This document shows positions 1-64,000 of a stretch of 64,000 nt of DNA, piece after piece. The stretch is taken from assembly GCA_000002435.2 (NCBI GenBank), contig CM018789.1. The stretch is one strand, 5' to 3'. The notes under the pieces were generated by a model. It saw nothing but the letters and a program-made list of their open reading frames with translations. It ran no database searches and was not told the origin of the DNA. The translations under genes were made by a program, and so were the position numbers. The stretch comes from Giardia intestinalis. Lineage: Eukaryota. The stretch's first letter is position 1. Each line of letters opens with the position of its first letter.

Positions 1-39
1 TCACAGCTCAAGCCCACCTGGTTACACTCCCGCTTGCCC

Positions 40-3000
40 TTATTCCTCTGAAAGCCACGCCTGGATCGCTTCAGAGTCTTGAATCTGCTTCTTGATGTCC
101 GTAAATGAAGGAATAGACTTTATGTACCCTGTCACTGCAGCCTTGCTACAAAGCTTGGAGTGTATCAGCAGAGTCCATATAAGAATGAAATTCTTGGAGC
201 AGTACACCGTCTCCTTCCAGCGCCGAAAGACGTGCCCCGCTAGCGTACTGAGCGGAATTCCCTGGGATGCAAATCTTTCTCCCAGCTCAGAGAAGATATT
301 GGACAGCTCTGTTGATGAAGCGGAAGGCACGAAGCTCAGCGCTATCCCACAGACAATGTCGAATGTATTGTGAATGCAATCTCCCCTGAAGAGGAACTCA
401 TTCTGCTCAAGGTACTGGGAGAAGATGACTGATACTGGGAGTTTCTTCTTATGCATGCTATTTTCGCAGACAACAACGTTGTAAATAGAGAAGACATCTG
501 CCAACGCTTTGTTTTCTCTGAGAACATCATAGATCTCCTCCAACTCTTGTGCTGACGATGGTTTTCTAGTGTATATGGCCCCTATTACATTGACAAGCTC
601 ATAGACTGCCATCTTCTCTCCCACCCTGGAGGCTGCAGACGCATGGCTTTGCTTGGCTACTGCCAGGATCTTCTGAGACGGAGAGTCGTCATCCTCGTTG
701 CTGGCGACCAAAAACCCTGAAACTATGGCCTTCCCCAGCTTATGTGCGCATTCCTCCTTCCGGGCACGAGAGGCCAAGTCTCTAGCAATCGAGAAGAAAC
801 TAAAGACCTGTTTGTGTATCAATGTAATGATCATATACGCGATACCGTTCATTAGGGTGTTCTTCCGTTCAATTGACTGCTCATTATCTAAAGACAATAG
901 TGCTCCGTCAAGAAGCAACTCCCACAGACTGTCAGGGATCACGTCTGCAACTTCGCGGCTAATGCATGAGAGGAGGTCTGGAATGCAAGTAGCTACCGCG
1001 GAAATGGTACTGGTGTGTGTCCCCGCCTCCAGAACGGTGTCAATGAGAAGTTCCGAAAGAATGTCGCTCCATGTATCCAGTTGTGTGACAAACAGACCGG
1101 TTTCTTGATCATACTCCAAATTCAAAACACACTGTAGCGCAGAAGTAAGCGATGCTTCCAGGGTCTCTGTCCGCAGAGCCGCAAGTAGCTCCTTCCGTGC
1201 ATCACTGTTAGTCGGCAAAGCCAGTATCGGCTTCCTCGCAGGAGCTCGATGAGGTTTAGTCTCGATATCAAGAGTATTCTCTGGTACACTTGTGTCGTTA
1301 GCTGGGACTGAGATAAGTGGCGGTCTGTTTGTAGTCAAAATTTTATGCTTCTTACAAGTGTTCATGAGGGAGTGAAGCTTCTTCTTCAGTTGTGTTAAGA
1401 AGGAGACCCTGCACATCCTATCGTCAGAGAGGTTCTTATCGAATAAACTTTCTAACTCTTCATTTAGCTCCAGAATGAGAAAGCGGAAGTGAGATACATG
1501 CACTGTATCTGTTTGCATGGGCGCCAAATAGTGAGTGTACAAGTTAGAAATCTCTGAAAAGAGCCTTATCACATCCAGTGCTGGTGCATCTACCCCAATC
1601 TTCTCGGCAAGTGCATGCATAATTGCACCAGGAGCTCGCTTTACATGCTTAAGCAATCTCTCGTGGTCGTCATTGGACCCCTGTGTCACTCTCGCACGAT
1701 GTCCAGCCATTTCTGGCGTAGTCCAAAGCAAGTCCTCTAAGTTCCCATCCGAAATCACCTGGTAAAGCGGAGCGTCTCCATTGGTAAAGACTTTCTTAGC
1801 GAAAGGAAATGTTACGTGCACAAGCTCGGTGTTGGCAAACAAATACTTTATGAGTATGCCATAGTTCTGGCTGGACTGAGCCGCACTAGTTGCAGCCACA
1901 AGCTCCCCGTCGTTAAGATACTGTCTCAGGGAATCGAGCGACTTGAAAATTGTTCGCTTTGAACTATCCTTTGATCGTGTAATGGTAGATGGTCCCAAGA
2001 GCCCATCGAGTTCAGTTTTAAGATGAGTTGAATATTTATCAACTAGATAATAACGAATGCATGTGCCCACGATCTTTAGCATGGCAATCGCAGCCTCATA
2101 GAGTGTGTAGTTGGGCATGTATCCATCTGGAGAAAACTTCATGACATCGATACGCTGCCTATATCTCTTTTCAGCGTGCAGCCTGTTGATTTCTAAGTTA
2201 ACTGACGGAAGATATAACTTGCTGAAGTACTGTTGGCGTATGTACTTCGCCCAAGTATCTGTTTGAAAAATATAGTTATACGAAGTGTTGTAGCAGACTA
2301 GATTAAGGAAGATGCGCTGCAGGCAGGCAGAGGTAATGAACGCACTGGCTCTAATAACGTAGAGTTGAGCCGCAAAGACGGCCAGGTTCACAGTATACAA
2401 ATTCTGGAGGCCCCTTATATAATCTCTAATGCATTGCTGGTCTTGCTCACTGTGCTGAATGATGGTACCGTTTGTAGTTTTATCTAATATGGCTTGTTGG
2501 AGCTCTATTTTCTTAAAGAATGGGACCTCCAGATCAATGTTGTATACCATATCTTCCAGCTTTAACTCCATGATTTCCCTAAAGACTATGCACATGAAAT
2601 TTCCATATGCTCTTTCAGATGTATTAATTATATTCTTTTCCTCACACTTTTTCCGGAAAAGCTTGCTAAAATTGGGATAGGAATTGATAAGCTGTTTTGC
2701 CAGAGAGGTTGATGAGATGAGGTCGCTGAAGATCGACGCATACACAGGAACAAAGACACGCTCTAGTGCGGCCTTCTCAAGGATGCAGTTACAAAAGACA
2801 AGCAGTGAGATAGCAAGAAACCGCAGGCTCTGTGGGACAAGGTAGGTGCTCAGTATGGAAAGGATTTTGGAGACTGTGGCCTTGCTGTTAGATTCCGTAA
2901 CTTGATTCAGCACATACCCCAGCTCTGCTATCATGCTAGAGCATGTAGCTTTGAAACAGAGGAACTCTTCTGGATCTACGCCTGCGAGCTCCTCCAGCTC

Positions 3001-4314
3001 AGTCAACAAGAGTATTGACGGTACTGTGGAAGGATAATAGTTGTGCAGCTGCAGAGATTGCAAGTCGGGGCGAGTAATGTCTGGCTGCTCTATTGTGCCT
3101 GCAGTGACTATAGTCCTCGTGATAACATCTGCTAGTTTAAACGTTGCCATGCGATTCCCATAAATTGTTTTCTTTAGGCTTTGCTTCGCCTCAGAACCCA
3201 TCATCTTGTTGAGTGCATGGCGATCATGCCTGATGGTTCTACGTACTAATATGAGCCTTTCCTGGCTAATCGAGGTGGGCTCCACTCCGTGATCCATTTG
3301 ATGATAGATCTTGCGCAGTGCGGTGGGCTGGTAGACACGCGCACCCATGTCCGTTCCCAAGAATGCCAGATCAGCCTTTTCAATCGACAGACATGCCTGC
3401 AGAAGTGCCTTATTTCTTCTCATTCTAAATTCCCTGTGCGTCATCTTAATACTAGACTCCTCAGATGTGTCTAGCATACTGATCTTTGATGACTTCTCTT
3501 CCAACGCGAGCAATGAACGGTGGAGGTCAACCAACTTTCCATACAGTGCAGAAGATGGAGCTAGGCTTTTTCCATCAGCAAAGAACGAGCCGATCTCCGA
3601 GGGAGAAGCCCCTGTAATCGACGAATGCCTGTCTAAAGGGACGCTTTCTTGCTCCGCTTGCTCTTGCATAGTTTGATGAGCATCGTGTTCTGTCTGATTT
3701 TCAATAGGTGCAACTGTGCACGGGCCTGGCTTATCAAGGATATTGCCTTCGGAGCTGGTTTTAGCTTTGTTGTCAGACTCCTGCTTCTGCTCAAGCTCTG
3801 GCTCCGGCTTGAGGTCGGCCTTAACTTTATGCTTTGTAGAAATATGCAAACTAATAGTGTGCTGTGAACTGTTCACAGGCTTTTTGGTGCTGTCTTGATG
3901 GGGCTTTTCGCAAGAATCAGCGGAGGCAGGAGTCGAAGAGGTGTCGAGAATAGTCGCAGAAGACGAGCCACCGCAACTATTATTCCACATTTCCCTAGTC
4001 AGCCCCGATACAGCACTGCTTCTGGACTTAGTAGACTGATGTTCAGTGTGGCCATTGCCCTTTTGATCGTGAGGCTTGGCATGATGATGGAAGTGATCGC
4101 TTCTCTTTTTAGAGTGGTGGTGTTCAGACGTATGCTTGCCATCTGCAGCGCGTTTCCCTTCGCTGATGCTCAAAGAAGCATGTTCCTCAAAGGTAAGCGC
4201 TGCTGGGTTTTCTGTGAAAGAAAGAGTGAACGTAGGCTCAGTGTCATTCTTAGTAACTATGACCTTAATTCCTTGATCAGTATACCGTGTGGCCTTCGTA
4301 GCACCGTCAGACAT
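40..4314 (-). CDS. Large hypothetical protein of 1424 aa with a His/Ser-rich low-complexity N-terminal region and a long, probably alpha-helical C-terminal region
   Basis: Uninterrupted ORF with ATG at 4312-4314 and TAA at 40-42. The amino-acid composition looks protein-like over 4.2 kb. There is an A/T-rich tract immediately upstream (4315-4411). No family was recognised by eye. Confidence 0.6.
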   Translation of the reverse strand: MSDGATKATRYTDQGIKVIVTKNDTEPTFTLSFTENPAALTFEEHASLSISEGKRAADGKHTSEHHHSKKRSDHFHHHAKPHDQKGNGHTEHQSTKSRSSAVSGLTREMWNNSCGGSSSATILDTSSTPASADSCEKPHQDSTKKPVNSSQHTISLHISTKHKVKADLKPEPELEQKQESDNKAKTSSEGNILDKPGPCTVAPIENQTEHDAHQTMQEQAEQESVPLDRHSSITGASPSEIGSFFADGKSLAPSSALYGKLVDLHRSLLALEEKSSKISMLDTSEESSIKMTHREFRMRRNKALLQACLSIEKADLAFLGTDMGARVYQPTALRKIYHQMDHGVEPTSISQERLILVRRTIRHDRHALNKMMGSEAKQSLKKTIYGNRMATFKLADVITRTIVTAGTIEQPDITRPDLQSLQLHNYYPSTVPSILLLTELEELAGVDPEEFLCFKATCSSMIAELGYVLNQVTESNSKATVSKILSILSTYLVPQSLRFLAISLLVFCNCILEKAALERVFVPVYASIFSDLISSTSLAKQLINSYPNFSKLFRKKCEEKNIINTSERAYGNFMCIVFREIMELKLEDMVYNIDLEVPFFKKIELQQAILDKTTNGTIIQHSEQDQQCIRDYIRGLQNLYTVNLAVFAAQLYVIRASAFITSACLQRIFLNLVCYNTSYNYIFQTDTWAKYIRQQYFSKLYLPSVNLEINRLHAEKRYRQRIDVMKFSPDGYMPNYTLYEAAIAMLKIVGTCIRYYLVDKYSTHLKTELDGLLGPSTITRSKDSSKRTIFKSLDSLRQYLNDGELVAATSAAQSSQNYGILIKYLFANTELVHVTFPFAKKVFTNGDAPLYQVISDGNLEDLLWTTPEMAGHRARVTQGSNDDHERLLKHVKRAPGAIMHALAEKIGVDAPALDVIRLFSEISNLYTHYLAPMQTDTVHVSHFRFLILELNEELESLFDKNLSDDRMCRVSFLTQLKKKLHSLMNTCKKHKILTTNRPPLISVPANDTSVPENTLDIETKPHRAPARKPILALPTNSDARKELLAALRTETLEASLTSALQCVLNLEYDQETGLFVTQLDTWSDILSELLIDTVLEAGTHTSTISAVATCIPDLLSCISREVADVIPDSLWELLLDGALLSLDNEQSIERKNTLMNGIAYMIITLIHKQVFSFFSIARDLASRARKEECAHKLGKAIVSGFLVASNEDDDSPSQKILAVAKQSHASAASRVGEKMAVYELVNVIGAIYTRKPSSAQELEEIYDVLRENKALADVFSIYNVVVCENSMHKKKLPVSVIFSQYLEQNEFLFRGDCIHNTFDIVCGIALSFVPSASSTELSNIFSELGERFASQGIPLSTLAGHVFRRWKETVYCSKNFILIWTLLIHSKLCSKAAVTGYIKSIPSFTDIKKQIQDSEAIQAWLSEE

Positions 4315-4411
4315 TCCTTAGAGTGTAATTATTCTTCCTTTTATTTGTATGCAATTTTAAATTAAAACTCATATTAATATTCCAGATGTGTCAAGTTTCG
4401 TTGAAAAATTA
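4315..4411. promoter_or_regulatory. A/T-rich divergent promoter/initiator region shared by the genes starting at 4314 (minus strand) and 4412 (plus strand)
   Basis: 97 bp, strongly A/T-rich (ttttatttgtatgcaattttaaattaaaactcatattaatatt ... gaaaaattaATG), lying between two divergently oriented start codons. Confidence 0.5.
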
Positions 4412-6331
4412 ATGGTATCTCTGACTGCTATCGTGGACAAGCTTACGGCTGTCTGCAAGGCGTGTTCTGAGGTGTGGGCAGACACGGGCATGAATGCTGA
4501 CGAAGTAGAGGCGCAACGGCAAGCGTTCTTGACATCGGTAATAGATTTTGCTGATCAATTTTGCGACAAGCAAAAGCAACTTATCACAGAGCTCAACACA
4601 CAATTAGAAGAATATGCTTTTAAAATCTTAGATCTTGGCCGCCAATTAGGCCAGAGCATTGCAATTCCAGATGCTCCTACTAAAACTGTATCTTTACAAA
4701 TACTCAAGGAGATATACGAGCGCTACTCCGTGACGCTTTTAGAAAGGAAAGAAAAGCACACAATGCTAGTCCAGAAGCTAATTTACCTCCTGGAAGGGCT
4801 GGGAGACGAGGAGTCGCTTGCTTCGGCAGCAAAGCTAAGTCACAAGGTGGACGTCTATGACAATAAGCTACTTATCGATTTGGAACATCAGATAGCGAAA
4901 ATAGAGGAGCGCTCAGAGCCATCTCTTCAACGGATCAGACGATACTTAGATGCTATGGCTTCTATCAATAAGCTGTTGCAGCGGGATTTAGCACAGTATG
5001 CAAGAAGCTCCAACGATGGTGTCATGATGGATGTTTTTGAAGGCCACTTGAGACCAAAGTATGAAGAGCATGTTAAGGCAGCGCTACGCGCGCTGGAGCA
5101 AGAAGCAAGGGCCAGGGCCAAGGAGGTGTCGCGTTTGAAAGTGGAAATCAGTGACGTTTTATCCCTCCTCCACAGCAGCGGGTTGACCGTATCGTCTGAT
5201 CCGCTATCAGTAGTTTCTCCAGAAGCACAGCACTGTCTAGGTACAGAGGGGGTTATTTCAGACTACGCTTTATCCATTCTAATGAAGGAATTGTCTAGGT
5301 TAAAGGAGATGCGTCTTGCCCAACTTCCAAAGATTATAGCATCGCTACAACAAGAAATTAACAACAGTAGGAGAGAGGTTTTTGGGGCTCTAGGGCAGGC
5401 CTATGGCGAAGATAGCCGGGCAGACAACAATAAAAGTGCGTTGGACGAGCCTCCGAGTGAAAGTCTGCTACTCCGATTGGAAGAAGAACTAAAGCAGATC
5501 CGCGCAATAGAAGAGCACTGCGAGCCTATCTGCATAGCCATACGCAGATACAATGAGGTCGTAGCGCTGCAGGAAGAGCTCAGGGTCATAATGTCAGACA
5601 AGACCAGGCTTACTAGTAAAAGCAGGGAGGCTGCACGCATACGTCACCATGAAGAGGACCTTAAAAAGCAAATTCAGAACTTGCTACCGAAGACCCTGGC
5701 TGCTCTCAGACTTAAGCTCACCGAAATGGCCACAACTCTTCCACCAGAGCTACTTGACCAACTTCGCGGTGGAGATCCAACCAAGCCCATTCTGTTTTTT
5801 GGAAGGAACTATGAAGAGGAGCTAGCAATGCAACTTGCAACAAAAGACCAGAAGATTGTACGAAAGTATCAGATGTATTTAGTTGCGTACCGTCGTAATT
5901 CAAGCAACATAGAGATTCTAAAGCTGCGGGATGGTGAAGATAAGCCGGTTAAGCGTCAAGTTACAGTGTCGTTCCAGCCGGTTGAGCTTCCTGTCATATC
6001 TGGCAGTGCATTAGGTAGTGCCTGTGGATCATGTGATGCATCGGCGCTATCTGCGACAGCTGACAGTGCAGATGATCATATGGACGCTGCGCATGATCTC
6101 ACACTTGATGCATTGAAGAGCGACCCACAGGATGCCCCAGAGGAGAGGCGACGACCTGTTCTTAAGAAGTCTGTTCAGCTAGCCAAATCCAGGGGTGTTG
6201 AGGCCAGTTTAGGGCCAGAACGAGTGCGGATGAAGTCAGTGGCACCGCGTGCGGCGGTTTCATCGAGTTCTGCTGGAAAAGGCAATGTAACTGGCGTTGG
6301 AATTAAATCCAAGCGTATTCCAAAGCCATAG
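4412..6331 (+). CDS. Coiled-coil protein, possibly a MAP65/Ase1/PRC1-like microtubule-bundling protein
   Basis: The ORF-track start at 4388 is GTG; the first in-frame ATG, at 4412, is preceded by aaaaattaATG. The N-terminus (VWADTGMNADEVEAQRQAF ... LLEGLGDEES) resembles the PRC1/Ase1 N-terminal dimerisation region (IWdeIG..e.eR). A long heptad-rich central part follows, then a basic S/P-rich tail. Confidence 0.45.
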   Translation: MVSLTAIVDKLTAVCKACSEVWADTGMNADEVEAQRQAFLTSVIDFADQFCDKQKQLITELNTQLEEYAFKILDLGRQLGQSIAIPDAPTKTVSLQILKEIYERYSVTLLERKEKHTMLVQKLIYLLEGLGDEESLASAAKLSHKVDVYDNKLLIDLEHQIAKIEERSEPSLQRIRRYLDAMASINKLLQRDLAQYARSSNDGVMMDVFEGHLRPKYEEHVKAALRALEQEARARAKEVSRLKVEISDVLSLLHSSGLTVSSDPLSVVSPEAQHCLGTEGVISDYALSILMKELSRLKEMRLAQLPKIIASLQQEINNSRREVFGALGQAYGEDSRADNNKSALDEPPSESLLLRLEEELKQIRAIEEHCEPICIAIRRYNEVVALQEELRVIMSDKTRLTSKSREAARIRHHEEDLKKQIQNLLPKTLAALRLKLTEMATTLPPELLDQLRGGDPTKPILFFGRNYEEELAMQLATKDQKIVRKYQMYLVAYRRNSSNIEILKLRDGEDKPVKRQVTVSFQPVELPVISGSALGSACGSCDASALSATADSADDHMDAAHDLTLDALKSDPQDAPEERRRPVLKKSVQLAKSRGVEASLGPERVRMKSVAPRAAVSSSSAGKGNVTGVGIKSKRIPKP

Positions 6332-6536
6332 AGATCAGATCTCTCCTGGAGGTCTGCAGGGATACCTGTTGAGGAAAGGATCAGGGGAATGGACAGAGGA
6401 ATCATCAGAAGTGAGCCTTCTGACAAATGCGCATTGTCATCATTTTATTTATTTCCGGTTCCCGTGGAGATCAACCGCTGTCGGTGTACCCCCTCGTCAT
6501 TCTACTGGTGGATTAGTTTTGTCTGTGTACCCCAAC

Positions 6537-7517
6537 CTACTTATTCACTTTACCTGACTGGTTCGGCCCAGGGTCAGACAGCTGCTGACGGTGTGTACGG
6601 AGACTCTCTAGAAGTATGTCCGTCGGGGTCTGAAGCTTCTGAGAAACCAGGTTAGCATAGTCCTGCTCCTCCTTTCGAGCTCGATGCTCTTCATTGATGG
6701 TGGCAGATAAGGAAGCCGACATAGTGTCTTCGATGCCCATGTGCGTTAGCTCGTTCTGGGCCCGGAGCATGGCTTCTGAGGGAGCCCTCTTAGTACGCAA
6801 AGACAGGCTTCTATCGTCTTCACTGGCCATACGCTCCACCTCGTGGATAGAACACATCTGACTTGGCCGTGAATACAGACTACTTTCTTGGTCTAAGTTA
6901 ACCTGCTGAAGAACCCGCCGCTTGTGATCTGCGAGCACCTTATCATATGGTTGAAACTTGGCTAACGGAGGGATTGTTGTAACGCTAACAGGCAGCGGTG
7001 CTTCAGTGATGATCTGTTCAGCTGGCACCTTATACCGAAGCACACAGGAATAGAGAGATGTGAATGACAACGTAGACATGCTCAGGAAGTCGCGAAGTAG
7101 CCCAATCACCCCTTCGGGCAACCCAGGAAAACCTGTACAGATGGAGTGCAGAGTCCTTGAAATGAGCTCTGGGTGGTCTATCTGCTCTTCACTGGCGAGA
7201 TCAATTAGGAGCTTCCTCCAACCGCGAAGAAGCACGCACGTCAGTGGCAAGCTTATTACATTTGGGAAGCAAAAGTGGAAGAGGGGGTACGCACAGAGCT
7301 CTGCAGCCACAGAGACAGACTCGATTCCTTGACCACCCTCTGGCACTAGAAGGGCGGCGATGGCATCAATAAGTTGTTGGTACGATCGTATGTTATAAAG
7401 AGCGGCCACATCCGTTGAACGCAGCCTGAGCTGTCGAAGAAGCTGGAGAACTGACACGTTATATTCAACATCTCTTTTAGCAACTTCTTTACCACTAGCT
7501 TGGATAAGTGCATTCAT
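6537..7517 (-). CDS. Hypothetical protein of 326 aa
   Basis: ORF with TAG at 6537-6539. The ORF-track start is TTG at 7520; the adjacent ATG at 7515-7517 was used instead. No domain was recognised. Confidence 0.5.
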   Translation of the reverse strand: MNALIQASGKEVAKRDVEYNVSVLQLLRQLRLRSTDVAALYNIRSYQQLIDAIAALLVPEGGQGIESVSVAAELCAYPLFHFCFPNVISLPLTCVLLRGWRKLLIDLASEEQIDHPELISRTLHSICTGFPGLPEGVIGLLRDFLSMSTLSFTSLYSCVLRYKVPAEQIITEAPLPVSVTTIPPLAKFQPYDKVLADHKRRVLQQVNLDQESSLYSRPSQMCSIHEVERMASEDDRSLSLRTKRAPSEAMLRAQNELTHMGIEDTMSASLSATINEEHRARKEEQDYANLVSQKLQTPTDILLESLRTHRQQLSDPGPNQSGKVNK

Positions 7518-7593
7518 CAATGCCCTAAAGAGACAAGTGAATAAGTGTCCTTAAGGACGCAGCAAGCGATATTTATTTCTAAATTTTAAAAAA

Positions 7594-8745
7594 ATGTTCA
7601 AGACACCCCTGTTGTACCTGCCCGGACCAACGGCTGTTCCAGATAGTATCCTCAGAGCAAGGATGGGGCCATTGATGGATGACCAGGCCCTATATAAGGA
7701 GATTTCTGGGGCAGTCCAGCGTATATTAAAGACCAAGTCTAGCGTTCACATCTTGGCGGGGGAGGGGATGCTTGCTCTGGACTCTGTTTCCTGTTCTCTG
7801 ATTGAGCAGGGAGACAGCGTCTTAATTATTTCCAATGGTGTTTTTGGAGATTGGTTTTTGGATCTAGTTGGCAAATACACTAGCTCATACACTATTTTCC
7901 AATGCGGTCCCACATCCGGTGTTTCTGCTTCAGCATTGGGAGAGTTTCTTATAGCTCAAGAGCAGAAGGGCGTCTCTTTTAAGCTGGCTACTTTGGTGCA
8001 CTGCGACACGCCCTCTGGCGTTCTCAATGATATAGCATCTCTGGTTCCAGTGCTCTCCCGCCACTCGATCCTCTCCGTGGTTGACGTAGTGGCCTCTTCC
8101 TTCGGAATCTCTATAGATCTTGACCTTTGCGGAGTCGACGTGGCCTTGATGGGCTCTCAAAAGGCCCTCTCATGTCCCAGTGGACTGAGCATGTTGGCGA
8201 TTTCAGAAAGAGCCTGGCGTGCCATGGAGACACGAAGGACTCCCATACCAAGCTACTACTGCAATTTACTTCTGTTCAAGAACGCACCTGCTACCTTTCC
8301 ATACACTGTCTCATCTTACGATCTCCTGGGTCTCCGAGAGGCATTGCGCTTGCTAGAAGAGGAGGGTCTAGACAATGTTTATCGTAGGCACATGCGTATT
8401 GCCGAGGCTGTGCGGTATGCTGTGCAGAAGTCAGGGCTCACTCTTTACTTAGTGAGTGACTACTCGCCAACGATCACTGCCTTTCACGTTCCTCAGGGAA
8501 CAACATCCGATGCAATCTTGCAAACGATGTTGAATGACTATGGTATCAGATTTTCGAGCAGTCTTGGCTCACTGGACAAAAAGGTGATGAGAATAGGCCA
8601 CATGGGCTTCAATTCTAATGTTCCAGTAGTGCTCTATGTTCTCAAGTGTCTAACCCGAACATTGCGGTCCCACGGTGTCTGTTTAAGGGATGACATGGGA
8701 GAGAGTTTCTTTGAGAGATACCATAGTATGGTAGAAGTAGAATAG
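7594..8745 (+). CDS. Class V PLP-dependent aminotransferase (alanine-glyoxylate / serine-pyruvate aminotransferase family)
   Basis: ATG at 7594 is preceded by ttctaaattttaaaaaaATG. The N-terminal LYLPGPTAVP matches L.PGP.N.P. GSQKALSCPSGLS matches the AGXT-family GSQKAL..PPG.S motif that carries the PLP-binding lysine. KVMRIGHMGFNS matches the C-terminal KVLRIGLLG. Confidence 0.85.
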   Translation: MFKTPLLYLPGPTAVPDSILRARMGPLMDDQALYKEISGAVQRILKTKSSVHILAGEGMLALDSVSCSLIEQGDSVLIISNGVFGDWFLDLVGKYTSSYTIFQCGPTSGVSASALGEFLIAQEQKGVSFKLATLVHCDTPSGVLNDIASLVPVLSRHSILSVVDVVASSFGISIDLDLCGVDVALMGSQKALSCPSGLSMLAISERAWRAMETRRTPIPSYYCNLLLFKNAPATFPYTVSSYDLLGLREALRLLEEEGLDNVYRRHMRIAEAVRYAVQKSGLTLYLVSDYSPTITAFHVPQGTTSDAILQTMLNDYGIRFSSSLGSLDKKVMRIGHMGFNSNVPVVLYVLKCLTRTLRSHGVCLRDDMGESFFERYHSMVEVE

Positions 8746-8760
8746 TTTAGAAATTTACAA

Positions 8761-10290
8761 TCATGGAATCCTCCACACGGAAGAAGGCAGTTTGATGCGT
8801 GCTGAGCGAAAGTCTGAATAGATCGGTTCCTCATTTGGCAGAACCACTATTATCTGCTTGATACTCTTCGTGCTTGCATGTGACTCGGGTGAGGGTCCCT
8901 CTTGATGGTCAGTTTTATTATTACCTTTGTCAAGGGAGCAACTCCTAGCATCAATTTTGATGCTAATCTTGGCAGTCACGGACTTTGGATCCTCATCATT
9001 TGGATTTAGCTTCGATTTATTACTGCCTCTATTGCTGCTTCGTGTTGGTCTTACGGGGGCATTTTTTGAGTCTTTGCTGGCCTCAACTGATGGCTGGGGT
9101 TTAGCATCGCTCTGTTTATCGTAGCTGTTGTCTTTTTGCAACGACGTTCCATCGGCAAAAACGACGGATATACGAGAACCAGTTACTGATCCTCGCCCCA
9201 GTTGTTGTTTGACAGGCGATCCACGATCGTGGTCATCAGTTGTTATAGACGAAATAGAGACGTTGTGTGAATCAATTGTGTTCAAGTGGCTAGAGCCCCT
9301 AAAGTCTGTACTCTTGTGTTCAGGTCTGTGGTCTGGCCCCTTTTGCTTTATGACTACAGCCTTGCCTCCAGCAGCGCCAGGCTCCTTCGGCGTACTACTT
9401 GCTAGTGCCTCCATCGGTGAGACCATATCTGTGATATCTAAATTATTACTGACAACTGAGACCGGGATCGGGACTGGCTCCTCATTGGGACAAGGCTTCG
9501 CTGGAACAGAAGATGTTGGACACGGTAGATCCATAATAATATCTGTGCTTTGGTCCAATGCACCGGCATCGGTGTGTGGTCTAGGCAGCTCTGAGGATGC
9601 TCGAGGAACTACCCGAGCGTCGTTCGAAGAGGATCCATGTGAAAAAGTAGCTGGAATATTGACTGTTTTGCCATCCTGTATGCGTATGTCCTTAAGGGAC
9701 GGCGTTTGATATAAGTCTTGGCCTTGTCTAGAGAACACCTGCCTATTCCGTGTGAGAATGACAGAGGAGCTCACAATATCGTCTAAATGCTGCTTTTGCT
9801 CATTGAAAGCGCTCTTATTTTGTTTTGCATGCCGATTGGTTTGGCGAACAGGCGACTCCACTGTGTCATGGAAAGATCTCCTGTTCTTGCGGTTACCATG
9901 GGATTCGTATCTATCCTCACGATGCTGCCTGTCTCTTGAAACAAAGGCACCACTGTCTTGTCGCTCTTTGATCGAATAGTTGTGCATACTGTGTTCGTTC
10001 TGTCCTTCTCTTTGCTGTCTTCGTCTGTGCGTGTTCTTGAAGGTCTGTAGGGTATTATCAGAGATGTGGCTATGAGACTTAGCAATGGGTTGATCTAATC
10101 TATCGGCCTGTACCAATGGACCGGATTGATCCGTGGGGTAATTGTTATTTGTCTTTGAAGCATTAACCGACAAAGTAATCTTCTTTGTATGAACATGATG
10201 CTTCCTTCCTTCGTCTAAAGAGACGTCCAACTCACTATTGTAGGATTCCTCCCAATCGAAGCTACTATACTGATCATTCCAATCGGCCAT
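8761..10290 (-). CDS. Low-complexity Ser/Arg/Asp-rich hypothetical protein of 509 aa, probably disordered
   Basis: ATG at 10288-10290 (MADWNDQYSS). The ORF is uninterrupted, but its composition is biased and no domain was recognised. Confidence 0.5.
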   Translation of the reverse strand: MADWNDQYSSFDWEESYNSELDVSLDEGRKHHVHTKKITLSVNASKTNNNYPTDQSGPLVQADRLDQPIAKSHSHISDNTLQTFKNTHRRRQQREGQNEHSMHNYSIKERQDSGAFVSRDRQHREDRYESHGNRKNRRSFHDTVESPVRQTNRHAKQNKSAFNEQKQHLDDIVSSSVILTRNRQVFSRQGQDLYQTPSLKDIRIQDGKTVNIPATFSHGSSSNDARVVPRASSELPRPHTDAGALDQSTDIIMDLPCPTSSVPAKPCPNEEPVPIPVSVVSNNLDITDMVSPMEALASSTPKEPGAAGGKAVVIKQKGPDHRPEHKSTDFRGSSHLNTIDSHNVSISSITTDDHDRGSPVKQQLGRGSVTGSRISVVFADGTSLQKDNSYDKQSDAKPQPSVEASKDSKNAPVRPTRSSNRGSNKSKLNPNDEDPKSVTAKISIKIDARSCSLDKGNNKTDHQEGPSPESHASTKSIKQIIVVLPNEEPIYSDFRSARIKLPSSVWRIP

Positions 10291-10319
10291 TATTTTTTAA
10301 ATATAAAATCATTGGGCTC
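10291..10319. promoter_or_regulatory. 29-bp A/T-rich bidirectional initiator between divergent start codons
   Basis: The sequence tattttttaaatataaaatcattgggctc lies between ATG(10288-10290, minus strand) and ATG(10320-10322, plus strand). Confidence 0.5.
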
Positions 10320-11294
10320 ATGAACGTGGTATACAGGCGTATTTCCCACGAGCTAAAGCTCATCAGTATGGCTGGGGAAACATATTTCAGGGTATACCTT
10401 GACCCCAGCAATATGCTGAATGTTCACTTTACCTTTCTCGGGCCCTCTGACAGCCCATTTTCCAAGGGGTTATACCACGGGATCATTCATCTTCCACAAG
10501 ACTACCCCCACAAGCCTCCTGAAATTGTCTTCTTGACAAGCAGCGGTCGTTTTGAAACAAATAGGTATATCTGCACTAGCTTTACCTCCTTCCACCCGGA
10601 GTCTTGGAATCCGACCTGGGGGATTCGAAATATTATAATAGGTCTCAGGTCTCTCTTTGATGAGGAGACTCCTGGCAGCATCGGAAGTATCACTGCTTCT
10701 CCGGAGGTCAGAGAGAAGTATGCATTGGATAGCCACTCCTTTACGTGTCGTGTTTGCGGCTGCTCCCATGCCGACCTTGTCTCAGTCCTACACGAGTCTC
10801 CAGTATCTACCCAAGAGCCTGCAGATCATAACTCAAGTCAGACACCTCCAACAACGGATACAGTAGTACCCGGTGATGTTGCTGTAGAGGCATGTACCGA
10901 TATGTCAGTGAGTAATGAACCTAGTCAAGATCAGGAACAGGAACAAGAGCAGATAACAGAAGCACACTCACAAGATGTACTAGATGAGAAGCCAGAGAAG
11001 CTGCCAACAGAACCCTTCAGTGTGGATGACCCCAGCCATGCTCCTCAAATGCCTTCAGACTATAATACTCTCAGCTTCTCTAGTCTAGCACTTGCTGCCA
11101 TATCGCGGGGCTTGCTCCGTGCAACGCAAAGTATGAGCCCGGAAGATCACCAACCCGAAGAGACCCAGGGCCTAGACCTGTTGGCTCATCTTGTTGCAGG
11201 GGCGTCTATTCCGTCATCTGTTTTTAAACTTGTCTCACACTTACGAGAGAATGCAGAAGCTATTTGTGCTGGAGTGCAACCCCATAGTAATTAG
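10320..11294 (+). CDS. Ubiquitin-conjugating enzyme E2 (UBE2J-like UBC fold) with an acidic, Q/E-rich C-terminal extension
   Basis: The ORF-track start at 10185 is TTG and lies antisense to the neighbouring gene; the first ATG is at 10320. YHGIIHLPQDYPHKPPEIVFLTSSGRFETNRYICTSFTSFHPESWNPTWGIRNIIIGL aligns with the UBE2J core (HG.i.fP.eFPfKPP.I...TPnGRF..n.r.CLSi.dfHPd.WNPaWsv..Il.GL), including the catalytic Cys. Confidence 0.7.
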   Translation: MNVVYRRISHELKLISMAGETYFRVYLDPSNMLNVHFTFLGPSDSPFSKGLYHGIIHLPQDYPHKPPEIVFLTSSGRFETNRYICTSFTSFHPESWNPTWGIRNIIIGLRSLFDEETPGSIGSITASPEVREKYALDSHSFTCRVCGCSHADLVSVLHESPVSTQEPADHNSSQTPPTTDTVVPGDVAVEACTDMSVSNEPSQDQEQEQEQITEAHSQDVLDEKPEKLPTEPFSVDDPSHAPQMPSDYNTLSFSSLALAAISRGLLRATQSMSPEDHQPEETQGLDLLAHLVAGASIPSSVFKLVSHLRENAEAICAGVQPHSN

Positions 11295-11393
11295 TGGAAC
11301 AACTAAATCTCTTGCTGCATTTCATTCTAGTTTAATTCCGGCCGCCCACTTGTGTCCAAGGTGAGTAAATTTGGCCTTTCTTTTCGAAATAAA

Positions 11394-11993
11394 ATGACTA
11401 CTGAAGTTAAGCCAACCAAGCCTTTAACTAGTTTCTTTCTGTTCAAAAGGGACAATCAGGCTAAAGTCGCTGAATTTCCTCGAGGTGAGCAAGCAAAAGA
11501 ACTGGGCAGGCTTTGGCAGGAGCTTTCTGACGACGAAAAAAATGCATACAGCAAACGGCACAAAGATGCTATGGAGCAGTATACTTATGACTTAGAGCAG
11601 TGGTACCTAGCTCATCCGGAAGAGCGGATCAAAGACAAAGAAGAGGCAGAGCGTCAGCGGCAGAAGAATAGAGAGAAAAAGGAGAAGGAGAAAGAAAAGC
11701 GCCCTGGTCAGCAATCTGCAAAGGTCGCCCAGAAAAGAAGCAAGGCAGCTGACGCGGACAATTTACTAATGTGCTTTACAGTGGCACAGCTCAAAAAGCG
11801 CCGCCTAGAATTCAGTGATGTTCCAATATATCCTACAAACACCGTCAAGCGGACCATAAAGACGGCTCTTAACGAGATGAGTGATGCAGATAAAGAGTTG
11901 TGGCTCAATTTCTGGTACGACCTTGACGAGGAGAACAAAAATAAAGTCAAACAATTCTACCTAGAATGGAAGGAGCTCAAAGCTAAGGACTAA
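11394..11993 (+). CDS. HMG-box DNA-binding protein
   Basis: The ORF-track start at 11352 is GTG; ATG at 11394 is preceded by ttcgaaataaaATG. KPTKPLTSFFLFKRDNQAKV...LGRLWQELSDDEKNAYSK is a canonical HMG box. A K/E-rich basic tail follows. AGTAAAC occurs about 27 nt after the stop. Confidence 0.7.
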   Translation: MTTEVKPTKPLTSFFLFKRDNQAKVAEFPRGEQAKELGRLWQELSDDEKNAYSKRHKDAMEQYTYDLEQWYLAHPEERIKDKEEAERQRQKNREKKEKEKEKRPGQQSAKVAQKRSKAADADNLLMCFTVAQLKKRRLEFSDVPIYPTNTVKRTIKTALNEMSDADKELWLNFWYDLDEENKNKVKQFYLEWKELKAKD

Positions 11994-12037
11994 GAGGAAA
12001 GACAAATAGCAACGTGCATGAGTAAACCAGATGGCCG

Positions 12038-13615
12038 TTATACCTCTGCGTTAGCTAGTATATGGCAATTTGTGGACTCGACGTGTACGAAGCACCGCTC
12101 TACAAAGTCAAGTCTTTGAATGTGATCCTGGAGACCGTGCACTATGTCATGGCAGCTACACACATACATCTGGTCAGGAAGACAGATCGTCACCTCTACC
12201 GTAGACTCCTTCCCGCACTGATAGGCGAGCACTTCGTTGATGCGTTCAATGGACGGATCAAAGTGCATGGCATGAAGAACTAGTCGGGCCTGGTCTTCCA
12301 CACCTAAAGAGCGCCCAATCATCGAGCGTATCTGCGTCCGTGCGGCAAGGGTCCAGTTAATCAGTATATAAATGCACAAAATAAGGGAGCCCACGGGATC
12401 AATGTAAGAAAGATTAACAGTCCCGTCATGCCCATTGAACTTGGACCCGACGAAGGCAGCTACAAACCCGAGGGAATTGGAAAGGACATCGTTTCGGTGA
12501 TCGTCACGATAGGCTAAACACGCATCAGATAAGATCTTAGCCTCCCTCCCCACAAAGTGACAAAAGAGACACAAGAATAGCTTTAGTACAATGGTGAAAC
12601 CTATTATAACAATTTGCAAGGTGTCAAAACGAGCTGGGTTGTCGGGAACGCCCTTAGCCAGCTGTATGATCTGCTGAATGGATTCATAAGCAAGAGTTGC
12701 AGCGAATGTCCCCATGATGCATGCAAAGGATAGCACACCAAGGGTCTCATAACGCCTCTTTCCGATGGGATAAGTGATACTTTGCTTCTGGAGCTTCAGT
12801 GAGTCCTGGTGTCCCGTCTTCTCAGCCCCCGAGCGAGCCAAGCGTGCGCATATGAAGAGAACCAGTCCCGAGAGGATATCAAGGCACGAGTCCACCATGG
12901 ATGCCAAGACAGACATAGATAGCGAAAGCGAGTAGGCAATTATCTTGAGAATGACCAACAATATATTACTACCGAAAGAAAGATTGACACAAAGCTTACC
13001 AGCACTGCAAGTGCGTAACAAAGAAAGGTCCTCGGCGGGAGAAGGTACCGCCATGTCATCAAGGTCCTTGCAGAAGCTCAACAGGTATTGTCTAAAGTGG
13101 CAATCGTCTTTGCCACAATCGGTCTTTTGCAAGATTGTGCGTATACGCTCGTACAAGGTGGTCCTCAGAATAGGAATATCATCTGCGAAAGGGTTAGACT
13201 TAGAGCCAGCAGCCTTCTTTTCGAGAATCTCAAGATGTTCTAACCGCGCCTTAACGCTCCGAAGAAAGGCTATGTTATTGTGTTCCTGTAAATGTGGACA
13301 TTGTTCAATTGGTCCGTTGTCTCCTGCCACACAATTGCAAGAGTTATATCCATCCATGACAAGTGACAAGTCCTCTATGCCTAGAGAATTACCAGAGGCT
13401 TTCGCAAGACTCTCTTGGAGTGTTTCAAATTCAGTAAGCCGGAGAGCTTCAGCAAACAAGGAGGGCACACCTGGAAGAGGTGGAACGGTCATCCATTGCA
13501 GAGCCTGCGGCTCTTCTACAATGAGATCTTGCTGCTCGAGATGTGCGCTGCTATGGTGTGTCAATGTGTCATTGTCGAGACCAGTCTCTACACGGAGGTT
13601 CATCACCTTTGCCAT
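12038..13615 (-). CDS. Cation diffusion facilitator (CDF) family metal (Zn/Fe/Mn) efflux transporter
   Basis: ATG at 13613-13615. Transmembrane helices carry the SMVDSCLD/ILSGL and DACLAYRDDHRNDVLSNSLGFVAAF CDF signatures. The C-terminal cytoplasmic cation-efflux domain is also present (TVEVTICLP...HDIVHGLQDHIQRL...HVES). Confidence 0.7.
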   Translation of the reverse strand: MAKVMNLRVETGLDNDTLTHHSSAHLEQQDLIVEEPQALQWMTVPPLPGVPSLFAEALRLTEFETLQESLAKASGNSLGIEDLSLVMDGYNSCNCVAGDNGPIEQCPHLQEHNNIAFLRSVKARLEHLEILEKKAAGSKSNPFADDIPILRTTLYERIRTILQKTDCGKDDCHFRQYLLSFCKDLDDMAVPSPAEDLSLLRTCSAGKLCVNLSFGSNILLVILKIIAYSLSLSMSVLASMVDSCLDILSGLVLFICARLARSGAEKTGHQDSLKLQKQSITYPIGKRRYETLGVLSFACIMGTFAATLAYESIQQIIQLAKGVPDNPARFDTLQIVIIGFTIVLKLFLCLFCHFVGREAKILSDACLAYRDDHRNDVLSNSLGFVAAFVGSKFNGHDGTVNLSYIDPVGSLILCIYILINWTLAARTQIRSMIGRSLGVEDQARLVLHAMHFDPSIERINEVLAYQCGKESTVEVTICLPDQMYVCSCHDIVHGLQDHIQRLDFVERCFVHVESTNCHILANAEV

Positions 13616-13760
13616 TTTATTCTACTCACTTTTCACCCATAACCCTTTTCTGGCTTCTAATTTTCTGGCTGAAAATTACCTAGATAAGAACACATACAAG
13701 GAGCACGCCGAGTATGACATCAGCTGTGTCTACAATCTGTATCTACAGCAACGATATAAA

Positions 13761-14915
13761 ATGCGAAAGACATCTGTTTGGATTCTCGCACTCCTTATTA
13801 GATGCGTGCTAATTTGGCTAGGGACTTACATAAGTGATCCACCGGCGTTATCGATGACAGATATCGACTATCTCGTTGTTTGGGATGGAGTATGCCTGGC
13901 ACCAGTTCCCAGTGAGCGGCCAACATATCGCTACTCTCCAATCTTTAAGGTAATATGTTGGCCTATGTGCAGGTGGCCCACATATGGCAAAGTTCTTTAC
14001 TCACTATCAGACCTTATATTTGCCTTACTCGCGTACAGAATTACACGGCATAGTCAAAGAGTACATCACCTCTGGCTGATGAACCCGTTCGTCATTGCCT
14101 TGTCTGTGCGGGGAAGCTTCGACAGCATTGTCCAAACGCTGGTGGCATGGATGCTATTGACTATTAAGCAGCATAAGTATTTGATGTCAGGCCTTCTGCT
14201 TGGTCTATGTATTCACTTGCGCATATATCCCATAATCTTTACCCCTTTCCTTCTGCTCTATGCCTTATTAGATAGGAAGGCTGATCAAAGGGAGCCGCTG
14301 GATGGAATTTTTCGGGCAGGATTGCTTTTATGTTGCACGCTGATATCATTCTTTGCAACCACCCTGATATCGATGTTGATAGATGATGGATACTTGTCAT
14401 CAGGATTGCTTTATCATGTCTCTGGACGTGTTGATCACAGGCACAACTTGAGCATTTTGTGGGCCGTCCAGCTCGCATGCTCGAAGGGCAAAGAAGTTTA
14501 CTGCTGGCCATTTGCAAAGCTATTTCAAACAGTGATCTTAGCCGCTCTCATTATCCAACGCGTTCTAGCGTTAAGAACGTTAGAACCAATTGAGAATGAA
14601 GAGGCTCAATCTGTGCTCAAGCGAAGATACTTCTATCATCAACTTCTCAGTGATCTAGACCAGGCCTGCCGGGCATTCGTGGCATTTAATTCAGTTGTTA
14701 CAGCCCAGTATTTTTCGTGGACATTTGCCACTTTCACGCTCTCGCCCAACGCTGTTCTCAACAAAACAAGTTATGGCAAACTGGCCACTTTTGTTGGTAG
14801 TCTTGGTCTTTCCTTATGCATTTCCGGAGCACTAGAGTTCTCCGGAAAAACGAAATATTTATCATTGATTACCCTGGCAAACACTGCCGCGATGGGCTCT
14901 CTTCTATTCTTGTAA
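13761..14915 (+). CDS. GPI mannosyltransferase I (PIG-M / GPI14 family)
   Basis: The long ORF from 12945 overlaps the CDF gene antisense, so the first non-overlapping ATG (13761) was used; it is preceded by acgatataaaATG. TDIDYLVVWDGVCLAPVPSERPTYRYSPIFKVICWP matches the PIG-M DXD-like motif (TDIDY.VftDaA.....G.SPY.R.TYRYTPLLA). HLRIYPIIF matches KIYPIIY. The protein is multi-pass membrane. Confidence 0.75.
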   Translation: MRKTSVWILALLIRCVLIWLGTYISDPPALSMTDIDYLVVWDGVCLAPVPSERPTYRYSPIFKVICWPMCRWPTYGKVLYSLSDLIFALLAYRITRHSQRVHHLWLMNPFVIALSVRGSFDSIVQTLVAWMLLTIKQHKYLMSGLLLGLCIHLRIYPIIFTPFLLLYALLDRKADQREPLDGIFRAGLLLCCTLISFFATTLISMLIDDGYLSSGLLYHVSGRVDHRHNLSILWAVQLACSKGKEVYCWPFAKLFQTVILAALIIQRVLALRTLEPIENEEAQSVLKRRYFYHQLLSDLDQACRAFVAFNSVVTAQYFSWTFATFTLSPNAVLNKTSYGKLATFVGSLGLSLCISGALEFSGKTKYLSLITLANTAAMGSLLFL

Positions 14916-14999
14916 CATTTGGAATAGCCGTAGCACAGTCCTGAAGCCAGAATATTGGGGTGAGGCTGTTGCCTGTTATTTGAATGATCTTCCCATGTG

Positions 15000-16620
15000 A
15001 CCCACCGCCGCCCTGGGCAAGTCCCTCGCTCGTTCACCAACCGAGATCCAGATCCAGAGTTCGATCTCAGGTGTCAGGCGACTCCGACGGGAGAAGAACT
15101 TTTGTTCTTCCCTCTTCCCAAGGACGAGGCAGGGCAACCACGATCAGGGGACGATCATGATGCGCTCCACAAGGCAGTCCCGAGCCTCCTGGAGACCCAG
15201 ACACTGGTCTTCTTCGAGACCGAGCAGACTGCGTTCCACCGATTGCACATGGGTGGTGTCCGCATGGCATACATGGAGATGCAGACTGATGGGCACAGCG
15301 GTTTCGCTCGACATAACGAGCACCCTAACAGTAGACGGCCTCTGCCAGGCGAGTGTGCCCCGTCCCGAGGAGTTGCGTCGAGGCCTTCCTCTAATTGCGC
15401 CACGCTGCACCCCTGGACTCGGTCCCTCAGGACCCTGAGCATGCTTCTGTGCTGCGTGGGATAGAACCTGCTCACCAGGAACTGAAGGAGATACCTCGCT
15501 CACTGCCTTGCCGACGACACATCCATCTTCCATAGTAGCAACAGTGACGCGACGGGGATAGCCACAGAGGCGACAGGCCTGGCGAAGCAACATGGCTCGA
15601 CGGTCAACACTGGGTGTAGGAGCACGGAGGGGCAGGAGGCCTTCTTCCTGGCCGGTCTTAAGGAGCTTCCAAGGCAACGAAGAGCTTGAAGCTAGTGATG
15701 GCACCAATCACTCGCCCCGCCTGTCCAGACGGACCCACACGCGGCCCATATGAATCCCTCGACAGGCAAGTCGGGATCCTTGGAGTGTCTGGCTGACAGA
15801 AGTGGACTGATCCTGCCCACACCGGAGAGCGGTGACCTGGGCCACCCGCCAGGCGTCTGCCGCAGCAGCTGGCAGTGCTTGACACCCTCGAGTAGACGGG
15901 TGCCGATTGTAGAGCGAGACAACCAAGCGGTGAACCGGTCCCGATCGCTCGTGATGCTTTGGATGACGCCTCGGTGGACCGAAGCATCACCTCCAAGCGC
16001 ACCATATGATGCGAGGATGGATGGAGCCCACAGGTCAGCTGAGCCAGACGCACTGCACAGGGTGAGCGTCGACATGATCTCGTCCTGGGTGACGGAGCAT
16101 CTGCAAAAGTGCACTGCGATCCATAAGCAGAGGGCCGGGCCTCCTCCTCGACACCACCGCATGGGAGCTGTCCGCCGGCATCCACGAACGCGTACTCTAA
16201 CTCCAAGATAGAGGTGCACGGGGAGCGCACCCTCCCGGTCATACTCGGGACTGATGGTGCAATCCACGAGGAGACAAGGAGGCACCCCGAGGAACGGGGT
16301 AGGCACCCGGGGCCGTGGGGTGGGATCTTTGTCGTAGAGCACCGGCACCACAAAGCGATCCTGGAGTATATGACCAGAGTCAAGCTCCCAAGACCAGATC
16401 GCCGCGACTGACGCAAGGCCCGAGACAACGGGCGCCCACCGGTGCCAGGTGGTGGTTGCCCCAAGCCAGCCAGAGGATGGGAGAGATCCTAGAGGTAACG
16501 TGAGGAGCAGCGGCTTCCGGGGGAGGCGGGCATAGGAGTTCTTCCGCTGGGATCGAGGGCATCTAACTCTCGGAGTTCTGATCTCAGCTACTGCAGGAGT
16601 GAGAGGCTTGCCTAGGGTGG
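15000..16620. other. GC-rich island (about 60% GC against about 46% in the flanks) with no long ORF on either strand
   Basis: There is an abrupt composition shift directly after the PIG-M stop. All six frames are broken by stops every 150-800 bp. The overlapping short ORFs are rich in R/S/G/P and look non-coding. No rRNA-like or RT-like motifs were seen. Confidence 0.4.
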
Positions 16621-16747
16621 TGGTGGCTCACATGGGAGATTACTCTGATAATAGGTGACAACCTCATCTCAGTGAAACGAAGAGTAAACTGGGCTGAGAG
16701 TAAATGGGGGTGTACATTTTTGAAAAGCTGACGAACCAGCCAAATCT

Positions 16748-17032
16748 ATGTCTGGACTTAGCGACCGTGTTTCTAAGATACTCACAGACTCTACACACAT
16801 AGCGGATGCCATGAGCCAGAGCGTGGTTGATGGAGCTGTTACAGGAGTCGCCTGTCGGAGCATAAGCGAAAGTACGCGACCAATAGTTACCCAACAGGTC
16901 GCTCTCAACGAAACTGCTGCGCAGAGGCTTGGAGATCTCCTCCAGCAATCGTTTGAGAGTGAACGGATAGATAGCATCCACAGCTATGACGGCACGACCT
17001 ATTGCGAGATCTCGTGCTGGGGCGCATTCTGA
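16748..17032 (+). CDS. Small hypothetical ORF of 94 aa; its existence as a gene is uncertain
   Basis: ATG at 16748. Both this ORF and the antisense ORF 16664-16981 (which has no ATG start, only GTG) read as protein-like. The plus-strand ORF is followed by a 51-bp A/T-rich spacer and then the helicase gene. Confidence 0.25.
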   Translation: MSGLSDRVSKILTDSTHIADAMSQSVVDGAVTGVACRSISESTRPIVTQQVALNETAAQRLGDLLQQSFESERIDSIHSYDGTTYCEISCWGAF

Positions 17033-17083
17033 AAACGCAGAATAAATTGCAGCAGCTCTCTTGATAAATTACAATCCAACTAA

Positions 17084-18871
17084 ATGAAAAGTATAAACCT
17101 TGATGATATCAAGGATTTACTGAAGAAGGCGCCTGCCGAAAGACTAATTTTGTTTTTCAAGCGCCAGTCAGAGTGGGCCGACTCGAGGGCCCCGCCACCA
17201 CTTAAGCGTGACACACCTCAATGCCAGGTAGATCCATCCACAAGTTTAGAACTGGTCAAGGCTGCCCTTCCGCATTACAGAGCTGCCATGCGCGAACTTG
17301 GCATTGATGAAGTCGATATTATGGCATACCTAGCTCGCTATGACGGAGCGTCTTCTATACCTCCGATGGAAGAAGTGCTAGAAGGCTTCTACAACGAAAA
17401 CAGATTGATCCGCTCCGAATACAAGCCACTGGATTTACAAGCAATAACGCCCGTGGATGCTCTTTTTCAATGTTATAACGGCTTGCCCACACCGAACGGA
17501 CTCCAGAGAGCTATTTTATCGCATATAGTAGATAACATCTCTACACGCGTGCGACATGGATACCCTCTCAAGGGGTTGATTGTGCTGGCTACGGGACTGG
17601 GTAAAACGTACCTATCTATATTTCTGCTCGATAGATTCCTTTGCAGTATATACGGTTCATTTCGTCACTTTCTAACCACAGAGCAGGGTGTTGTGCTATT
17701 TGTGGTTAACAGCACCGTTATCAAAGACCAAGCGTTTATGAGATACAAGGCATACTTCTCACGACTTGCGGACCCCGGTACAGACGTGGAGAGCCTGTTC
17801 CTAAAGATAGAGCCAGGTACCGATAGTGTCAGACTGGAGCAGGCTCTGCTCCGTGCAAGGCTTGTTTTTGTCTTGTTCCAATCCTTGCACACCCTGCAAA
17901 AGTATCCACATATATTCAATAGGATTTACTACATAATTGTGGACGAAGTCCATCACATAATAGCGCCTAAGTATTGCAGTAGCATTTCTCTGCTGACCAG
18001 CCACCCGAAGCTTCGACTCCTAGTGGGCCTAACTGCTACTCTGGTGCACAGAGACGATCCTACGGCAGATAGAATAAAGCAGATCTTTGACAACAATCTT
18101 TTTGTAGACTTGCCGTGGACAACTGCCAAGAGTCTACAATTCTTCCCACAGGTCGAATATTATGAGTATGGACACGGATCATATCAGACTCTGGTTGCTG
18201 GCCTGAGGAACAAAACGGCTTCAGTTCAGAACTTCCTCACTGCTATACGTAAGAGTTTAGAGCGTGGTGTCACTACAGCGGGAGAGGCTGTTGTTGATGA
18301 TATAATTCGTTTCATCGCTCATAAAAAGTGCAAACGATCTATTATATTTTTCGGATCAATAACAGACCTAAATAGCTTCTACTCACTTTCTAAGAACGCT
18401 ACAGACAAGCTGTGCAGACAAAGCGAGCAAGGGGATATTGAGTTCTTCCCAATACACTACCAGATCAAAAAGCAGGTGCTTGCAGATAGATTTGCTCGCT
18501 TCTGTTCACCGCCATCTGAAACAGACAGGTTTGTGCTGCTCACAGTTGGCATGGCAACAGAAGGCTTTGACTTCCAGTTCATAGACATGGTTGTTATGCT
18601 CCGGAGAACAGAGTCTGAAAGGATCTTTGTTCAGCAACTCGGGCGTGGTCTGCGGAAGTACCCTGGAAAGGACGTCGTGTACGTGCTGGACTATGTGTAC
18701 GGTCTGCGTAACCGATGGGCTCGCTGTGCCGCTGCCGCCACTGCAGACCTCGATGCCTTGCGGGAGGACATTCTGTCCTTTTGGCCGGTGACAACACTGG
18801 CACCCCCGTATCTTCCCCTTCAAGGGGTGCACACCTCCCAAGACACCGACTCCATTAGCGTACTGGATTGA
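17084..18871 (+). CDS. Superfamily-2 DExH helicase (ResIII-like N-terminal ATPase plus helicase C-terminal domain)
   Basis: ATG at 17084 is preceded by ttacaatccaactaaATG. Motif I is GLIVLATGLGKTY, motif II is IIVDEVHH and motif III is GLTATL. Motif V/VI is VGMATEGFDFQFIDMVVML...QQLGRGLR. Confidence 0.7.
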   Translation: MKSINLDDIKDLLKKAPAERLILFFKRQSEWADSRAPPPLKRDTPQCQVDPSTSLELVKAALPHYRAAMRELGIDEVDIMAYLARYDGASSIPPMEEVLEGFYNENRLIRSEYKPLDLQAITPVDALFQCYNGLPTPNGLQRAILSHIVDNISTRVRHGYPLKGLIVLATGLGKTYLSIFLLDRFLCSIYGSFRHFLTTEQGVVLFVVNSTVIKDQAFMRYKAYFSRLADPGTDVESLFLKIEPGTDSVRLEQALLRARLVFVLFQSLHTLQKYPHIFNRIYYIIVDEVHHIIAPKYCSSISLLTSHPKLRLLVGLTATLVHRDDPTADRIKQIFDNNLFVDLPWTTAKSLQFFPQVEYYEYGHGSYQTLVAGLRNKTASVQNFLTAIRKSLERGVTTAGEAVVDDIIRFIAHKKCKRSIIFFGSITDLNSFYSLSKNATDKLCRQSEQGDIEFFPIHYQIKKQVLADRFARFCSPPSETDRFVLLTVGMATEGFDFQFIDMVVMLRRTESERIFVQQLGRGLRKYPGKDVVYVLDYVYGLRNRWARCAAAATADLDALREDILSFWPVTTLAPPYLPLQGVHTSQDTDSISVLD

Positions 18872-19326
18872 GGAATACCGCATTCTCCTTTGCCTTCTTT
18901 CCGGGCATCCACTGACTTACTTGTACAGTCTATATGAACCACAGGAAGACACGCAGAAACTGTAGGTGCAGCAAGTAGGCGCAAGAAGAAGCAGACTTGG
19001 ACGAGCAACTCACAAACCGCTGGCGTTTACTCACCGGCGTTTCTTAATAACATATCGGGTACCATCAATTATAAAGGATCTTGAGCTAGGAGCCCCTCCA
19101 CGGTATAGTGACCACCCTTTGCACATAATTTCTTTGACCGCTATAGTTTGCTAAAATTTCCTTGGTTCAAATCTCCAACAGAAGCATCCTTTCAAAGTGA
19201 GCTCCATACTGCCTTTACTCCAGACACACGACTGTCTACGATTCAATCTCCCAACTGATCAAGGTCAACGTAAAAAATTAAAGTCACCAGCTGACACGAC
19301 GTTACTTTTAATAATTAATAAATAAA

Positions 19327-20253
19327 ATGTCGGCTATAAAACACTATACTGCACTTCAGAAGTCCATTCTCAGAGCCCTTGCAGAGCAAGTATGCGCAAC
19401 GATCACTCCCCAGCAATCCGTGGAGCAACTGACAGAAAACCCCGTCATGTTACATGGGTACGTCTCCAAGATACGTATCAATTGGCTAGATATTGCACAA
19501 AGACTGGGGCAGGCGCGTGCAAGCGTCTACCATTGGTACAACGAAACACATTTGCGGCACATATCGGGGGTCAAAATGTCCAGCGAAGACAAGGATTTGG
19601 TAAAGGCCGCCATATCTAGCGCCATAGACTCGGGAGACATCTATAAGAAGGGGTTCTACATGCGCATCAGAAACATGTTTGCCGAGAAGTACTCCAGACA
19701 AGAAATAATGATGCAATATAACAACCTCTTGAGGAGCAAAGAAATACGAAAAATTCTGCACTCAAAACGCATCGACTTTACCGAAGTGCGAAGCAAAGCG
19801 TGGCGGGAGCAGAAGCACCTGAAGACTGTTCCGAGCGTAACAACAGAGCCGTACAAGGAGAGTGTGTCCTTTGGCAACGCACCAGCAGTTCACGTTTGCC
19901 TTCCGTCCAGTCAGAGTAATGTGCGGGCACCCGCAACACCAGCTATATCTTTGAGTGTGGATGCTGCACATGCACTATGCGAGGCGCCACAATACTTTTA
20001 CGTGCCACCCATGACAACAGTCAGGTGCATGTCGGCTTCTTCACTGGCCAGAAACGGAGGTTGGGGCTTCCGTGTGCCATCAGCACCGATCGTGTTCAAC
20101 ATTCCTGACTCGTCCTGGATGCCGATCCAGTCCACAATTCCTCAATGGAGTGCACAGTATCTTCCCAATATGGCGTGGATACGGAGTGCTACAGACGCAG
20201 ATGCTAAGAATGACAGCAGGGATGATTTTATCAAGCCAGCTAATAGGGCGTAG
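19327..20253 (+). CDS. Hypothetical protein of 308 aa with an N-terminal Myb/SANT-like helix-turn-helix region
   Basis: ATG at 19327 is preceded by an extremely A/T-rich tract (ttttaataattaataaataaaATG). WLDIAQRLGQARASVYHWY resembles the third helix region of a Myb repeat (W..IA..LG.R....C..RW). Confidence 0.4.
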   Translation: MSAIKHYTALQKSILRALAEQVCATITPQQSVEQLTENPVMLHGYVSKIRINWLDIAQRLGQARASVYHWYNETHLRHISGVKMSSEDKDLVKAAISSAIDSGDIYKKGFYMRIRNMFAEKYSRQEIMMQYNNLLRSKEIRKILHSKRIDFTEVRSKAWREQKHLKTVPSVTTEPYKESVSFGNAPAVHVCLPSSQSNVRAPATPAISLSVDAAHALCEAPQYFYVPPMTTVRCMSASSLARNGGWGFRVPSAPIVFNIPDSSWMPIQSTIPQWSAQYLPNMAWIRSATDADAKNDSRDDFIKPANRA

Positions 20254-20303
20254 CAGCATCACACGAACTGGGAATGCAAGTAAGCCCTCAGCGGACTCCT
20301 GCG

Positions 20304-20876
20304 TCACTCAAAGTAGAGCGCCAACTTGTTGAGTATTCTCTGGTGAGTCTCCTCTATGTTATTTGTTGCCTCGACATTTATCCTCATCCCCTTACGGTCG
20401 AGCTCTCTGTAAATCTCCTGAGTCTCACTATTATAAATGGCTATTCTCTTCATGAGGGTCTCCTCGTTGTCATCGATACGCGTGCTTTTCGACAAGATGC
20501 GCTGGCGAATGCGGTTTCGAAGTGTCTCCTCGGAGCAGCTGAGCGTCAACATAATGTGGGGTGTTTCGCCGAAAATCTTAAGGAAACAATTATAATTATT
20601 AACAGAACGGGGAAATCCATCAATAATGATTACCTCCTTGTTAGAAGTTACACAGAAGTCATGTAAAAGAGCTGCAGTTATCATCCCATCAACAATAACG
20701 CCGTTCGCTATGCACTCCTTTATATATGCAGCATGCTCCGAGCCCGCCCTATTCATCTCAGCTCGGAGGCAATCGCCTGCACCAACACATGCCACCTTGG
20801 GGTGCTTTGCAAGGAGATCTGCCTGGGTACTCTTACCTGCCCCAGGTCCTCCAAGAAGAAAGACTATCACCTTCAT
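20304..20876 (-). CDS. Adenylate kinase / nucleoside-monophosphate kinase
   Basis: ATG at 20874-20876. P-loop GGPGAGKSTQ is present. The NMP-binding region ends in the DGFPRS motif. A LID-like segment precedes the C-terminal helix. The protein is 190 aa. Confidence 0.8.
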   Translation of the reverse strand: MKVIVFLLGGPGAGKSTQADLLAKHPKVACVGAGDCLRAEMNRAGSEHAAYIKECIANGVIVDGMITAALLHDFCVTSNKEVIIIDGFPRSVNNYNCFLKIFGETPHIMLTLSCSEETLRNRIRQRILSKSTRIDDNEETLMKRIAIYNSETQEIYRELDRKGMRINVEATNNIEETHQRILNKLALYFE

Positions 20877-20930
20877 ATAATTTTTTTGACCTTCCCCGCT
20901 CTGACAAACAATTAATTCGGCACACAGTTA

Positions 20931-22628
20931 CTATGGCAAATTGACCTGAGACTTAGCTGGCGTTGTCACGCCACACTCTTTACAGAACTCGGAGAAATCC
21001 CGGAAGCCTGCATCAGGGTCTTCTACACTAGCGTAAATGAATAGATGCCCTATTGTGGCAACTGCCAATACGTTATCGCACGGGTGATAGGCTAGGTGCC
21101 GAACACCCAGTATTCTATTCAAATTGGTCGCGGGAACGAAGGAGTTAAGGTCATAACAGCCATTGTTCAGCAGGGGCCGTGCGGCCACAGAGTATCCAGG
21201 GTACCTAACCTTCGGCCTCTTTTGCTTAATTGCGTCTCGGGTGACCTTAAAGCTCATTGCGGTTCCGTGTAGGTTGTAAATTTGAATGGAGGAGTTGTAG
21301 CTCCCCGTGGCGATAAACTGGCTCTTCCGGTCAATAGCCATGTTGAAACTGTCATACAGTGTCAAGGGATCACAGTATAAGCTTTGCACAAGCTCTGAAG
21401 GAAAGTTGACATTTATGGCATAGATGGAGAGGGGTTGGCCGGGATTCCGTATGTCATAGATGCACAAGTCTAATAGGTCGCGGGCGGCAACAGTGGTCGG
21501 AGAGATGAACTTGACGCTTTCTATTTGGAGGGGGTTTGGCTTGGCCATGACAAGCCTGAAAGTATCGCAGATTGCATTCATACGGGGGTCAATAAGTTTG
21601 ACCTTTCCATAATTGGTTCCGAATGCTATTAGCGAGCTCGTGGTAGGATCTAAGTCTGCTGAGCATATGGTCTCCACTATGTCTGAAAGGTTATGCGGCC
21701 GTAAATCGACCAGCATATGAGCAACAGTGTTGTCCTCTACCCACCACTGAGTTATTGTGAGGTCGTCGGAGGAAATAAACTGCTCCGAACCGGGTCCCAT
21801 GCAGACACTATTGATGTGGTAATTCGAAGCATGGGTGAAGTTCTTTCTTACCGCGATGGAGACCGTCGACGTTACAGGCTCCGTTGGACTGGCAGCAATA
21901 TTATCTGGGTACCTGTCCAGAAAGAGGTCATCTGCATGTGCACCTGTCCGGGTTTCTAAACCTGGTATTGGCTTTGTAGGGGCTCTAGACACAGACTCTT
22001 CTTCAACAGGGCGATCTATGTACCTGGCTGGCGGTCGCTCTGGCACACTTTCTGAGACAGAACTGGATGGTGAGCCGCCTGCTAGTGCCGGAGGGTGTGC
22101 CAAGTGAGTCTTGGGCACTTTAGTAGGGAACACCAAATCATCTACGCTGGTAATGTCCTTGTCCTTGTTAAAGCTTCCCCATGTATAGGTGTCACTTCCT
22201 AGACTGGCTGTTCCAACAGTATCTCTAATTCGCCACAACTTAATGTCCTTGTCGTTAGCGGAGAGGAAGTACATGTGCTGAGATAGGGGAGTTAAGAAGT
22301 TTATAGATGTTATCCTAGCCTGCACGTCCAGACTGCGCATATAATCGTATTCTGCCACGTGAGACTGGAACTCTAACATAAAATCATATTCGATAGACGG
22401 GTGGAGGGTCCCAGTTCGCGTCCGCTTAGGAGGTGCACCTGGATTTACGCACCGAAAAATAACGATTCTTCCACCGCAATCACCGACGGCTATGTGGTCT
22501 CCAGAGTTGCTAAATGCTAAGGACGATATGTAATCCGTTCTAGGAATAGAGAGAGGATCACAACAGTCACCGAATACCTGGCAATATCGATAATCGAGGT
22601 GATCCAGCAGGTACGGAGCGTGAGTCAT
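20931..22628 (-). CDS. Protein phosphatase 2A regulatory subunit B (B55/PR55 family, WD40)
   Basis: The ORF-track start is GTG; the first ATG (complement of 22626-22628) is preceded by ttttaaaataataacatccagcaaaATG. SSLAFSNSGDHIAVGDCGGRIVIF...EYDFMLEFQSHVAEYDYMRSLDVQARITSINFL...FLSANDKDIKLWRI aligns closely with the B55 N-terminal blades. HINSVCMGPGSEQFISSDDLTI matches HINSIS.NSD.ETYLSADDLRINLW. Confidence 0.85.
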   Translation of the reverse strand: MTHAPYLLDHLDYRYCQVFGDCCDPLSIPRTDYISSLAFSNSGDHIAVGDCGGRIVIFRCVNPGAPPKRTRTGTLHPSIEYDFMLEFQSHVAEYDYMRSLDVQARITSINFLTPLSQHMYFLSANDKDIKLWRIRDTVGTASLGSDTYTWGSFNKDKDITSVDDLVFPTKVPKTHLAHPPALAGGSPSSSVSESVPERPPARYIDRPVEEESVSRAPTKPIPGLETRTGAHADDLFLDRYPDNIAASPTEPVTSTVSIAVRKNFTHASNYHINSVCMGPGSEQFISSDDLTITQWWVEDNTVAHMLVDLRPHNLSDIVETICSADLDPTTSSLIAFGTNYGKVKLIDPRMNAICDTFRLVMAKPNPLQIESVKFISPTTVAARDLLDLCIYDIRNPGQPLSIYAINVNFPSELVQSLYCDPLTLYDSFNMAIDRKSQFIATGSYNSSIQIYNLHGTAMSFKVTRDAIKQKRPKVRYPGYSVAARPLLNNGCYDLNSFVPATNLNRILGVRHLAYHPCDNVLAVATIGHLFIYASVEDPDAGFRDFSEFCKECGVTTPAKSQVNLP

Positions 22629-22822
22629 TTTGCTGGATGTTATTATTTTAAAAGCATCATGATTGAATGCATATTGAACCGCGCTGCGAGCCACGCTGTA
22701 AGCAAGTCAGAGTTTGCTCACCAGCATGGCAGTGAGGGAGCTGGCACACAGGTGCCATTGTCACAGCACATGCACATCCTAACAGATTTCATTGTTGTTT
22801 TTTGGGCAAAAAAATCAAAAAA

Positions 22823-23990
22823 GATGGGCTCCATGTGTTCAACTGCGGGGTCTGACCCGCGCTTCAACGAGCTTAACATAAGGTTAGTTGGCTCCTTCGA
22901 AGATTCGTGGCCCTTGTCTCCGGAGCTGTTGGAGAAATACAGATGCCTTATTTCAGAGGGTAGGGAAATAGATGACTTTTTCCAGACAGCCGATTCTGGG
23001 CTTAAACTCTACCAAATAGCTACTCGGGAGAAGACAGAACAGGCAATGAATGCTTGCTTGGAGCAGATCGTCAAGGTGTCCGAGACAATTGCCCGCTATT
23101 TAGTGTTTCAGGAGTCGTTTGTACCGGCTTTAATTTATCTATTAGACTGTATTAACAAGAGTGCTGATTCTCCGTTTATCACAGATGCCGACGACCTTTG
23201 GATGAATATTACGAAGATGAATAATCCAAAGATATCTTCCTTACTAATCTTATTGACACAGCTGTTCGACATCTGCTCTTCCATAGACAAGAAGTTCCTC
23301 AACAAAAACTTCGACAGCTCAGTTGGAATCTTCCGGCGTCTGGCCCATGACAGGCATCTCGACATCAATCACTCCCTCAGTAGGCTTGCCACGTCTCAGA
23401 CGGTCTCCATGTCGCTGTCAGGCCCCGGCCCCACCCTTCGGCAGTTCATTCAGTCATGCGCATGCATGCCCACGCTCGAGCCAAGACACGTGCAGTGTCA
23501 GCGATCTTGTACTTGTGGCTGTGGCGTCATTCAGTGTGCGTGTGGGTGCCCTGAGTGCTGCTCTTGTCATGACTATACGCCCCCGCCTTTTCTTTTCGAG
23601 ATGACAGACGCCAAAGCGCCCATGGATGTCATGGAAGGAAGGATTGGTTTTCTGCTGACGGTCTTGAATGGGATTCTGGGAACTCTAGACAAAAACCCAT
23701 CTCTTCGCACGGGTCTAGATAGCGTTTACTACAGGCGGGTTCTCCTCTGCGGAACTACGTGTTTGAATAATCTCTACACAGATTATCTTCAGCGCTTCAA
23801 GAACCTTGACGCGTGCTCGGCCACGGGGATATTCCATGGTAGCTGCCCGCTTAGTGTTCTGCGCGTATGCAGCGCGATTACGTCGGGGGAGGACGAGAGC
23901 CTGTTTTTGCGCCACAATCTTGCGGACAACGCGCGAAAACCTAATGATAAGCCCGCCGATAGTAACGCTATCCTTACCTTTGCGTCTTAG
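22823..23990 (+). CDS. Hypothetical protein with an N-terminal MGxxxS (myristoylation-type) motif and a central Cys-dense cluster
   Basis: The ORF-track ATG at 22599 overlaps the divergent B55 gene. The later in-frame ATG at 22823 is preceded by gggcaaaaaaatcaaaaaagATG and gives MGSMCST. CQRSCTCGCGVIQCACGCPECCSC is a Cys-rich knot. Confidence 0.5.
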
Positions 23991-24145
23991 ACAGCGTAAT
24001 TATGGTAGTTTGTAAATTATGTTATCTGTCCGCAGTCCATGCATCCACTCACTAGCTTCCCACAAGAACGCGGTGGTGCTACTGCGCATCATTGTAGAAG
24101 AAGAGACAGAAGAGAAGGTAAATCAAAAATATCTCAAAGCTCTAG

Positions 24146-25693
24146 ATGGAGCTTTATGTCGTGTACTCGACAAAACTGGTGGAGGCCAGGGCATGGCTTC
24201 CTTTCTCAACGGTCTCCATGGAGTGCTCGTCCGTTCTGTCTGTGGCAGAGGCGGATTTAGAAAGGTTTTGCATCGATATGGTGCAATGGCTCAAAGATGT
24301 GCCAGAGAATGCTTTATTGTCATGTTTATCGCAACAGTCCCAAGAAGACGCCAGTAAGCTAGGGAATACCGTTAACATTTACCGAATAACCTGTCATGTT
24401 AGCTTTAGAGACGCCGATATGTCCCAGAACAAGTATTTGGCGCGTCTGAAAGCACTGTTGCATCGCTGTGCAACAGGGTGTACTATAGTATTTCAGGTGG
24501 AGACATATCGGCCAGTATACCGTCAAACTATCGTGGATTTTTGTATAACGTCCGCATTTTTGGCACAGCGCCTGGATTTCTACCAGTATTTAGAGTTTCT
24601 TGAGGTTAGCCAGTCGAAAGCTCAAGTTTCAGCAGCCAATCCCGCGTCTCCAGATGAGAGTGCTAAAGAATTCATTAAAAACAGCTTCCACAGACTAGTT
24701 GCACCAGTAATGAGCTTTAGAACCATTGACACATTGAGGAGTAGCTACTCAGGTGCACAAACAGAGGAGTCCAGAGAAAAGTTCAGGCTTGATCTTTCGC
24801 GCAGACTGTTTAATGAAACGGTATTTGAAGAGGTTGAGGAGGCACTTTCCAAGGAGCTTACAATTCCCTTGTCCAAACTGTCGGTAATTGTCCTCAATGC
24901 TTGTGAGAAGGCTCCTTTTCACAACGATTATTGTAATCTGCTTTTTTCTCTCTATGGCCTGTCAAACATAAAGTCTAGTCAGTACATACGTGGCCGTCAT
25001 ACGTCACTAACCTTAGAGAACGAGCTATATAGGTGCACGTTTCTTTACATGTGCATGTATGAATACATCTGGCTGGTGCTTCAGAACTCTCTGCTGGACT
25101 CTGTTGAAGAGCCTCAGGAACAAGGGAAAACAACGAAGATGATAAGAGGGAGCTTTACAGAGTCCTTCCACCAGGTGATCACCAGTGTCTATCGTCGGAA
25201 GCTGCAAGGATCACAGGACATAAATTCAGCATACATGGCATATGGTTCTAGCAAGCCTCTTGTGGTGCCAACAGGTCGCCTGGCCATACCATTTTCGCCA
25301 TTTCAGCATACACAAGGGAAAGTGAAGGATCTGACGTCCATGCTGAAGCGACTTGGGTTCACACTCATAACTGCTACCCCTGTCACTCGGCAATCTCCCG
25401 TATCCACACTATCAAAAGAGACATCCATCCCAACGCGGCCTTCGTCCAGTCCTCAGATCGCTCCCAGCAAAACTCCTGACCCAGATTTACCTGTCTGTGG
25501 CACACCCCAAAACATTCAAGCTCAATACAAGCTTGTTGAATGCAATAGCTTTGTTCTCAAGAACGGCCACCCACTTGACCAATTTGAGCAAATAGAGACG
25601 GGTAGGTTTAAAGCAGAAAGCAACAGACGATCAATGGATCAATTTACCATATTATCAATCAAGCAGCGCAACACTATGTTCTGGAACGCTTGA
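24146..25693 (+). CDS. Hypothetical protein of 515 aa; see the finding on a possible 5-prime extension from 24019
   Basis: ATG at 24146. The ORF is uninterrupted and protein-like. The last 80 aa are S/T/P-rich. TGA at 25691-25693 abuts the stop of the convergent WIPI gene. Confidence 0.55.
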   Translation: MELYVVYSTKLVEARAWLPFSTVSMECSSVLSVAEADLERFCIDMVQWLKDVPENALLSCLSQQSQEDASKLGNTVNIYRITCHVSFRDADMSQNKYLARLKALLHRCATGCTIVFQVETYRPVYRQTIVDFCITSAFLAQRLDFYQYLEFLEVSQSKAQVSAANPASPDESAKEFIKNSFHRLVAPVMSFRTIDTLRSSYSGAQTEESREKFRLDLSRRLFNETVFEEVEEALSKELTIPLSKLSVIVLNACEKAPFHNDYCNLLFSLYGLSNIKSSQYIRGRHTSLTLENELYRCTFLYMCMYEYIWLVLQNSLLDSVEEPQEQGKTTKMIRGSFTESFHQVITSVYRRKLQGSQDINSAYMAYGSSKPLVVPTGRLAIPFSPFQHTQGKVKDLTSMLKRLGFTLITATPVTRQSPVSTLSKETSIPTRPSSSPQIAPSKTPDPDLPVCGTPQNIQAQYKLVECNSFVLKNGHPLDQFEQIETGRFKAESNRRSMDQFTILSIKQRNTMFWNA

Positions 25694-26722
25694 TCAATCC
25701 GTCAGCATATTCAGGAAGTTCTCCTTCTCAATGGCATTATTTGCAATTCTAAGTTTATAGTAGGACCCATCTCCGCAGACCACAATCATGCAGTCGTTGG
25801 TGATGAACCTGCAGAGAGACACAGGGTCATCCAGGGCTATCTTCGCAAACGACCACTCGGAGTCGAAGTACTTGTTAATAGTGGACATAAACTGCATCTT
25901 GTGCTTCTTGTTGTCGGCCATCTGGGGCTGCATTCCATAGGCCATCTGGGTAGGCTGCATCACGTAAAACGTATGAAGCGTCTTGCGAGACGACGTTACA
26001 GCGATGATGGACGAGTCCGGCGAAAAGCCGATCGACTGGATGTCTGCCTTTTCACTCCCTCGTCGGACCTCCTTGATCTTTTGGAAGGAGTCTGTGGTCC
26101 AAACGCGAATGAGAGTTCCCTTGGAGCTAGCCGTGGCAATGAAGCGTCCATCGAGAGAGAAGTTGAGGCAACGAATATCATTCTCGTGGCAGATGTTGAC
26201 CAGATACGTAGCGCTCATGTTGGCTGAGTAGCGCTTGATAAGCACCTCGCCCATGCGAAGCCCAAGGGTGGCGATCATGACGTCTGTGTCCCCAACCACG
26301 GAAAAGATCCCGTGAGGATTGGGATAAGTGTCAAATGAATCCAGAAGCCTCATGTCTGATAAGTTATAAACGAATACCTTGTTCTCGAAGACGATGAAGA
26401 TCTTCTCTCTGGTCATGCAGGCGTTGAGCACGGGGGTTCTAAAGTGGACCTCTCCGATTGTCCTTCCACTCTGGTCGTCATAGACGGTGACCGCGTCCTT
26501 CGGGTAGCGCGAGTTCATGCCTGTTCCGACGATAGCAAGGATGGACGAACGAAAGAGCATGGCAACAACAGAGCACCCGTCAGGGAAGTCACGGCCGTAG
26601 AGAGGGCGGAACGGAACGGTGTTAAACACACGGAAGCCCCTATTTGTCCCTACAGTGATGCAGGATCCGTCCTGATTGAAAGATAAATAGAGTGCGCTGT
26701 TCTTGCCTGACGTAACCTGCAT
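25694..26722 (-). CDS. WD-repeat phosphoinositide-interacting protein (WIPI/Atg18 PROPPIN family)
   Basis: ATG at 26720-26722. The N-terminal LSFNQDGSCITVGT blade is present. TLIRVWTTDSFQKIKEVRRGSEKADIQSIGFSPDSSIIAVTSSRKTLHTFYV matches the PROPPIN phosphoinositide-binding region (IRVf.....l.EfRRG.....I.SlaFS.D...La.sS...T.HiF), with VRRG in place of FRRG. Confidence 0.8.
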   Translation of the reverse strand: MQVTSGKNSALYLSFNQDGSCITVGTNRGFRVFNTVPFRPLYGRDFPDGCSVVAMLFRSSILAIVGTGMNSRYPKDAVTVYDDQSGRTIGEVHFRTPVLNACMTREKIFIVFENKVFVYNLSDMRLLDSFDTYPNPHGIFSVVGDTDVMIATLGLRMGEVLIKRYSANMSATYLVNICHENDIRCLNFSLDGRFIATASSKGTLIRVWTTDSFQKIKEVRRGSEKADIQSIGFSPDSSIIAVTSSRKTLHTFYVMQPTQMAYGMQPQMADNKKHKMQFMSTINKYFDSEWSFAKIALDDPVSLCRFITNDCMIVVCGDGSYYKLRIANNAIEKENFLNMLTD

Positions 26723-26787
26723 TAACCTTTTTTAGTTTCCTCGGTGCTTTTTTTAATATAAAGAAAATTAAACACTTGCTGGTTTAA

Positions 26788-29757
26788 TTACCATTTGTCC
26801 CCGGGCTTCTTTTTAGCGTTCCCGCGGTGCCGCATCTCATCCCGCTTCTCCGCCTTTTTAGAGCGTGTTTTTATATGGCTTCCAGAGTACTTTTTGTTGT
26901 CTTTCCGCGACATGGAGACTCTATCTCGACACCCAGAGCCTCCTTCCCAGTGTGCAGTCCTCTTATGCGTAAGGTCTCTCTTGCAATATGGGCACGTTGG
27001 TTGCACGCCCGAATCTTTTCCGCAGAACCCACAGACTTGCATGCTTGCCACTGAATTTCCGCATGCACATGCTTTACTGTGGCACGTATCGCAAGGATAT
27101 GCAAGTCCACATGCAAAACGGAACCAGCGGTAGCTGTGGGACGCGTGCTTGCAGGATCCGTTGTTTGGTAGGGGGCCTGGTTGAATCTGCTGCTTCTTCT
27201 GCTGAATAGATGCTGTCTTAGGAAGGTGTATAGTCATGCCATTTTGCAGTGCAAAGATTGCCGTGCTGTAGCATAGACGTATCTTGTCAAAGCATATTGG
27301 GCAGAAGCTCTGGACAAAGCTCACCTTGTGGCCACCTTGAATCAGTCTCCATCCGTTGTGTTCACTGGTACTATGGCAAGACGTGCACTGGCATATGATT
27401 CCACACTTATTGATATTGGCTAGATTGATAGGTAGACAGGAGGTATGTGATTCAACGAGTAAAGCCTCCGCACCATGGGGACCGCCTGAGAAACCGTTAA
27501 AGATCAATGACTCTGCTATGATCTGCATGGTGTGACCACAGCCAGTACAGTTTGTTGAACCAAAAAGTGTTGCACCCTCTCCCTCCCTGGGAGTTAGGAC
27601 GAGAACTGCTATGCGTAGGCACTTTGAGCAAACAGTCGTGATATGCGGTGTCTTAAATTGGAGTAGGATGGCTCCAGTCAGAGATAGGTTCTTAATGTAG
27701 AGGCGTAGGCCACTCAGCCTTTTTCGCTGCCTCTCGTGCTGCTTCTTTTCGTTGTCTAACTCGTCTAGTATATCGTGTTTGCTGTCAGCATCATCAGCAG
27801 CAGCAGCAGCGAACGCGTCCTTATTGAGCAGAAAGTTCTCACACACTGATGCCGGAATACCGCTAAAGTCATAGTTGCCAATGCATGATTCTGTGCTCTC
27901 TTCGCTACTATTGTCTGTGTCATCGGCGCTATTTGATCCACTGCTGTCTGAAGACGTGGTATCTTCTTCGTCAAATGGAGTGTATCCATCCGCCTTAATC
28001 TTCCCCAGAGCCCGCGCTACTTTCAAGGCACTGGCCTTCTCCGCACTGGCATTCAGAAGGTCCGCGAGAATGTCTGGAAGAAAGATAGTAAAGAATGCAT
28101 GTATGTCCGTAAAAGTAGTCAATCTATCGTCAACTGGTATTTTCGATAGAGTCCCAGGCAGGGCGGCAATTAGATCCGACACCTGCTTATGGATGACTTG
28201 CTCATATATTTCTAATTCGTTAGCTGGGCAGGTGTCTTCCAAGAAGGGATCTTTTGTGATAGACGGGGCCATGTGTAGCATTAGATTAATTCCTTTGGTC
28301 AAATAGTACAACACATCATAGTCGTACTTATCAGCTGAATACTCTATGGCTATATCTCTTTTTGCGATGGACTGTACTATTTGTAGGAGTGTGTGCTTAG
28401 GATCTGGATTTACGAGCGGGGTCTTGGCCCTCTCGCCGAGCATAACGTTTATTATTAGAGGAAGATGCATGTCGGGGAACTCAGAAATCCCTTTGCAAAG
28501 AGACGGAAAGTTTGGTCGCAGCTTCTCTATAGATTCTTCAGACAAAAGAGAAAATGGGAAATTGAACTGGAGAAGAATGGTATCAGATGTGGAAGAGAGA
28601 ACAGTGAATCCGTTCTCAAAGAAATATCGCCCCAGCTTTAATAATTGAATCGTTGAGATGCATCGGGGAGCAATCGTCAATCCGTCGCTCATTACCGGAT
28701 TGTAAATCCCACGTATCTCACTGATCTGCTGTCCATTCTGATTGGTGACTGTGACCTTTGTATCAACTGGTTTAACTGTCGTTTCGCCCCCGAGGAGTGC
28801 CTCAAATATTTGCGAATATGTTGCACTATTTTCTTCAGTCCATGAAGGATTGCTATTGATGGGGATTACATTAATGGAGCGAGTGCTAGGGACATAGGGA
28901 GTAGCTTGAAGTTCAGATTCCTTAGAACACATAGAGGACTTGGCAAAATAGGCGAGCTTATGCTTCACAGCATGCTTTAGCTCTTCGGGAATCTCACCAG
29001 CTGAGCGTGCGTAGAGATCCGCATAGTATTCTCCAAGGGTTTTGAAGTCAGAGAGAGATCTGAATTTCAGGTCCTTGGGTGCTGAAACCTCCCAAGTAAT
29101 TACATCGCCGGTCGATGTGGCTAAAGTATTCTCCAAGTCCTTGACAGCCTTAGTGTCGGCTGCTGGAATGGTGACTAACGCAGTACATCTTTCCACTGGA
29201 TTAATGACCGACTCGACTGAGGCTTTCTTTGATGACGATATGGTTGACTCTGGTGCAGAGGCTGAGCAGCGAGGTGATGGTGGTAGCTGAAGAGTGAGAT
29301 CCTTGGTATCTGCGGATTTAATAGGAGGTGGTTCTGATCGAAGTTGGTAGCGCATAATGGTCGTTGTGCCTTCATAATGTTGATACCTTTCAAAGTAGGT
29401 CCAGAGCTTTAAAAGCGATGCGTCATAATCCTCGGCTAGCCTTCTCACAGTCTCCTCTACTCCAAGCTCTCCAATCATGTCGGTGACATGCTTGGCTAAT
29501 GCCTCTTTAAAGAAAGGTGGAAGGTCTTTTCCAGCAATCGCTACCTTGACTTTCGAAGGCTTATATGTCTTTGTGGAGAAGGCCAATATAACTGTGTACC
29601 CGGGTACATCAATTCTACTTGCATCCAGGGCCTGTAGTCTAAGCTTGCACGTGAAATAGTTCTCACGATATAACGGTCCTTTCTCAATAATGGTCACAGC
29701 ATCTGCCCCGAGAATGTCTTCAAGAGCAGAATGCTCTTTCCTATATAGATTGCTCAT
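26788..29757 (-). CDS. Large hypothetical protein (about 989 aa) with a C-terminal Cys/His-rich zinc-finger region that includes a CHY-type finger
   Basis: The ORF-track start is TTG at 29775; the first ATG is the complement of 29755-29757 (MSNLYRK). The C-terminal 250 aa contain many CxxC/CxxH pairs (CPICFD..., GSCKHASHSYRWFRFACGLAYPCDTCHSKACACGNS...CGFCGK...CPYCKRD), resembling the CHY zinc finger (GCKHY.R.C...APCC...YPCR.CHD). The tail is basic. Confidence 0.5.
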   Translation of the reverse strand: MSNLYRKEHSALEDILGADAVTIIEKGPLYRENYFTCKLRLQALDASRIDVPGYTVILAFSTKTYKPSKVKVAIAGKDLPPFFKEALAKHVTDMIGELGVEETVRRLAEDYDASLLKLWTYFERYQHYEGTTTIMRYQLRSEPPPIKSADTKDLTLQLPPSPRCSASAPESTISSSKKASVESVINPVERCTALVTIPAADTKAVKDLENTLATSTGDVITWEVSAPKDLKFRSLSDFKTLGEYYADLYARSAGEIPEELKHAVKHKLAYFAKSSMCSKESELQATPYVPSTRSINVIPINSNPSWTEENSATYSQIFEALLGGETTVKPVDTKVTVTNQNGQQISEIRGIYNPVMSDGLTIAPRCISTIQLLKLGRYFFENGFTVLSSTSDTILLQFNFPFSLLSEESIEKLRPNFPSLCKGISEFPDMHLPLIINVMLGERAKTPLVNPDPKHTLLQIVQSIAKRDIAIEYSADKYDYDVLYYLTKGINLMLHMAPSITKDPFLEDTCPANELEIYEQVIHKQVSDLIAALPGTLSKIPVDDRLTTFTDIHAFFTIFLPDILADLLNASAEKASALKVARALGKIKADGYTPFDEEDTTSSDSSGSNSADDTDNSSEESTESCIGNYDFSGIPASVCENFLLNKDAFAAAAADDADSKHDILDELDNEKKQHERQRKRLSGLRLYIKNLSLTGAILLQFKTPHITTVCSKCLRIAVLVLTPREGEGATLFGSTNCTGCGHTMQIIAESLIFNGFSGGPHGAEALLVESHTSCLPINLANINKCGIICQCTSCHSTSEHNGWRLIQGGHKVSFVQSFCPICFDKIRLCYSTAIFALQNGMTIHLPKTASIQQKKQQIQPGPLPNNGSCKHASHSYRWFRFACGLAYPCDTCHSKACACGNSVASMQVCGFCGKDSGVQPTCPYCKRDLTHKRTAHWEGGSGCRDRVSMSRKDNKKYSGSHIKTRSKKAEKRDEMRHRGNAKKKPGDKW

Positions 29758-29828
29758 GACGACTGCTACAAACAACTATAGAAAGTTTAGGAAATTTCGT
29801 TTTTACTCTTAAATCTTTGCGCTAGACC

Positions 29829-32800
29829 ATGACAAGAGTTATTGAGCTGGGGGAGTATTCAGACCATGCATACGCTGCCATCTTTCCTGGACTGGGCCTC
29901 CTTCTCACTGATCCTGAAGGTGTTATCACTCTCTATAGAGACGATGATAAAGGTCCAGGGTTCATTGTTCACAAGGCGAATTCACCAATCACAGCTTTGG
30001 CATGCACCCATAATATTATACTAATCTCATGCGGAGAAACTCTTAGGGTGAGCAGGTATCGTCCTGACCTAGGAAAATTTGATGAGCTCAGTGATACTAC
30101 AAATGAGTGTACTTTGCCGCATGCTGTATCGGTTCTTTACATTCTAGATAGCCACGGCTTCCTTGCTGGAACAGATGTCGGCGAGTGTTATCTTTTCCCG
30201 GTCAATCTTGATGACGAAGTAGAGATTGCTACCCCTTTACCAGAGCCGGTACTTCTTGGCAGACTAAATGACGCGATTACCTCACTTACTAGCTCGGAGA
30301 CAATGATACTTATAACCTCTCAAAGTGGCCAGGTGCTCCTCCTAGACATTTCTTCATACTTTCAGCCAGAAAAGAAGCCAGCAGAAACAGCAACTGTTTT
30401 CTCGACTAGACTCCTTTGCGCAGAGCTGCTACAGCCGGGATCCATATCTTACGTTACTCGCCTGGGTTCTGCACTTTGTGGGAGCGACTTTCTCCTTCCG
30501 GGGGTTGAATTGGCACTTCGATCTGTGTCACGGCCACAAGCGCCCATCATGTCATCGGCTCTTCCAGATAACGACACTGTTATCAACTTGCAATATGTCG
30601 TTTACGAAGGAGAAGCGACACCAGCACTCTTCTCATGTGTGTCAATGTCCCAGGATCAAGTATGTTCGGTGCACCTTGTGCGCTTTACTGGAAAGAAGCA
30701 AACGCCCTTTCTTATTTGTTGCATGCAAAAGTTTCCCAATAAGGCATTCATTGTTTCCCATTATATCCAAACTCGAGATGGGCATATCTGTAGATTAATT
30801 GTACTCACTGCCTCTCCTAACGAGGGGAGGGCTCTACACATATATGACAACTTCTATACGCTGACACATGCAGATAAACAGGCGCTGAAGGGATCCGCAG
30901 CTACAATCAACGACCAAATCCAAGAATTAACAGCACAACTCCTCACAGAAGCTATGACAGAACCTTTCACAAAGAAACAATTAGCCCATCAGGTTAAGAC
31001 TTCTAAACCTAGTGAGCTCAACGAAGAACAGTCTGCTGAAAGCAGTAGCGAGTCTGAGAGTGATCAAGATACTGTCATTCCACTTGGAAAAGATACAGTA
31101 GAGCACGAAACAAAGATCTCATCAGGATCCATCGTGGATAAGATTCCAGAAGGATATAGTCTTCTGGTTGAACGGTTTGCTGATCAAGTCCTTCAAAAGG
31201 TTATTCTACACACGGGCTCCTCTCACACGACCTCTCCTGCCCTACTAGTCAACTTCTTTGTTAAGCTAGGTAGCACCACTCTCCGCTCTTGGGACTTTAC
31301 CTCACTATTAACGAGAATTGAGGCACTCGGTCGCTCGTCCCGCACGTTCCTTTGTTATACTTCCAAAGGATCGGTGCAGATGTCTGCCTTTGATAACGGC
31401 ACATCCTTTATCATCTATTGTAAGCCTCATACCTTAGGGGCACGGGAGCAAACATACACCCTACCACAGCCCGCTATTCATGCGTCTATCTCGGATTACG
31501 GAACTGCTATCCTCAGAGAAACATCTCTATCTGTCTATCCTTATCAGGACTCTCCAACGGCTCCTGAGTTCAAGCGGGAGTGGAAGGTTGTTTTCCCTCC
31601 AACACTTATACCTGTTGCTTGTGCTTTTGGTGACGCCCGCTTTGCGGCTGTCTCCTTCACAAATAGAACGTTGATAGCATACTGTGGTGGCCTTGTTTGC
31701 TATTCTAACGTGTATGCCTGCTCCATTACCTTACTGCTCATGGAAGGGTCAATTCTTTTTGTATTGTCAGAAAACACCTTCTACCTTATAGATTTAGAAG
31801 CCAGAAAGACAATTGTAACAGGTACATCACCGGTCCCTCCTACCCATCTAATTTGGGGCTCCATAGATGAGTTCTGTGTGCTTTTGTACAGCCAAACAGG
31901 CACACTATTTGCGTTAAACATACAATCTATCTTCAGTTCTGTTACTTACACGTGGGTTCCCATTCTATCGGTAGTCGAACAAGAACGGAAACGGATATCT
32001 ACCATCCACAATAAGATACATCGGTTCTACACATCATCTGACGTTCCATCGATATCCCTCAACGATATGTCAGCACTGAGGCCTCTGTTTTACTTTCCTG
32101 TGGATGTTAGTCTTGCTGATCTGTCCATGTATGCTATTTCAGCCTATGCACTGGATATCAAAGGCAGCTCTGATAAGATTATGACAGTAAGGCATATTTC
32201 CACCTCGCTACGAGGGGGAAAACTATCAAAAACCAAAAGTTCCACATTTCTCGAAGAACTGCGGAATGCATTCAACTGCGATCTTCAAAGGCTGAATGAA
32301 TATCCGCTTCAGGCCCGTGTAAGCCTCCCAGCCATGGGCGAATTTGACGTCACACCCTGTGCATTATCTCCCGTTATTAATGCTAATGATGACGACATTG
32401 ATCGTGCTGAGCGTGTGCTAGTCTTGCGAGAGATTGCACTAAATGCTCTCCTAGCGTGTTCCACCGATGAAGGAGCGCTGCGAACAGCAGAGAAACAATA
32501 TGATAAAGAGGCAATCCAGTATATCAACCTCTGTCTGCGAGCAGGCTTGATTCCAAGGGCGTGTGCTGCTCTGCAATTGCTTAGAACCAGAGGGGCAATA
32601 GAAATGGGCTTACAGCTATTCAGCATCGTTGGAGAAACACAATTTGTTGATGCTATCTCGATGAAGCTGGACGACGTGTTTGGACAGGCTCAGGGTAACG
32701 AGGAAACGCAACTTGTACGAAACACAGAGATCCTGCCATCTGGGGTTAGTCCATTTTCAACCAGCTCCCTATGGGCCATAAAAAGTGATTGCTTGAGCGC

Positions 32801-33119
32801 AGGGACTCTATTTGCCCAGGTAAAGAGAGATACCCTGGAGAAGCAGTACAAGCTCATGATTGCTGAGATGAATGAGCAGCTCGCTATTCTAAAGACGCGC
32901 ACCAGAACAGTTGAGGTAGATAAACTTACAGGGAATGGGCTAACCGTTCTGGATGAACATCCCGATAAGCATGCTATACTAGCAGACGTTAAAGAATCTC
33001 AAGAAGCAACCTTACAGGTAAAGGAGTCGTCATCCTATGCACCAAAGTCACGATCCATTATGGCAACAACCACTTCCCCAACAAAAAGCCTTGCATCTAT
33101 CTTTCAAAAAAATAAATAA
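29829..33119 (+). CDS. Hypothetical protein of 1096 aa; the N-terminal half may be a beta-propeller-like fold and the C-terminal half is alpha-helical
   Basis: ATG at 29829 follows a 71-bp divergent spacer. The ORF is uninterrupted. Its TAA stop (33117-33119) overlaps the ATG of the next gene by 1 nt. Confidence 0.55.
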   Translation: MTRVIELGEYSDHAYAAIFPGLGLLLTDPEGVITLYRDDDKGPGFIVHKANSPITALACTHNIILISCGETLRVSRYRPDLGKFDELSDTTNECTLPHAVSVLYILDSHGFLAGTDVGECYLFPVNLDDEVEIATPLPEPVLLGRLNDAITSLTSSETMILITSQSGQVLLLDISSYFQPEKKPAETATVFSTRLLCAELLQPGSISYVTRLGSALCGSDFLLPGVELALRSVSRPQAPIMSSALPDNDTVINLQYVVYEGEATPALFSCVSMSQDQVCSVHLVRFTGKKQTPFLICCMQKFPNKAFIVSHYIQTRDGHICRLIVLTASPNEGRALHIYDNFYTLTHADKQALKGSAATINDQIQELTAQLLTEAMTEPFTKKQLAHQVKTSKPSELNEEQSAESSSESESDQDTVIPLGKDTVEHETKISSGSIVDKIPEGYSLLVERFADQVLQKVILHTGSSHTTSPALLVNFFVKLGSTTLRSWDFTSLLTRIEALGRSSRTFLCYTSKGSVQMSAFDNGTSFIIYCKPHTLGAREQTYTLPQPAIHASISDYGTAILRETSLSVYPYQDSPTAPEFKREWKVVFPPTLIPVACAFGDARFAAVSFTNRTLIAYCGGLVCYSNVYACSITLLLMEGSILFVLSENTFYLIDLEARKTIVTGTSPVPPTHLIWGSIDEFCVLLYSQTGTLFALNIQSIFSSVTYTWVPILSVVEQERKRISTIHNKIHRFYTSSDVPSISLNDMSALRPLFYFPVDVSLADLSMYAISAYALDIKGSSDKIMTVRHISTSLRGGKLSKTKSSTFLEELRNAFNCDLQRLNEYPLQARVSLPAMGEFDVTPCALSPVINANDDDIDRAERVLVLREIALNALLACSTDEGALRTAEKQYDKEAIQYINLCLRAGLIPRACAALQLLRTRGAIEMGLQLFSIVGETQFVDAISMKLDDVFGQAQGNEETQLVRNTEILPSGVSPFSTSSLWAIKSDCLSAGTLFAQVKRDTLEKQYKLMIAEMNEQLAILKTRTRTVEVDKLTGNGLTVLDEHPDKHAILADVKESQEATLQVKESSSYAPKSRSIMATTTSPTKSLASIFQKNK

Positions 33120-35341
33120 TGGAGCTGCGACTGGGCGTGGAGCATGAGCATCTTGTAGACGGTCAGGACGATTTAGAGAACTTGGTGATAGATGACGTCC
33201 TCAGCTCAGCTTCATCTGGCTTACAGTCCGCTCGTTCTGAACGTCCATACTCTTTTATCAGAAACAATCCTGGGGACTCTCAGGAAAAGCATGGTATAGG
33301 TGTCTTCTTAACTTCAAGTGACGAAGTAACCAGAACAATGGACGATGTCTTACAAAAGGACAATCGGCTATCTGCATCTAGATACACCCAAAAGACTCTA
33401 GTCTCTCCTGAATTAGTGACAATACCTAGCACTTGTGGAGATGCATATCATCTCTCTGACGACGAGCAGAAGAGTTTCGATGGCATTGGGAGTAAGATTG
33501 GGCTGGTTGAATCAAAGACTATAGATTCCCCACCGATAGAGAACCAGATGCTATCGGAGTCTGCATTGGATCCCAAACAGCTAGATTATTGCCCCGAACA
33601 GTCTCGCAAAAATATAGCAAATCTTCAAGAAAGACTGGCAGACTTTAAAGAGAAGCACCCGGAAGCTGCGGAGTTGGCACAGGAGGCTCGGGATAGCGAG
33701 CGTGTCCTTGAGCTTCTGACCAATGCTACCACTGACGAGCCATCGTTTCTAGCCGAGCTTTCTGCGCTACAAGAAGTGCAAGAACTGTGGCGCACAACGC
33801 GGCCAGAACTATATCGGCTCGTTTTGAAGTACGGTGCTGTGCGAGAACAGATAAGACTCCTTATGAAGGCCGATAGAAACAAGGACTACCAGGACACCCT
33901 CATGAGTGATTTACTTGATGCTAAGAAGACTCTTGCCGACCTTAAAGCCACGCATCCCGATGTTTATGAATTAATTGCTGACACAGCCCTAGTGCAATCG
34001 CAAATTGCATCTATTAGTAGAGCAATGTCTCATAAGGGGCACTTGAGCGATAGACTGACGTGTCTCAGAGCCAGCCTCCATAAGCTGCAAGCAGATAATC
34101 AGGAGATTTTTGCCCAGCAGGCAGAGCTTCGACAATTAGAGGACGATATTAGAGACCTGCAAGAATTCTCAGACAATCGTGCTAAGTTCAATGCTTATAA
34201 ATCTAGCGTTCTGGCTGCATATGAAGCTCTTCAGTTGGAGCACCCTGACCTTGTGGCGTCATTCTTAGACCTAAAGCAACTAAAGCATGAACTAGATACT
34301 ATTAAGAGAGTCAAAGATGGCCTTATTAATATTGAGGGTGAGGTCCACGATGCACGGCAGCAGCTGAAGCAATTTAGGGAATCCAATTTGGAATTAGTTT
34401 CCCTTCTCGAAGAAAAGAAGCGCATAGAGGAAGACATAACAGAGATCCGAAATGGCATACAGAATATAACGCAGATTGCAGATGTGCTGCGCTCTTTGCA
34501 GGATATCTATGAGAACATCAAGGCAGAAAACCCAGAGCTTGTTGAGCTGCTAGACAGACGAAGAGCACTGAAGGATAAAGTTGTGCAGCTTCGAACCTCT
34601 ATCAAGAACCAGAAGTACCTAGAGGACGAGGTCGCTGACATGCAGCATCTTTTAGACGAGCTAAGTCGCAAGCATCCTGATGTTCTACTATTACTCGATA
34701 GAAAGAAAGAGCTGCAGGCAGCTTTAGAGTCTTTGAAATTATATGCTACCAACGTCTCTGTTTTGGAGCGAGATATTGAGACGAAAACACGCACATATGT
34801 TGAGTTATGCAGCATCTTTCCAGATATCAAAGAAAGGATACTGAAACGCAAGTACATAGAAGAAGACATTGCTCTTTTTAAGAGCTTTTCTAAAGACCCT
34901 GCACGCCTGGCCAGAGACACCCTCGCCCTCAGTAATGCATACGAGCAGTGCAGAGCCATGTCTCCTGTCATAACATCCATGTTAGACACCCGGACCTCTC
35001 TCGTTGACTTGGTATCTGAAAGCGCTCAATGCAATGAATTGGGGCTGCGCAACTTGCGAGAAGCGCACTCTGATGAGTTGTACGATTCTATCTCAGCACC
35101 CCCTCCAGAACCGCTGCCTTCAGAACGGGGTAGGAGGGCGCCGGAGTCCAGACAGCAGCAGCAGCAGCCCAGGCCTCCTGAGTATGGACAGGAGTTTACA
35201 GAAAGCGGCATAGCGGACCGCATTTTAAACGTCGATTTGCCCAACATGATGTGTAACTTCTTCGGGATATCAACGCCACAAACAAAGAAGGGGCAAAAAT
35301 TGAAGACAGTTAGCTCTCCATTAAGAAGAACTATTTCTTAG
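33119..35341 (+). CDS. Coiled-coil protein with at least five tandem repeats of roughly 75-80 aa, each opening with a (K/E)HP(D/E)-hydrophobic motif
   Basis: ATG at 33119 is preceded by aaaaaaataaataATG. The repeats begin KHPEAAELAQE, THPDVYELIAD, EHPDLVASFLD, ENPELVELLDR and KHPDVLLLLDR, each followed by heptad-rich sequence. There is a Q-rich patch (QQQQQ) and the C-terminal tail is basic. Confidence 0.6.
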   Translation: MELRLGVEHEHLVDGQDDLENLVIDDVLSSASSGLQSARSERPYSFIRNNPGDSQEKHGIGVFLTSSDEVTRTMDDVLQKDNRLSASRYTQKTLVSPELVTIPSTCGDAYHLSDDEQKSFDGIGSKIGLVESKTIDSPPIENQMLSESALDPKQLDYCPEQSRKNIANLQERLADFKEKHPEAAELAQEARDSERVLELLTNATTDEPSFLAELSALQEVQELWRTTRPELYRLVLKYGAVREQIRLLMKADRNKDYQDTLMSDLLDAKKTLADLKATHPDVYELIADTALVQSQIASISRAMSHKGHLSDRLTCLRASLHKLQADNQEIFAQQAELRQLEDDIRDLQEFSDNRAKFNAYKSSVLAAYEALQLEHPDLVASFLDLKQLKHELDTIKRVKDGLINIEGEVHDARQQLKQFRESNLELVSLLEEKKRIEEDITEIRNGIQNITQIADVLRSLQDIYENIKAENPELVELLDRRRALKDKVVQLRTSIKNQKYLEDEVADMQHLLDELSRKHPDVLLLLDRKKELQAALESLKLYATNVSVLERDIETKTRTYVELCSIFPDIKERILKRKYIEEDIALFKSFSKDPARLARDTLALSNAYEQCRAMSPVITSMLDTRTSLVDLVSESAQCNELGLRNLREAHSDELYDSISAPPPEPLPSERGRRAPESRQQQQQPRPPEYGQEFTESGIADRILNVDLPNMMCNFFGISTPQTKKGQKLKTVSSPLRRTIS

Positions 35342-35369
35342 ACAAAGTGCTATGTGGATGGTCACAATA

Positions 35370-36350
35370 TTAAGGGGACTTTGACGAAGCACGTGCACAT
35401 TTCACCGTTTGAACCTGCCATGCTTCCCGCACTGCCTCATAAATCTCCTTCACATTACACACATAGTCACAACCAAACACAATGTCGTGCCCGCACATAT
35501 CATGCCGTATTAGGATGCTTATCAGCCTGCAAGTAGCAGCCCCTGGAAGACAGGTCAAGTGGACATTGGCAACGGCTTGCTTCGAAGAATCGGCCTTGCA
35601 TATCCCCTCGTACAGAGTTTGTATTCGCATCAGTGCTAGTGAATTAAAGGGGGCATGGTTAGCTATACGTTTGTAGAGTTGCTCTTGGTCCTGAAACAGA
35701 TCTGCTGTGCTCGTTCGATAGTAGAAATGCTGAAGTACGAGGTTGTCTTTTCTATGCAGCTGTGCATGCCTCTGTGCACGCTGATAGGAGTTTATGGTAC
35801 TCTCATCTATCCAATCAGGAAGGCCAGGCTGGTTGAACGTTTCATTTACGAAAGTCTCGATAGCATCCTTGTCTAGTATGCAGCCTCTCGCTGAGGGATC
35901 CATTTTCATACTCCACAGCTCCTCTGTGTCGCGTGTCGGGGCTGCTACCATTCTATAGGAGAGGTGCGGATGCATTTGGTGAGTCCCCAGCTGGCTAACC
36001 GTGGCTACATACTCAACACTGGAATTAGTCGTCATAGATATCCCACTCTCCATCGTGTATAGCATGTTCCTACCGTCTATTGTCAGATTAATCATTAGTT
36101 CGTTAAGGTAAGATTGTAGTGCCCCTGTTTGCAATAGGTGTCTGTGACTAAATGTTTCACGAGTATCATTATACAGCGGGACATATACACATTCTAGCAC
36201 CGAGCCGTCGAGATCCTCTAGGTGTACGTGAGGAGCTGTATCGGGTATGGCCAGGAGCTCTTGCAATTCAACAATGGAGTATTCTGGGCCTGGCTTCAAG
36301 CAGCTAAGTGTTACATAGAGTAACAATACATGTAGAATCCCACAGACCAT
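35370..36350 (-). CDS. Hypothetical secreted or ER protein with a signal peptide
   Basis: ATG at 36348-36350. The N-terminal MVCGILHVLLLYVTLSCL is a typical cleavable signal peptide. Several N-glycosylation sequons and Cys residues are clustered near the C-terminus. Confidence 0.55.
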   Translation of the reverse strand: MVCGILHVLLLYVTLSCLKPGPEYSIVELQELLAIPDTAPHVHLEDLDGSVLECVYVPLYNDTRETFSHRHLLQTGALQSYLNELMINLTIDGRNMLYTMESGISMTTNSSVEYVATVSQLGTHQMHPHLSYRMVAAPTRDTEELWSMKMDPSARGCILDKDAIETFVNETFNQPGLPDWIDESTINSYQRAQRHAQLHRKDNLVLQHFYYRTSTADLFQDQEQLYKRIANHAPFNSLALMRIQTLYEGICKADSSKQAVANVHLTCLPGAATCRLISILIRHDMCGHDIVFGCDYVCNVKEIYEAVREAWQVQTVKCARASSKSP

Positions 36351-36365
36351 GGCGAGGCGGCCACA

Positions 36366-36401
36366 AGAAGCAAGAATAGAAGCAAGGATAGAAGTAAGGA
36401 T
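36366..36401. repeat. Three tandem, imperfect 12-mers (AGAAGCAAGAAT / AGAAGCAAGGAT / AGAAGTAAGGAT) in the divergent promoter between the secreted-protein gene and ribokinase
   Basis: Read directly from the sequence: the three units differ at 1-2 positions. The array sits 16-51 bp upstream of the minus-strand ATG at 36350. Confidence 0.6.
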
Positions 36402-36519
36402 TTAGGATGGAAATCAGTCAATGATCTGTGGCAAACGCAATTGTATTTTCACTTTTCATGACTAATTACACATGTTATTTCAAAACTGAAATACAAGAGT
36501 GCAGCGAGGTAAAAATATT

Positions 36520-37554
36520 ATGGCGGCGGCATCCACGGCCAAGATAGTGATCATTGGTAGCTACAATCGGGACCTGGTATGGTATGTCAAAGACTTTCCT
36601 ATTGGAGGTCAGACGATCAATGGGAGCTTTGCGTCTTCCCACGGAGGTAAAGGGTCCAACCAGGCCATAGCCTGCGGAAAGGTTCTTCGTGATCCATCCA
36701 GGGCCTTCTTTGTGGGTGCGGTTGGCAAGGACACTTTTGGGGACGAGATTCTGGCTCATTATAGGGAGCTTGGCATCCCCAACTGCATCAAGCAGGTGTC
36801 CGGGGCACCCACCGGTAATGCAGGGATCTATGTTGCGGAGTCAGGAGAAAACATGATAGTCATCTCTGAGGGTGCTAATGGGATGCTAAAGCCAAGCCTG
36901 GTGCCGGATTTGATGGCTGTGTTGGTGAAAGCCACACTTGTAGTCATGCAGTGCGAAATTTCTCCAGACAATACACTCTTGTTTGTCGAGGTCATCAAGC
37001 AGGCTAAGGCACAGAATAGTAGTCTTCGATTTGTGTTCAACCCAGCACCGTATAGAGCTGACTATGACTTCAGCAAGATCCTTTCCATCACGGACATCTT
37101 CTGTCCTAATGAGCTGGAGGCGCTTGAGATATCTGGTACAGGCAGACTTGAAGGGATTTGCGACGATTCTATGATGAAGGCTCTTGTGGAGAAGATGTCT
37201 AGTCTTTCGCCTTCTCTCAAGTTCGTTCTTTTCACGCTGGGTAGCAGGGGGTCTCGCATAGTGCAGACAAAAAGCTATGAGTCTCGGACTGTTGGGATAT
37301 ACTCCCACGGGAGGGCGATTGACACATCAGGAGCTGGAGACTGCTTTATTGGCAGCTTTTGTGTGCGTCTTATGGAACTGGCCGAGGAGTCTACTCGTGG
37401 ACCATCTGCACTTAATGACATCGACACTATTGCAGAGGCTGCGCGCTTTGCAAGTGTTGCGGCAGGCATCTCTGTAACCCGCAAGGGTACCTCTGCGTCG
37501 GTTCCCAGGCGTCAAGAAGTGGATGATGCCCTGTCTAAATTTTCTGGTAAATAA
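36520..37554 (+). CDS. Ribokinase (PfkB carbohydrate kinase family)
   Basis: The ORF-track ATG is at 36499; the ATG at 36520 (ggtaaaaatattATG, MAAASTAKIVIIGS) is the likely start. The protein aligns end-to-end with bacterial RbsK: GGKGSNQA (GGKGANQA), FNPAPY (NPAPA), CPNELEALEISG (TPNETEAEKLTG), TLGSRGSRIV, DTSGAGDCFIGSF (DT.AAGD.F.GA) and VTRKGTSASVPRRQEVD (VTRKGAQPSVPWREEID). Confidence 0.9.
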   Translation: MAAASTAKIVIIGSYNRDLVWYVKDFPIGGQTINGSFASSHGGKGSNQAIACGKVLRDPSRAFFVGAVGKDTFGDEILAHYRELGIPNCIKQVSGAPTGNAGIYVAESGENMIVISEGANGMLKPSLVPDLMAVLVKATLVVMQCEISPDNTLLFVEVIKQAKAQNSSLRFVFNPAPYRADYDFSKILSITDIFCPNELEALEISGTGRLEGICDDSMMKALVEKMSSLSPSLKFVLFTLGSRGSRIVQTKSYESRTVGIYSHGRAIDTSGAGDCFIGSFCVRLMELAEESTRGPSALNDIDTIAEAARFASVAAGISVTRKGTSASVPRRQEVDDALSKFSGK

Positions 37555-37572
37555 AAGATTGATTTAAGCAAA

Positions 37573-38364
37573 ATGACTGTGTGTGTTGCTCAGGCGGAGC
37601 GTGGTGCGTCAGAGCTGGAGTCTAAGGCAATGGTGAAGAAAAGCAACGATGCTGCGTTACTAGTTGCCCACCGTATCGCGGAAGTTGTCCGCAGCAAGCC
37701 GAATTGCGTTCTGGGCCTGGCGACCGGATCGACCCCCATCCCCGTCTACCAGGAGCTCGCCCGTCTCCACCGCGAGGAGGGCCTGGACTTCTCGCAGGTC
37801 AGGACGTTCAACCTGGACGAGTATGCAGGGCTTCCTCCCACGCACGACCAGAGCTACCGCTTCTTCATGGAGGAGCACCTCTTCAGCAAGGTCAATATAA
37901 AGCCGGAGAATGTACACTTCTTGAGCGGACTGGCAATACGGGCTGAGGATGAATGCATAAGATATGAAAATGCGCTCCAAACAATTGGCCCCTGCGACGT
38001 CTGGCTTCTGGGGATCGGGCACAACGGTCACATCGCCTTCAACGAGCCGGGGTCCCCGAGAGACAGCAGGACGCGCGTCGTCTGCCTGACCCAGAGCACG
38101 ATCGACGCCAACGCGCGCTTCTTCGGAAACGACAAGTCGAAGGTCCCGACCAAGGCCCTCTCTGTGGGGATAGCAACCATCATGGAGAGCCGCGAGATCC
38201 TTCTTCTCGCCACCGGTGAGAGCAAGTGTGAGGCTGTGACAAAGGCCATAGTTGGGGAGCCAACAAATGCTGTTCCTGCCTCGCTGCTTCAAAGACATCC
38301 TCGCTGTTGCTTTTATGTCGATGAGGCCGCAGGTGCGGAAGTCGCCGAGACCGTTACAGAATAA
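37573..38364 (+). CDS. Glucosamine-6-phosphate deaminase/isomerase (NagB family)
   Basis: ATG at 37573 lies 18 nt after the ribokinase stop. Matches to NagB include VLGLATGSTP, RTFNLDEYAGLP (TFNMDEYVGLP), LLGIGHNGHIAFNEPGS (GGVGNDGHIAFNEP.S) and ANARFFGND.SKVPTKALSVGI ([22 protein letters not shown]). The gene body is markedly more GC-rich than its surroundings. AGTAAA occurs about 10 nt after the TAA. Confidence 0.9.
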   Translation: MTVCVAQAERGASELESKAMVKKSNDAALLVAHRIAEVVRSKPNCVLGLATGSTPIPVYQELARLHREEGLDFSQVRTFNLDEYAGLPPTHDQSYRFFMEEHLFSKVNIKPENVHFLSGLAIRAEDECIRYENALQTIGPCDVWLLGIGHNGHIAFNEPGSPRDSRTRVVCLTQSTIDANARFFGNDKSKVPTKALSVGIATIMESREILLLATGESKCEAVTKAIVGEPTNAVPASLLQRHPRCCFYVDEAAGAEVAETVTE

Positions 38365-38396
38365 ATTGTAAAGTAAAAAACACCTGGGGCTGAACC

Positions 38397-39950
38397 ATGC
38401 GGTGCTCCTGCGACGTCCGGGTTGTCTTTGCCGTAATTGGTTTCCTTCTCTTCGGCGGGATCACCACAATCGCGCAGAATGACTACCTCACTTACACAAC
38501 GACAAATTTCCCGGGAAAGGAGGGAGTAGTCACTGAGTTCGCTTATCCCTGGTTCGGGAACTTTCTGATGTTTTTTGCAATGAGCCTGGTAGGCATTGGG
38601 TGGGCATACCAAGCGGCAAAGGCGCGGAAGGACAAGCGCCTGTATGGAGGCGTTCCCGATCACAATAACGAGTACTCTACGGAGAATGCACGTGATTTAG
38701 ATTCTTCTACTGATGATGCATCAGATGTTCTAGAGAGCTTCCGCCCGTCAAAGCCCGTGCAGCGCCTTTCCTGTCGTCAGCGCTTTATGCAAAACGCTTG
38801 GGGAGTCCTCATAATTAGTTCAGTGTTTGATCTCCTAGCAAGCGGGCTAGGTTCTGTTGGGCTTAGCTCTATCTGTAACGTACCACCCTCCGTCTATCAA
38901 ATGCTCCAGGGCGCCATCATTATATTCACTGCCCTCCTTTCGCGCTGCTTCCTCAAACGCAAAACGACTGCTCAACAAAATCTTGCCATCTTCATATGTA
39001 TTTTGGGGCTAGTGATTATAGCAGTGGCTTCATACCTAGCAGACCTTTACTTCCCAGACATCCAACCGCCAGCTCCGCAGGATCCGCAGGTCCAGAATTA
39101 TATGCATCTTTATGATATACGCGCCATAGAGTACAAGCGAACACTTGCTAGTGCTGCTCTGCGCTTTGTTATGAAGCCACACGAGCGTAGGCAGCACGGG
39201 ATCCACACATATTTAGCTACGGCAGAATACAGGGATGGACAGGTACTCACCACCAGTCTGCCCAAGTTCCTGGACTGCGTTCTAGCTGCTGCTCCTCTCA
39301 CTACCGAGACTGAGAGTGACAAGACTAACAGCACCATGCTGGTCGTTGGAATAGTACTAATCTTAATCAGCCAACTTATCTACGCCGGCCAATTTGTCGT
39401 TGAAGAATATACCATGTCAAGAATAGATGCCTTTCCATCCCAAGTCGTGTGCATAGAAGGCATATACGGATTTATTATCAGTATTGGGCTTGTATTTCCC
39501 GTTCTTATGGCACTCAAGATTGAAAATGACTTCGATGCCTTTCTATTCATTAAATCAGAGCCTAACATTTTAGTTCCCATGAGCATATTCTTTATTACAG
39601 TGGCGTTGTACAACGGATTTGGGCAGACGATAACCAAATTGATATCAGCGAATCATCGGACAATCCTCGAGGGTTTGCGTGGACTGGTGGTATGGATTTT
39701 TGCCCTTATTGAGCGCGGCATATTTGGGGCCCCATGGGGAGAGGGCATCTACGGCTGGACAAGTGCGATAGAGGCAGTTGGCTTTGTTGTTCTCCTCGTC
39801 GGATCAATGGTTTATTATTCTATTATAAAGTGCAATTGCTTTAAGGGTTCACGGACGGAAACAACCAACAAGTTTGCTGCCATAATGGAGGAGACGTCAG
39901 CTGCGCCCTATGAGGTGTTCTGCTCTGAAACCGTTTCTTCGTCTGCATGA
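38397..39950 (+). CDS. Multi-pass membrane transporter, drug/metabolite transporter (DMT) superfamily, possibly SLC35F-like
   Basis: ATG at 38397 lies 32 nt after the deaminase stop. About 10 predicted hydrophobic helices are arranged as two halves separated by a roughly 110-aa hydrophilic loop. AYPWFGNFLMFFAMSLVGIGW resembles the conserved first-helix motif of SLC35F6-type transporters. The family assignment is tentative. Confidence 0.45.
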   Translation: MRCSCDVRVVFAVIGFLLFGGITTIAQNDYLTYTTTNFPGKEGVVTEFAYPWFGNFLMFFAMSLVGIGWAYQAAKARKDKRLYGGVPDHNNEYSTENARDLDSSTDDASDVLESFRPSKPVQRLSCRQRFMQNAWGVLIISSVFDLLASGLGSVGLSSICNVPPSVYQMLQGAIIIFTALLSRCFLKRKTTAQQNLAIFICILGLVIIAVASYLADLYFPDIQPPAPQDPQVQNYMHLYDIRAIEYKRTLASAALRFVMKPHERRQHGIHTYLATAEYRDGQVLTTSLPKFLDCVLAAAPLTTETESDKTNSTMLVVGIVLILISQLIYAGQFVVEEYTMSRIDAFPSQVVCIEGIYGFIISIGLVFPVLMALKIENDFDAFLFIKSEPNILVPMSIFFITVALYNGFGQTITKLISANHRTILEGLRGLVVWIFALIERGIFGAPWGEGIYGWTSAIEAVGFVVLLVGSMVYYSIIKCNCFKGSRTETTNKFAAIMEETSAAPYEVFCSETVSSSA

Positions 39951-39970
39951 GCAGATGTTAGCATTGTAGT

Positions 39971-40792
39971 CTATTCTGTCTGTAAGTCTATGCGAGGTAA
40001 TCTGTGTCCGGAGTCCGCGCTTATATTGTAGTAAACAATGTTGTGCCGCAATTCGTTCAGTTGCAGTGTTTGTTCCTTGACGATGAGCTGCCACTGCTCC
40101 CGGAAGGTCTTCAACTGGGCAGAAATTGCTGCGTGCTGTTCGAGTAGATGCTGTCTCCGACACCTGTTTGTATCGGGGATAGCTAATAGTGCCTGTTCTG
40201 CCTGAATAAGCTCGGTCTCTGCAACGCCGATCTTATGCTGAAGAAGCCTCAGCTCTCCAGCAATCAGGTTGACCCTCTTCATAGGCAAGGTGTGCATGGC
40301 AGACCCATCATCCATCAGCTGTGTTGGTTTAGGGATCAGAGGGTAGGATGTGGGTGCCGGTGGCTCACTTTCAGGAATGGGTGGGGATGATGAGGCCAAT
40401 GCCAAACTACGATCAATCGAGTGGAGCAACTTAGAAGCCTCGACAACAGAGCTAGTGACATGTTTGTCAAACGTTTCCTGGGCCAGGGAGGAGGTGTCTG
40501 GGGTGCACTTTGTGAGAGATGTCAGTTGACTAAGAGCTTGGGAAATGAGTTCTAGTTGAGCTTCGTCCGAAGTGCTAGTCGAACTATCATCAGCATAGAT
40601 CGGTGGTTCAAGAGACGCTAGCCGAAGGTCTGGCGGAGATGAGGACTTCTGCACAGGGGACGGATCGATCTGTGAAAAGGCTCCAGAAGGCTGTAGTTTG
40701 TCTTTTGCAAAATCAAAGGAAGCATCAAGATCGCAATCAAACCCCTGCGCTCTGAACCAGGACAATGACCACGGGGTCTTGTCCTCTGTCAT
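39971..40792 (-). CDS. Hypothetical protein of 273 aa with an S/P-rich N-terminal half and a C-terminal coiled coil
   Basis: ATG at 40790-40792. The ORF is uninterrupted. No domain was recognised. Confidence 0.45.
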   Translation of the reverse strand: MTEDKTPWSLSWFRAQGFDCDLDASFDFAKDKLQPSGAFSQIDPSPVQKSSSPPDLRLASLEPPIYADDSSTSTSDEAQLELISQALSQLTSLTKCTPDTSSLAQETFDKHVTSSVVEASKLLHSIDRSLALASSSPPIPESEPPAPTSYPLIPKPTQLMDDGSAMHTLPMKRVNLIAGELRLLQHKIGVAETELIQAEQALLAIPDTNRCRRQHLLEQHAAISAQLKTFREQWQLIVKEQTLQLNELRHNIVYYNISADSGHRLPRIDLQTE

Positions 40793-40989
40793 GAAGCGTT
40801 ATAGATTTTGAAGATGTCAAAACGCGCCTGAGCTTTGGCTTGTTAAGCGAGGATTATAGGCTAAATCGATATCTAATACTCATCATCACAGTACACCTAA
40901 CCATTCTTTAAGAACCTTTGAGAGTCGAACATCAATCCAATTTACATCTGTAGGGAAACCTCGCTATAGAGGACATGCATCATAAGATG

Positions 40990-43900
40990 TCATGCTTCAG
41001 TGACAACCTCCTTAGCGTTCTCCCTATGACTGGCACAATTGGCGCAGATTTGACAAGGCGCTATACTGCTTATGTCTTGGTATGGGAAAAAGTATGCGTC
41101 TGTTGACATACACAAGGGGCAAAAATGACCGGTGCAGGCGTGACAGTAATGCTCTGGCCGTTTTCCGCCACACCTTGCACAGCGGTTACTAGGAAGTGCC
41201 GGTGCGCAGTCAATGTACCGAGGGAGTCGCATGATCATGGTCGATAAAGAAGCTACAACCCGGTCATTGATTGATAAACTCATATGCGAGCAATCCGTTG
41301 CAATCTTCCAGATGGGAGACCTACTACTGGTTACGATCTCTGCACACAGTTTGGGGACTAGAACGGTCACAGTGCGGTCTTTGAAGTACTCTACATGCTT
41401 TATTGCAAGGGGATGGGATGGTCTATGTGCCGGAGCTGTGCAAAGAAGATTTATGCGTGTGGGCTCAGAATCTGTCGTAACCTTGGTCTTGATCTTTATT
41501 CTCACCGTCTCTGTGAGAAGTGACGGTAGGAGTACGTAAACTCTGAGAACACCCTTCTTATCTCCCGTTAAGAGCAGGTTATCTGCAATGGCGAGAAAGG
41601 CTGTGGTCTCATAGGAGGGTAGAAGAGCATAGAGAAGTGCAAGGCTTGTGCTCCAACAAGAGAGGATCCCTTCTTGAAGCACCCAAATTCTGCCGGCAAT
41701 ATCAGCTATCTGAGTCTGGACGACAGACGATGGATGCTCCACCGGGCGCATTGGCTCAATGGCGTGAAGCTCCACAATGGCAGCGCCGGTGATGAGATTG
41801 TACAGAATATGCCTCTGACCTACAGAGACTAGAATAAGTCTATGGGGATGTGAAACTGTTACGGCCGAAAATGGCGGAGTGGCCAGAAGCCGAACATGCC
41901 CGGTGACACTCAGCAGGCCAGCTTTCAGAGCATCAGGAGCAAATAGGACTAAATGAGTAGTTGCATCGGTGAGTGTAATGATGATACAGCTGTACTGAAC
42001 AAAGCACTGTCTGATATAGATGTTCATGTGGCCTCTTCCATACAGAAGGAAAGGAAGATTTAGTGTGTGACAAGTATGGTGGGCCTGGTTAATTACGGCT
42101 ATGGTGCGCATGTCTCTCATCAAGATAAGTAGAGAGTCAGGTGCTAAGGAGTAAATGTTTGCCAACATGATCATGTTTTGTAATTGGGTGTGTGAAACGC
42201 GTGGTTGCTTTGTCAGTAGCAAATTGTAAAACCATGGAATAGCTTGCTGTGGGCTAAATATATCTGCAGTTGCCGTGGAAATATGTTCCCCTTCGGAAGT
42301 GCGGACCAGTGACACTTCAGTCGGGTAGAGCACCTTCAGGAGGTCGTCAATGTGGAGAAGGTAGTCATATATGCGAATTTTCGTTTCGTTCTTTCCCCTA
42401 GATCCTAATACAGACTGGTAGATGCACTGTAGCACAGGTCGCTCTTCCACAGACATGCAGATAACGTCTCTAGAGCAAACACCAAAGTTCTTAAGTTGAG
42501 AGTATGTGCTTATCCTCGTCGAGAAGTTAGAAATACAATCCAGCGCAACAGAATCAGGATATGTTAGCCAGTAGTATATATTGAAGTGAGCTAAGCTGTT
42601 CTGCTTGTCACCAAACAGAAGACGGCACCATTGATAAAGGCTTGGAAAGGTGGTATACTGAGCCAACCGTTCTCTATTTATTAACGTGTAAAGAACCGTG
42701 TGCAGATAGGTGTCTAAAATGTCCTTGCAAGCAGTGCAGCCAGTCGCGTTCATAGAGTCACAGACCAAGTCATGGACTGCCTCGCCTGTGCTTCGTATAC
42801 CAAAGTCATGAGCAGACTCATTAAGGAACATATTTGGCGCATAGAATAGCTCTGGTATGAGTTCTCGGCACTCGCTGAGATTTGTATCCTTCACGGAGCT
42901 CCACAAATCCGACACATTGCTGAAAATCCTATCTGGGTTATCATATTTTCCATCATGTAGAAGGAGAGCTGCTGCCGAGAAGGGCTGAGATCTGAGGAGC
43001 ATTCCAGCAACAAACCCAGAGGTAGAGTAATGGCTCCCAGCAAGGAACGGAGCCGTTGTGAGGCTGTTATATCTATCCATATACTTTGCACGCTTGGACT
43101 CCGTCTGCTCCATGACTGTTTTGGCCAAGTTGCGGTCATCTGCAAGCCATGGAAATACAGGATACATAGAAGTGTCGCTGGAGCAGCGTCCAGCTACCAT
43201 ATTCAGCGCAATAACAGCCTCAATATGGCTTAGCTTTCCTGAGAACAAAAGTATTGGAATACTGAGGGTAGAGGGAAGCTTAGACCAGGGCATGGACTCC
43301 GAAATGCGGTTGATGCTGGGACCTAAACCAAGGGAAGGCCTTTCTGCAGCGTGATAAGAGGATAAGAGAGAGGTATAGAGGGCCGTGCTATCAATGATTT
43401 CGCCGAAGTGTTGCTGGGCCTTTGTGATGAGGATTAGAGCTTCCTCGAGCAGAGTGGCAAGTTGCTTGTTTAGTGCTTGCAAGACAGTCTTGAAAATATC
43501 ACTATATTGCGCTGTGATAGCCGATATCTGCTGAGGAAATGGCAGCTCATAAGGGTGCTCGTATAAACTTGCTTCAGATGGAGTGTCAGCATAGTTGATC
43601 TGTGGGATTTGAGAGCAGCATGAGTCCAAATGCATGCGCCATTTAGAGATATATTTCTTCAGCGATGCAACATTCGGTAACACAATTTCAAACCGTGCAG
43701 TGCCAAGATCACAGTCCCAGGATCCTTGTAGAGAGGTCTTCATCAAAGAGAAGATGAGAGCTATTGCAGACAGAAGGGAGTTGTTCTGTAGCATTAGTTG
43801 GCAGCTCGTGAATCTGTCAGATACCGGTGTTTTTGTTAGAACTGAGCGTGAACACTCCTGTTGAACGCGCAACATAAAGGCATGATCGTTGACGTAATGA

Positions 43901-46900
43901 TTTAGCCGCAATCGCCTAGATGAAATACTATCAAGTATCTCGTAAGTGTAAACCTCGCCTTGCTGAAGGAGAACCTCTATTTGCGTGCACCTGTGCGCCG
44001 ACTCCTTCCACAGAACGCTAGATATGTCTGACAATTTAATTGTTGTCATAAAAGGCAACAACTGAGCGGACCCTGTGCTGAGTTTTGCAGTTTGTTCTAG
44101 TAGAAGCCGCACATCTGTAAGGCACCGTTTTTCAAGGGCAGATTGTTCTGTGTGAGAGTCCGAGAGGTTCATTACTGGCGCTATAGAGTACTCGGAAACT
44201 GGCCTTCCTGGGGGATAGTTGCATCGCTTGACCAGAGAGGTCAAAAAGTGCTTGAGGTCTTTGAGAATCTCTCTTTGGGGCCCATGCTGCTCAGAAACGA
44301 GTTCTAGCTTTTGCTCAGGAAGTCTGGTCGATATAAGCAGTGTTTGTAGCATCTCTTGCATAGACGAAACGATCTTTTTAACAATCGAAGGCTGATGCAC
44401 TGCAGTTGGCAGCTCCTCCTCTTTCTCAGCAGAGATCTCTTGCGGTGAAATACTAAACGCATGCTCCCTCAACCCATAAATAATCTCCTCAGAGACCAAC
44501 CTCCACCCTGGAATGAAGTATATTGCCAAATCGGTAAGGATAAGAATGCCCTCATTTGGTGAAACCAGCTCTGTCTCATAACTGGCATATGCAATGAACT
44601 GCACTAATTCTGTGGCTGGTAAGATGTCTGCAAGACTGATAACGGAGTTGGCCTGCAATATATCATGAACTTTCCGCTCCAACTGTATCAGTAGAGACTC
44701 AAGCACTTGGGATGCTTTGTACTCTGGCGTGAATGCGCATGTTGCTCCAATGAGATTCTTTGTCCTCAATGAAAACTCATGAGATGTTCGATGGTAGCCT
44801 GCTACGCAAGCGAGAGGACCGCCCAAGTGGTAATAGCGACTTACGGCAGCGATAGTGGACAAAAGATAGTATACACTCCCTGAGCGAATGGGACTTAGGT
44901 GAATGTATGGAGCAGGAGTAACCACTCGACGAATGGCTTTAACCGGCGCGTTGGCAAAAGAGCTTGAAGACTTGGCTACTAGGTGTATGCTGCCGCTCAG
45001 CCCCATCGCCGTCAATCTAAAGCAATGTCGTCCAAATAGATATGACTCTACAATAACAAGTGTTTTGAACCTAGACGACTGCAGGGTACTGGGATTCGCT
45101 CTATTAGGATCCGTGTATTGCCTCACAAAGTCTAGAAGTGACGTAGTCGTGCCTTGGACCTTGACTTTTCCTTCCACAGATAGGTCTTCCCCATATATGG
45201 TCTGAATAAGATCAATAATGCACGTTATATTTCCAAGCTTGAAAGTGCTGGCAACAAAATAGAAGAATATGACAGACGAAAAAGGTATCATAGTTCTTAC
45301 TACTTTAGAGATTGCATGGGCCAATTCTACATTTGATGTATGAAGTATTGAGAGCAGAATAGCATTAATGACACCCTGTACAATCTTGAACTTTGTGAAA
45401 TTAAATCCCTGAAGCAGCTCACTGAATTTTATAGGTGTACGGCCTGGTTTCCCAGCAACATCAGAGGATACAGCTATTGCATCATCATCGCTTTCCGACA
45501 CAACAGATTTAGACGTGACGAACTCTAACATCTTGTTGTAGTGCTTGTATAGTTGCAGCTTCAACTTTGGACTCTCTGCTTTACCCAAGTAAATGTTACA
45601 GAGCTTTGTCACTGTAAGATCATTCTGCAGGATTTGCTTGATAAGTGTAAATGGATATCCATGTGTTGCAACGTTTCCAAGAGAATTATGAAACGAAAGA
45701 GGAAGAATCTCCAATGCGAGAATTTGCATAATTAATTCCTCATATTTAGAGCATAGGTCATTTGCAGATGGCTCCAGTGTTCGATGTTCCATAGCAAGAG
45801 AATAGTACTCAAAGACACAGGTGACGTATTCAATGAATAGGTCAGGAGAATTTAAGGTCTTTACCTGTGAGGTGAGAGTGCGTACAAACAAAAGATACAT
45901 GGCTTGCATGTATTGTAACGTGTCTTGTAGAACGGTAAGTGAATACTCTCCCAAGTCCAGATATCTCGCCAAGAGACGTAGCACAGAGGAAAAGACCAAG
46001 TCCACAAAGGGACCTATACTCAGGAGGTCTGTCTGAGTGTTTTCCACAAGCTCTTTGTGGAGCTTCACAATCCGGCGCTCCTTGGGCACAGAGTTCTTCG
46101 AAGAAACAATAACTGTCTGCGTGAGAGGAGAGAGGTGTAGTGGCGTATGGTGTGTGTATGAAGCCCCGGCTAACGACTCACAGATAAACTTCAAAAGGTC
46201 AAGGCACTTTTGCAGTGATGATACCTCTGTTGTAGCTACATATCCTGAGAGGGAGACAGCAAGACTCTCCGAAAGCAGCAAAGCTAGCAGTGATGAGAGG
46301 GATGCACAGGCCTTGTCGATCGCACAGAGCCGAAGGTTCTTAAACAAAAACCGGGTAATCATCTCTTGTGCTACAAGAGCCTTGCTGCTAAGAGGACTTG
46401 TATCTGCGAGCTCCACAGAATCTCCGAGTGCAGAACTGGTCGCTACTTCGACAATGTCATCAGAAGCTGTGTGTACTGATGCAGCTGCGTAAACCAAAGA
46501 CACCAGTAGCAGGAGATGGCTTGAGTATCCATAGATGGCTTCTAGAGGATCACTGCTGGATGCACACTTTTGAATATGCTCCAGCTCAATTGGGAAAGCC
46601 TTCTGAAGCTCACGAGGCGCAATCACTCGGTAAAACACCTGCAGCGTGCAGTCAAAATTCTGAACATTATGATAAATGATAAACTCATTCGGATTCGCGG
46701 GCTCCAATAAGCTTCTTGGTCCTGACAATGTGCGTCTATCCTCTGGCCCTACTATATCACCTGTTCCAAGCGGTGCTGTAAAAAAGAATTGAGCAGCATT
46801 AAGAGTCATGCTTAAATCTGAAAGATAGTGTTTGAATAGCTCTCCTGGCGTATTGTTAACCATAACTGCTTCAAACATTGATAGAAGATACCTTAGTGTA

Positions 46901-49900
46901 TGATTGAAGGTCTGAGGTGTTTTTAGTTGCAAGCAGTAAAATATGCGCAGCCCGCTGATGAAGGGCATGAAATACTCCATGTTGCAAATGCTTCCGTTGA
47001 GTGCATATGTGGAGGTGGACAATCGGAACCACGTCAATGGATCAAGGTGCTCAGTAACCGCGGCCGTCGATACTGAAAGGAATGACGCTAGAAGTGAGAA
47101 TGCAGTCGCTAAAAATGCGTCGATAAGTGGACTCAATACCTGCGTTTGCCGAAGAGCGTCAAAGCACAGCTCAATAACAGTTCTGTATGCACCGCAGATA
47201 AGGTATAGTTGTGGAAGAGACTTGTGTTCGTCTGTGTAACGGATTACATAGCATGCAGAGTAGAGTTGCTGTATGATGGCCTTAAGGGATAGCGAAGTCA
47301 ACTGCTCGATTACCAAGCAGTGATCGCTTCCGTCCGGGACTTCAGAAGACTCATTAACATCCTGGGCTATATGTGGATATAAAGCGAAAGAAGCTTGAAG
47401 AGAGGTGTAAGAGATCTGCAACTGATCAAAAATAACATCGGAGTTAAGAACCGTAAGCATGTCAACATGCACACTTGACGGCGTCCCCGAGGAAGAGTTA
47501 CTTCGTATATTGGCCAGGCGATTGATTATTAGCGTAACATATCCAGTCATGCCGTGAAGTATGGCGTGTTTGGCAAGAGACACATATGGAGAGGTGCTGC
47601 TGTGCTGTTGTATGCAGTTTGCATGGTCACTAATAGTACCCGCCACAGAAAGCGAGTGCGTGTGAAGGGATGCCGTTATAAAAACCGTAGCACGAGATAG
47701 TGTCTTTATGAAAGCAAGCCCTACCGCAGAGTGAGCTACATCCTCTGCAGCAATCAGGGTATACATAATTCCAAAGGACTCAGTGGCTATGTATGTAAAC
47801 TTTTGTGATATCTCCAAAAGAGACTGAAGAGGATTGGCAGAGGTCACGAGAATAGAACCAGCATAGATGAGAAATGCATCCATCATGCCGTGTATATACT
47901 GAAGCCAAAAGTCAGGAGTGAGTAGCTGTGCAAATAACTTGATATTTTTAGACGATTGCAAAAGGAGGCCTCTCAGCAGGTAAAGCATAAGCGGAACCGA
48001 GTCACTGGACAGTGCAATAGTGGCCGGCCATAAACACATAAATGAACTAACAGAATCTGCCACAAGTAGCTCCTCAACTAGGTAGTCAGCAAGCTCAGTT
48101 GGTATGCTAGATATTCCTGACTCCGTAATGGTTTCCAAAGTGAAGGAGATGGCATTCAAAAGAGCACCACAACGCTGCGAGTAAGCAAAAAGAGCGAAAA
48201 GAGCGTCACTCGCAGCAGAGCTTAGGCTTCCCTGAGATGCTATAATTAACGCTCTACACGCGGGTAAGAGTAGATTGCAATCGATGTTAACTGGTAAACT
48301 CCTTGAGTAGGCTAATGGGAAAAGAAACCTTTCCAGTGGAGGATTGGCAGAGACCACTGCACCAGATAGGGGCTTGGCTGTTACGGACAGAAATAGCTTG
48401 GTATTATCATCAGTTTGTGAGTGTATAAAGCACGAACTAGTTTGCGTGTGTTGTAACAGATTGACGCTGGAGTCAAAGACGAGCAACCCCTTACCAATGT
48501 ACCACTTATCTATTCTTTCTAATTCACCAATCCGGGGGACTTTCACGATAAAACGCTTGAGAAGAGTAATGCTGGATAAAATTATAGACACTTTTGACCC
48601 CATATCAAGATACTTACGCAGTAATAGATTGGGATCTCCTCCCGTGATGCGTGCCAGTATGCCCATATATGTATGTAGTTCGCCTAACATGAGCACAAGC
48701 GACTGCCGCGACATTCCGAAGAGAGCAGACGTAGTGAACAGACTTGGAATAAAATTCTGATCAAAAAGGGAAAGCTGCTCGTGAAACGAGATAAAGTGGT
48801 GCACCGTGCCCAAGACTCCTGTTCGCTTAGCCTCGGAGAAGAAATCTCCTGACGAGCCTTGCTGATGAAATAGCTTGAAAAATGCACGTTGATACCTGGT
48901 GAGAAACGCAGAAACACACTCTCCGCTCCATGGCACAGGGTCTGGGGTGGTCTTCTCTGAGATTTGAGAGGAGATGAATGAGGATAACTCTAAAGAAGAA
49001 ACGATTGGTACCTTGGTGAGAGTCTGGATCAAAAGCATAAGAAGGGAGATTCCACTGTAGAAAGGAACAGATGTAACAGGTTCCAGATAACCCAGGCGGA
49101 ATAGTAGATCATCCAAAAGAAGCGTACCATCAACCGATGTTATTGCCTTTAGAAACTCGTTGTAGATAATTAGTGACGTAAGGGGTACAACTGACGCTAA
49201 ATGGTTGACAACAGGTTGCATGTTTTCATTCAGCTCTACGGAATTAGGTTCTGCAGTCTTTAAAAAGGAAAATACAAGAGAGTCAGGCTGAAGAGACGTA
49301 GTATTGAACATCAGTGATTGCTGAGAAGAATGCGTTCGGATATCATAAAGTGTCGAAAGGGCAGAACTTTTATCACCTTGAAGTAGACGGCGAGACGGGG
49401 GTTCAGATGGCTGCGCACAATATGGGCAAGATACCGTGTACTCTTTGGGATGAGCCACTAGCTCACCAGTCCTGTTAACAGAAGCTTGTAGATCTGCGCA
49501 TAATAGGTCGAAAAGTAGGTAGTCTGAGGTGGAGACCATATTACACTGAGGGCAAAAGAAGCCTCTACGTTGTAACGAGTGACAGCCCTCAGTAAAATTT
49601 TTGCAGTCAGAATAGATGTGCAGATACAAAGATTCAAAATCGGTGGCAAACGCATCCAGATACCTGCTGGATAAGTGCTCAACTGAGACCTCGTGCTGTT
49701 CTAAATATTGGGGAAACGCGCACAAGCAATCCTCAACAATGAGGGGCTCGGTTTTGCCTGGTGTGCTACTAATTATCTTGATGGCTGAAAGAGGATGTGT
49801 TTGACCTAATAGAGAGGTATGTGGGGTATCCAGTGGATCGTAAAAGCTGAGTCCGCATGGCATACGCGACTGGGATCTAAGATCATGTGCTAGCCCGAGT

Positions 49901-52900
49901 ATGCTACCGAAGCTGGCGGGATCGTTGAATAGCTTCGAAATAGGCATACTCTTGTCAGTCAGCAGAGATACTTGAAATGGAGTAAGAATAAATGGTGAGA
50001 CAAGAACCTGATCATACAGTAGTGATCCCTCTGTTGTTATCTCAATCTTCAAGGGGAGGCAGAGCCTAGGAAGCTGCTCTAAGCGAAGGGACGCAGAAGA
50101 TCCATTAACCGTGACGGTTAAACCACAGATGGGTGTAAAAGAAGTGCCGAGGATAAATGAACTATGCTTCGAAACGCTTGACATTCCAAACCCAGAAACC
50201 GCTACACCAATAGTAAGCTCTCCATCTTCCACTGCGCTGGAGGGAAAGGCGTAATCGAGGGAATAAGTCCAAGCAACTGATGTAGCAACCAATCTTCGTA
50301 AGGACAAGTCCAGCGACAAGGTAAGAATAATCTCCGCGGAGTCAATTGAGAATATAGTTAAAACTAGGGAGCTGCTGTAACTATGGGTGTGAGAGCCATG
50401 TAGTATAACATGCAAGGCCTGCAATTTCTTGCTGCCATCAGTACTAGCATTAAGCTTATCACCCAATGTGTACATAGAGGAGTTCTTGGTCCTTCTATAG
50501 CCTAGCATGCTCTCGTGATATAATGCAAAGGATTGTGTGGTCGCCTTAAAGTACTGATCTGGCAAGCAAGAAGCTTCGGTTCGATGCCTTGAAAAGTGGT
50601 ACAAAAGTGATAATATCGATTGTGTGCAACTGTCATGTGGCGCTTTCAAAAGTACTTTTTCTAACCAGTGAATTGTCAATCCATTGGAATGCAGCAAGAG
50701 GACAGGTAAAAATCTTGTAATGCTTTTATTCTCATTCCCATCTAAAGTGGTAAAAAGTAAAGTCAAGAAGTTAGTGTTCCCCACAACAACTGAGCCAAGA
50801 CGCGCTCGATGACGAACCGCCAGCTCAATCGGTACACCTGTCTCCATAAGCTCCCTGTGCTTCTCAAAGACAGTTTTATCAAACGGAGTGTCCCTGGTTT
50901 CCAAGCAGCTAAGGTAGAATAACAAAACTGAAGGGTCTTCCAAGTAGTGGGCACGGATTGGTATCACCAGTTGCTCGCCATATGGGCATGCTAGTATAAC
51001 AAGGGAGTAGTAACGTTCTGGAATCTGCTGCGCATACCCCTTGAGCTTTCCTGACAGGCCAGTTATAAGGTTGCCCAGGCCAGAATCTGTATGAGGTGTG
51101 CCAGGTACACACTCTGCTCGAGAAAGCTTCATCTTAGAACAGAGCACATCGCATATAACAGGAAGATAATTATTTTCAGCAGATGCTAAGAAAACAGTCG
51201 CAAGAGTAAGATTGGCCGCAATGGTACTTTCCCATCGCTCCTCTAATTTGAACTCCACGCACACCAGAGAAAGGAGTTTTTCTTGCAATAAGGGAGTTGT
51301 GGAATAGTAAAAAAGATATGCCAACAGAATAACCTCAAAAAGCTCAAGCGGCTTAGCAATATTACAACCCAACCCAGCCCAAAGTGAACCATCGCCTTGT
51401 GAGGATATCCATCCTTGGGAAATGCAGGCGCAGAGACAGCACATGTTGTAGATAATAGGAAATTCATTTAATTCCTGAATCGGTGCGTAGCCTAACAGAA
51501 CGTCTTTGGAAATAGTTAGTCCGGGTTTTGTAAGGAATTCTGTGCGAGCATACTGTATCAATAAATCCAATCTGATACAACTGGCGGAGCGACCCCTGAA
51601 AAATAATAGCACAGAGGAAGCATAAGCATGGAAGTTACATGTCAATAGCGTATGCAATGCCTCAAGCAGGCCTGACGCCTGGAGTAGCGCTTCAGATGTG
51701 TCATAGTTTTCTTGCAAACGTAAGAGTATATTCAACAAATCCATGTTGGACCAGCGAGGTGTGTCGGAAGCACACCCTGATAAGCTACCCTTGGAAAGTA
51801 GGCCAGCAAAGAAAGCATAGACATCAAAGAATCTATTCAAAGAGTTATCCGTTGATTTGAGCACTCTTGTAGAGTGTTGTACCAAAGAATCCAAAAGGGC
51901 ATAGAACGGCTCAGATGCAGACAGCGAGTCTTGGTCCAATGTTATTAAATATGGGATGATCCATTCTAGTAAATTCGTAATAGTCGAGGAGCCGCTGTCT
52001 AGAAATGGATAAGGCTGTCTGGTGTGCAAATTAATGAGTCTGGTGAGAACTTGCACAAACAGTGTACATGTTGAATTACGAAGCAGAACGGAGTGCTGAA
52101 TGTCATATTTGTCACACGAGGTATTGCCCTCATTCGATTGTGGATAGATATCTAAATCTATTAGGGGAAGAGTAAGCAGATCTGCCACAAAGTTAGTAAT
52201 CCAGTTGGTACCCCGAACACTAATGCACGATGCATTTAGTAGAGCTGCTGTCAAGGAATCACTAGGAGGTTCCTGAAACGCTTTCAGGATAGATTGCTGT
52301 TCCTCTATGGAGATAGGTTGGAAAATAGTAACCAGTAAGAGCAAGCGAAATAATGCTGGGAACATTTGACGATCATATCTAAACGACTTGATCAGGAGTT
52401 CCTTAAGAAGTTGCAACTGCTCTGAATCAAGCACGAAGATGCCTTGTGTGTAATAACAACACAAGAGCGTATTCTCGATGATAACCGAAATATATTTATC
52501 ATAGTGGTCTCCTGTATCGAGCAACTTTCGACCAGCCTCGCGAAGTAGAGTCTTTGATAGTTGAATTATGCTCTCGATATCTTTTGATGACATCCTGCTG
52601 TCTATAATGTGGTAGAGAAGCAGGGTGGATGAGTCCTTTGGCCGTGCAAGAGAGCACCTACTACATCCGTTGCTATTAGTGTCTATGGCTGGCTGAGTTT
52701 CTGTGTCATCCAGGGCGGAGAACACATCTTTAGGTGAGAAGAGTAAGAGTGGAGAGAGACCATCAGGGGCGGACATTTGAAGTACACATGAATCTTCACA
52801 TCCAACAAGGCTAGCTAGATCTTTAATATAAATAAGTTCGAGAGCAGAGAGGGAGTCCATCCAGGAAATAATGGATGGCATTGTCGCCGTCGTATACTGA

Positions 52901-53613
52901 GCCATTGAGATGCCATCAGACAAAAGCTGCTCTACTCTCAACGAATTAATGCAGAGGATGGCTGGATCCCTTTGTGCAAGAACCCGCAATCGATATAATA
53001 CTCCAATATCCTGGTGACCATGGTACCTCATCTGCAACGCCCTGAAAAACTCACTCATGGTCGATGCCAAAAACTGGGCATAGAGGTTCAGTAAAGAGTC
53101 AGGGCCTCCACTAGATGAGCTGCTCTTGTTACTTATCAATAGATCTAGGTCGTCTCCGAGATAGTTGGAAGCAATGCTATTGAGTCTATCGAAAAAGCCT
53201 TGTGATAGTGGGGCATGTAGCTCTTTGAAAAGAACAGAATAGATTGCTATAAGAGCATCTTGTGTAGAGGAAATTGTAGTAGCTACCGTGAGAGAGTCAA
53301 GAAGGAAGGACGAAAGAGATAGCCCGTGTACGAAGTACGACGCAAAGAGGGGGGATTTGGAGCATAGGCCCATGTGTACATATTGTAAAGCCTTCTGGGG
53401 GTCTGCTTTTGGGTGCAGTAGGGTAGAGCCTAACAGGTATCCCATAGCAGCAGCATACTTCTGGTCCACGAGTTTGTCGAGAATAACATTGCATCGTAGG
53501 CCATAGAGCTCACTCAACACGTTGTCGACACCATGCAGTTGGCTCTTAGCTAACTGTGTCGAGTAGTTTTTAAGTGCCGAAATAAATCCTGCTGCTTGGC
53601 TCCTGCCCCACAT
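40990..53613 (-). CDS. Giant BEACH-domain protein (4207 aa) with C-terminal WD40 repeats and a terminal FYVE-like Cys/His zinc finger (WDFY3/ALFY or LYST/Lvs-like architecture)
   Basis: ATG at 53611-53613 (MWGRSQAAGF). The BEACH core is clear: YPVFPWLADDRNL...FLAGSHYSTSGFVAGMLLRSQPF...LHDGKYDNPDRIFSNVSDLWSS...ECRELIPELFYAPNMFLNESAHDFGIRSTGEAVHDLV...LINRERL. WD-like blades follow. The final 70 aa contain RCARCGGKRPEHYCHACTGHFCPLC...CQICANC, resembling a degenerate FYVE (RRHHCR.CG..fC). There are no frame interruptions over 12.6 kb. Confidence 0.85.
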   Translation of the reverse strand: MWGRSQAAGFISALKNYSTQLAKSQLHGVDNVLSELYGLRCNVILDKLVDQKYAAAMGYLLGSTLLHPKADPQKALQYVHMGLCSKSPLFASYFVHGLSLSSFLLDSLTVATTISSTQDALIAIYSVLFKELHAPLSQGFFDRLNSIASNYLGDDLDLLISNKSSSSSGGPDSLLNLYAQFLASTMSEFFRALQMRYHGHQDIGVLYRLRVLAQRDPAILCINSLRVEQLLSDGISMAQYTTATMPSIISWMDSLSALELIYIKDLASLVGCEDSCVLQMSAPDGLSPLLLFSPKDVFSALDDTETQPAIDTNSNGCSRCSLARPKDSSTLLLYHIIDSRMSSKDIESIIQLSKTLLREAGRKLLDTGDHYDKYISVIIENTLLCCYYTQGIFVLDSEQLQLLKELLIKSFRYDRQMFPALFRLLLLVTIFQPISIEEQQSILKAFQEPPSDSLTAALLNASCISVRGTNWITNFVADLLTLPLIDLDIYPQSNEGNTSCDKYDIQHSVLLRNSTCTLFVQVLTRLINLHTRQPYPFLDSGSSTITNLLEWIIPYLITLDQDSLSASEPFYALLDSLVQHSTRVLKSTDNSLNRFFDVYAFFAGLLSKGSLSGCASDTPRWSNMDLLNILLRLQENYDTSEALLQASGLLEALHTLLTCNFHAYASSVLLFFRGRSASCIRLDLLIQYARTEFLTKPGLTISKDVLLGYAPIQELNEFPIIYNMCCLCACISQGWISSQGDGSLWAGLGCNIAKPLELFEVILLAYLFYYSTTPLLQEKLLSLVCVEFKLEERWESTIAANLTLATVFLASAENNYLPVICDVLCSKMKLSRAECVPGTPHTDSGLGNLITGLSGKLKGYAQQIPERYYSLVILACPYGEQLVIPIRAHYLEDPSVLLFYLSCLETRDTPFDKTVFEKHRELMETGVPIELAVRHRARLGSVVVGNTNFLTLLFTTLDGNENKSITRFLPVLLLHSNGLTIHWLEKVLLKAPHDSCTQSILSLLYHFSRHRTEASCLPDQYFKATTQSFALYHESMLGYRRTKNSSMYTLGDKLNASTDGSKKLQALHVILHGSHTHSYSSSLVLTIFSIDSAEIILTLSLDLSLRRLVATSVAWTYSLDYAFPSSAVEDGELTIGVAVSGFGMSSVSKHSSFILGTSFTPICGLTVTVNGSSASLRLEQLPRLCLPLKIEITTEGSLLYDQVLVSPFILTPFQVSLLTDKSMPISKLFNDPASFGSILGLAHDLRSQSRMPCGLSFYDPLDTPHTSLLGQTHPLSAIKIISSTPGKTEPLIVEDCLCAFPQYLEQHEVSVEHLSSRYLDAFATDFESLYLHIYSDCKNFTEGCHSLQRRGFFCPQCNMVSTSDYLLFDLLCADLQASVNRTGELVAHPKEYTVSCPYCAQPSEPPSRRLLQGDKSSALSTLYDIRTHSSQQSLMFNTTSLQPDSLVFSFLKTAEPNSVELNENMQPVVNHLASVVPLTSLIIYNEFLKAITSVDGTLLLDDLLFRLGYLEPVTSVPFYSGISLLMLLIQTLTKVPIVSSLELSSFISSQISEKTTPDPVPWSGECVSAFLTRYQRAFFKLFHQQGSSGDFFSEAKRTGVLGTVHHFISFHEQLSLFDQNFIPSLFTTSALFGMSRQSLVLMLGELHTYMGILARITGGDPNLLLRKYLDMGSKVSIILSSITLLKRFIVKVPRIGELERIDKWYIGKGLLVFDSSVNLLQHTQTSSCFIHSQTDDNTKLFLSVTAKPLSGAVVSANPPLERFLFPLAYSRSLPVNIDCNLLLPACRALIIASQGSLSSAASDALFALFAYSQRCGALLNAISFTLETITESGISSIPTELADYLVEELLVADSVSSFMCLWPATIALSSDSVPLMLYLLRGLLLQSSKNIKLFAQLLTPDFWLQYIHGMMDAFLIYAGSILVTSANPLQSLLEISQKFTYIATESFGIMYTLIAAEDVAHSAVGLAFIKTLSRATVFITASLHTHSLSVAGTISDHANCIQQHSSTSPYVSLAKHAILHGMTGYVTLIINRLANIRSNSSSGTPSSVHVDMLTVLNSDVIFDQLQISYTSLQASFALYPHIAQDVNESSEVPDGSDHCLVIEQLTSLSLKAIIQQLYSACYVIRYTDEHKSLPQLYLICGAYRTVIELCFDALRQTQVLSPLIDAFLATAFSLLASFLSVSTAAVTEHLDPLTWFRLSTSTYALNGSICNMEYFMPFISGLRIFYCLQLKTPQTFNHTLRYLLSMFEAVMVNNTPGELFKHYLSDLSMTLNAAQFFFTAPLGTGDIVGPEDRRTLSGPRSLLEPANPNEFIIYHNVQNFDCTLQVFYRVIAPRELQKAFPIELEHIQKCASSSDPLEAIYGYSSHLLLLVSLVYAAASVHTASDDIVEVATSSALGDSVELADTSPLSSKALVAQEMITRFLFKNLRLCAIDKACASLSSLLALLLSESLAVSLSGYVATTEVSSLQKCLDLLKFICESLAGASYTHHTPLHLSPLTQTVIVSSKNSVPKERRIVKLHKELVENTQTDLLSIGPFVDLVFSSVLRLLARYLDLGEYSLTVLQDTLQYMQAMYLLFVRTLTSQVKTLNSPDLFIEYVTCVFEYYSLAMEHRTLEPSANDLCSKYEELIMQILALEILPLSFHNSLGNVATHGYPFTLIKQILQNDLTVTKLCNIYLGKAESPKLKLQLYKHYNKMLEFVTSKSVVSESDDDAIAVSSDVAGKPGRTPIKFSELLQGFNFTKFKIVQGVINAILLSILHTSNVELAHAISKVVRTMIPFSSVIFFYFVASTFKLGNITCIIDLIQTIYGEDLSVEGKVKVQGTTTSLLDFVRQYTDPNRANPSTLQSSRFKTLVIVESYLFGRHCFRLTAMGLSGSIHLVAKSSSSFANAPVKAIRRVVTPAPYIHLSPIRSGSVYYLLSTIAAVSRYYHLGGPLACVAGYHRTSHEFSLRTKNLIGATCAFTPEYKASQVLESLLIQLERKVHDILQANSVISLADILPATELVQFIAYASYETELVSPNEGILILTDLAIYFIPGWRLVSEEIIYGLREHAFSISPQEISAEKEEELPTAVHQPSIVKKIVSSMQEMLQTLLISTRLPEQKLELVSEQHGPQREILKDLKHFLTSLVKRCNYPPGRPVSEYSIAPVMNLSDSHTEQSALEKRCLTDVRLLLEQTAKLSTGSAQLLPFMTTIKLSDISSVLWKESAHRCTQIEVLLQQGEVYTYEILDSISSRRLRLNHYVNDHAFMLRVQQECSRSVLTKTPVSDRFTSCQLMLQNNSLLSAIALIFSLMKTSLQGSWDCDLGTARFEIVLPNVASLKKYISKWRMHLDSCCSQIPQINYADTPSEASLYEHPYELPFPQQISAITAQYSDIFKTVLQALNKQLATLLEEALILITKAQQHFGEIIDSTALYTSLLSSYHAAERPSLGLGPSINRISESMPWSKLPSTLSIPILLFSGKLSHIEAVIALNMVAGRCSSDTSMYPVFPWLADDRNLAKTVMEQTESKRAKYMDRYNSLTTAPFLAGSHYSTSGFVAGMLLRSQPFSAAALLLHDGKYDNPDRIFSNVSDLWSSVKDTNLSECRELIPELFYAPNMFLNESAHDFGIRSTGEAVHDLVCDSMNATGCTACKDILDTYLHTVLYTLINRERLAQYTTFPSLYQWCRLLFGDKQNSLAHFNIYYWLTYPDSVALDCISNFSTRISTYSQLKNFGVCSRDVICMSVEERPVLQCIYQSVLGSRGKNETKIRIYDYLLHIDDLLKVLYPTEVSLVRTSEGEHISTATADIFSPQQAIPWFYNLLLTKQPRVSHTQLQNMIMLANIYSLAPDSLLILMRDMRTIAVINQAHHTCHTLNLPFLLYGRGHMNIYIRQCFVQYSCIIITLTDATTHLVLFAPDALKAGLLSVTGHVRLLATPPFSAVTVSHPHRLILVSVGQRHILYNLITGAAIVELHAIEPMRPVEHPSSVVQTQIADIAGRIWVLQEGILSCWSTSLALLYALLPSYETTAFLAIADNLLLTGDKKGVLRVYVLLPSLLTETVRIKIKTKVTTDSEPTRINLLCTAPAHRPSHPLAIKHVEYFKDRTVTVLVPKLCAEIVTSSRSPIWKIATDCSHMSLSINDRVVASLSTMIMRLPRYIDCAPALPSNRCARCGGKRPEHYCHACTGHFCPLCMSTDAYFFPYQDISSIAPCQICANCASHRENAKEVVTEA

Positions 53614-53748
53614 CTAGTTTTATTAATAGCTTAAGTTGCTGTACATTTACCTTCACGAGGTTGGCCATCTACAATTCGAATGAGGCTATTCTCTCGGCCA
53701 TTCTCATAAAACCGAAGCACCTCCGCGTCTTCCAAAATTCTAAAACAG

Positions 53749-54324
53749 ATGAATGCGGCCGTTGCTGACGTCGTCAGATTTTTTATGCTACAATCTACGT
53801 CTCTTTCGCACGAGCTCCAAGAGGTTTTCGCCGAACAGGTTTCAGATGTTGAGTTCTCTGGGAATACTGTCATGACAGCGGAAGAAATCAAGTCTCTACT
53901 CCATAGGGCCGAGCTTAGAGCATTGGCAGCGGTCTCTACCGAGTTAAGGCACATAGCAACTCTTGCAGGCTCGCTGGCTTCCCAATTAGTTGAGCAAGCA
54001 AGCGCTCACGGGATTGCAATAGAACCAAAAGTTACCGAGTTAGAGGAGGAAACACGCATGCAATTGGTCTCTCAATTACATAGCCAGGATGCCGGGCTCA
54101 AACCGGTGCAGGGAAAGCTAGAGCTTAAGCAAATGCAAGACCCTCAGTCAGCGAAGCAGATAGCAGATTTACAGGCCCAGATATCTACTCTCGAAAAGGA
54201 GCTCACGGATAAAATACAGAATACATCACAGTACAAAACCCTACAGAAGATGCTTCAGACAAAAACAGCTGAAATTGAGGAGCTCGAATTGCGGGTGAAG
54301 GAGCTGATGGAGGCAAAGAAATAA
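53749..54324 (+). CDS. Small coiled-coil protein of 191 aa
   Basis: ATG at 53749 is preceded by ccaaaattctaaaacagATG. The C-terminal 80 aa are strongly heptad/charged (LKQMQDPQSAKQIADLQAQISTLEKELTDKIQNTSQYKTLQKMLQTKTAEIEELELRVKELMEAKK). Confidence 0.5.
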   Translation: MNAAVADVVRFFMLQSTSLSHELQEVFAEQVSDVEFSGNTVMTAEEIKSLLHRAELRALAAVSTELRHIATLAGSLASQLVEQASAHGIAIEPKVTELEEETRMQLVSQLHSQDAGLKPVQGKLELKQMQDPQSAKQIADLQAQISTLEKELTDKIQNTSQYKTLQKMLQTKTAEIEELELRVKELMEAKK

Positions 54325-54391
54325 CCCATCCTCTCCATTCCTCGTTGCAAGGCATAAGACACACAATACAAAATATATTTCAGTAAGTCAA

Positions 54392-56065
54392 TCAACCATC
54401 ATATCTGTTATTTTTAGAAGATTCGTCAAGCTTTTTAGCGATCTGGTCGATCAAGCTACTTACATTGTCAAACGGGACTATTTTTTCAGACACGCTATAG
54501 TACGATCGTTCGGAGTACTTCTTGTAAATCTGAGTAGTATGCAATCCTTTGTATGAATCCTTCCAGGCATTTAGGAGGTCATCCCTGCATGCCAGCTGCC
54601 GCGAAGCAGACCTTGATGAGCGTGAGGTACTCATGGGCCCAGTAGTGTATTGTGAAGAGCTTGTTAGGCTGAAGAACATCCGGCCCAGTGCATTGGAAAG
54701 ATCCTGGTTGGGCCGTAAGAACCTACTGACCTGCAGGGGATTCGAGTACTCGCTGAGAACGGCCAGCTCAACGCTTGCCATTGCTATTTCAAAATTGCGG
54801 TAGCGCAGGAATCGCGGATCCAAGAGCGTGAGCTCAGAAAGATAACTAGCTAGAAGACAAACGACAGGGGTGAGACCAAGGTCTCTGAAGATGGGCCGTA
54901 AGTATGCACGCGGATTCAGTGAGCTAACACCTATTTTCCAATCTATGAGTTCTAAAAAGCGCAGTTCTGCTGCACGCAGCTCCGCTATAGTGAACGTATT
55001 TGCAAAATACGCACAAATAGCCGTGCTGCCAAGAGCCTCGCCATAGTTCTCTTCAAATTTAGTTGCTATAAATATACACACGCCAGATAGCAGGCGTATC
55101 TCTGTTTTCTTGATCTGACATATAGATAGGAAGCGGTGAAATAGAGAGCAGGCAAGGTACTGTGTTTCGAGAGAGTATGTTTCTTTGGATATTATCTGAC
55201 ATATGTAATCTATTCCCTTCATTACGTCCTTCAAACGTACAAGGTCTGTTTCATTATTGTAGCTTTGAAAAGACTGAACTGCGTTGCCAGACGCAGTGGA
55301 ACCTCTGGAAGATGCTCTAGAACTTGTGCGCATAGATGCCGACTGCGCTTGGAGGATATTAAGACCGACGGGATAAGAGGTACCGAATCGCCGGCTCCCC
55401 ATCGACGACCCCAGGCTAGAGCCGTTTAAACTAATTCCCGAGACCATAGAGTTCCGCAGAGAGCCACCTGCATTCGTGTGTTGAGCCTGAACAACCGTAA
55501 GATAGTCAGGCCGGCCCATATCCCCTCTTGCGTGGTACATATCGTCCTGATCGGCCATATCTGTCACAATGTTTTCCCCATAATCCACCATCATCTTCAG
55601 AGAGGAGGACGACGTGTCTAGGACATTGGTGACAATGGAGGACTTGAGTAACGAATCCCCCATGTTGATGAGGCCGTCTGTACCCCCCTTTCCCCTAACG
55701 TTACCAACCCGAGGCCAGTAATGAGGAAGCACGCCTTTCTTTCCATACTGCACAGTTCCTACGGGCGTTTTATAGATGGTGCTATTCACCGGAGCGGTGT
55801 ACCCTAGTCTATCATTGATTTGGTTGATGAAAGCGCCTGCCACCCCAGTAAACGCCAAAGGCCTGTTGTCGTTATTCTCTGCATGCGAGATTGCCAATGA
55901 TGAGATGGTCATGTCCGTTTCGGTGGTGTAGGGCGTTTTGCAGCGAGTCTGGTTACTCCGCGCTCGCTCATACTTTCGGTCTCTTCTGGTATTGTTCATA
56001 CTGCCGTATGCACTTCTTTCAACCTCGCTTGTCTTTTCTGCCTCATCGGAGTCTAGTTTTTGCAT
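54392..56065 (-). CDS. Cyclin (A/B-type cyclin-box fold) with a roughly 250-aa Ser/Thr/Gly-rich N-terminal extension
   Basis: ATG at 56063-56065. The cyclin box reads DYICQIISKETYSLETQYLACSLFHRFLS...IRLLSGVCIFIATKFEENYGEALGSTAICAYFANTFTIAELRAAELRFLELIDWKIGVSSLNPRAYL, matching LAVN..DRFLS...LQLVGVT.MlIAsKyEEiy.p......yit...yt..ei..mE..iL..L.f.l..PTp..FL. A second cyclin-fold-like helical region follows. Confidence 0.7.
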   Translation of the reverse strand: MQKLDSDEAEKTSEVERSAYGSMNNTRRDRKYERARSNQTRCKTPYTTETDMTISSLAISHAENNDNRPLAFTGVAGAFINQINDRLGYTAPVNSTIYKTPVGTVQYGKKGVLPHYWPRVGNVRGKGGTDGLINMGDSLLKSSIVTNVLDTSSSSLKMMVDYGENIVTDMADQDDMYHARGDMGRPDYLTVVQAQHTNAGGSLRNSMVSGISLNGSSLGSSMGSRRFGTSYPVGLNILQAQSASMRTSSRASSRGSTASGNAVQSFQSYNNETDLVRLKDVMKGIDYICQIISKETYSLETQYLACSLFHRFLSICQIKKTEIRLLSGVCIFIATKFEENYGEALGSTAICAYFANTFTIAELRAAELRFLELIDWKIGVSSLNPRAYLRPIFRDLGLTPVVCLLASYLSELTLLDPRFLRYRNFEIAMASVELAVLSEYSNPLQVSRFLRPNQDLSNALGRMFFSLTSSSQYTTGPMSTSRSSRSASRQLACRDDLLNAWKDSYKGLHTTQIYKKYSERSYYSVSEKIVPFDNVSSLIDQIAKKLDESSKNNRYDG

Positions 56066-57029
56066 AGTGTCGCCAGGTTTTTGTTTCTGAATTCAACCCG
56101 ACTCTAGAAGAGTCCGGGTTCCAATCCTGGCAAAGTAACGTAAGGGTAGTAAGCATTTACATCAGACAACCAGCTGGAGTACTTTGACTCCCAAGATTTC
56201 TTGAATTTTCTCTCGTCCGTCATGGCATTGTTAATTTTACCAAATCCTCTAGGCTTCAGTCCCAAACAAACACATCTCCATGTCTTGCTTCCATGTGCTG
56301 ACCGCTTTCTCAAGAAGAAACCCCTGCAGCAGATCAGCTGGCTAGGAGTTCGGGATACATATTCCTAAAATCCCGCTAGCGCAGCCAAGGTCGAGCGAGT
56401 GGTTTTCAAGGCCTAAAGTGTCTCGTAGGGAAGGATGAAGATGCGGATGACTCACAGCTATATTCGTACTCGGTAATGCATACATGAAAGCCCCAAAGTG
56501 ATTTCCAACAACCATAACCACAACACAACCTGGCCATTTCCCCCACGTCGCTGAGCACTCATCTAACCACAGAAAGAACCAAATCTTCGTCAAGGCAACA
56601 AGTACTAACATTGAGTAAAGGAGTCAGATCTCATAAGTAAGCTCATAGTCGTGCTTGCTCGGAGACAGATAATCATTCTGCGAGGAACCAAGGAGTAGTC
56701 TGAATCGGGTTAGGCGTCCTACCGTCAGCCTGGGCGCATCGAACTGAATAACCCGCGTCGCAGCCTCTTTCAGCGAGCACTCTCAGTCGGGCAAGGCCCT
56801 CCTCCTGGCATAAGCACAGAGGCTCTTGGTTTCTGGTGCGACTGCTGCACGCGTTGGCGCGCCTCCCTCACGGAAAATGACCTCAGACCTTCCCCCGACC
56901 GCGGTCGGTGGCGCCCCTCCTAATTCCTGTCTTTCCAGGCTATCTTTTCGGTGATGTGAATTTAAACTGGTTGCATTTGGACAATTTAAGTACAATGGCT
57001 AAGAAGGCGGTTTGCAGGCATTCCTCCCA
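56066..57029. other. Unusually long (964 bp) non-coding spacer between the cyclin and LRR genes; only short, non-protein-like ORFs on either strand
   Basis: Seen directly in the sequence: there is no ORF above 90 aa, the composition is about 50% GC, and a tRNA T-arm-like motif (CCGGG-TTCCAAT-CCTGG at 56114-56130) occurs without a matching acceptor stem. Confidence 0.4.
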
Positions 57030-58862
57030 ATGTTTCGGCCCGCCCCAGCATCCATTCCATTGGATTTGGCGATAGAGCTTTCTGCGCTTTACGCCGTTAG
57101 GCGAGCGAAACGCGAGGAAATATCTGGCCCAGTTCTTACCGTGATCCCCACACTACGAGAACTCGCTGTTGCTACAATGCTCGACAATCTGCTAGAAGCA
57201 GGGTCCGGGATGCTCACCCTCCCGGAACGCTATAAGGAGGATATGATCAGCATGCTCCCACTTGACGTACCATTGTCGCGGGTGTTTTGTATTACGGATG
57301 ACTCCTATTGGATTCGGCGCTATCGCTATGAGTTTGGATGCAGCGACTGTCTGCCACGGATTTCCGATCCGCGGGCATTTTACTTGGAGGCCCTTCTATC
57401 TAAGCTCTTGCTTGCTTCTTCCTTTAATGCAGCCGACTCTTTCGATGCAAACAAACAAGCAACTGAGGTGTTAGAACTAGGTGGACCAATTATTAAGCGG
57501 CTGATTCTGCATATCCAAGCCTGTGGGGTGGACCTTGGGGCTGTGTTTGCAAAACTCCCAAGCTTAGCACACATTCAAGTGATCTATGATATGCCCAACA
57601 TTCAACCCTCATCGTTATTGGGGAGCATAGACATGCATAAGCCGTCCACCTCTAATCTCCTTGCAACATCTGACACTCTGGTCATTAAGGGCAGGGCACT
57701 ACCCGAACTATCTCTTGATATTAAGGATCCAGCAGCACCCTTTCATAGGCTACCGGATTACAACCACTTGGGGATGCTACTGCATCGTGATGTCTGTGGA
57801 ACCACGATTCCTACGGGGTGCTTGCATGAAGCTAACAAGGCTATAGGCGGCACACCTGAAAGACTTGTCGAGCTTCTAGATACCTTCAGATACATCCAGT
57901 ATCCCCTACAGTCGATATCCATGGTCAGCTCAGCTCTGAATAGCGAAGCAGCATGCGTCTTGGCCAAGGGCCTCCAAGATATGTCCTTCAAATTGGCGTC
58001 AACAAGAGTAGGTCATCATCTGTCCATTGATTGCCTTGATTTATCTTATAACAACATAGGAGACGGTGCTATCCATGCTTTATCCAAGCTCTTCGTTGAT
58101 TCTGAAAAGCATAGCTTGCCTGCTATTCTTACATCTTTACGCCTCACGGCTAACCTGGTGACGAAAGCGGGATGCGTTTTTCTTGCCAAGGCAATCGGTC
58201 AGCCAAAGTCACGGCTACGAGCGCTTACCTTGAACGGAAATAGCATAGAGACGGATGGATATACATTGCTGGCCAACGGAATCCTGAAAGCGGCAATCAA
58301 ATACTCTAACAACCACTTGACTGATTTGGGCCTAGCCGCCTGCGGTATAGTACTGGACGCCTCTGCATTTAAGATAATTACCAAGTTTATTCAGCGCACC
58401 GCGCTTGAGTGCATTGATCTAGGAGGGAACGTGCTTATTGGATCGAGTGTGCAGCCTGCATACCCTGCCCGTTCTGAATCACCGATCTCTGCAAGTACCG
58501 AGACTAAGACGAGAACGGGCGATGTTAATCTTGAAGATACTGGCTCAGACACAATACTGGAGAATCTTTCCTCATCATCGAAGAAAGAGGAGAATCTCTT
58601 AATTGCAGAGTTCAAGGCTATTTTAGAGGCCCTGAGAGCACGCTATGATGCCTGCAAGTTTGAGAATGGCGTGTTCCAGGGCTGTGGAACCCCTTGTATA
58701 TTGACGCTTCCCGAGGACTTTGATATCATTCCGGAGAACCTGTACAGATCGCTTCATGAGATCAATCATCAAAGCAGCCTAGCTTTAAAGTGCATTGTAC
58801 GCACTCGAGAGGCCGCCTGTGAACCCGAGGATCTTCACAAGCCAGCAGTCGATATCCTTTAA
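57030..58862 (+). CDS. Leucine-rich repeat protein (ribonuclease-inhibitor-type LRRs)
   Basis: The ORF-track start at 57012 is TTG; the first ATG is at 57030 (MFRPAPASIPLDL). The central region carries RI-type LRR units (LDLSYNNIGDGAIHALSKL...LTSLRLTANLVTKAGCVFLAKAIGQPKSRLRALTLNGNSIETDGYTLLANGI...LTDLGLAACGI...CIDLGGNVL). Confidence 0.6.
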   Translation: MFRPAPASIPLDLAIELSALYAVRRAKREEISGPVLTVIPTLRELAVATMLDNLLEAGSGMLTLPERYKEDMISMLPLDVPLSRVFCITDDSYWIRRYRYEFGCSDCLPRISDPRAFYLEALLSKLLLASSFNAADSFDANKQATEVLELGGPIIKRLILHIQACGVDLGAVFAKLPSLAHIQVIYDMPNIQPSSLLGSIDMHKPSTSNLLATSDTLVIKGRALPELSLDIKDPAAPFHRLPDYNHLGMLLHRDVCGTTIPTGCLHEANKAIGGTPERLVELLDTFRYIQYPLQSISMVSSALNSEAACVLAKGLQDMSFKLASTRVGHHLSIDCLDLSYNNIGDGAIHALSKLFVDSEKHSLPAILTSLRLTANLVTKAGCVFLAKAIGQPKSRLRALTLNGNSIETDGYTLLANGILKAAIKYSNNHLTDLGLAACGIVLDASAFKIITKFIQRTALECIDLGGNVLIGSSVQPAYPARSESPISASTETKTRTGDVNLEDTGSDTILENLSSSSKKEENLLIAEFKAILEALRARYDACKFENGVFQGCGTPCILTLPEDFDIIPENLYRSLHEINHQSSLALKCIVRTREAACEPEDLHKPAVDIL

Positions 58863-58878
58863 AAAATCTTTGGGACAA

Positions 58879-60534
58879 ATGAAGTGTTCTGCTCGTCAGC
58901 GAGGCAAATCAGCGAAGACATCGACGCTTTCCTCCACCAGTAGCAACATTGCTAGGCCAGATACACATTTTGAAAACCTCGACTCCGTGTCCGGCTCCTC
59001 CGCCATTGATGCACTCGTCCATGACATGGCGGCCTTACAAACAACCCTTGCAGTTACAACAAGTCAGCTCAATATTTCCTCTAGTCAGCTACAGTCTAAG
59101 GAGCGCGAATTGGAACGAGTGCGCGGAAAGTTGCGCGACATGGAGAATAGCATATTAAACAACTCATATGCTCCCTCGACTGCTTGCAGCCATGAGGCTT
59201 CGACCACTTGTGAGGTGCTTATTGAGAAGATAGACAGCATATGCAATGCTTTAGGTGTGAAACCCATCTCCACGGCTTATGAGGAGAGTAAAGTCAGTAC
59301 TGATCACCACTTATCGGACTCGATTGCCAGCCAAGCTGAGCCCCTCCTCGTTCCACAATCTGTGCCGGCGAGTGGATCAGATGCGTATATCGATGATACG
59401 ATATCGACAATTCTCAAGGTGATAGAGGATAAATCCATGCAGATAAACTTTCTGGTCAACTCTCTTGATATTATTAACGCACAGCTCATCGAGGAGCGGC
59501 AAATATCGCGTAAGCTTGCAGACACTGTTTCTCAGCTGCAGAAAGACAATTCCGTGCCACCTGAAGGCCTTATCGAGTCTCAAGTTATTAGTGACTCAGA
59601 CAGTTCTTCTTTCCCAGCAATCTTAAATGGTTACCTCAAGATGACCAAGGACGAACTGCTCAGAGAGTTGCAAGATAAAGATGCACAGATCTCTAAGCTC
59701 CAGGAGACTCTTCACGGAAATGACCATCATTCTCCAATGACAGGAGGCGATGTAGATGCACCCTTGAGTCAAGAGCAATGCAGTGAGGAGTTCGGATCTA
59801 TCGCCTGTGGTACTCTCGATGAAGCTGAGCTCACCAGCACTATCAAAAAGTTTGTTGCAGAGTACCGAGCCATATCTGCATCAGCTTCTGTTACTATTCC
59901 GCATACTAACAGACTGTTAGATATGCTTTTAGATGCCATAAAACTGCGGACAATGTCGAGACACAAGCTCTCACCCAAAGAATTGGACAATGACATAGCA
60001 ACGATAGAGTCCAGCTTTGTTTTAAGACAGATGCGCATGAAGGACGAAGAGATAGCTCGGCTGAAGGAGCTCCTTCAGCAAAAGGAGTTCCAGCTCGACC
60101 AAGCCCTGCAGCAATCAGTCAAGTCACACAATGCTTCCAAAGAAAGCGGACTCGCTGAACACGTGAATATAGAACCAACTCCTAGATCGACTCAGGTCCA
60201 GAGGGGTACCTTTATTGGCGACAATTGCGACTTAATGCTAACGAATCCTCAAGAATCCTCTTCAAAAGGAATGGATAACTTGGGAACTGTTGTCCTTCCA
60301 GACCCGTCCTCTGCCAACGAAGCCGTTCTTATTAGCTTCTCAGCGCGGTTGAAGAAGGTGCCCATTCAAGACGTTAAGCATTATGGTGATCCCATATACA
60401 AGAGTAATGGGCTTACGATCGCATCTCGTGTCACTTTAGGGTCTCCACACAAGTCTCAACATAAGTCTGCACACCAAGCTGCAAATCTATACACCTCTGC
60501 TGGAGACCTTGCGCCTCAAGATCTAGAGATCTAG
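58879..60534 (+). CDS. Coiled-coil hypothetical protein of about 551 aa
   Basis: The ORF-track start at 58795 is TTG and overlaps the LRR gene. The first ATG, at 58879, lies 16 nt after the LRR stop (cctttaaaaaatctttgggacaaATG). Several long heptad stretches are present (QLQSKERELERVRGKLRDMENSI; EEIARLKELLQQKEFQLDQALQQ). Confidence 0.5.
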   Translation: MKCSARQRGKSAKTSTLSSTSSNIARPDTHFENLDSVSGSSAIDALVHDMAALQTTLAVTTSQLNISSSQLQSKERELERVRGKLRDMENSILNNSYAPSTACSHEASTTCEVLIEKIDSICNALGVKPISTAYEESKVSTDHHLSDSIASQAEPLLVPQSVPASGSDAYIDDTISTILKVIEDKSMQINFLVNSLDIINAQLIEERQISRKLADTVSQLQKDNSVPPEGLIESQVISDSDSSSFPAILNGYLKMTKDELLRELQDKDAQISKLQETLHGNDHHSPMTGGDVDAPLSQEQCSEEFGSIACGTLDEAELTSTIKKFVAEYRAISASASVTIPHTNRLLDMLLDAIKLRTMSRHKLSPKELDNDIATIESSFVLRQMRMKDEEIARLKELLQQKEFQLDQALQQSVKSHNASKESGLAEHVNIEPTPRSTQVQRGTFIGDNCDLMLTNPQESSSKGMDNLGTVVLPDPSSANEAVLISFSARLKKVPIQDVKHYGDPIYKSNGLTIASRVTLGSPHKSQHKSAHQAANLYTSAGDLAPQDLEI

Positions 60535-60572
60535 AGCTGTGAATATTAATTTGTCCTTTACTTACCCGCCAA

Positions 60573-62987
60573 TCAGTCTGCGTTCTCCTGATGATCGTCC
60601 AAGATAGTCAGGATTCGATCTGATTCCGTTTCTTGGAACGCGGTGGGTTGAACTCTACTCAGGATAAGATTGTCCTCAATCCCGTGGATTCTGTGTATGT
60701 ACACATCTCCGTTTTCGTAGCACACTGCAAACACTGGCACATGTTTGTTGCATGAGATAGCGCGGACGGAGATGGTCCTGGCTGCATTGGGGTCCGCGTC
60801 ACCCACTGCGCTGTTATCTGAATCCAGTTCTGTCGATTCCTCCTCAAGGTTGCTCCGCTGCTGTGTGTCTAGTGCAACGATTGGATCCAACACTAAAACA
60901 GGGGCAACTGAGGTGTCTGCGATATCCCAAATTTCCACTGAGCCTGCACGTGTACCACTTATTAAGCACGTAGATTTGAAGGGGCACCAGACGGCGGTAT
61001 ACACATGGTCGCCGGCCGTTGATTTAAGCGTCAAAAGAGCCGTAGGGGAGTCTACGTGCCAAATTTTGATTGACCTATCTGCCGATGCAGATAAGAAGAT
61101 GGTGGGGGCAGTAGGGTTTGCCTGAACCTTATAGATAGATGACAGATGGCCCGAGTAATTCATGAGGGTTTGCTCTGTGTATGCTCTGGATGCCTTGCGG
61201 ATCACGCCGTCGTCGCCTGAGACAAGGTAGTTTGTTCCATCACTTAAGAAACAGCTGCTGAGCGCAGAGCTTATCTTTCTTACAATGGTCATCCGCGTGT
61301 CGGCCTTAGACTTCTGGTCCACCTTCGTGGCCACTGGATGGTGCCCAACAGAGGTAAGCGTTAAGATATCTCGATGCTCAAAACTCCTCTTAAGACTGCG
61401 CTCCACAATCCGACCATCTGCAGCTGCGGATAGCAAGATATCATAGTCTGGAAGTCCTGATCCCTTTTCACCATCGTCTCCATCCACTTCTCTATTCAGG
61501 GACATCCCTGCACCTCCACCACCATTTGTGCTGGCCCAGATAACATCCCACACTCGCGATGTGTGCTTTCCGTTCGCGCTAGTAGACGTCAAAAGAGGCA
61601 TAACAAACCCTGCACTGTCGAGCTGGACCACCTCTTCCCTAAGGTCGAAGAGGCTGACGGCTCCATCAGTGAAGCCTACAGCGATAATTGATTTACCGAG
61701 GGGATACCAGGAGACGGCTGTCGGCTCACTTCTAGTATAAAGTATACGATTTGGATAAAAGGGGTTCTCTGGAATCCAAAGAACTATCGCGCCATAGTTC
61801 TCATCAAGGCCAGAACCAGCGTAGCCAACTATTAGCAGCCGCTCGTCTGCCGGGCAAAACTCGCAACAAACTGCACTCATCCCTCGAAGGACATCAGCGC
61901 GGTATGTCCACAGATGCTCTGTCCGGAGCCGTGACTCTGGTGATACAGCATTGGGCTTTTTCTCATCTCTGTCTTCCTCATCATCAATGCTATCGTCTCG
62001 CTTTAGCTGCTTTTTCTCCCATCCCTGGGAACTCTCCGCACTAGTGGAGGCCTCTGAACCTTCAGACAACTCATTGCTATTGTCCTGGTCAATACCCTCC
62101 ACAGAAAACTCTGCACGAAGGCGATTCTGATAGTTAATTGTGGGGTTATAAACGACATCTGCCGCTCTGTACAGGCTTACCCATGGGAATAATGGGTTTT
62201 GTAAGCAGAGAAGCTCAGCCAGATGTATCGCTCTCTTGAAGCCAGCATCGTTGAAGACCTTGTCTGCAATCTGGGCTATCTTCTTCTGACGGAGACGGTC
62301 GTCCATTCCCCGGTCTGTTTGGATGGAGGAGTGCATTGAGTTGGTTGCGGTTTCTTGAGTTGCGGCGGTGTATGCCGTTCCTGCATCTGAGACGGTGTCA
62401 TCGTTAGTGTAGACAGTCCCCGCATCTGATAACTTATCATCTTCCTGCATATTTCCTGTGCGCCTTTCTGTTCGACGAGCAGATTCTGCGGTAAAGTCGT
62501 CAGCACGTTCATCACCCAAATTGAGGGTTGACTGCTGCAGATTGTTCAGGTCTTCGTCTACACCTTGAACGATGGTATCATAAATGTCTGTGAAAGCCGC
62601 CTCCACCGCACAATCTGTGTGGGTTACAAGAGCGGTTGTAGTGAGCTTGGATTTGAGGAAAGGGGGAACCGTTTGGACCCCTGCTTCACACGTTGTGGTA
62701 GAATCCTCGTATCGTGCACAAGCAGATGCATATTCATTGTTACGGCGTTTAATAATGACTGCCTCGTTTGAATCTTGCGAGAAGACTCGGGGCTTTTGGG
62801 AGAAGACAATATTTGTGGCTGTGGGTGTAAGCAGAACCGTCTCTGCGGCGTCCGGATTGGGGATAAAAAGTTGCCCTCTATAGACAGAAACCTGTATGAC
62901 TCGGGCATCAGATAGCCTTTCCTTCGCCTTTGCTGCCTCATCGAGGTCATCAAGGTCTGAAAAAGAACGGCTGAAAGACTCTGCCAT
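60573..62987 (-). CDS. WD40-repeat protein of 804 aa resembling dynein intermediate chains
   Basis: ATG at 62985-62987. The N-terminal third is acidic and low-complexity. The C-terminal two-thirds carry WD blades (HLWTYRADVLRGMSAVCCEFCPADERLLIVGYAGS...GAIVLWIPENPF...PTAVSWYPLGKSIIAVGFTDGAVSLFDLRE...RVWDVIW...SIKIWHVDS...GSVEIWDI), whose order and spacing resemble dynein IC/WDR34/WDR60-type proteins. Confidence 0.45.
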   Translation of the reverse strand: MAESFSRSFSDLDDLDEAAKAKERLSDARVIQVSVYRGQLFIPNPDAAETVLLTPTATNIVFSQKPRVFSQDSNEAVIIKRRNNEYASACARYEDSTTTCEAGVQTVPPFLKSKLTTTALVTHTDCAVEAAFTDIYDTIVQGVDEDLNNLQQSTLNLGDERADDFTAESARRTERRTGNMQEDDKLSDAGTVYTNDDTVSDAGTAYTAATQETATNSMHSSIQTDRGMDDRLRQKKIAQIADKVFNDAGFKRAIHLAELLCLQNPLFPWVSLYRAADVVYNPTINYQNRLRAEFSVEGIDQDNSNELSEGSEASTSAESSQGWEKKQLKRDDSIDDEEDRDEKKPNAVSPESRLRTEHLWTYRADVLRGMSAVCCEFCPADERLLIVGYAGSGLDENYGAIVLWIPENPFYPNRILYTRSEPTAVSWYPLGKSIIAVGFTDGAVSLFDLREEVVQLDSAGFVMPLLTSTSANGKHTSRVWDVIWASTNGGGGAGMSLNREVDGDDGEKGSGLPDYDILLSAAADGRIVERSLKRSFEHRDILTLTSVGHHPVATKVDQKSKADTRMTIVRKISSALSSCFLSDGTNYLVSGDDGVIRKASRAYTEQTLMNYSGHLSSIYKVQANPTAPTIFLSASADRSIKIWHVDSPTALLTLKSTAGDHVYTAVWCPFKSTCLISGTRAGSVEIWDIADTSVAPVLVLDPIVALDTQQRSNLEEESTELDSDNSAVGDADPNAARTISVRAISCNKHVPVFAVCYENGDVYIHRIHGIEDNLILSRVQPTAFQETESDRILTILDDHQENAD

Positions 62988-63142
62988 TTTGGAGCAGCGG
63001 GCTTCGACAAATCACAAGGTTTTTTGGGATAAGTTGCACACCTCTAGGCTCAGCACCAAAATACGCGCCTCAGAAGGCGGCAAGCCGATCACGTAGGCGA
63101 TTAAAAGGCTCTAGTATTTACTTGGATCTGAAAATCCCTGAA

Positions 63143-64000
63143 TTAAAAGAGGCTGCTGAGGTCCTCGGGAAGGTTTTCAGTCGTGACGTTGAACTTATCA
63201 GTGATTGCCTGCATGCTCTGCTTATCCTTGTCTGTTACAAAATTGATAGCAACACCCTTTCTTCCGAAGCGCCCAGACCTGCCGATACGGTGCAGGTACG
63301 TCTCGGGCTCTCTTGGTATGTCATAGTTGATTACCAGGGAGACGTTCTGAACATCAATACCACGTGCAATGATATTAGTAGCGATGAGGATGCGCGTCTG
63401 GCCAGAGCGGAACTCTCCCATAATCTTATTGCGCTCGGCCTGGTCAAGCTCGGAGTGAATACAGGAGAGCGTGTGACCAGCACTCTTCAGCTTCTCTGCG
63501 AGCTCCTTCACGCGCCCAATGGAATTACAAAAGATAACGCCCTGCTGTACGCTCAGAACTTTGTATATGTCCTCGACAACCTCTGTCTTCCAGGCGTCCT
63601 GCAGCTCGACCACATACTGCCTGATCCCGTCGAGGGTGAGCTCAGCCTCCTTGACGAGGATGCTCACGGGATCCCTCATGAATTGCCTGGTCAGCTCGAG
63701 GATCTCGGGGGGAAGCGTGGCCGAGACAAGCACGATCTGAATGTCGGCATTCATGAACTTCATGATCGAGACTATCTGCTCAGTGAACCCCCTGGATAGC
63801 ATCTCGTCGGCCTCATCAAGGACCACCATCTTCACATTGGAGGTAGTCACGTATTTTTTCTGTAGGAGAGAAAGAAGTCGGCCTGGTGTCGCGACAATCA
63901 GATGGCACGACTGCGCAGCCGCAATGTCATCGTCGACCTGTGTGCCTCCAATGCACTGGGCAACCTGGACCTTGAGGCGAGACCCAATTCCGTCGACAAC
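63143..64000 (-). CDS. eIF4A: Eukaryotic initiation factor 4A (DEAD-box RNA helicase), 5-prime truncated by the window edge
   Basis: TAA at 63143-63145. The ORF-track start at 63850 is an internal GTG. I translated the frame out to position 64000 and it stays open (VQVACIGGTQV...HLIVATPGRLLSLL...KMVVLDEADEMLSRGF). The rest aligns closely with eIF4A: VLVSATLPPEILELTRQFMRDPVSILVK, GIRQYVV, VIFCNS, EFRSGQTRILIATNIIARGIDVQNVSLVINYD and HRIGRSGRFGRKGVAINFVT. AGTAAAT occurs about 20 nt after the stop. Confidence 0.9.
   Translation of the reverse strand, partial: VVDGIGSRLKVQVAQCIGGTQVDDDIAAAQSCHLIVATPGRLLSLLQKKYVTTSNVKMVVLDEADEMLSRGFTEQIVSIMKFMNADIQIVLVSATLPPEILELTRQFMRDPVSILVKEAELTLDGIRQYVVELQDAWKTEVVEDIYKVLSVQQGVIFCNSIGRVKELAEKLKSAGHTLSCIHSELDQAERNKIMGEFRSGQTRILIATNIIARGIDVQNVSLVINYDIPREPETYLHRIGRSGRFGRKGVAINFVTDKDKQSMQAITDKFNVTTENLPEDLSSLF

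Follow-up and report, generated by a model that had tools for sequence, protein, structure and literature searches.

The 64-kb stretch of Giardia intestinalis DNA analyzed here (the window) contains a GC-rich block between PIG-M, which ends at 14915, and GL50803_5911, a 94-aa gene that starts at 16748. The proteins encoded on either side of the block match Giardia intestinalis WB C6 entries with full identity. In 300-bp windows from about 14900 to 16700 the GC content is 0.55–0.63, compared with 0.42–0.51 in both flanks, and the two 1-kb bins of 15001–17000 (0.607 and 0.570) are the only ones above 0.55 within the 64-kb window. An earlier description made from the letters alone (the sequence-only reading) had placed a GC jump at 15000–16620 in a region of short spacers, and both observations were borne out, with 58–63% GC against 42–50% around it, unique in 64 kb, and short neighboring spacers. 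The extent needed revision: the GC step does fall at 15000–16620, but the true unit runs from 14957 to about 16700, limits that are a little wider and are set by inverted repeats and independent copies of the same sequence. The setting of this WB copy is a gene-dense housekeeping region, between PIG-M and a helicase operon-like cluster, with no adjoining VSP gene.

Homology with an independent copy (L031) begins at 14957, giving the left boundary, and on the right side homology with L031, with a second independent copy (L028) and with the DH assembly (assemblage A2) reaches about 16695–16712. The whole copy spans 14957..16700, with the plus strand as its inferred sense strand, and measures about 1.74 kb at about 60% GC. 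When compared with other assemblages, homology ends at 14931 for E and 14923 for B and restarts at 16710 and 16717, respectively. At this locus P15 (assemblage E) has a 457-bp spacer of 36% GC, and assemblage B isolates have a spacer of 709–767 bp and 39% GC, both without similarity to the island, which is found at the same site in DH and on an ENA scaffold. This distribution points to an insertion into the PIG-M/GL50803_5911 interval that took place in the assemblage A lineage once it had split from E and B.

Both junctions of the block are spanned in many samples by independent short-read contigs, as well as in the DH assembly, the ENA metagenome scaffold and one RNA contig. Because they recur in these independent assemblies and in RNA, the block is no assembly artefact. 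Short-read assemblies are consistently broken by the element, with contig breaks at 15040 and 16488. Two of the origins offered by the sequence-only reading, a decayed horizontally acquired bacterial gene and an assembly chimera, are extremely improbable. The one feature that suggests either is the foreign-looking GC content, while the chimera is contradicted by the reproduced junctions. For a foreign gene, protein searches found no homolog outside Giardia (including a search of the island's 187-aa ORF against 1.84 billion representative proteins), distant blastn searches of plasmids and phages gave no match, Pfam and PDB were equally silent (see below), and the sequence is multicopy within Giardia. 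We regard both as effectively refuted.

The ORFs of the island have at least 30 relatives, all of them short unnamed Giardia ORFs at other loci. In the phmmer search with the 187-aa ORF, all 22 matches are short ORFs and, wherever a source is named, they come from Giardia, bar one low-complexity match. The named relative loci are from WB, DH and P15, with at least one relative in assemblage E. Counted as ORFs at the protein level, and not by genome-wide BLASTN, the family has 10 or more named loci in DH, spread over at least 8 contigs, and about 8–10 ORF loci in WB; we take this as at least 10 degenerate members in each assemblage A genome. Four other copies were recovered as DNA, with 79–91% identity: L026 (matching WB 15401–16475, right terminus uncertain), L027 (15673–16438), L028 (15599–15815 plus the right end, 16453–16695) and L031 (14957–15834 plus 16614–16658, both termini present). 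These copies and ORF relatives show that the block is a relic of a GC-rich repeat family, one of the origins suggested earlier.

Left ends of the copies fall at 14957 (WB, DH and L031), 15401 (L026), 15599 (L028) and 15673 (L027), leaving three of the four paralogs truncated at the left, and the right terminus is kept in five of the six copies. A short form of about 0.9 kb, with 15834 joined to 16614, recurs in the family (L031/P0121, P0109 and P0134); the 779 bp absent from it (15835..16613) are missing in L031 and in the ORFs P0109, P0134 and P0113. VSP genes lie within about 0.2–2.7 kb of all four sampled paralogs. The spacers of inverted VSP gene pairs (PMC2996952) are comparable in consisting of 2–4 kb of non-coding DNA with inverted identical flanks near VSP 3' ends. 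We rejected the island as such a spacer, given that no VSP gene flanks the WB copy and that VSP-to-element intervals are unconserved among the paralogs.

At its ends the WB copy carries degenerate inverted repeats. The left arm (14956..15065) and the reverse complement of the right arm (16561..16671) align over 113 nt with 74% identity (blastn E 3e-15), a score reached by none of 400 random or shuffled pairs, and the two arms alone fold with a z-score of -9.3. The DH arms are 159 nt long (164 aligned columns, 71% identity, E 2e-18) and L031 has a truncated pair, so terminal inverted repeats occur in WB, in DH and in the independent copy L031. Both these repeats and the annotated ORFs of the island had been missed by the sequence-only reading. 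The whole island as a degenerate palindrome was considered and rejected, with significant inversion in the terminal 110–160 bp only. Compensatory co-variation between the arms amounts to two double changes between WB and L031, about chance level. Beyond the right arm lies a terminal tail (16681..16712, plus strand; direct repeat D6) made of a tandem 16-mer duplication, with one poly(A)-signal-like motif, AGTAAAC or AGTAAAT, in each unit (16683 and 16699). Plus-strand AGTRAAY occurs within 14300–16900 in this tail only, and the right ends of L028 and L031 likewise carry AGTAA(A/G). The AGTAAAC and AGTAAAT motifs stand 10–25 nt from the right end, with no A-run or A-rich tail. No target-site duplication is definable at the insertion, since the B and E spacers cannot be aligned with what remains of the A spacer, nor with one another in their central parts.

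The block had been called ORF-less, which holds in that no frame is open throughout, but the minus strand contains mechanical ORFs of 268, 219 and 187 aa and two of them include annotated hypothetical genes. GL50803_0027657 (194 aa) lies in the 268-aa ORF (15658..16464, minus strand) and GL50803_0027658 (149 aa) in the 187-aa ORF (15144..15707, minus strand). An old plus-strand gene model, GL50803_39017 (93 aa; 15157..15438), has older source labels only and is absent among the KAE83018xx proteins. The two hypothetical genes might be real, fast-evolving protein genes with the block as their locus, a reading that fits the ORF lengths of 149–268 aa, a weak period-3 composition signal at 15000–15450, and a minus strand that is both significantly depleted in stop codons (29 observed versus 47 ± 6 expected) and represented by a polyadenylated transcript. 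We nevertheless consider it very unlikely. The 215 substitutions between WB and DH are spread over the codon phases as 74/69/72 and are accompanied by many 1–2 bp indels, and substitutions are flat across the phases in the paralog comparisons too. Frames are not kept between A1 and A2, which differ by 1–2 bp indels and by 48-bp and ~290-bp deletions, and DH reads the DNA of the 187-aa ORF in other frames. The relatives of the 268-aa ORF are family ORFs only, the same DNA in shifting frames, and the locus is missing in assemblages B and E. None of the frames is uninterrupted in WB, DH or the four paralogs, and a six-copy consensus restores no long ORF (296 aa versus 311 open codons in WB alone); the family consensus measures 1827 bp. 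Pfam searches with all long ORFs of both strands, the DH ORF, the consensus ORFs, the family ORFs and the paralog-flank ORFs returned nothing relevant, PDB sequence searches with the consensus ORFs gave no match, and a literature search by gene IDs found nothing. By these comparisons the block is under no coding constraint, and GL50803_0027657 and GL50803_0027658 probably represent chance ORFs within a dead repeat; we judged both mechanical ORFs that include them spurious.

The minus-strand transcript (14488..15832) is represented by a Logan contig (L015, from SRR9222556) with 100% identity over 1345 nt. Its genomic match is followed by 25 nt of non-genomic poly(A), with AGTAAAC 12–13 nt upstream, at 14496–14502. 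The RNA exits the element via the left end and overlaps the final 427 nt of PIG-M in antisense orientation. We suggest that transcription of the minus strand is passive and likely starts from the bidirectional AT-rich promoter of GL50803_5911 (about 16720), and that, with AGTRAAY absent from the minus strand of the GC-rich element, this RNA would continue until it meets the first signal, which lies within PIG-M at 14502. PIG-M has a TGTAAC overlapping its own stop codon, where its mRNA may end, or it may read through to 16683/16699. The overlap with the PIG-M 3' end is also what would be expected of a structured or antisense non-coding RNA locus, such as a PIG-M regulator or a source of small RNAs from an inverted-repeat stem, and the arms could indeed pair as an imperfect stem of about 110 bp. 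However, the recovered transcript holds one arm only. In addition, Rfam searches of the block found no match at the gathering threshold and a single chance match in E-value mode (E 0.48), and local folding z-scores are ordinary and do not surpass the values for the genes on either side. The sequence is unconserved even between A1 and A2 (10–24% divergence with indels) and is missing in B and E, which share PIG-M. A functional RNA here is thus highly improbable, and the structured non-coding RNA proposed earlier found no support.

Within assemblage A the island has changed far more than its surroundings. The DH (A2) version is shorter and 10–24% diverged from WB (A1), compared with about 1% in the flanks, so that its divergence is 10–20 times theirs. 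DH is without about 15836–16130 and has also lost a 48-bp segment (15550..15597) bordered by 6 nt of microhomology (CGACGG). Larger deletion junctions are too diverged for microhomology scoring. Between 15599 and 15835, DH matches L031 and L028 at 90% identity but its WB ortholog at only 84%, and WB and L026 share 87% identity. Polarized differences are clustered in tracts (35 runs versus 49.7 ± 4.9 expected, P = 0.002). Since the orthologs are nearer to paralogs than to each other in mid-element, the A1 and A2 copies are mosaics, with interlocus gene conversion with paralogs demonstrated for the element's middle. In 14957–15598 the WB and DH copies differ by 11%, yet they are still mutual nearest relatives among the sampled copies. 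Gene conversion would therefore account for at least part of the excess A1/A2 divergence, with the 11% in 14957–15598 not accounted for. The block is ordinary junk DNA that is diverging unusually fast.

As to its identity, we think it rather likely that the island is a dead copy, without coding function, of a dispersed repeat confined to Giardia, probably GilD/Genie 2, and that it entered this site in the assemblage A lineage. Compared by description and not by sequence, the family is most likely the 'dead' non-LTR retroelement of that name. GilD was described by Arkhipova and Morrison in 2001 and Genie 2 by Burke, Malik, Rich and Eickbush in 2002, the latter reportedly as about ten degenerate copies, all with inverted repeats of up to 172 bp. 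This reported repeat length and copy number fit the arms (113 and 164 aligned nt) and the number of copies counted here. Also shared are some ten dispersed, non-telomeric, degenerate copies with stops, frameshifts and internal deletions. Four of four paralogs adjoin VSP genes; the WB copy itself is away from VSP genes. According to PMC2861651, GilD occupies gene-poor regions adjoining VSP genes and is disrupted by microhomology-mediated deletions. The constant 3' end and variable 5' truncation typical of non-LTR retroposons are seen in our copies, without the A-rich tail and target-site duplication. A further difference from GilD/Genie 2 is that no RT or endonuclease remnant was detected in this copy or the fetched relatives by Pfam searches up to E 5, PDB searches up to E 10 or motif scans, which covered this copy, the six-copy consensus, the family ORFs and the paralog flanks, with no full-length member among them. 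The six-frame scan of the consensus likewise gave no credible RT or CCHC motif. Further points count against this family: the inverted termini shared by WB and L031, both starting from 14957, resemble a class II element more than a retroposon truncated at random at its 5' end, and stop codons are depleted on the minus strand and not on the inferred sense strand.

If the island is GilD/Genie 2, the plus strand would be the sense strand, the right end would correspond to the 3' end of a retroposed transcript, and copies without the left part would be 5'-truncated, with the WB copy retaining non-coding (UTR-like) sequence only. Since its insertion it may have evolved by neutral drift, microhomology-mediated deletions and interlocus gene conversion that traded tracts between it and its paralogs.

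Class II origin is a possibility that we consider doubtful. Under it, the island would be a non-autonomous (MITE-like) element with terminal inverted repeats, from an undescribed Giardia family (once) mobilized in trans, and the ~0.9-kb form would be its amplified derivative, as expected from the presence of the 15834/16614 deletion at several loci. Long terminal inverted repeats, present in WB, DH and the independent copy L031, are a class II trait, the left terminus at 14957 is common to WB and L031, and the scanned sequences have no RT remnant. On the other hand, we found neither a target-site duplication nor, in any family ORF, a transposase domain. The termini are asymmetric, with the right end about 30 nt past the inverted repeat and bearing poly(A) signals, and the combination of left truncation in three of four paralogs with a right end in five of six copies is a pattern of retroposition. 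Published accounts give Giardia three retroelement families only, the dead one with the same genomic habits. MITE-like elements themselves share the terminal inverted repeats, the lack of coding capacity and the multicopy internally deleted derivatives, but here the arms are 110–160 bp and about 72–74% matched, there is no known autonomous partner, and the poly(A)-signal right end, one-sided truncations and missing target-site duplication set the family apart. Likewise doubtful is a reading in which the family, instead of GilD/Genie 2, is a non-autonomous element, so far undescribed and with long inverted repeats at its termini, whose copies are still homogenizing by interlocus gene conversion and which is able to land in housekeeping intergenic regions.

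GilM and GilT (Genie 1 and 1A), telomeric non-LTR retrotransposons of the same host, are intact, RT-encoding, about 6 kb long, arranged in head-to-tail arrays at telomeres and reportedly transcribed on both strands. The element here differs in being internal, 1.7 kb long, non-coding and bounded by inverted repeats. Long 3' UTRs have been reported for GilM and GilT (PMC5537684). Outside Giardia, Hebe of Adineta vaga is comparable in its inactivation by microhomology-mediated internal deletions, a pattern explicitly compared to GilD (PMC2861651), but Hebe is subtelomeric, RT-encoding and metazoan.

For annotation, GL50803_0027657, GL50803_0027658 and about twenty similar ORFs of WB, DH and P15 should be flagged. 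The copy is a presence/absence marker of assemblage A versus B and E and a length marker of A1 versus A2, and caution is advised when typing or dating Giardia lineages from such fast-diverging, tract-exchanging regions. The antisense read-through into PIG-M shows GC-rich insertions without poly(A) signals lengthening sterile transcripts in Giardia. Should the undescribed inverted-repeat element prove true, Giardia would have its first class II-like mobile DNA. The island is also a modest example for studying interlocus gene conversion in a parasite with debated sexuality.

Across the 64-kb window only two 1-kb bins exceed 0.55 GC (15001-16000 at 0.607 and 16001-17000 at 0.570); in 300-bp windows, the content steps from 0.42-0.48 outside to 0.55-0.63 at ~14900-16700 and then drops again. 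This island fills the gap that separates the stop codon of PIG-M (14915) from a 94-aa gene starting at 16748. The sequence-only reading had called it GC-rich and ORF-less: the GC step stands and no open frame spans the whole island, but 'ORF-less' does not hold, as the minus strand of the island contains mechanical ORFs (268, 219 and 187 aa). Its annotated ORFs, the minus-strand hypothetical proteins GL50803_0027657 and GL50803_0027658 and the old plus-strand gene model GL50803_39017, are each a singleton or near-singleton protein cluster, and the flanking CDF transporter (XP_001709111), PIG-M (XP_001709110.2), GL50803_005911 and helicase-related (XP_001709106) genes are exact protein matches to Giardia intestinalis WB clone C6. 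On the plus strand (12945-14915), a mechanical TTG ORF of 656 aa crosses the CDF transporter gene in antisense and continues into PIG-M; PIG-M itself is now modelled with 384 aa from 13761 and had 654 aa in the 2007 model, the long version probably being an over-extension. Elsewhere in the window, we found gathering-level Rfam matches to the Giardia C/D snoRNA GlsR14 (6378-6445, minus strand, 100 bits) and nuclear RNase P RNA (56684-56927, minus strand, 78 bits), and the second-highest GC stretch (37001-39000, 0.52-0.53 per kb).

DNA contigs from many SRA runs (Logan) break at 15039-15042 and resume at 16488-16532, and the interior ORF P0036 is encoded in none of the Logan contigs; the breaks probably stem from 31-mers in common with paralogs. 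Both outer junctions are spanned by short-read contigs, which excludes the assembly chimera offered as one option by the sequence-only reading.

We compared syntenic loci in assemblages A2 (DH, L005; ENA metagenome scaffold L004), E (P15, L014) and B (BAH15c1, L021; GS, L023; Logan contig L022). In A2 the island occupies the same site with 59% GC, shorter than in WB (A1) by lacking 48 bp (WB 15550-15597) and ~290 bp from 15836. The spacer is 457 bp (36% GC) in P15 and 709-767 bp (39% GC) in the B isolates, with no similarity to the island in either, and WB homology to E/B ends at 14931/14923 and picks up at 16710/16717. Assemblage B being the outgroup to A and E, this places the gain of the island in the assemblage A lineage.

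The island belongs to a dispersed family. Exhaustive comparison of the 187-aa ORF with 1.84 billion representative proteins (phmmer) returned 22 matches at 44-79% identity, all short ORFs and from Giardia wherever the source is named, the low-complexity P0101 excepted; the 268-aa ORF gave 10 additional matches and a profile built from family ORFs gave 22. Members include GL50803_120021 (two copies) and GL50803_99065 in WB, DHA2_150057, 150144, 150205, 150644, 151561, 151665/6, 154233, 154431 and 154493 in DH, and GLP15_3287 in P15 (38-45% identity), with none named from assemblage B, whose proteomes are in the searched database. These ORFs are one DNA sequence read in differing, shifting frames. 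Four DNA copies beyond WB and DH were aligned onto the island: L026 (WB 15401-16475, 79% identity), L027 (15673-16438, plus the outer right terminus), L028-30 (15599-15815 and 16453-16695, right terminus included) and L031 (14957-15834 and 16614-16658), a ~0.9-kb form with both termini and without the internal 779 bp, also found at other loci (ORFs P0109, P0134 and P0113). VSP genes lie near all four, and in three the right end points toward the VSP 3' end, 200-360 bp distant.

A junction at ~15832-15836 recurs, in the DH deletion (from 15836), the short form (15834 to 16614), the start of RNA contig L015 (15832) and the end of L028 homology (15815). In L031 (10973-11356, DH contig AHGT01000010), a truncated OLA1/YchF-like ORF (KPVIYLLNMSEADY...) borders the short copy at its left terminus and is in frame with it; only 380 bp of contig follow, and two VSP genes lie directly upstream. 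In L027 (7532-9700, DH contig AHGT01000008), split Pkinase and ankyrin-repeat ORF fragments resembling a decayed NEK / protein 21.1-type gene adjoin the family copy, whose right end extends into the ankyrin ORF.

Searches of island and family sequences against Pfam, PDB, Rfam, plasmids and phages were negative. WB and DH differ by a dozen 1-2 bp indels and 215 substitutions (170 transitions, 45 transversions) spread 74/69/72 over codon phases, and paralog variable sites are likewise even. A six-copy consensus (1827 bp, 61% GC) restored no long ORF and contained no RT, CCHC or PD-(D/E)xK motif. Local RNA folding z-scores of the island approximate those of flanking genes. Minus-strand stop codons are fewer than expected in all frames (29 vs 47 +/- 6), perhaps the trace of an ancient ORF with scrambled frames, or else of a family-wide trinucleotide bias.

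Copies have a constant right end, retained in five of six, where poly(A) signals lie within 10-25 nt of the boundary, and their left ends differ (15401, 15599, 15673). Further traits are deletions in the interior, a number of degenerate copies near ten, and a plus strand rich in A. At the right boundary (16681-16712), directly upstream of the GL50803_5911 promoter region, a 16-mer is tandemly duplicated (AGAGTAAACTGGGCTG / AGAGTAAATGGGGGTG) with a poly(A)-signal motif in each. The simplest reading of this anatomy is that the copies arose by retroposition of a non-coding RNA with 5' truncation. Genie 2, another name for GilD, reportedly has about ten degenerate copies, with inverted repeats of up to 172 bp in all. 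GilD is described as a dead family that adjoins VSP genes and has been broken up by microhomology deletions (PMC2861651), and is the only Giardia family described with such habits. Because anatomy and described habits agree, we consider the island a probable GilD/Genie 2 copy; the RT remnant that defines GilD/Genie 2 was not found in the sequences examined.

The WB island ends are inverted copies of each other (14956-15065 vs 16561-16671; 113 aligned nt, 74% identity, E 3e-15), as are the DH arms (159 nt, 164 aligned columns, 71% identity, E 2e-18). In 400 comparisons with window pairs placed at random or with shuffled ends, the WB score was never reached. The two arms with a tetraloop linker fold at z = -9.3, and the interior is not palindromic. 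The main rival, a non-autonomous inverted-repeat (class II-like) element not yet described, is favored by the identical left terminus of WB and L031, which falls precisely on the repeat's outer edge, and we regard this rival as unlikely. Under either reading the island is a decayed mobile-element copy, and its interpretation as a gene, RNA gene, horizontal transfer or artefact is rejected.

WB and DH diverge by 0-4% per 300 bp in the flanks, mostly <=2%, versus 8-24% in the island. At ~13200-15000 and 17400-19200 it is slightly higher (2-4% per 300 bp) than the 0-1% seen farther out, a zone of ~3 kb either side in which an old or recombining haplotype may have left linked divergence. The orthologs are mutual nearest relatives among sampled copies at 14957-15598 (89%); at 15599-15835, DH shares 90% identity with L031 and L028 and 84% with WB, and WB shares 87% with L026, and at 16131-16475 ortholog identity (74-81%) is not above paralog level. 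Polarised with L031, the differences fall into lineage-specific tracts (35 runs vs 49.7 +/- 4.9 expected, P = 0.002). Tracts and regional identities together are the signature of interlocus gene conversion within the family after the A1/A2 split, plus neutral drift and deletions, one of which has a clear 6-nt microhomology. Over short time scales the island is stable: the DH copy differs at one position from an unrelated metagenome scaffold, and the WB island is the same in the RNA contig and in all accessions that carry its ORFs (XP_ and KAE entries).

The RNA contig (Logan L015) matches the minus strand from 15832 to 14488 (1345 nt, 100% identity) and then carries 25 non-genomic A residues, with AGTAAAC 12-13 nt upstream; AGTRAAY is the Giardia poly(A) signal. 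The minus strand has no AGTRAAY from 16900 to 14502, so RNA from the GL50803_5911 promoter area would read through the element. Giardia promoters are reportedly bidirectional, and such RNA, from a start site that we infer near this AT-rich promoter, would cross the whole element and terminate inside PIG-M, antisense.

The find is real yet ordinary. Its interest lies in a lineage-specific insertion within a housekeeping spacer, demonstrable sequence exchange from paralog to ortholog, antisense read-through into PIG-M, spurious gene models and a small chance of the first class II-like family in Giardia.

Follow-up and report, generated by a model that had tools for sequence, protein, structure and literature searches.

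The question raised by this locus is where the protein encoded by GL50803_0010821 begins in Giardia intestinalis WB, the source strain of the sequence. The long ORF of this gene opens with MELYVV, has 515 codons and ends at 25693. A sequence-only reading of the 64,000-nt stretch of DNA analysed here (the window) had noticed an ATG at 24019 opening a protein-like frame upstream of it, and had pointed out that removal of a 28-nt GT...AG segment would fuse the two. It was left undecided there whether the upstream ORF arose by chance, belongs to a gene split by a very short spliceosomal intron, or was separated from the main ORF by an indel or frameshift at the 5′ end. We consider it very probable that 23991-24145 is ordinary intergenic DNA separating two same-strand genes, with no exon, intron or frameshift, and that the gene starts at 24146. 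The features concerned are as follows.

22824..23990, plus strand: upstream gene GL50803_32399, 388 aa in the current annotation, identified by exact-sequence look-up; stop codon TAG at 23988-23990.
24000..24021, plus strand: conserved block TTATGGTAGTTTGTAAATTATG in the 3′ flank of GL50803_32399; TGTAAA(T) at 24011-24017 is a probable poly(A) signal.
24019..24117, plus strand: 33-codon upstream reading MLSVRSPCIHSLASHKNAVVLLRIIVEEETEEK; fast-evolving, variable-length, non-coding spacer.
24118..24145, plus strand: 28-nt GT...AG segment GTAAATCAAAAATATCTCAAAGCTCTAG; probable AT-rich core promoter/initiator and short 5′ UTR of GL50803_0010821.
24146..25693, plus strand: GL50803_0010821, hypothetical protein of 515 aa with its start ATG at 24146; residue-for-residue identical to XP_037901651.1 / KAE8301818.1.

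The upstream gene also has an older model, which starts at 22659 and gives a protein of 443 aa. On the other side of the locus, the downstream convergent neighbour of GL50803_0010821 is a WD40/PROPPIN protein (XP_001709096.1).

The upstream reading and its frame

Much of what had been described upstream of the gene is present in the sequence, with corrections. The ATG at 24019 does follow 28 nt of A/T-rich DNA (23991-24018, 71% A+T) after the TAG at 23988-23990, but its reading as a typical pre-start spacer is not supported; it holds a conserved block whose place is set by the upstream stop codon and not by any downstream reading frame. The 33-codon reading from 24019 is also there and begins MLSVRSPCIHSL... 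(MLSVRSPCIHSLASHK), so that the hypothetical fused junction would read ...EEETEEK-MELYVV. It has no stop at that point, however, and continues into the main ORF in a different frame, ending at 24357 after 112 codons. Likewise, the 28-nt GT...AG segment exists but occupies 24118-24145 rather than 24119-24146, leaving the ATG at 24146 outside it.

The proposed arithmetic holds. The two ATGs are 127 nt apart (24146-24019), which is 3n+1, and deleting the 28 nt (also 3n+1) brings the 24019 reading into the frame of the ATG at 24146, with the in-frame stop TAG at 24143-24145 lying inside the deleted segment. Removal of an alternative 52-nt GT...AG segment (24094-24145) fuses the frames equally well. 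The observation is thus partly confirmed, being real as arithmetic, yet it is a coincidence.

The start codon across Giardia lineages

A protein search with GL50803_0010821 returned four more 90%-identity clusters, at 84, 75, 65 and 62% identity, and the syntenic loci were compared. Besides WB, these were:

L008 and L009: P15, assemblage E.
L001-L003: assemblage B type.
L004: a more distant Giardia lineage.
L005 and L006: more distant Giardia lineages (the runs of L004-L006 are ERR33333xx).

A transcript-length P15-type contig (L007, SRR445167) was also seen, with its 5′ end 48 nt before the ATG, and is mentioned as a lead only. The P15 RNA-seq run is given as SRR455167 in PMC5224939, which may be SRR445167 with transposed digits.

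The sequence ATGGAGCT[T/C]TATGT, encoding MELYV, is common to all lineages compared (six distinct loci), and in every lineage except the B type an in-frame stop (TAG or TGA) stands immediately 5′ of this ATG. When the lineages are aligned, the variable columns in codons 1-30 of the main ORF number 7, 3 and 23 at the first, second and third codon positions, while 24 of the 30 columns from -30 to -1 before the MELYV ATG are variable. Since the third-position signature begins at the ATG at 24146 and the MELYV ATG is invariant, this codon is the start codon. Annotations in other strains use the same methionine: DHA2_152322 (DH, 515 aa), GLP15_2531 (P15, 515 aa) and GL50581_3936 (GS, 512 aa). Orthologues starting at the MELYVV-equivalent methionine had been named beforehand as evidence against a fusion, and this is what we found in 5/5 other lineages. 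The 90% protein cluster that contains GL50803_0010821 has 14 members, and as each is at most 515 aa long the fused form of 548 aa is absent from it. The true start of GL50803_0010821 is the annotated ATG at 24146.

Other routes to the N-terminus gave little. A Pfam scan of GL50803_0010821 and GL50803_32399 with E up to 0.1 returned zero families, making a domain-based argument on the N-terminus impossible, and a full-text literature search by gene IDs returned zero papers. The current model of the gene (515 aa) is upheld and the split-gene reading is a coincidence, a result of little importance beyond housekeeping. It has some use for this protein family in metagenomes, where automatic gene callers have produced wrong N-termini, namely a 533-aa extension in assemblage B and 510-aa proteins with GTG starts.

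The DNA between the two genes evolves quite differently from the coding sequence on either side of it, as seen from WB and P15 (mismatches are given by codon position):

Upstream CDS, last 300 nt: 85.3% identity, 0 gap columns, mismatches 1/0/43.
Main CDS, first 300 nt: 86.0% identity, 0 gap columns, mismatches 8/4/30.
Body of the upstream reading, 24022-24117: 58.3% identity, 18 gap columns, mismatches 7/11/7.

In the last 300 nt of GL50803_32399, 43 of the 44 mismatches thus fall at third codon positions. Given its 58% identity, its 18 gap columns and its lack of codon-position bias, the supposed exon evolves like non-coding spacer, and the WB/P15 indels in the spacer have lengths that are not multiples of three.

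The upstream reading fares no better as a peptide. In P15 the upstream ATG is directly followed by TAA, giving an ORF of one codon (two independent assemblies), and the upstream ORFs of L004, L005 and L006 have 29, 25 and 25 codons and are unrelated in sequence. The upstream and main ATGs lie 127, 121, 63, 155, 174 and 170 nt apart, and these spacings fall into all three frames. Regarding the splice dinucleotides, P15 (GATAAAT), B and L004 lack the 5′ GT of the 28-nt segment, and B (GAA) and L004 (TGA) also lack its 3′ AG. We looked for any fusable GT...AG in P15, B and L004 and found none, while L005 and L006 have an unrelated one, with the fusion made from a different ATG.

Only in assemblage B does the conserved upstream ATG share the frame of the main ORF with no stop between them, the spacer there being 62 nt shorter and carrying a TAG-to-GAA change. 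These two differences leave the frame open and account for the 533-aa calls. The resulting 21-aa extension is not consistently alignable with the 33 aa of WB and differs from it in length. The middle stretch of the spacer varies in length and evolves fast, and its freedom from stops in the frame of the conserved ATG is a chance feature of WB alone.

Splicing, sequence error and chance

The frequency with which such a layout arises by chance was estimated by randomising 24022-24145 with dinucleotide content kept, holding the ATG at 24019 and the main ORF fixed (n=2000). An in-frame, stop-free fusion from the ATG at 24019 through a GT...AG of 20-60 nt was possible in 474/2000 shuffles (24%), and fusion from any upstream ATG in 1212/2000. 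Among the 32 gene-like ORFs of the window, five have such a configuration within 155 nt upstream. A pattern found in 24% of shuffles and at 5/32 genes is no more than expected by chance, and GT...AG frame arithmetic taken by itself has a false-positive rate of about 15-25% here.

The default minimum intron length of HISAT2 is 20. This program was used in a WB intron survey of 70 RNA-seq libraries, which recovered 8/8 validated cis-introns, including one of 29 nt, together with 34 candidates (PMC10711314). Neither a GL50803_0010821 junction nor any 28-nt junction is among its 42 candidates, with the survey threshold being at least 5 spliced reads in all source studies, so that rare or condition-specific junctions could escape it. 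We also examined ten Logan contigs from ten sequencing runs. All encode exactly GL50803_0010821 and are base-identical to the window over 23891-24205, and ten identical independent assemblies mean that there is no indel and that the sequence is correct. Ansell et al. 2015 list three of the runs (SRR2642193, SRR2642197 and SRR2642199) as RNA-seq libraries (PMC5224939 Table 1). The contigs from these three retain the 28 nt and each spans several genes; unspliced RNA or DNA dominates in them, which leaves room for rare splicing.

Read as splicing, the locus would have a 28-nt non-canonical spliceosomal intron specific to WB or assemblage A, joining a 33-codon exon at 24019-24117 to the MELYVV ORF in a protein of 548 aa. 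The GT...AG termini, the 3n+1 length and the open upstream frame are all seen in WB, and the known introns of Giardia are of comparable size (29-42 nt) and located near gene 5′ ends (PMC10711314 Table 1). The segment resembles the Giardia 'Type A' cis-introns (ferredoxin, 35 nt; Rpn10, 29 nt; dynein light chain, 32 nt; PMC10711314, PMC4085374) in being short, A/T-rich, near the 5′ end of an ORF and bounded by GT and AG. It differs from them in having neither GTATGT nor CTRAC...CAG, in its dinucleotides and 'exon' being unconserved between assemblages, and in being missing from the RNA-seq intron catalogue of the same strain. Its 5′ end reads GTAAAT in place of the Giardia motif GTATGT (rarely CTATGT), and its 3′ end, TCTCAAAGCTCTAG, is without the fused branch/acceptor motif [A/C]CTRAC...CAG. 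The sequence-only reading had already remarked on this mismatch to the diplomonad consensus and had ranked the intron as less likely; both judgements are borne out, the second also by the unconserved splice dinucleotides and upstream peptide. The pattern GTATGT N8-38 CTRACMMMCAG, searched throughout the window, gave zero matches. Splicing here would restore no conserved frame or protein, as the peptide, the frame and the fusability all vary across lineages, P15 having only ATG TAA where the peptide should be. Also against an intron are the non-coding evolution of 24022-24117, the appearance of the pattern in about a quarter of shuffles, and the lack of a 548-aa member in a protein cluster that includes RNA-seq-derived assemblies. 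The promoter, moreover, would have to lie upstream of 24019, within the 3′ end of the neighbouring gene. Taken together, we regard such an intron as extremely unlikely. A narrower version, in which assemblage A alone splices a minor share of its read-through or upstream-initiated transcripts at GTAAAT...CTCTAG, strikes us as less credible still. If true, it would give a lineage-specific, N-terminally extended isoform of GL50803_0010821 and a newborn intron without the canonical Giardia motifs.

The spacer could also be read as the remains of a longer gene, with an indel, frameshift or assembly error having removed an ancestral longer N-terminus and the real protein starting at 24019. Assemblage B speaks for this to the extent that the frame of its upstream ATG runs into the main ORF without a stop, and automatic callers arrive at 533 aa. 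Yet its 21-aa extension arises from the shorter spacer and does not have the length of the WB reading, and the GS annotation is 512 aa. With the ten separate-run assemblies matching the window base for base over 23891-24205, with P15, L004, L005 and L006 all having a stop right before the MELYV ATG and short, unrelated ORFs from the upstream ATG, and with spacer indels that ignore the reading frame, we give an indel or frameshift practically no chance. Alternatively, the ORF at 24019 might be a regulatory uORF or a small overlapping protein, translated from a longer leader or from read-through of the upstream gene. Its ATG is invariant across lineages and in WB it is 112 codons long. Its conservation, though, comes with that of an 11-nt block whose position follows the upstream stop, and the ATG does not head a conserved ORF. 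The ORFs that follow it have 1, 25, 25, 29 and 112 codons, or are fused in frame in B, and their sequences are unrelated. Additionally, Giardia leaders are 1-14 nt long and its ribosomes work without scanning (PMC3610916), leaving little room for uORF control. A functional ORF at 24019 is very unlikely, if a shade less so than an intron.

Probable signals at the two ends of the spacer

The block at 24000-24021 has the form TTATGRTWGNNTGTAAATTATG across lineages, with its final 11 bases unvarying. These 11 nt, TGTAAATTATG, are invariant in all lineages with data, and their last three bases are the ATG at 24019-24021. In every lineage with a placed upstream stop, TGTAAAT begins 21-23 nt past it, whereas the distance to the downstream ATG ranges from 71 to 182 nt. 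Such fixed spacing to the upstream stop and variable spacing to the downstream ATG argues that the block belongs to the upstream gene. Just after stops in the window, TGTAAA occurs at 2.29/kb (4/32 genes) vs 0.05/kb in sense CDS, with identical values for AGTAAA, all from small counts.

In Giardia, cleavage usually follows the poly(A) signal, AGURAA, at a distance of 13-15 nt (PMC9014877). The hexamer at 24011-24016, UGUAAA, has a mismatch at position 1 to AGURAA (AGUAAA/AGUGAA), and because of it we call UGUAAA a variant rather than a canonical member. Like AGURAA (PMC9014877; AGTPuAAPy in earlier work), the block has a G-U-A-A-A core about 20 nt after the stop in an A/U-rich setting, and it is likewise conserved from one assemblage to another, with depletion in sense CDS and enrichment after stops. 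Unlike AGURAA, it starts with U, and the conserved stretch of 11-22 nt is longer than a hexamer. As UGUAAA differs from AGURAA, the role proposed for it rests on its conservation, its position and a small enrichment count (4 genes in the window). On these grounds the block is probably the poly(A) signal of GL50803_32399, and would direct cleavage and polyadenylation of that mRNA at about 24024-24030, the ATG at 24019 merely being part of the block. That UGUAAA may behave locally as a variant poly(A) signal is a modest new point, and otherwise the locus offers nothing new.

The canonical binding site of PUF-family proteins is UGUANAUA. The bases UGUAAAUU at 24011-24018 agree with it at 7/8 positions and might be the site of such a 3′-UTR regulator, instead of or besides a poly(A) signal. 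The 11 invariant bases are more than a hexamer signal needs, and the first base is U and not the A of AGURAA. Set against this, TGTAAA is enriched after stops in the window exactly like AGTAAA, and the block lies 21-23 nt after the stop, as expected of a short Giardia 3′ UTR. We find a PUF site unlikely, a minor alternative, and prefer a poly(A) signal. On both views the block is part of the upstream gene's 3′ end, and the conclusion on the start codon stays as it is. An Rfam scan of 23700-24400 with E up to 1 gave zero matches, and the conserved blocks are therefore not explained by known ncRNA. We also considered a small peptide from the ATG at 24002 (M-V/I-V/A-C-K-L-C) and rejected it; it has 6 codons before a stop in L005/L006 and diverges just past the DNA block.

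At the other end of the spacer, the 28-nt segment carries A-runs in WB at 24120-24122, 24125-24129 and 24136-24138 (-26, -21 and -10 from the ATG), and a run of A4-A6 at -20 to -22 from the ATG is found at 6/6 loci. In the window, 20 of the 32 ORFs have an A run of at least 4 within -30 to -1, vs 8.7% of random CDS 30-mers. Giardia promoters are about 50 bp long and contain an AT-rich element in which transcription begins, at A-triplets lying 1-27 nt before the ATG (PMC1872034). Zero ATGs occur between 24041 and 24146, so for a transcript starting there the first AUG is the one at 24146, and 5′ UTRs of 1-14 nt read by ribosomes that do not scan are the Giardia norm (PMC3610916). As in the AT-rich initiators of the GDH, histone, tubulin and ran promoters (PMC1872034), the A-triplets lie within ~27 nt of the ATG, and the WB A-runs place the element within the 50-bp minimal-promoter range. 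The candidate initiator described here keeps a fixed distance to the ATG across lineages. From these features, 24118-24145 is probably the initiator/core promoter and 5′ UTR of GL50803_0010821. The A/T-rich element at 24120-24138, some 20 nt before the ATG, would act as the initiator/core promoter, and the mRNA would have a very short leader with its first AUG at 24146. Giardia genes can be packed so closely that a poly(A) block and the initiator of the following gene, lying within ~150 nt of each other, imitate an exon-intron layout.

N-terminus of GL50803_0010821 and its orthologues

In the assemblage B type loci (L001 2993-3066; L002 and L003 likewise), the spacer before MELYV, the first residues of GL50803_0010821, is just 93 nt, and no stop separates MELYV from the conserved upstream ATG, which shares its reading frame. 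Automatic gene callers therefore give a product of 533 aa with a 21-aa N-terminal extension; in the GS genome annotation the length is 512 aa. Many database copies of the GL50803_0010821 protein are 510 aa long and start 'MYS...' (including P0002 and P0008), and another with this start, P0004, has 509 aa. The 'MYS...' copies start at codon 6, a GTG at 24161, set by prokaryote-type gene callers, and we rejected this codon as the biological start, considering it a database artefact from such callers.

The 28-nt GT...AG segment of WB (24118-24145), whose removal would fuse a chance upstream ORF to MELYV, has a parallel in the more distant Giardia lineages L005 and L006 (2927-3000 in each), which carry their own 29-nt segment, GTAAAG...TTCTAG, upstream of MELYV. 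Excising it would join an unrelated 15-codon peptide, read from a different ATG (-74), to MELYV. This is the same coincidence as in WB, arisen independently.

A hint on the 5′ end comes from L007 (1-1638), a P15-type (assemblage E) contig from run SRR445167, which starts 48 nt upstream of the ATG and ends 42 nt past the stop, a span close to transcript length. A P15 RNA-seq run is given as SRR455167 in PMC5224939. If SRR445167 is RNA-seq, the 5′ end of the mRNA would lie at most 48 nt before the ATG, far downstream of the upstream ATG.

Convergent 3′ ends and the poly(A) hexamer

The stops of GL50803_0010821 and its convergent neighbour adjoin as TGA|TCA at 25691-25696, with 0 nt between them:

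24146-25693, plus strand, GL50803_0010821
25694-26722, minus strand, WD40/PROPPIN gene

The abutting stops are also found in P15 and B, and in L004 and L005 the orthologous stops are 4 nt apart. Because the stops abut, the 3′ UTR of each gene must enter the CDS of the other, in line with PMC3610916, which reports 81% transcript overlap for tail-to-tail gene pairs.

Window-wide, enrichment of TGTAAA just 3′ of stop codons equals that of the published AGTAAA signal, each following the stop in 4 of 32 genes (2.29/kb vs 0.05/kb in sense CDS; small counts). Examples are:

8753, minus strand, TGTAAA after stop
24011, plus strand, TGTAAA after stop
40940, minus strand, TGTAAA after stop

GGTAAA and CGTAAA showed no such enrichment in the window. 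These small counts suggest that the Giardia poly(A) hexamer tolerates U at its first position.

Upstream gene and other ORFs

Two deposited models of the upstream gene GL50803_32399 differ in their start (22659-22826):

XP_001709099.1, ATG 22659, 443 aa
XP_001709099.2, ATG 22824, 388 aa, begins MGSMCS

Its counterpart in the B-type loci has 398 aa. The UniRef name of the protein is 'CYRIA/CYRIB Rac1 binding domain-containing', and a Pfam scan gave no match at E up to 0.1.

Elsewhere in the window, the ATG of ORF 33119-35341 overlaps the stop of ORF 29829-33119 as TAATG. The A-rich CAAAAAAATAAATA (within 33105-33130), a candidate that looks like the initiator of ORF 33119-35341, sits inside the CDS of ORF 29829-33119. 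The window's largest ORF by a wide margin, at 4207 codons, is a single reading frame at 40990-53613 (minus strand).

Follow-up and report, generated by a model that had tools for sequence, protein, structure and literature searches.

Genes for a ribokinase, the glucosamine-6-phosphate deaminase GPI2 and a probable DMT-type membrane protein in Giardia intestinalis, and the mosaic relationship of GPI2 with its paralogue GPI1

The window analysed here, a 64,000-nt stretch of Giardia intestinalis DNA, contains three plus-strand open reading frames at 36520-37554, 37573-38364 and 38397-39950, separated by spacers of exactly 18 and 32 nt. They are the annotated G. intestinalis WB genes GL50803_15297, GL50803_10829 and GL50803_90425 (exact protein matches), and the scaffold coordinates in PMC3877021 give the same two gaps, with GL50803_8245 at a distance of 95.5 kb on the same strand. 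The first-pass annotation had read the region as a head-to-tail run of plus-strand genes with these spacers, perhaps in a Giardia-like host; the coordinates were reproduced exactly, and each of the five proteins encoded at and around the locus matches a G. intestinalis WB entry exactly. The tight spacing of the trio is not unusual: spacers in the window have a median of 67 nt, and 10 of the 29 do not exceed 32 nt. Most of this was known, and the finding as a whole is an ordinary one; the gene-conversion mosaic proposed below adds a modest new detail. The main features are as follows.

35370..36350, minus strand: hypothetical protein GL50803_15296, the upstream synteny anchor (exact match to XP_001709092).
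36520..37554, plus strand: ribokinase GL50803_15297, PfkB family, 344 aa (100% identical to XP_001709091 and to PDB 6WHJ, a structure deposited under the name Ribokinase).
37546..37552, plus strand: GGTAAAT, which overlaps the stop codon of the ribokinase gene and departs by one mismatch from AGTRAAY, the poly(A) signal of Giardia.
37555..37572, plus strand: 18-nt spacer, with the ribokinase poly(A) site and an A/T-rich stretch ahead of the GPI2 ATG.
37573..38364, plus strand: glucosamine-6-phosphate deaminase 2 (GPI2, GL50803_10829), short NagB-type (exact match to UniProt O97440 and XP_001709089).
38372..38377, plus strand: AGTAAA, the poly(A) signal of GPI2, in the 32-nt spacer; conserved in assemblage E.
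38397..39950, plus strand: GL50803_90425, polytopic membrane protein, probably of the DMT superfamily, EamA / SLC35F-like (exact match to XP_001709088).
39971..40792, minus strand: hypothetical protein GL50803_10832, the convergent downstream neighbour, in the same position in assemblage E (exact match to XP_001709087).

The ribokinase matches the Pfam PfkB profile (PF00294) with E=1e-43 and 150.3 bits against a cut-off of 25.8. Its residues 7-338 align with 5-305 of the 309 residues of E. coli RbsK, bearing out the end-to-end alignment noted at first reading. The segments GSYNRD, GGKGSNQ, MQCE and AGDCF lie at matching positions of 1gqt and preserve N..D, GGKG.NQ, the E of MQxE and AGD.F, which we take to be motifs for ribose and ATP binding; in E. 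coli RbsK, ribose binding and catalysis involve Asn14, Asp16, Gly42, Lys43, Asn46, Glu143 and Asp255, and these residues are conserved in the Giardia enzyme. The Giardia protein resembles both RbsK and human RBKS in its overall alignment and in these motifs, but it is only 34-36% identical to either and has about 35 extra residues. Between assemblages A and E its dN/dS is 0.055.

The first-pass annotation had also called this enzyme bacterial-type and GC-elevated, at about 54%. Neither description is borne out: its GC content is 50.7% and its GC3 0.533 (z=+0.4 versus the other open reading frames of the window), and its identity to the E. coli enzyme (36%) is about the same as to the human (34%) and Physarum (37%) proteins, with all bacterial, archaeal and eukaryotic identities falling within 33.5-41%. 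The nearest relatives are diplomonad proteins, from Hexamita (40-42% identity). In our trees, which are neighbour-joining trees with sparse eukaryote sampling, the Giardia and Hexamita ribokinases form a diplomonad clade (89% support) whose placement is otherwise unresolved, and no bacterial sister group was found. Judged by these comparisons, the ribokinase is not demonstrably bacterial-type.

GL50803_90425 has eight clear hydrophobic spans and a hydrophilic insert of about 100 aa (residues 215-312). Taken by itself it gives weak EamA/TPT matches that are below gathering (22.1 versus a Pfam cut-off of 28.2); EamA is matched by 14 of 14 members of its family (best 1e-12) and SLC35F by 8 of 14, and the family profile matches the CMP-sialic acid transporter 6i1r (E=5e-8). 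The EamA repeats, the 6i1r match and the SLC35F, CRT-like and PUNUT Pfam matches among family members liken it to the SLC35 / DMT nucleotide-sugar and SLC35F / CRT-like proteins, from which it differs in its sub-threshold scores and its long insert. Close homologues occur in Fornicata-like eukaryotes only, and the homologue search returned no prokaryotic match. The G. muris orthologue, 48% identical, directly follows the ribokinase.

GPI2 matches Glucosamine_iso (PF01182) over residues 25-241 (E=4e-29, 102.5 bits versus a Pfam cut-off of 27), and its residues 44-257 align with 34-247 of the 266 residues of E. coli NagB, as had been claimed. NLDEY and GIGHNGHIAFNEPGS of GPI2 can be aligned to solved chains of NagB and GNPDA1, and both lie inside the tracts shared with GPI1 that are described below. 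By analogy with E. coli NagB, catalysis would involve Asp in N(L/M)DEY together with His and Glu in G.GHI.FNEPGS. Knodler et al. 1999 reportedly obtained comparable kinetics for both recombinant Giardia deaminases. The dN/dS of GPI2 between assemblages A and E is 0.073. Its top PDB match is the NagB chain 2bkv (E=1e-58, 201 bits, residues 29-253), which we take to be the non-allosteric Bacillus subtilis enzyme, although GPI2 is only about 45% identical to it.

The deaminase had been described as prokaryote-like, and this is upheld. Beyond the Giardia-like clade it is closest to NagB proteins of prokaryotic or metagenomic (environmental) origin, at 54-60% identity, compared with about 44% for human GNPDA1; more than 110 such matches score 270-298 bits, and the human protein 196 bits. 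In the neighbour-joining tree the Giardia deaminase clade (100%) is nested among the short NagB enzymes of prokaryotes and lies well apart from the human and hexameric chains. Lateral transfer of nagB into the diplomonad ancestor, before the Giardia-Spironucleus split, has already been published from maximum-likelihood analyses (PMC1484493). Any prokaryote-to-diplomonad transfer of nagB would be much older, and the present searches agree with the published account.

The paralogue at 95.5 kb, GPI1 (GL50803_8245, Gln6PI-B), lies on the same chromosome and strand as GPI2 and belongs to the same enzyme family; the two are 83-86% identical in protein, and in DNA 98-99% identical over two tracts (492 nt). 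Comparison with GPI1 divides GPI2 into five segments.

37573..37665, plus strand: GPI2-specific N-terminal segment, with 40% nucleotide identity to GPI1 and 89% to assemblage E GPI2.
37666..37920, plus strand: putative gene-conversion tract 1, common with GPI1; 4-5 differences in 255 nt to same-assemblage GPI1; GC3 0.82.
37921..37989, plus strand: GPI2-specific central island, with 54% identity to GPI1; GC3 0.39.
37990..38226, plus strand: putative gene-conversion tract 2, common with GPI1; 2 differences in 237 nt to GPI1; GC3 0.87.
38227..38364, plus strand: GPI2-specific C-terminal segment, with 55% identity to GPI1; GC3 0.42.

Within the tracts, GPI2 is closer to GPI1 of the same assemblage than to its own orthologue. 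In tract 1 the A and E orthologues differ at 18-21 positions, and 14 sites group by assemblage and none by paralogue; in tract 2, which includes a perfectly identical run of 203 nt (37999-38201), the orthologues differ at 16-18 positions and the sites again group 14 to 0. Outside the tracts the pattern is reversed, with 23 sites by paralogue and one by assemblage in the N-terminal segment, 24 and two in the central island, and 53 and none in the C-terminal segment. The ratio of assemblage to paralogue sites is thus 28:0 in the tracts and 3:100 outside them (Fisher p=5e-25, calculated on the near-identical counts 27/0 versus 3/101), and a protein comparison of A with B gives 6:0 inside and 0:16 outside. 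The tracts are near-identical in WB, DHA2 and P15 alike, and an assembly artefact is unlikely. The N-terminal segment carries an extension of 15-16 residues present in neither GPI1 nor the G. muris protein, the C-terminal segment lacks the Cys-rich tail of both, and in the central island all 12 changes between A and E are synonymous, with no non-synonymous change.

The same division accounts for base composition. GPI2 as a whole has 57.8% GC and a GC3 of 0.693 (z=+3.0), against a window mean GC of 47.5%, so that the claim of two GC-elevated enzymes stands for the deaminase and fails for the ribokinase. The excess is confined to the tracts (GC 62%, GC3 0.85), and the GPI2-specific segments have 51.5% GC and a GC3 of 0.44. 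The GC3 richness of the deaminase is the composition of the GPI1-shared tracts, and its reading as evidence of a horizontally acquired locus does not survive. Foreign-type composition was likewise not seen in the other two genes, with z=0.4 for the ribokinase and z=0.1 for the DMT gene.

These patterns suggest that recurrent interlocus gene conversion has held the two tracts of about 250 bp, which encode the conserved enzyme core, at 98-99% identity, and that the N-terminal, central and C-terminal islands escape conversion and are subject to purifying selection. Two alternatives deserve next to no credence: that very strong purifying selection on the catalytic core accounts for the near-identity, or that the GC excess is un-ameliorated bacterial composition. 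The tracts do encode the conserved motifs NLDEY and GIGHNGHIAFNEPGS, and high GC3 could be expression-linked codon bias; yet synonymous sites are the same between paralogues and differ between assemblages, with 2-5 differences in the one comparison and up to 18-21 in the other and no site grouping by paralogue. Bacterial composition is further at odds with the GC3 of the GPI2-specific segments, and amelioration should be complete if the nagB transfer predates the Giardia-Spironucleus split (PMC1484493).

Interlocus conversion beside selection-protected islands is known from other systems (PMC3728101, PMC2720389), and GPI1 and GPI2 are likewise more alike than orthologues in sharp-edged tracts flanked by divergent islands. 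They differ from the general case in that 95.5 kb separates them, in that the protist is tetraploid and binucleate, and in that GPI1 is developmentally induced and GPI2 apparently is not. No earlier report of gene conversion between GPI1 and GPI2 was found in the searchable literature. Whether the pair is a long-lived conversion mosaic, in which the core is kept identical, GC3-rich codon usage is imported into the non-induced paralogue and three islands are protected by selection, is in our judgement evenly balanced. If it is, the islands would carry paralogue-specific properties (N-terminal extension, surface or quaternary contacts, Cys-rich tail), the mosaic would be a natural marker of recombination, whether mitotic or between nuclei, in a tetraploid that is supposedly asexual, and the mixing of GPI1 and GPI2 in short-read assemblies and proteomics would be explained.

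In G. muris the corresponding locus consists of a 300-aa gene (minus strand), the ribokinase (plus), a 66-nt spacer and a 516-aa DMT gene (plus), with no deaminase between, and a homologue of GL50803_15296 stands beside the G. muris ribokinase in the same position and orientation (36% identity, E=7e-16). A single G. muris deaminase was present among the homologues found; its context, Kelch (plus), a gene of about 600 aa (minus), the deaminase, Utp14 and Nop10, is that of GPI1 in A2 and E. Assemblage E has the ribokinase-GPI2-DMT trio, as does B judging from coordinates, and ribokinase followed by GPI2 is found in C/D-like contigs. Since ribokinase and DMT are adjacent in G. muris and its one deaminase has the neighbours of GPI1, GPI2 most likely arose by a lineage-specific duplication. 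Ribokinase and DMT are old neighbours, and GPI2 was most likely inserted into the spacer between them in the G. intestinalis lineage, later than the split from G. muris and earlier than the divergence of assemblages A, B and E.

Nucleotide identity of GPI2 in the unconverted islands is 40-55% to GPI1 and 36-48% to the G. muris gene, and in the central island GPI1 is closer to G. muris (68%). This roughly equal divergence would fit a duplication older than the split of G. muris and G. intestinalis, with GPI2 already at the locus in the Giardia ancestor and cleanly deleted in G. muris. We regard that history as unlikely: it needs a precise deletion leaving a 66-nt spacer, only one deaminase was seen among the G. 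muris homologues, and GPI1 and the G. muris gene have their N-terminus, Cys-rich tail, Myb2 box (CTACAG, at -45 and -41, respectively) and context in common, which makes GPI2 the derived form. GPI1 would then have kept the ancestral context and Myb2 box. With good confidence, then, we favour three independent genes, with GPI2 a duplicate of GPI1 inserted between old ribokinase-DMT neighbours and followed by conversion of the tracts. Two points weigh against this reading. Conversion itself inflates the pairing of GPI1 and GPI2 in the neighbour-joining tree. The GPI2 islands are as far from GPI1 as from G. muris, which runs counter to a recent insertion; GPI2 could instead have evolved fast.

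For a Giardia-like host, the NagB-type enzyme had been proposed as the entry step of cyst-wall GalNAc synthesis. The encystation-induced deaminase is GPI1, the only one of the two reported as induced or functionally expressed (PMC4281351; van Keulen 1998). The suggested Myb-type element is not there either: no C[TA]ACAG occurs within 280 bp upstream of GPI2 (the nearest, at 37289-37294, is on the minus strand), CTACAG was not found upstream of GPI2 in assemblages A and E, and the window holds 76 copies of C[TA]ACAG against 74 expected by chance. GPI2 differs from GPI1 in its N-terminus with the 15-16-residue extension, its central island, the missing Cys-rich tail and Myb2 box, its locus and its reported lack of induction. 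Lacking the encystation promoter element, it is probably a low-level, non-induced isozyme. As such it might either provide or break down GlcN6P in trophozoites, where GlcN6P synthase is reportedly missing (PMC4281351). Spectral counts of GL50803_10829 rise at the last two points of a 14-h encystation course (30 and 24), with shared peptides as a confounder because the protein has about 62% of its sequence in common with GPI1; despite this confounding, the late rise does not favour absence of induction.

At the transcript level, a poly(A) signal had been claimed after the deaminase only. AGTAAA is indeed present at 38372, and no exact AGTRAA occurs in the 18-nt gap after the ribokinase, but the near-consensus GGTAAAT overlaps the ribokinase stop; at the orthologous position assemblage E has AGTAAA, a C/D-like assemblage contig AGTAAAT and G. 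muris AGTGAAC. For GL50803_15297 a 3' UTR of 7 nt has been published (PMC3610916 Table S1), which puts its poly(A) site at about 37561, upstream of the deaminase ATG.

In the first-pass reading, the three genes either came together from bacteria or make up a co-regulated sugar module that serves cyst-wall GalNAc synthesis. This proposal is favoured by their common strand and tight spacing, by the prokaryote-like deaminase and by the plausible sugar-related roles of all three by Pfam. It is very improbable. Equally short spacers are common in the window, the ribokinase falls in a diplomonad clade without a bacterial sister, the DMT homologues are Fornicata-like only with no prokaryotic match, and the cyst-wall enzyme is the other paralogue, GPI1, GPI2 having no Myb2 box. 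An operon-like module was rejected, as gene order is not kept in G. muris or in Hexamita, whose ribokinase does not adjoin the DMT homologue, and the ribokinase has a mapped poly(A) site of its own, 7 nt beyond its stop codon; a co-acquired bacterial module was rejected as contradicted by the G. muris locus, where ribokinase and DMT are adjacent without a deaminase. The ribokinase, GPI2 and DMT genes would thus be three independently transcribed genes. Expression is also unequal between the two genes measured, with FPKM 338 for the ribokinase in WB trophozoites and 143 for GL50803_90425, which has a 3' UTR of 99 nt.

The three genes lie head to tail on the plus strand, and the ORF listing agrees with the positions and with the spacers of 18 nt (ribokinase-deaminase) and 32 nt (deaminase-transporter) that were read in the first-pass annotation. 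The same gaps are recovered from published scaffold coordinates, in which GL50803_15297 and GL50803_10829 are placed on scaffold CH991762 at 164824-165858(-) and 164014-164805(-), respectively (proteomics supplement, PMC3877021), and GL50803_90425 at 162428-163981(-) (RNA-seq supplement, PMC3610916).

Features and base composition of the three genes
36520-37554, plus strand: ribokinase GL50803_15297; 344 aa from the first ATG; Pfam PfkB; GC 50.7%, GC3 0.533
37573-38364, plus strand: deaminase GL50803_10829 (GPI2); 263 aa; Pfam Glucosamine_iso; GC 57.8%, GC3 0.693
38397-39950, plus strand: DMT-type transporter GL50803_90425; 517 aa; EamA/TPT matches below the Pfam threshold; GC 48.1%, GC3 0.514

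An exact-sequence look-up identifies these genes and both flanking genes as G. intestinalis WB C6 proteins, confirming the suspected Giardia host. The ribokinase is XP_001709091, with a sequence identical to PDB 6WHJ; the deaminase is UniProt O97440, ‘Glucosamine-6-phosphate deaminase 2’; and the WB entry of the third gene is the hypothetical protein GL50803_90425. The number between the ribokinase and deaminase accessions is RefSeq XP_001709090. The genes, both deaminase paralogues and the lateral transfer of nagB are all already in the literature.

It had been suggested that the cluster could be a co-acquired or co-regulated sugar module. The mapped 3′ UTR of the ribokinase mRNA is only 7 nt in WB, AS175 and GS, and 11 nt in P15 (PMC3610916 Table S1), so the transcript ends inside the 18-nt gap, before the deaminase, rather than reading through. 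A near-consensus poly(A) signal, GGTAAAT, overlaps the ribokinase stop codon, and the orthologous sites in other Giardia are perfect AGTRAA motifs. Tight packing is itself the norm in the window, since 10 of its 29 intergenic spacers are 32 nt or shorter. Together with the gene orders of G. muris, which has no intervening deaminase, and of Hexamita, in which the genes lie apart, the poly(A) site leaves a co-acquired or co-transcribed module unsupported; GL50803_15297, GL50803_10829 and GL50803_90425 are three separate genes. The outcome is mainly corrective, in that the cluster offers no evidence of a transferred sugar operon and the cyst-wall entry enzyme is not the deaminase found here.

The corresponding block on G. 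muris chromosome CM016928.1 consists of a 300-aa gene(-), the ribokinase(+), a 66-nt spacer and a 516-aa DMT protein(+), with no deaminase between the last two. Orthology extends to the DMT protein (48% identity over 507 aa) and to the gene upstream of the ribokinase (E=7e-16). The single G. muris deaminase is found about 50 kb from this block, surrounded by Kelch(+), a ~600-aa gene(-), Utp14 and Nop10(-), which is the context of the paralogue GPI1 (GL50803_8245, G6PI-B) in assemblages A2 and E, as taken from the DHA2 and P15 loci. A short N-terminus and a Cys-rich C-terminal tail are likewise present in GPI1 and the G. muris deaminase and absent from GPI2. Because the G. muris enzyme shares context, N-terminus and tail with GPI1, GPI1 appears to be ancestral and GPI2 derived; GPI2 is most likely a copy that came to lie between ribokinase and DMT gene, which are long-standing neighbours. 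Across the G. intestinalis complex the trio is conserved, being present in assemblage E (L018). By coordinates, an 834-nt gap separates ribokinase from DMT gene in assemblage B, and in C/D-like contigs the GPI2 N-terminus begins 13 nt after the ribokinase, the contigs breaking just past the GPI2 start. In Hexamita inflata the ribokinase and the DMT homologue are on different contigs. The ribokinase has no DMT neighbour there, and an ancient diplomonad pair was rejected on that ground. In the locus alignment, similarity between GPI1 and GPI2 does not extend outside the coding sequence, and nothing at GPI2 can be argued to be a target-site duplication or a poly(A) remnant beyond a 6-A run after AGT.

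Three Logan contigs of a divergent assemblage (ERR3333378/80/82; L009, L010 and L016) all stop about 130 nt into GPI2; these ends are consistent with assembly-graph collapse at the identical GPI1/GPI2 tracts.

The locus alignment of GPI2 with GPI1 is a mosaic. Segments were compared between assemblage A (the window's GPI2; GPI1 from loci L002 and L017) and assemblage E (loci L018 and L019).

Segments of GPI2 compared within and between assemblages
37666-37920, GPI1-shared tract: paralogues within an assemblage differ at 4-5/255 nt; A-E orthologues at 18-21
37990-38226, GPI1-shared tract: paralogues within an assemblage differ at 2/237 nt; A-E orthologues at 16-18
37573-37665, 37921-37989 and 38227-38361, GPI2-specific islands: paralogue identity 40-55%; A-E orthologue identity 83-96%

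Informative sites within the tracts group by assemblage in 28 cases and by paralogue in none, while those in the islands group by assemblage in 3 and by paralogue in 100 (Fisher p=5e-25, on slightly different, near-identical site counts). The A-vs-B protein comparison gives assemblage-to-paralogue ratios of 6:0 within the tracts and 0:16 outside. The pattern is concerted evolution through gene conversion between the two loci, which has continued since the assemblages diverged, and the tracts are direct evidence of ectopic recombination ongoing in Giardia after the assemblage split. GPI2 is not decaying, as its A-vs-E dN/dS is 0.073 and its central island carries 12 synonymous and 0 non-synonymous changes; the comparison establishes it as a conserved paralogue under selection, with its NagB core intact. 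We found no report of GPI1-GPI2 conversion in the literature. The tract-limited conversion, with the positional evidence for GPI2 insertion, is possibly the one unreported element here.

Chimeric deaminases mixing GPI1 and GPI2 islands occur in ENA/Logan Giardia assemblies (P0295-P0297, P0300-P0304). In one example, the N- and C-terminus of GPI2 are combined with the central island of GPI1 (as in P0295/P0296), in contigs 92 and 95 kb long. Either the chimeras are real conversion alleles, or assemblers swapped paths between the identical tracts.

The first-pass annotation had read elevated GC in both enzymes as a pattern common in genes acquired from bacteria. The window as a whole is 47.5% GC. 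Set against the GC3 of its other 27 long ORFs (mean 0.51, sd 0.061), the deaminase stands out alone (z=+3.0); the ribokinase has a z of +0.4, and with a measured GC of 50.7% the figure of about 54% was wrong. Within GPI2 the tracts have 62% GC and a GC3 of 0.85, while the GPI2-specific segments have 51.5% and 0.44, no higher than the local norm, so the signal comes from the GPI1-shared tracts. The GC excess of the deaminase does not mark this locus as foreign in origin. Since conversion with a codon-biased paralogue as donor can produce GC and GC3 outliers in Giardia, base composition by itself is an unreliable indicator of horizontal transfer there. An antisense ORF of 212 aa (37660-38298, minus strand) runs across most of the deaminase and probably arises because GC3-rich codons leave the opposite strand free of stops.

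The reading of both enzymes as bacterial in type holds for the deaminase, which is nested among prokaryotic NagB proteins. Beyond the Giardia-like clade, its best matches, at least 110, are prokaryotic or metagenomic short NagB sequences (54-60% identity, 270-298 bits); solved chains score 201 bits (2bkv), 196 (human GNPDA1) and 177 (E. coli NagB). In a neighbour-joining tree the Giardia deaminases (100% bootstrap) fall inside the short prokaryotic group, far from the human and hexameric chains. A prokaryotic origin is thus supported and already known: Andersson et al. 2006 inferred lateral transfer of nagB from an unsampled eubacterium to the ancestor of diplomonads, earlier than the Giardia-Spironucleus split (PMC1484493). 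That event is much older than the present locus. The reading is not supported for the ribokinase. Its nearest non-Giardia relative is Hexamita inflata (40-42%; diplomonad clade support 89%), and since identities to bacteria, Asgard archaea, red algae, Physarum and human are all 33.5-41%, with no sister group resolved among them, no claim of horizontal transfer is possible. Its role is presumably the recycling of ribose from nucleoside salvage. The close homologues of the transporter are confined to Giardia-like sequences, Hexamita and Chilomastix, followed by distant eukaryotic DMT proteins. EamA is matched by 14/14 family members and SLC35F by 8/14, and the profile matches the CMP-sialic acid transporter 6i1r (E=5e-8); the protein is a predicted eukaryotic member of the DMT superfamily.

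Deaminases from Logan/IMG metagenome contigs (P0058 on L011-L013, P0305 and P0059) are 66-69% identical to the Giardia enzymes and group with them at 100% bootstrap. P0058 and P0305 have a Cys-containing C-terminal tail, and in L011-L013 the spacers flanking the gene are several hundred nt. Their sources are probably unsampled Giardia relatives or other diplomonads.

The homologue search returns the GPI2 paralogue as P0055 (XP_001709043, 266 aa, 83% identity), which clusters with UniProt O97439, ‘deaminase 1’, and is GL50803_8245; it lies on the same strand as GPI2, at CH991762:67732-68532(-), with 95.5 kb between them. As the literature names GL50803_8245 (G6PI-B, GPI1) as the encystation-induced enzyme (PMC4281351), the cyst-wall entry role suggested for the window's deaminase, GPI2, falls to its paralogue. 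In assemblage A the Myb2 site of GPI1, CTACAG, is at -45, and the G. muris orthologue has one at -41. The suggested search for such elements upstream of GPI2 was negative over 150 bp in A and E and over 280 bp in the window, where the overall motif count is 76 vs 74 by chance. The promoter evidence agrees that GPI1, not GPI2, would be the encystation-type gene. In assemblage E the GPI1 box has the same position (-45) but is the reverse complement, CTGTAG (L019 2950-3000 vs L017 9950-10000).

Spectral counts of GL50803_10829 increase late in encystation (PMC3877021), but since 62% of the protein matches GPI1 residue for residue, the rise is not interpretable. Across 62% of their length, GL50803_10829 and GL50803_8245 cannot be told apart by RNA-seq, proteomics or short-read assembly, so published ‘induction’ values of either have to be reread in a paralogue-specific way. 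Within the supplement parts covered, the expression data of PMC8700996, PMC3792122 and PMC3610916 do not list GL50803_10829. GPI2 may act as a basal isozyme whose expression, driven by a short A/T-rich promoter of its own, does not depend on encystation. GlcN6P synthase is reportedly absent from Giardia (PMC4281351), so such an isozyme could be a source of GlcN6P for making UDP-GlcNAc in trophozoites; it might otherwise break down salvaged amino sugars.

The 3′ UTR of GL50803_90425 is 99 nt (PMC3610916), and the convergent GL50803_10832 (39971-40792) ends 20 nt downstream, so the two transcripts must overlap tail to tail. Elsewhere in the window, 14950-17050 is a stretch of ~2 kb at 57-61% GC within gene-dense surroundings, with overlapping ORFs in several frames and no clean long ORF, the two longest lacking a Pfam match. 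A 4207-aa ORF occupies 40990-53613 (minus strand), with a BEACH domain on its assemblage E orthologue. A Rfam scan of the whole window gave no match in the ribokinase/GPI2/DMT region; its only matches, both over the gathering score, are to the C/D-box snoRNA GlsR14 (100 bits, 6378-6445, minus strand) and nuclear RNase P RNA (78 bits, 56684-56927, minus strand).
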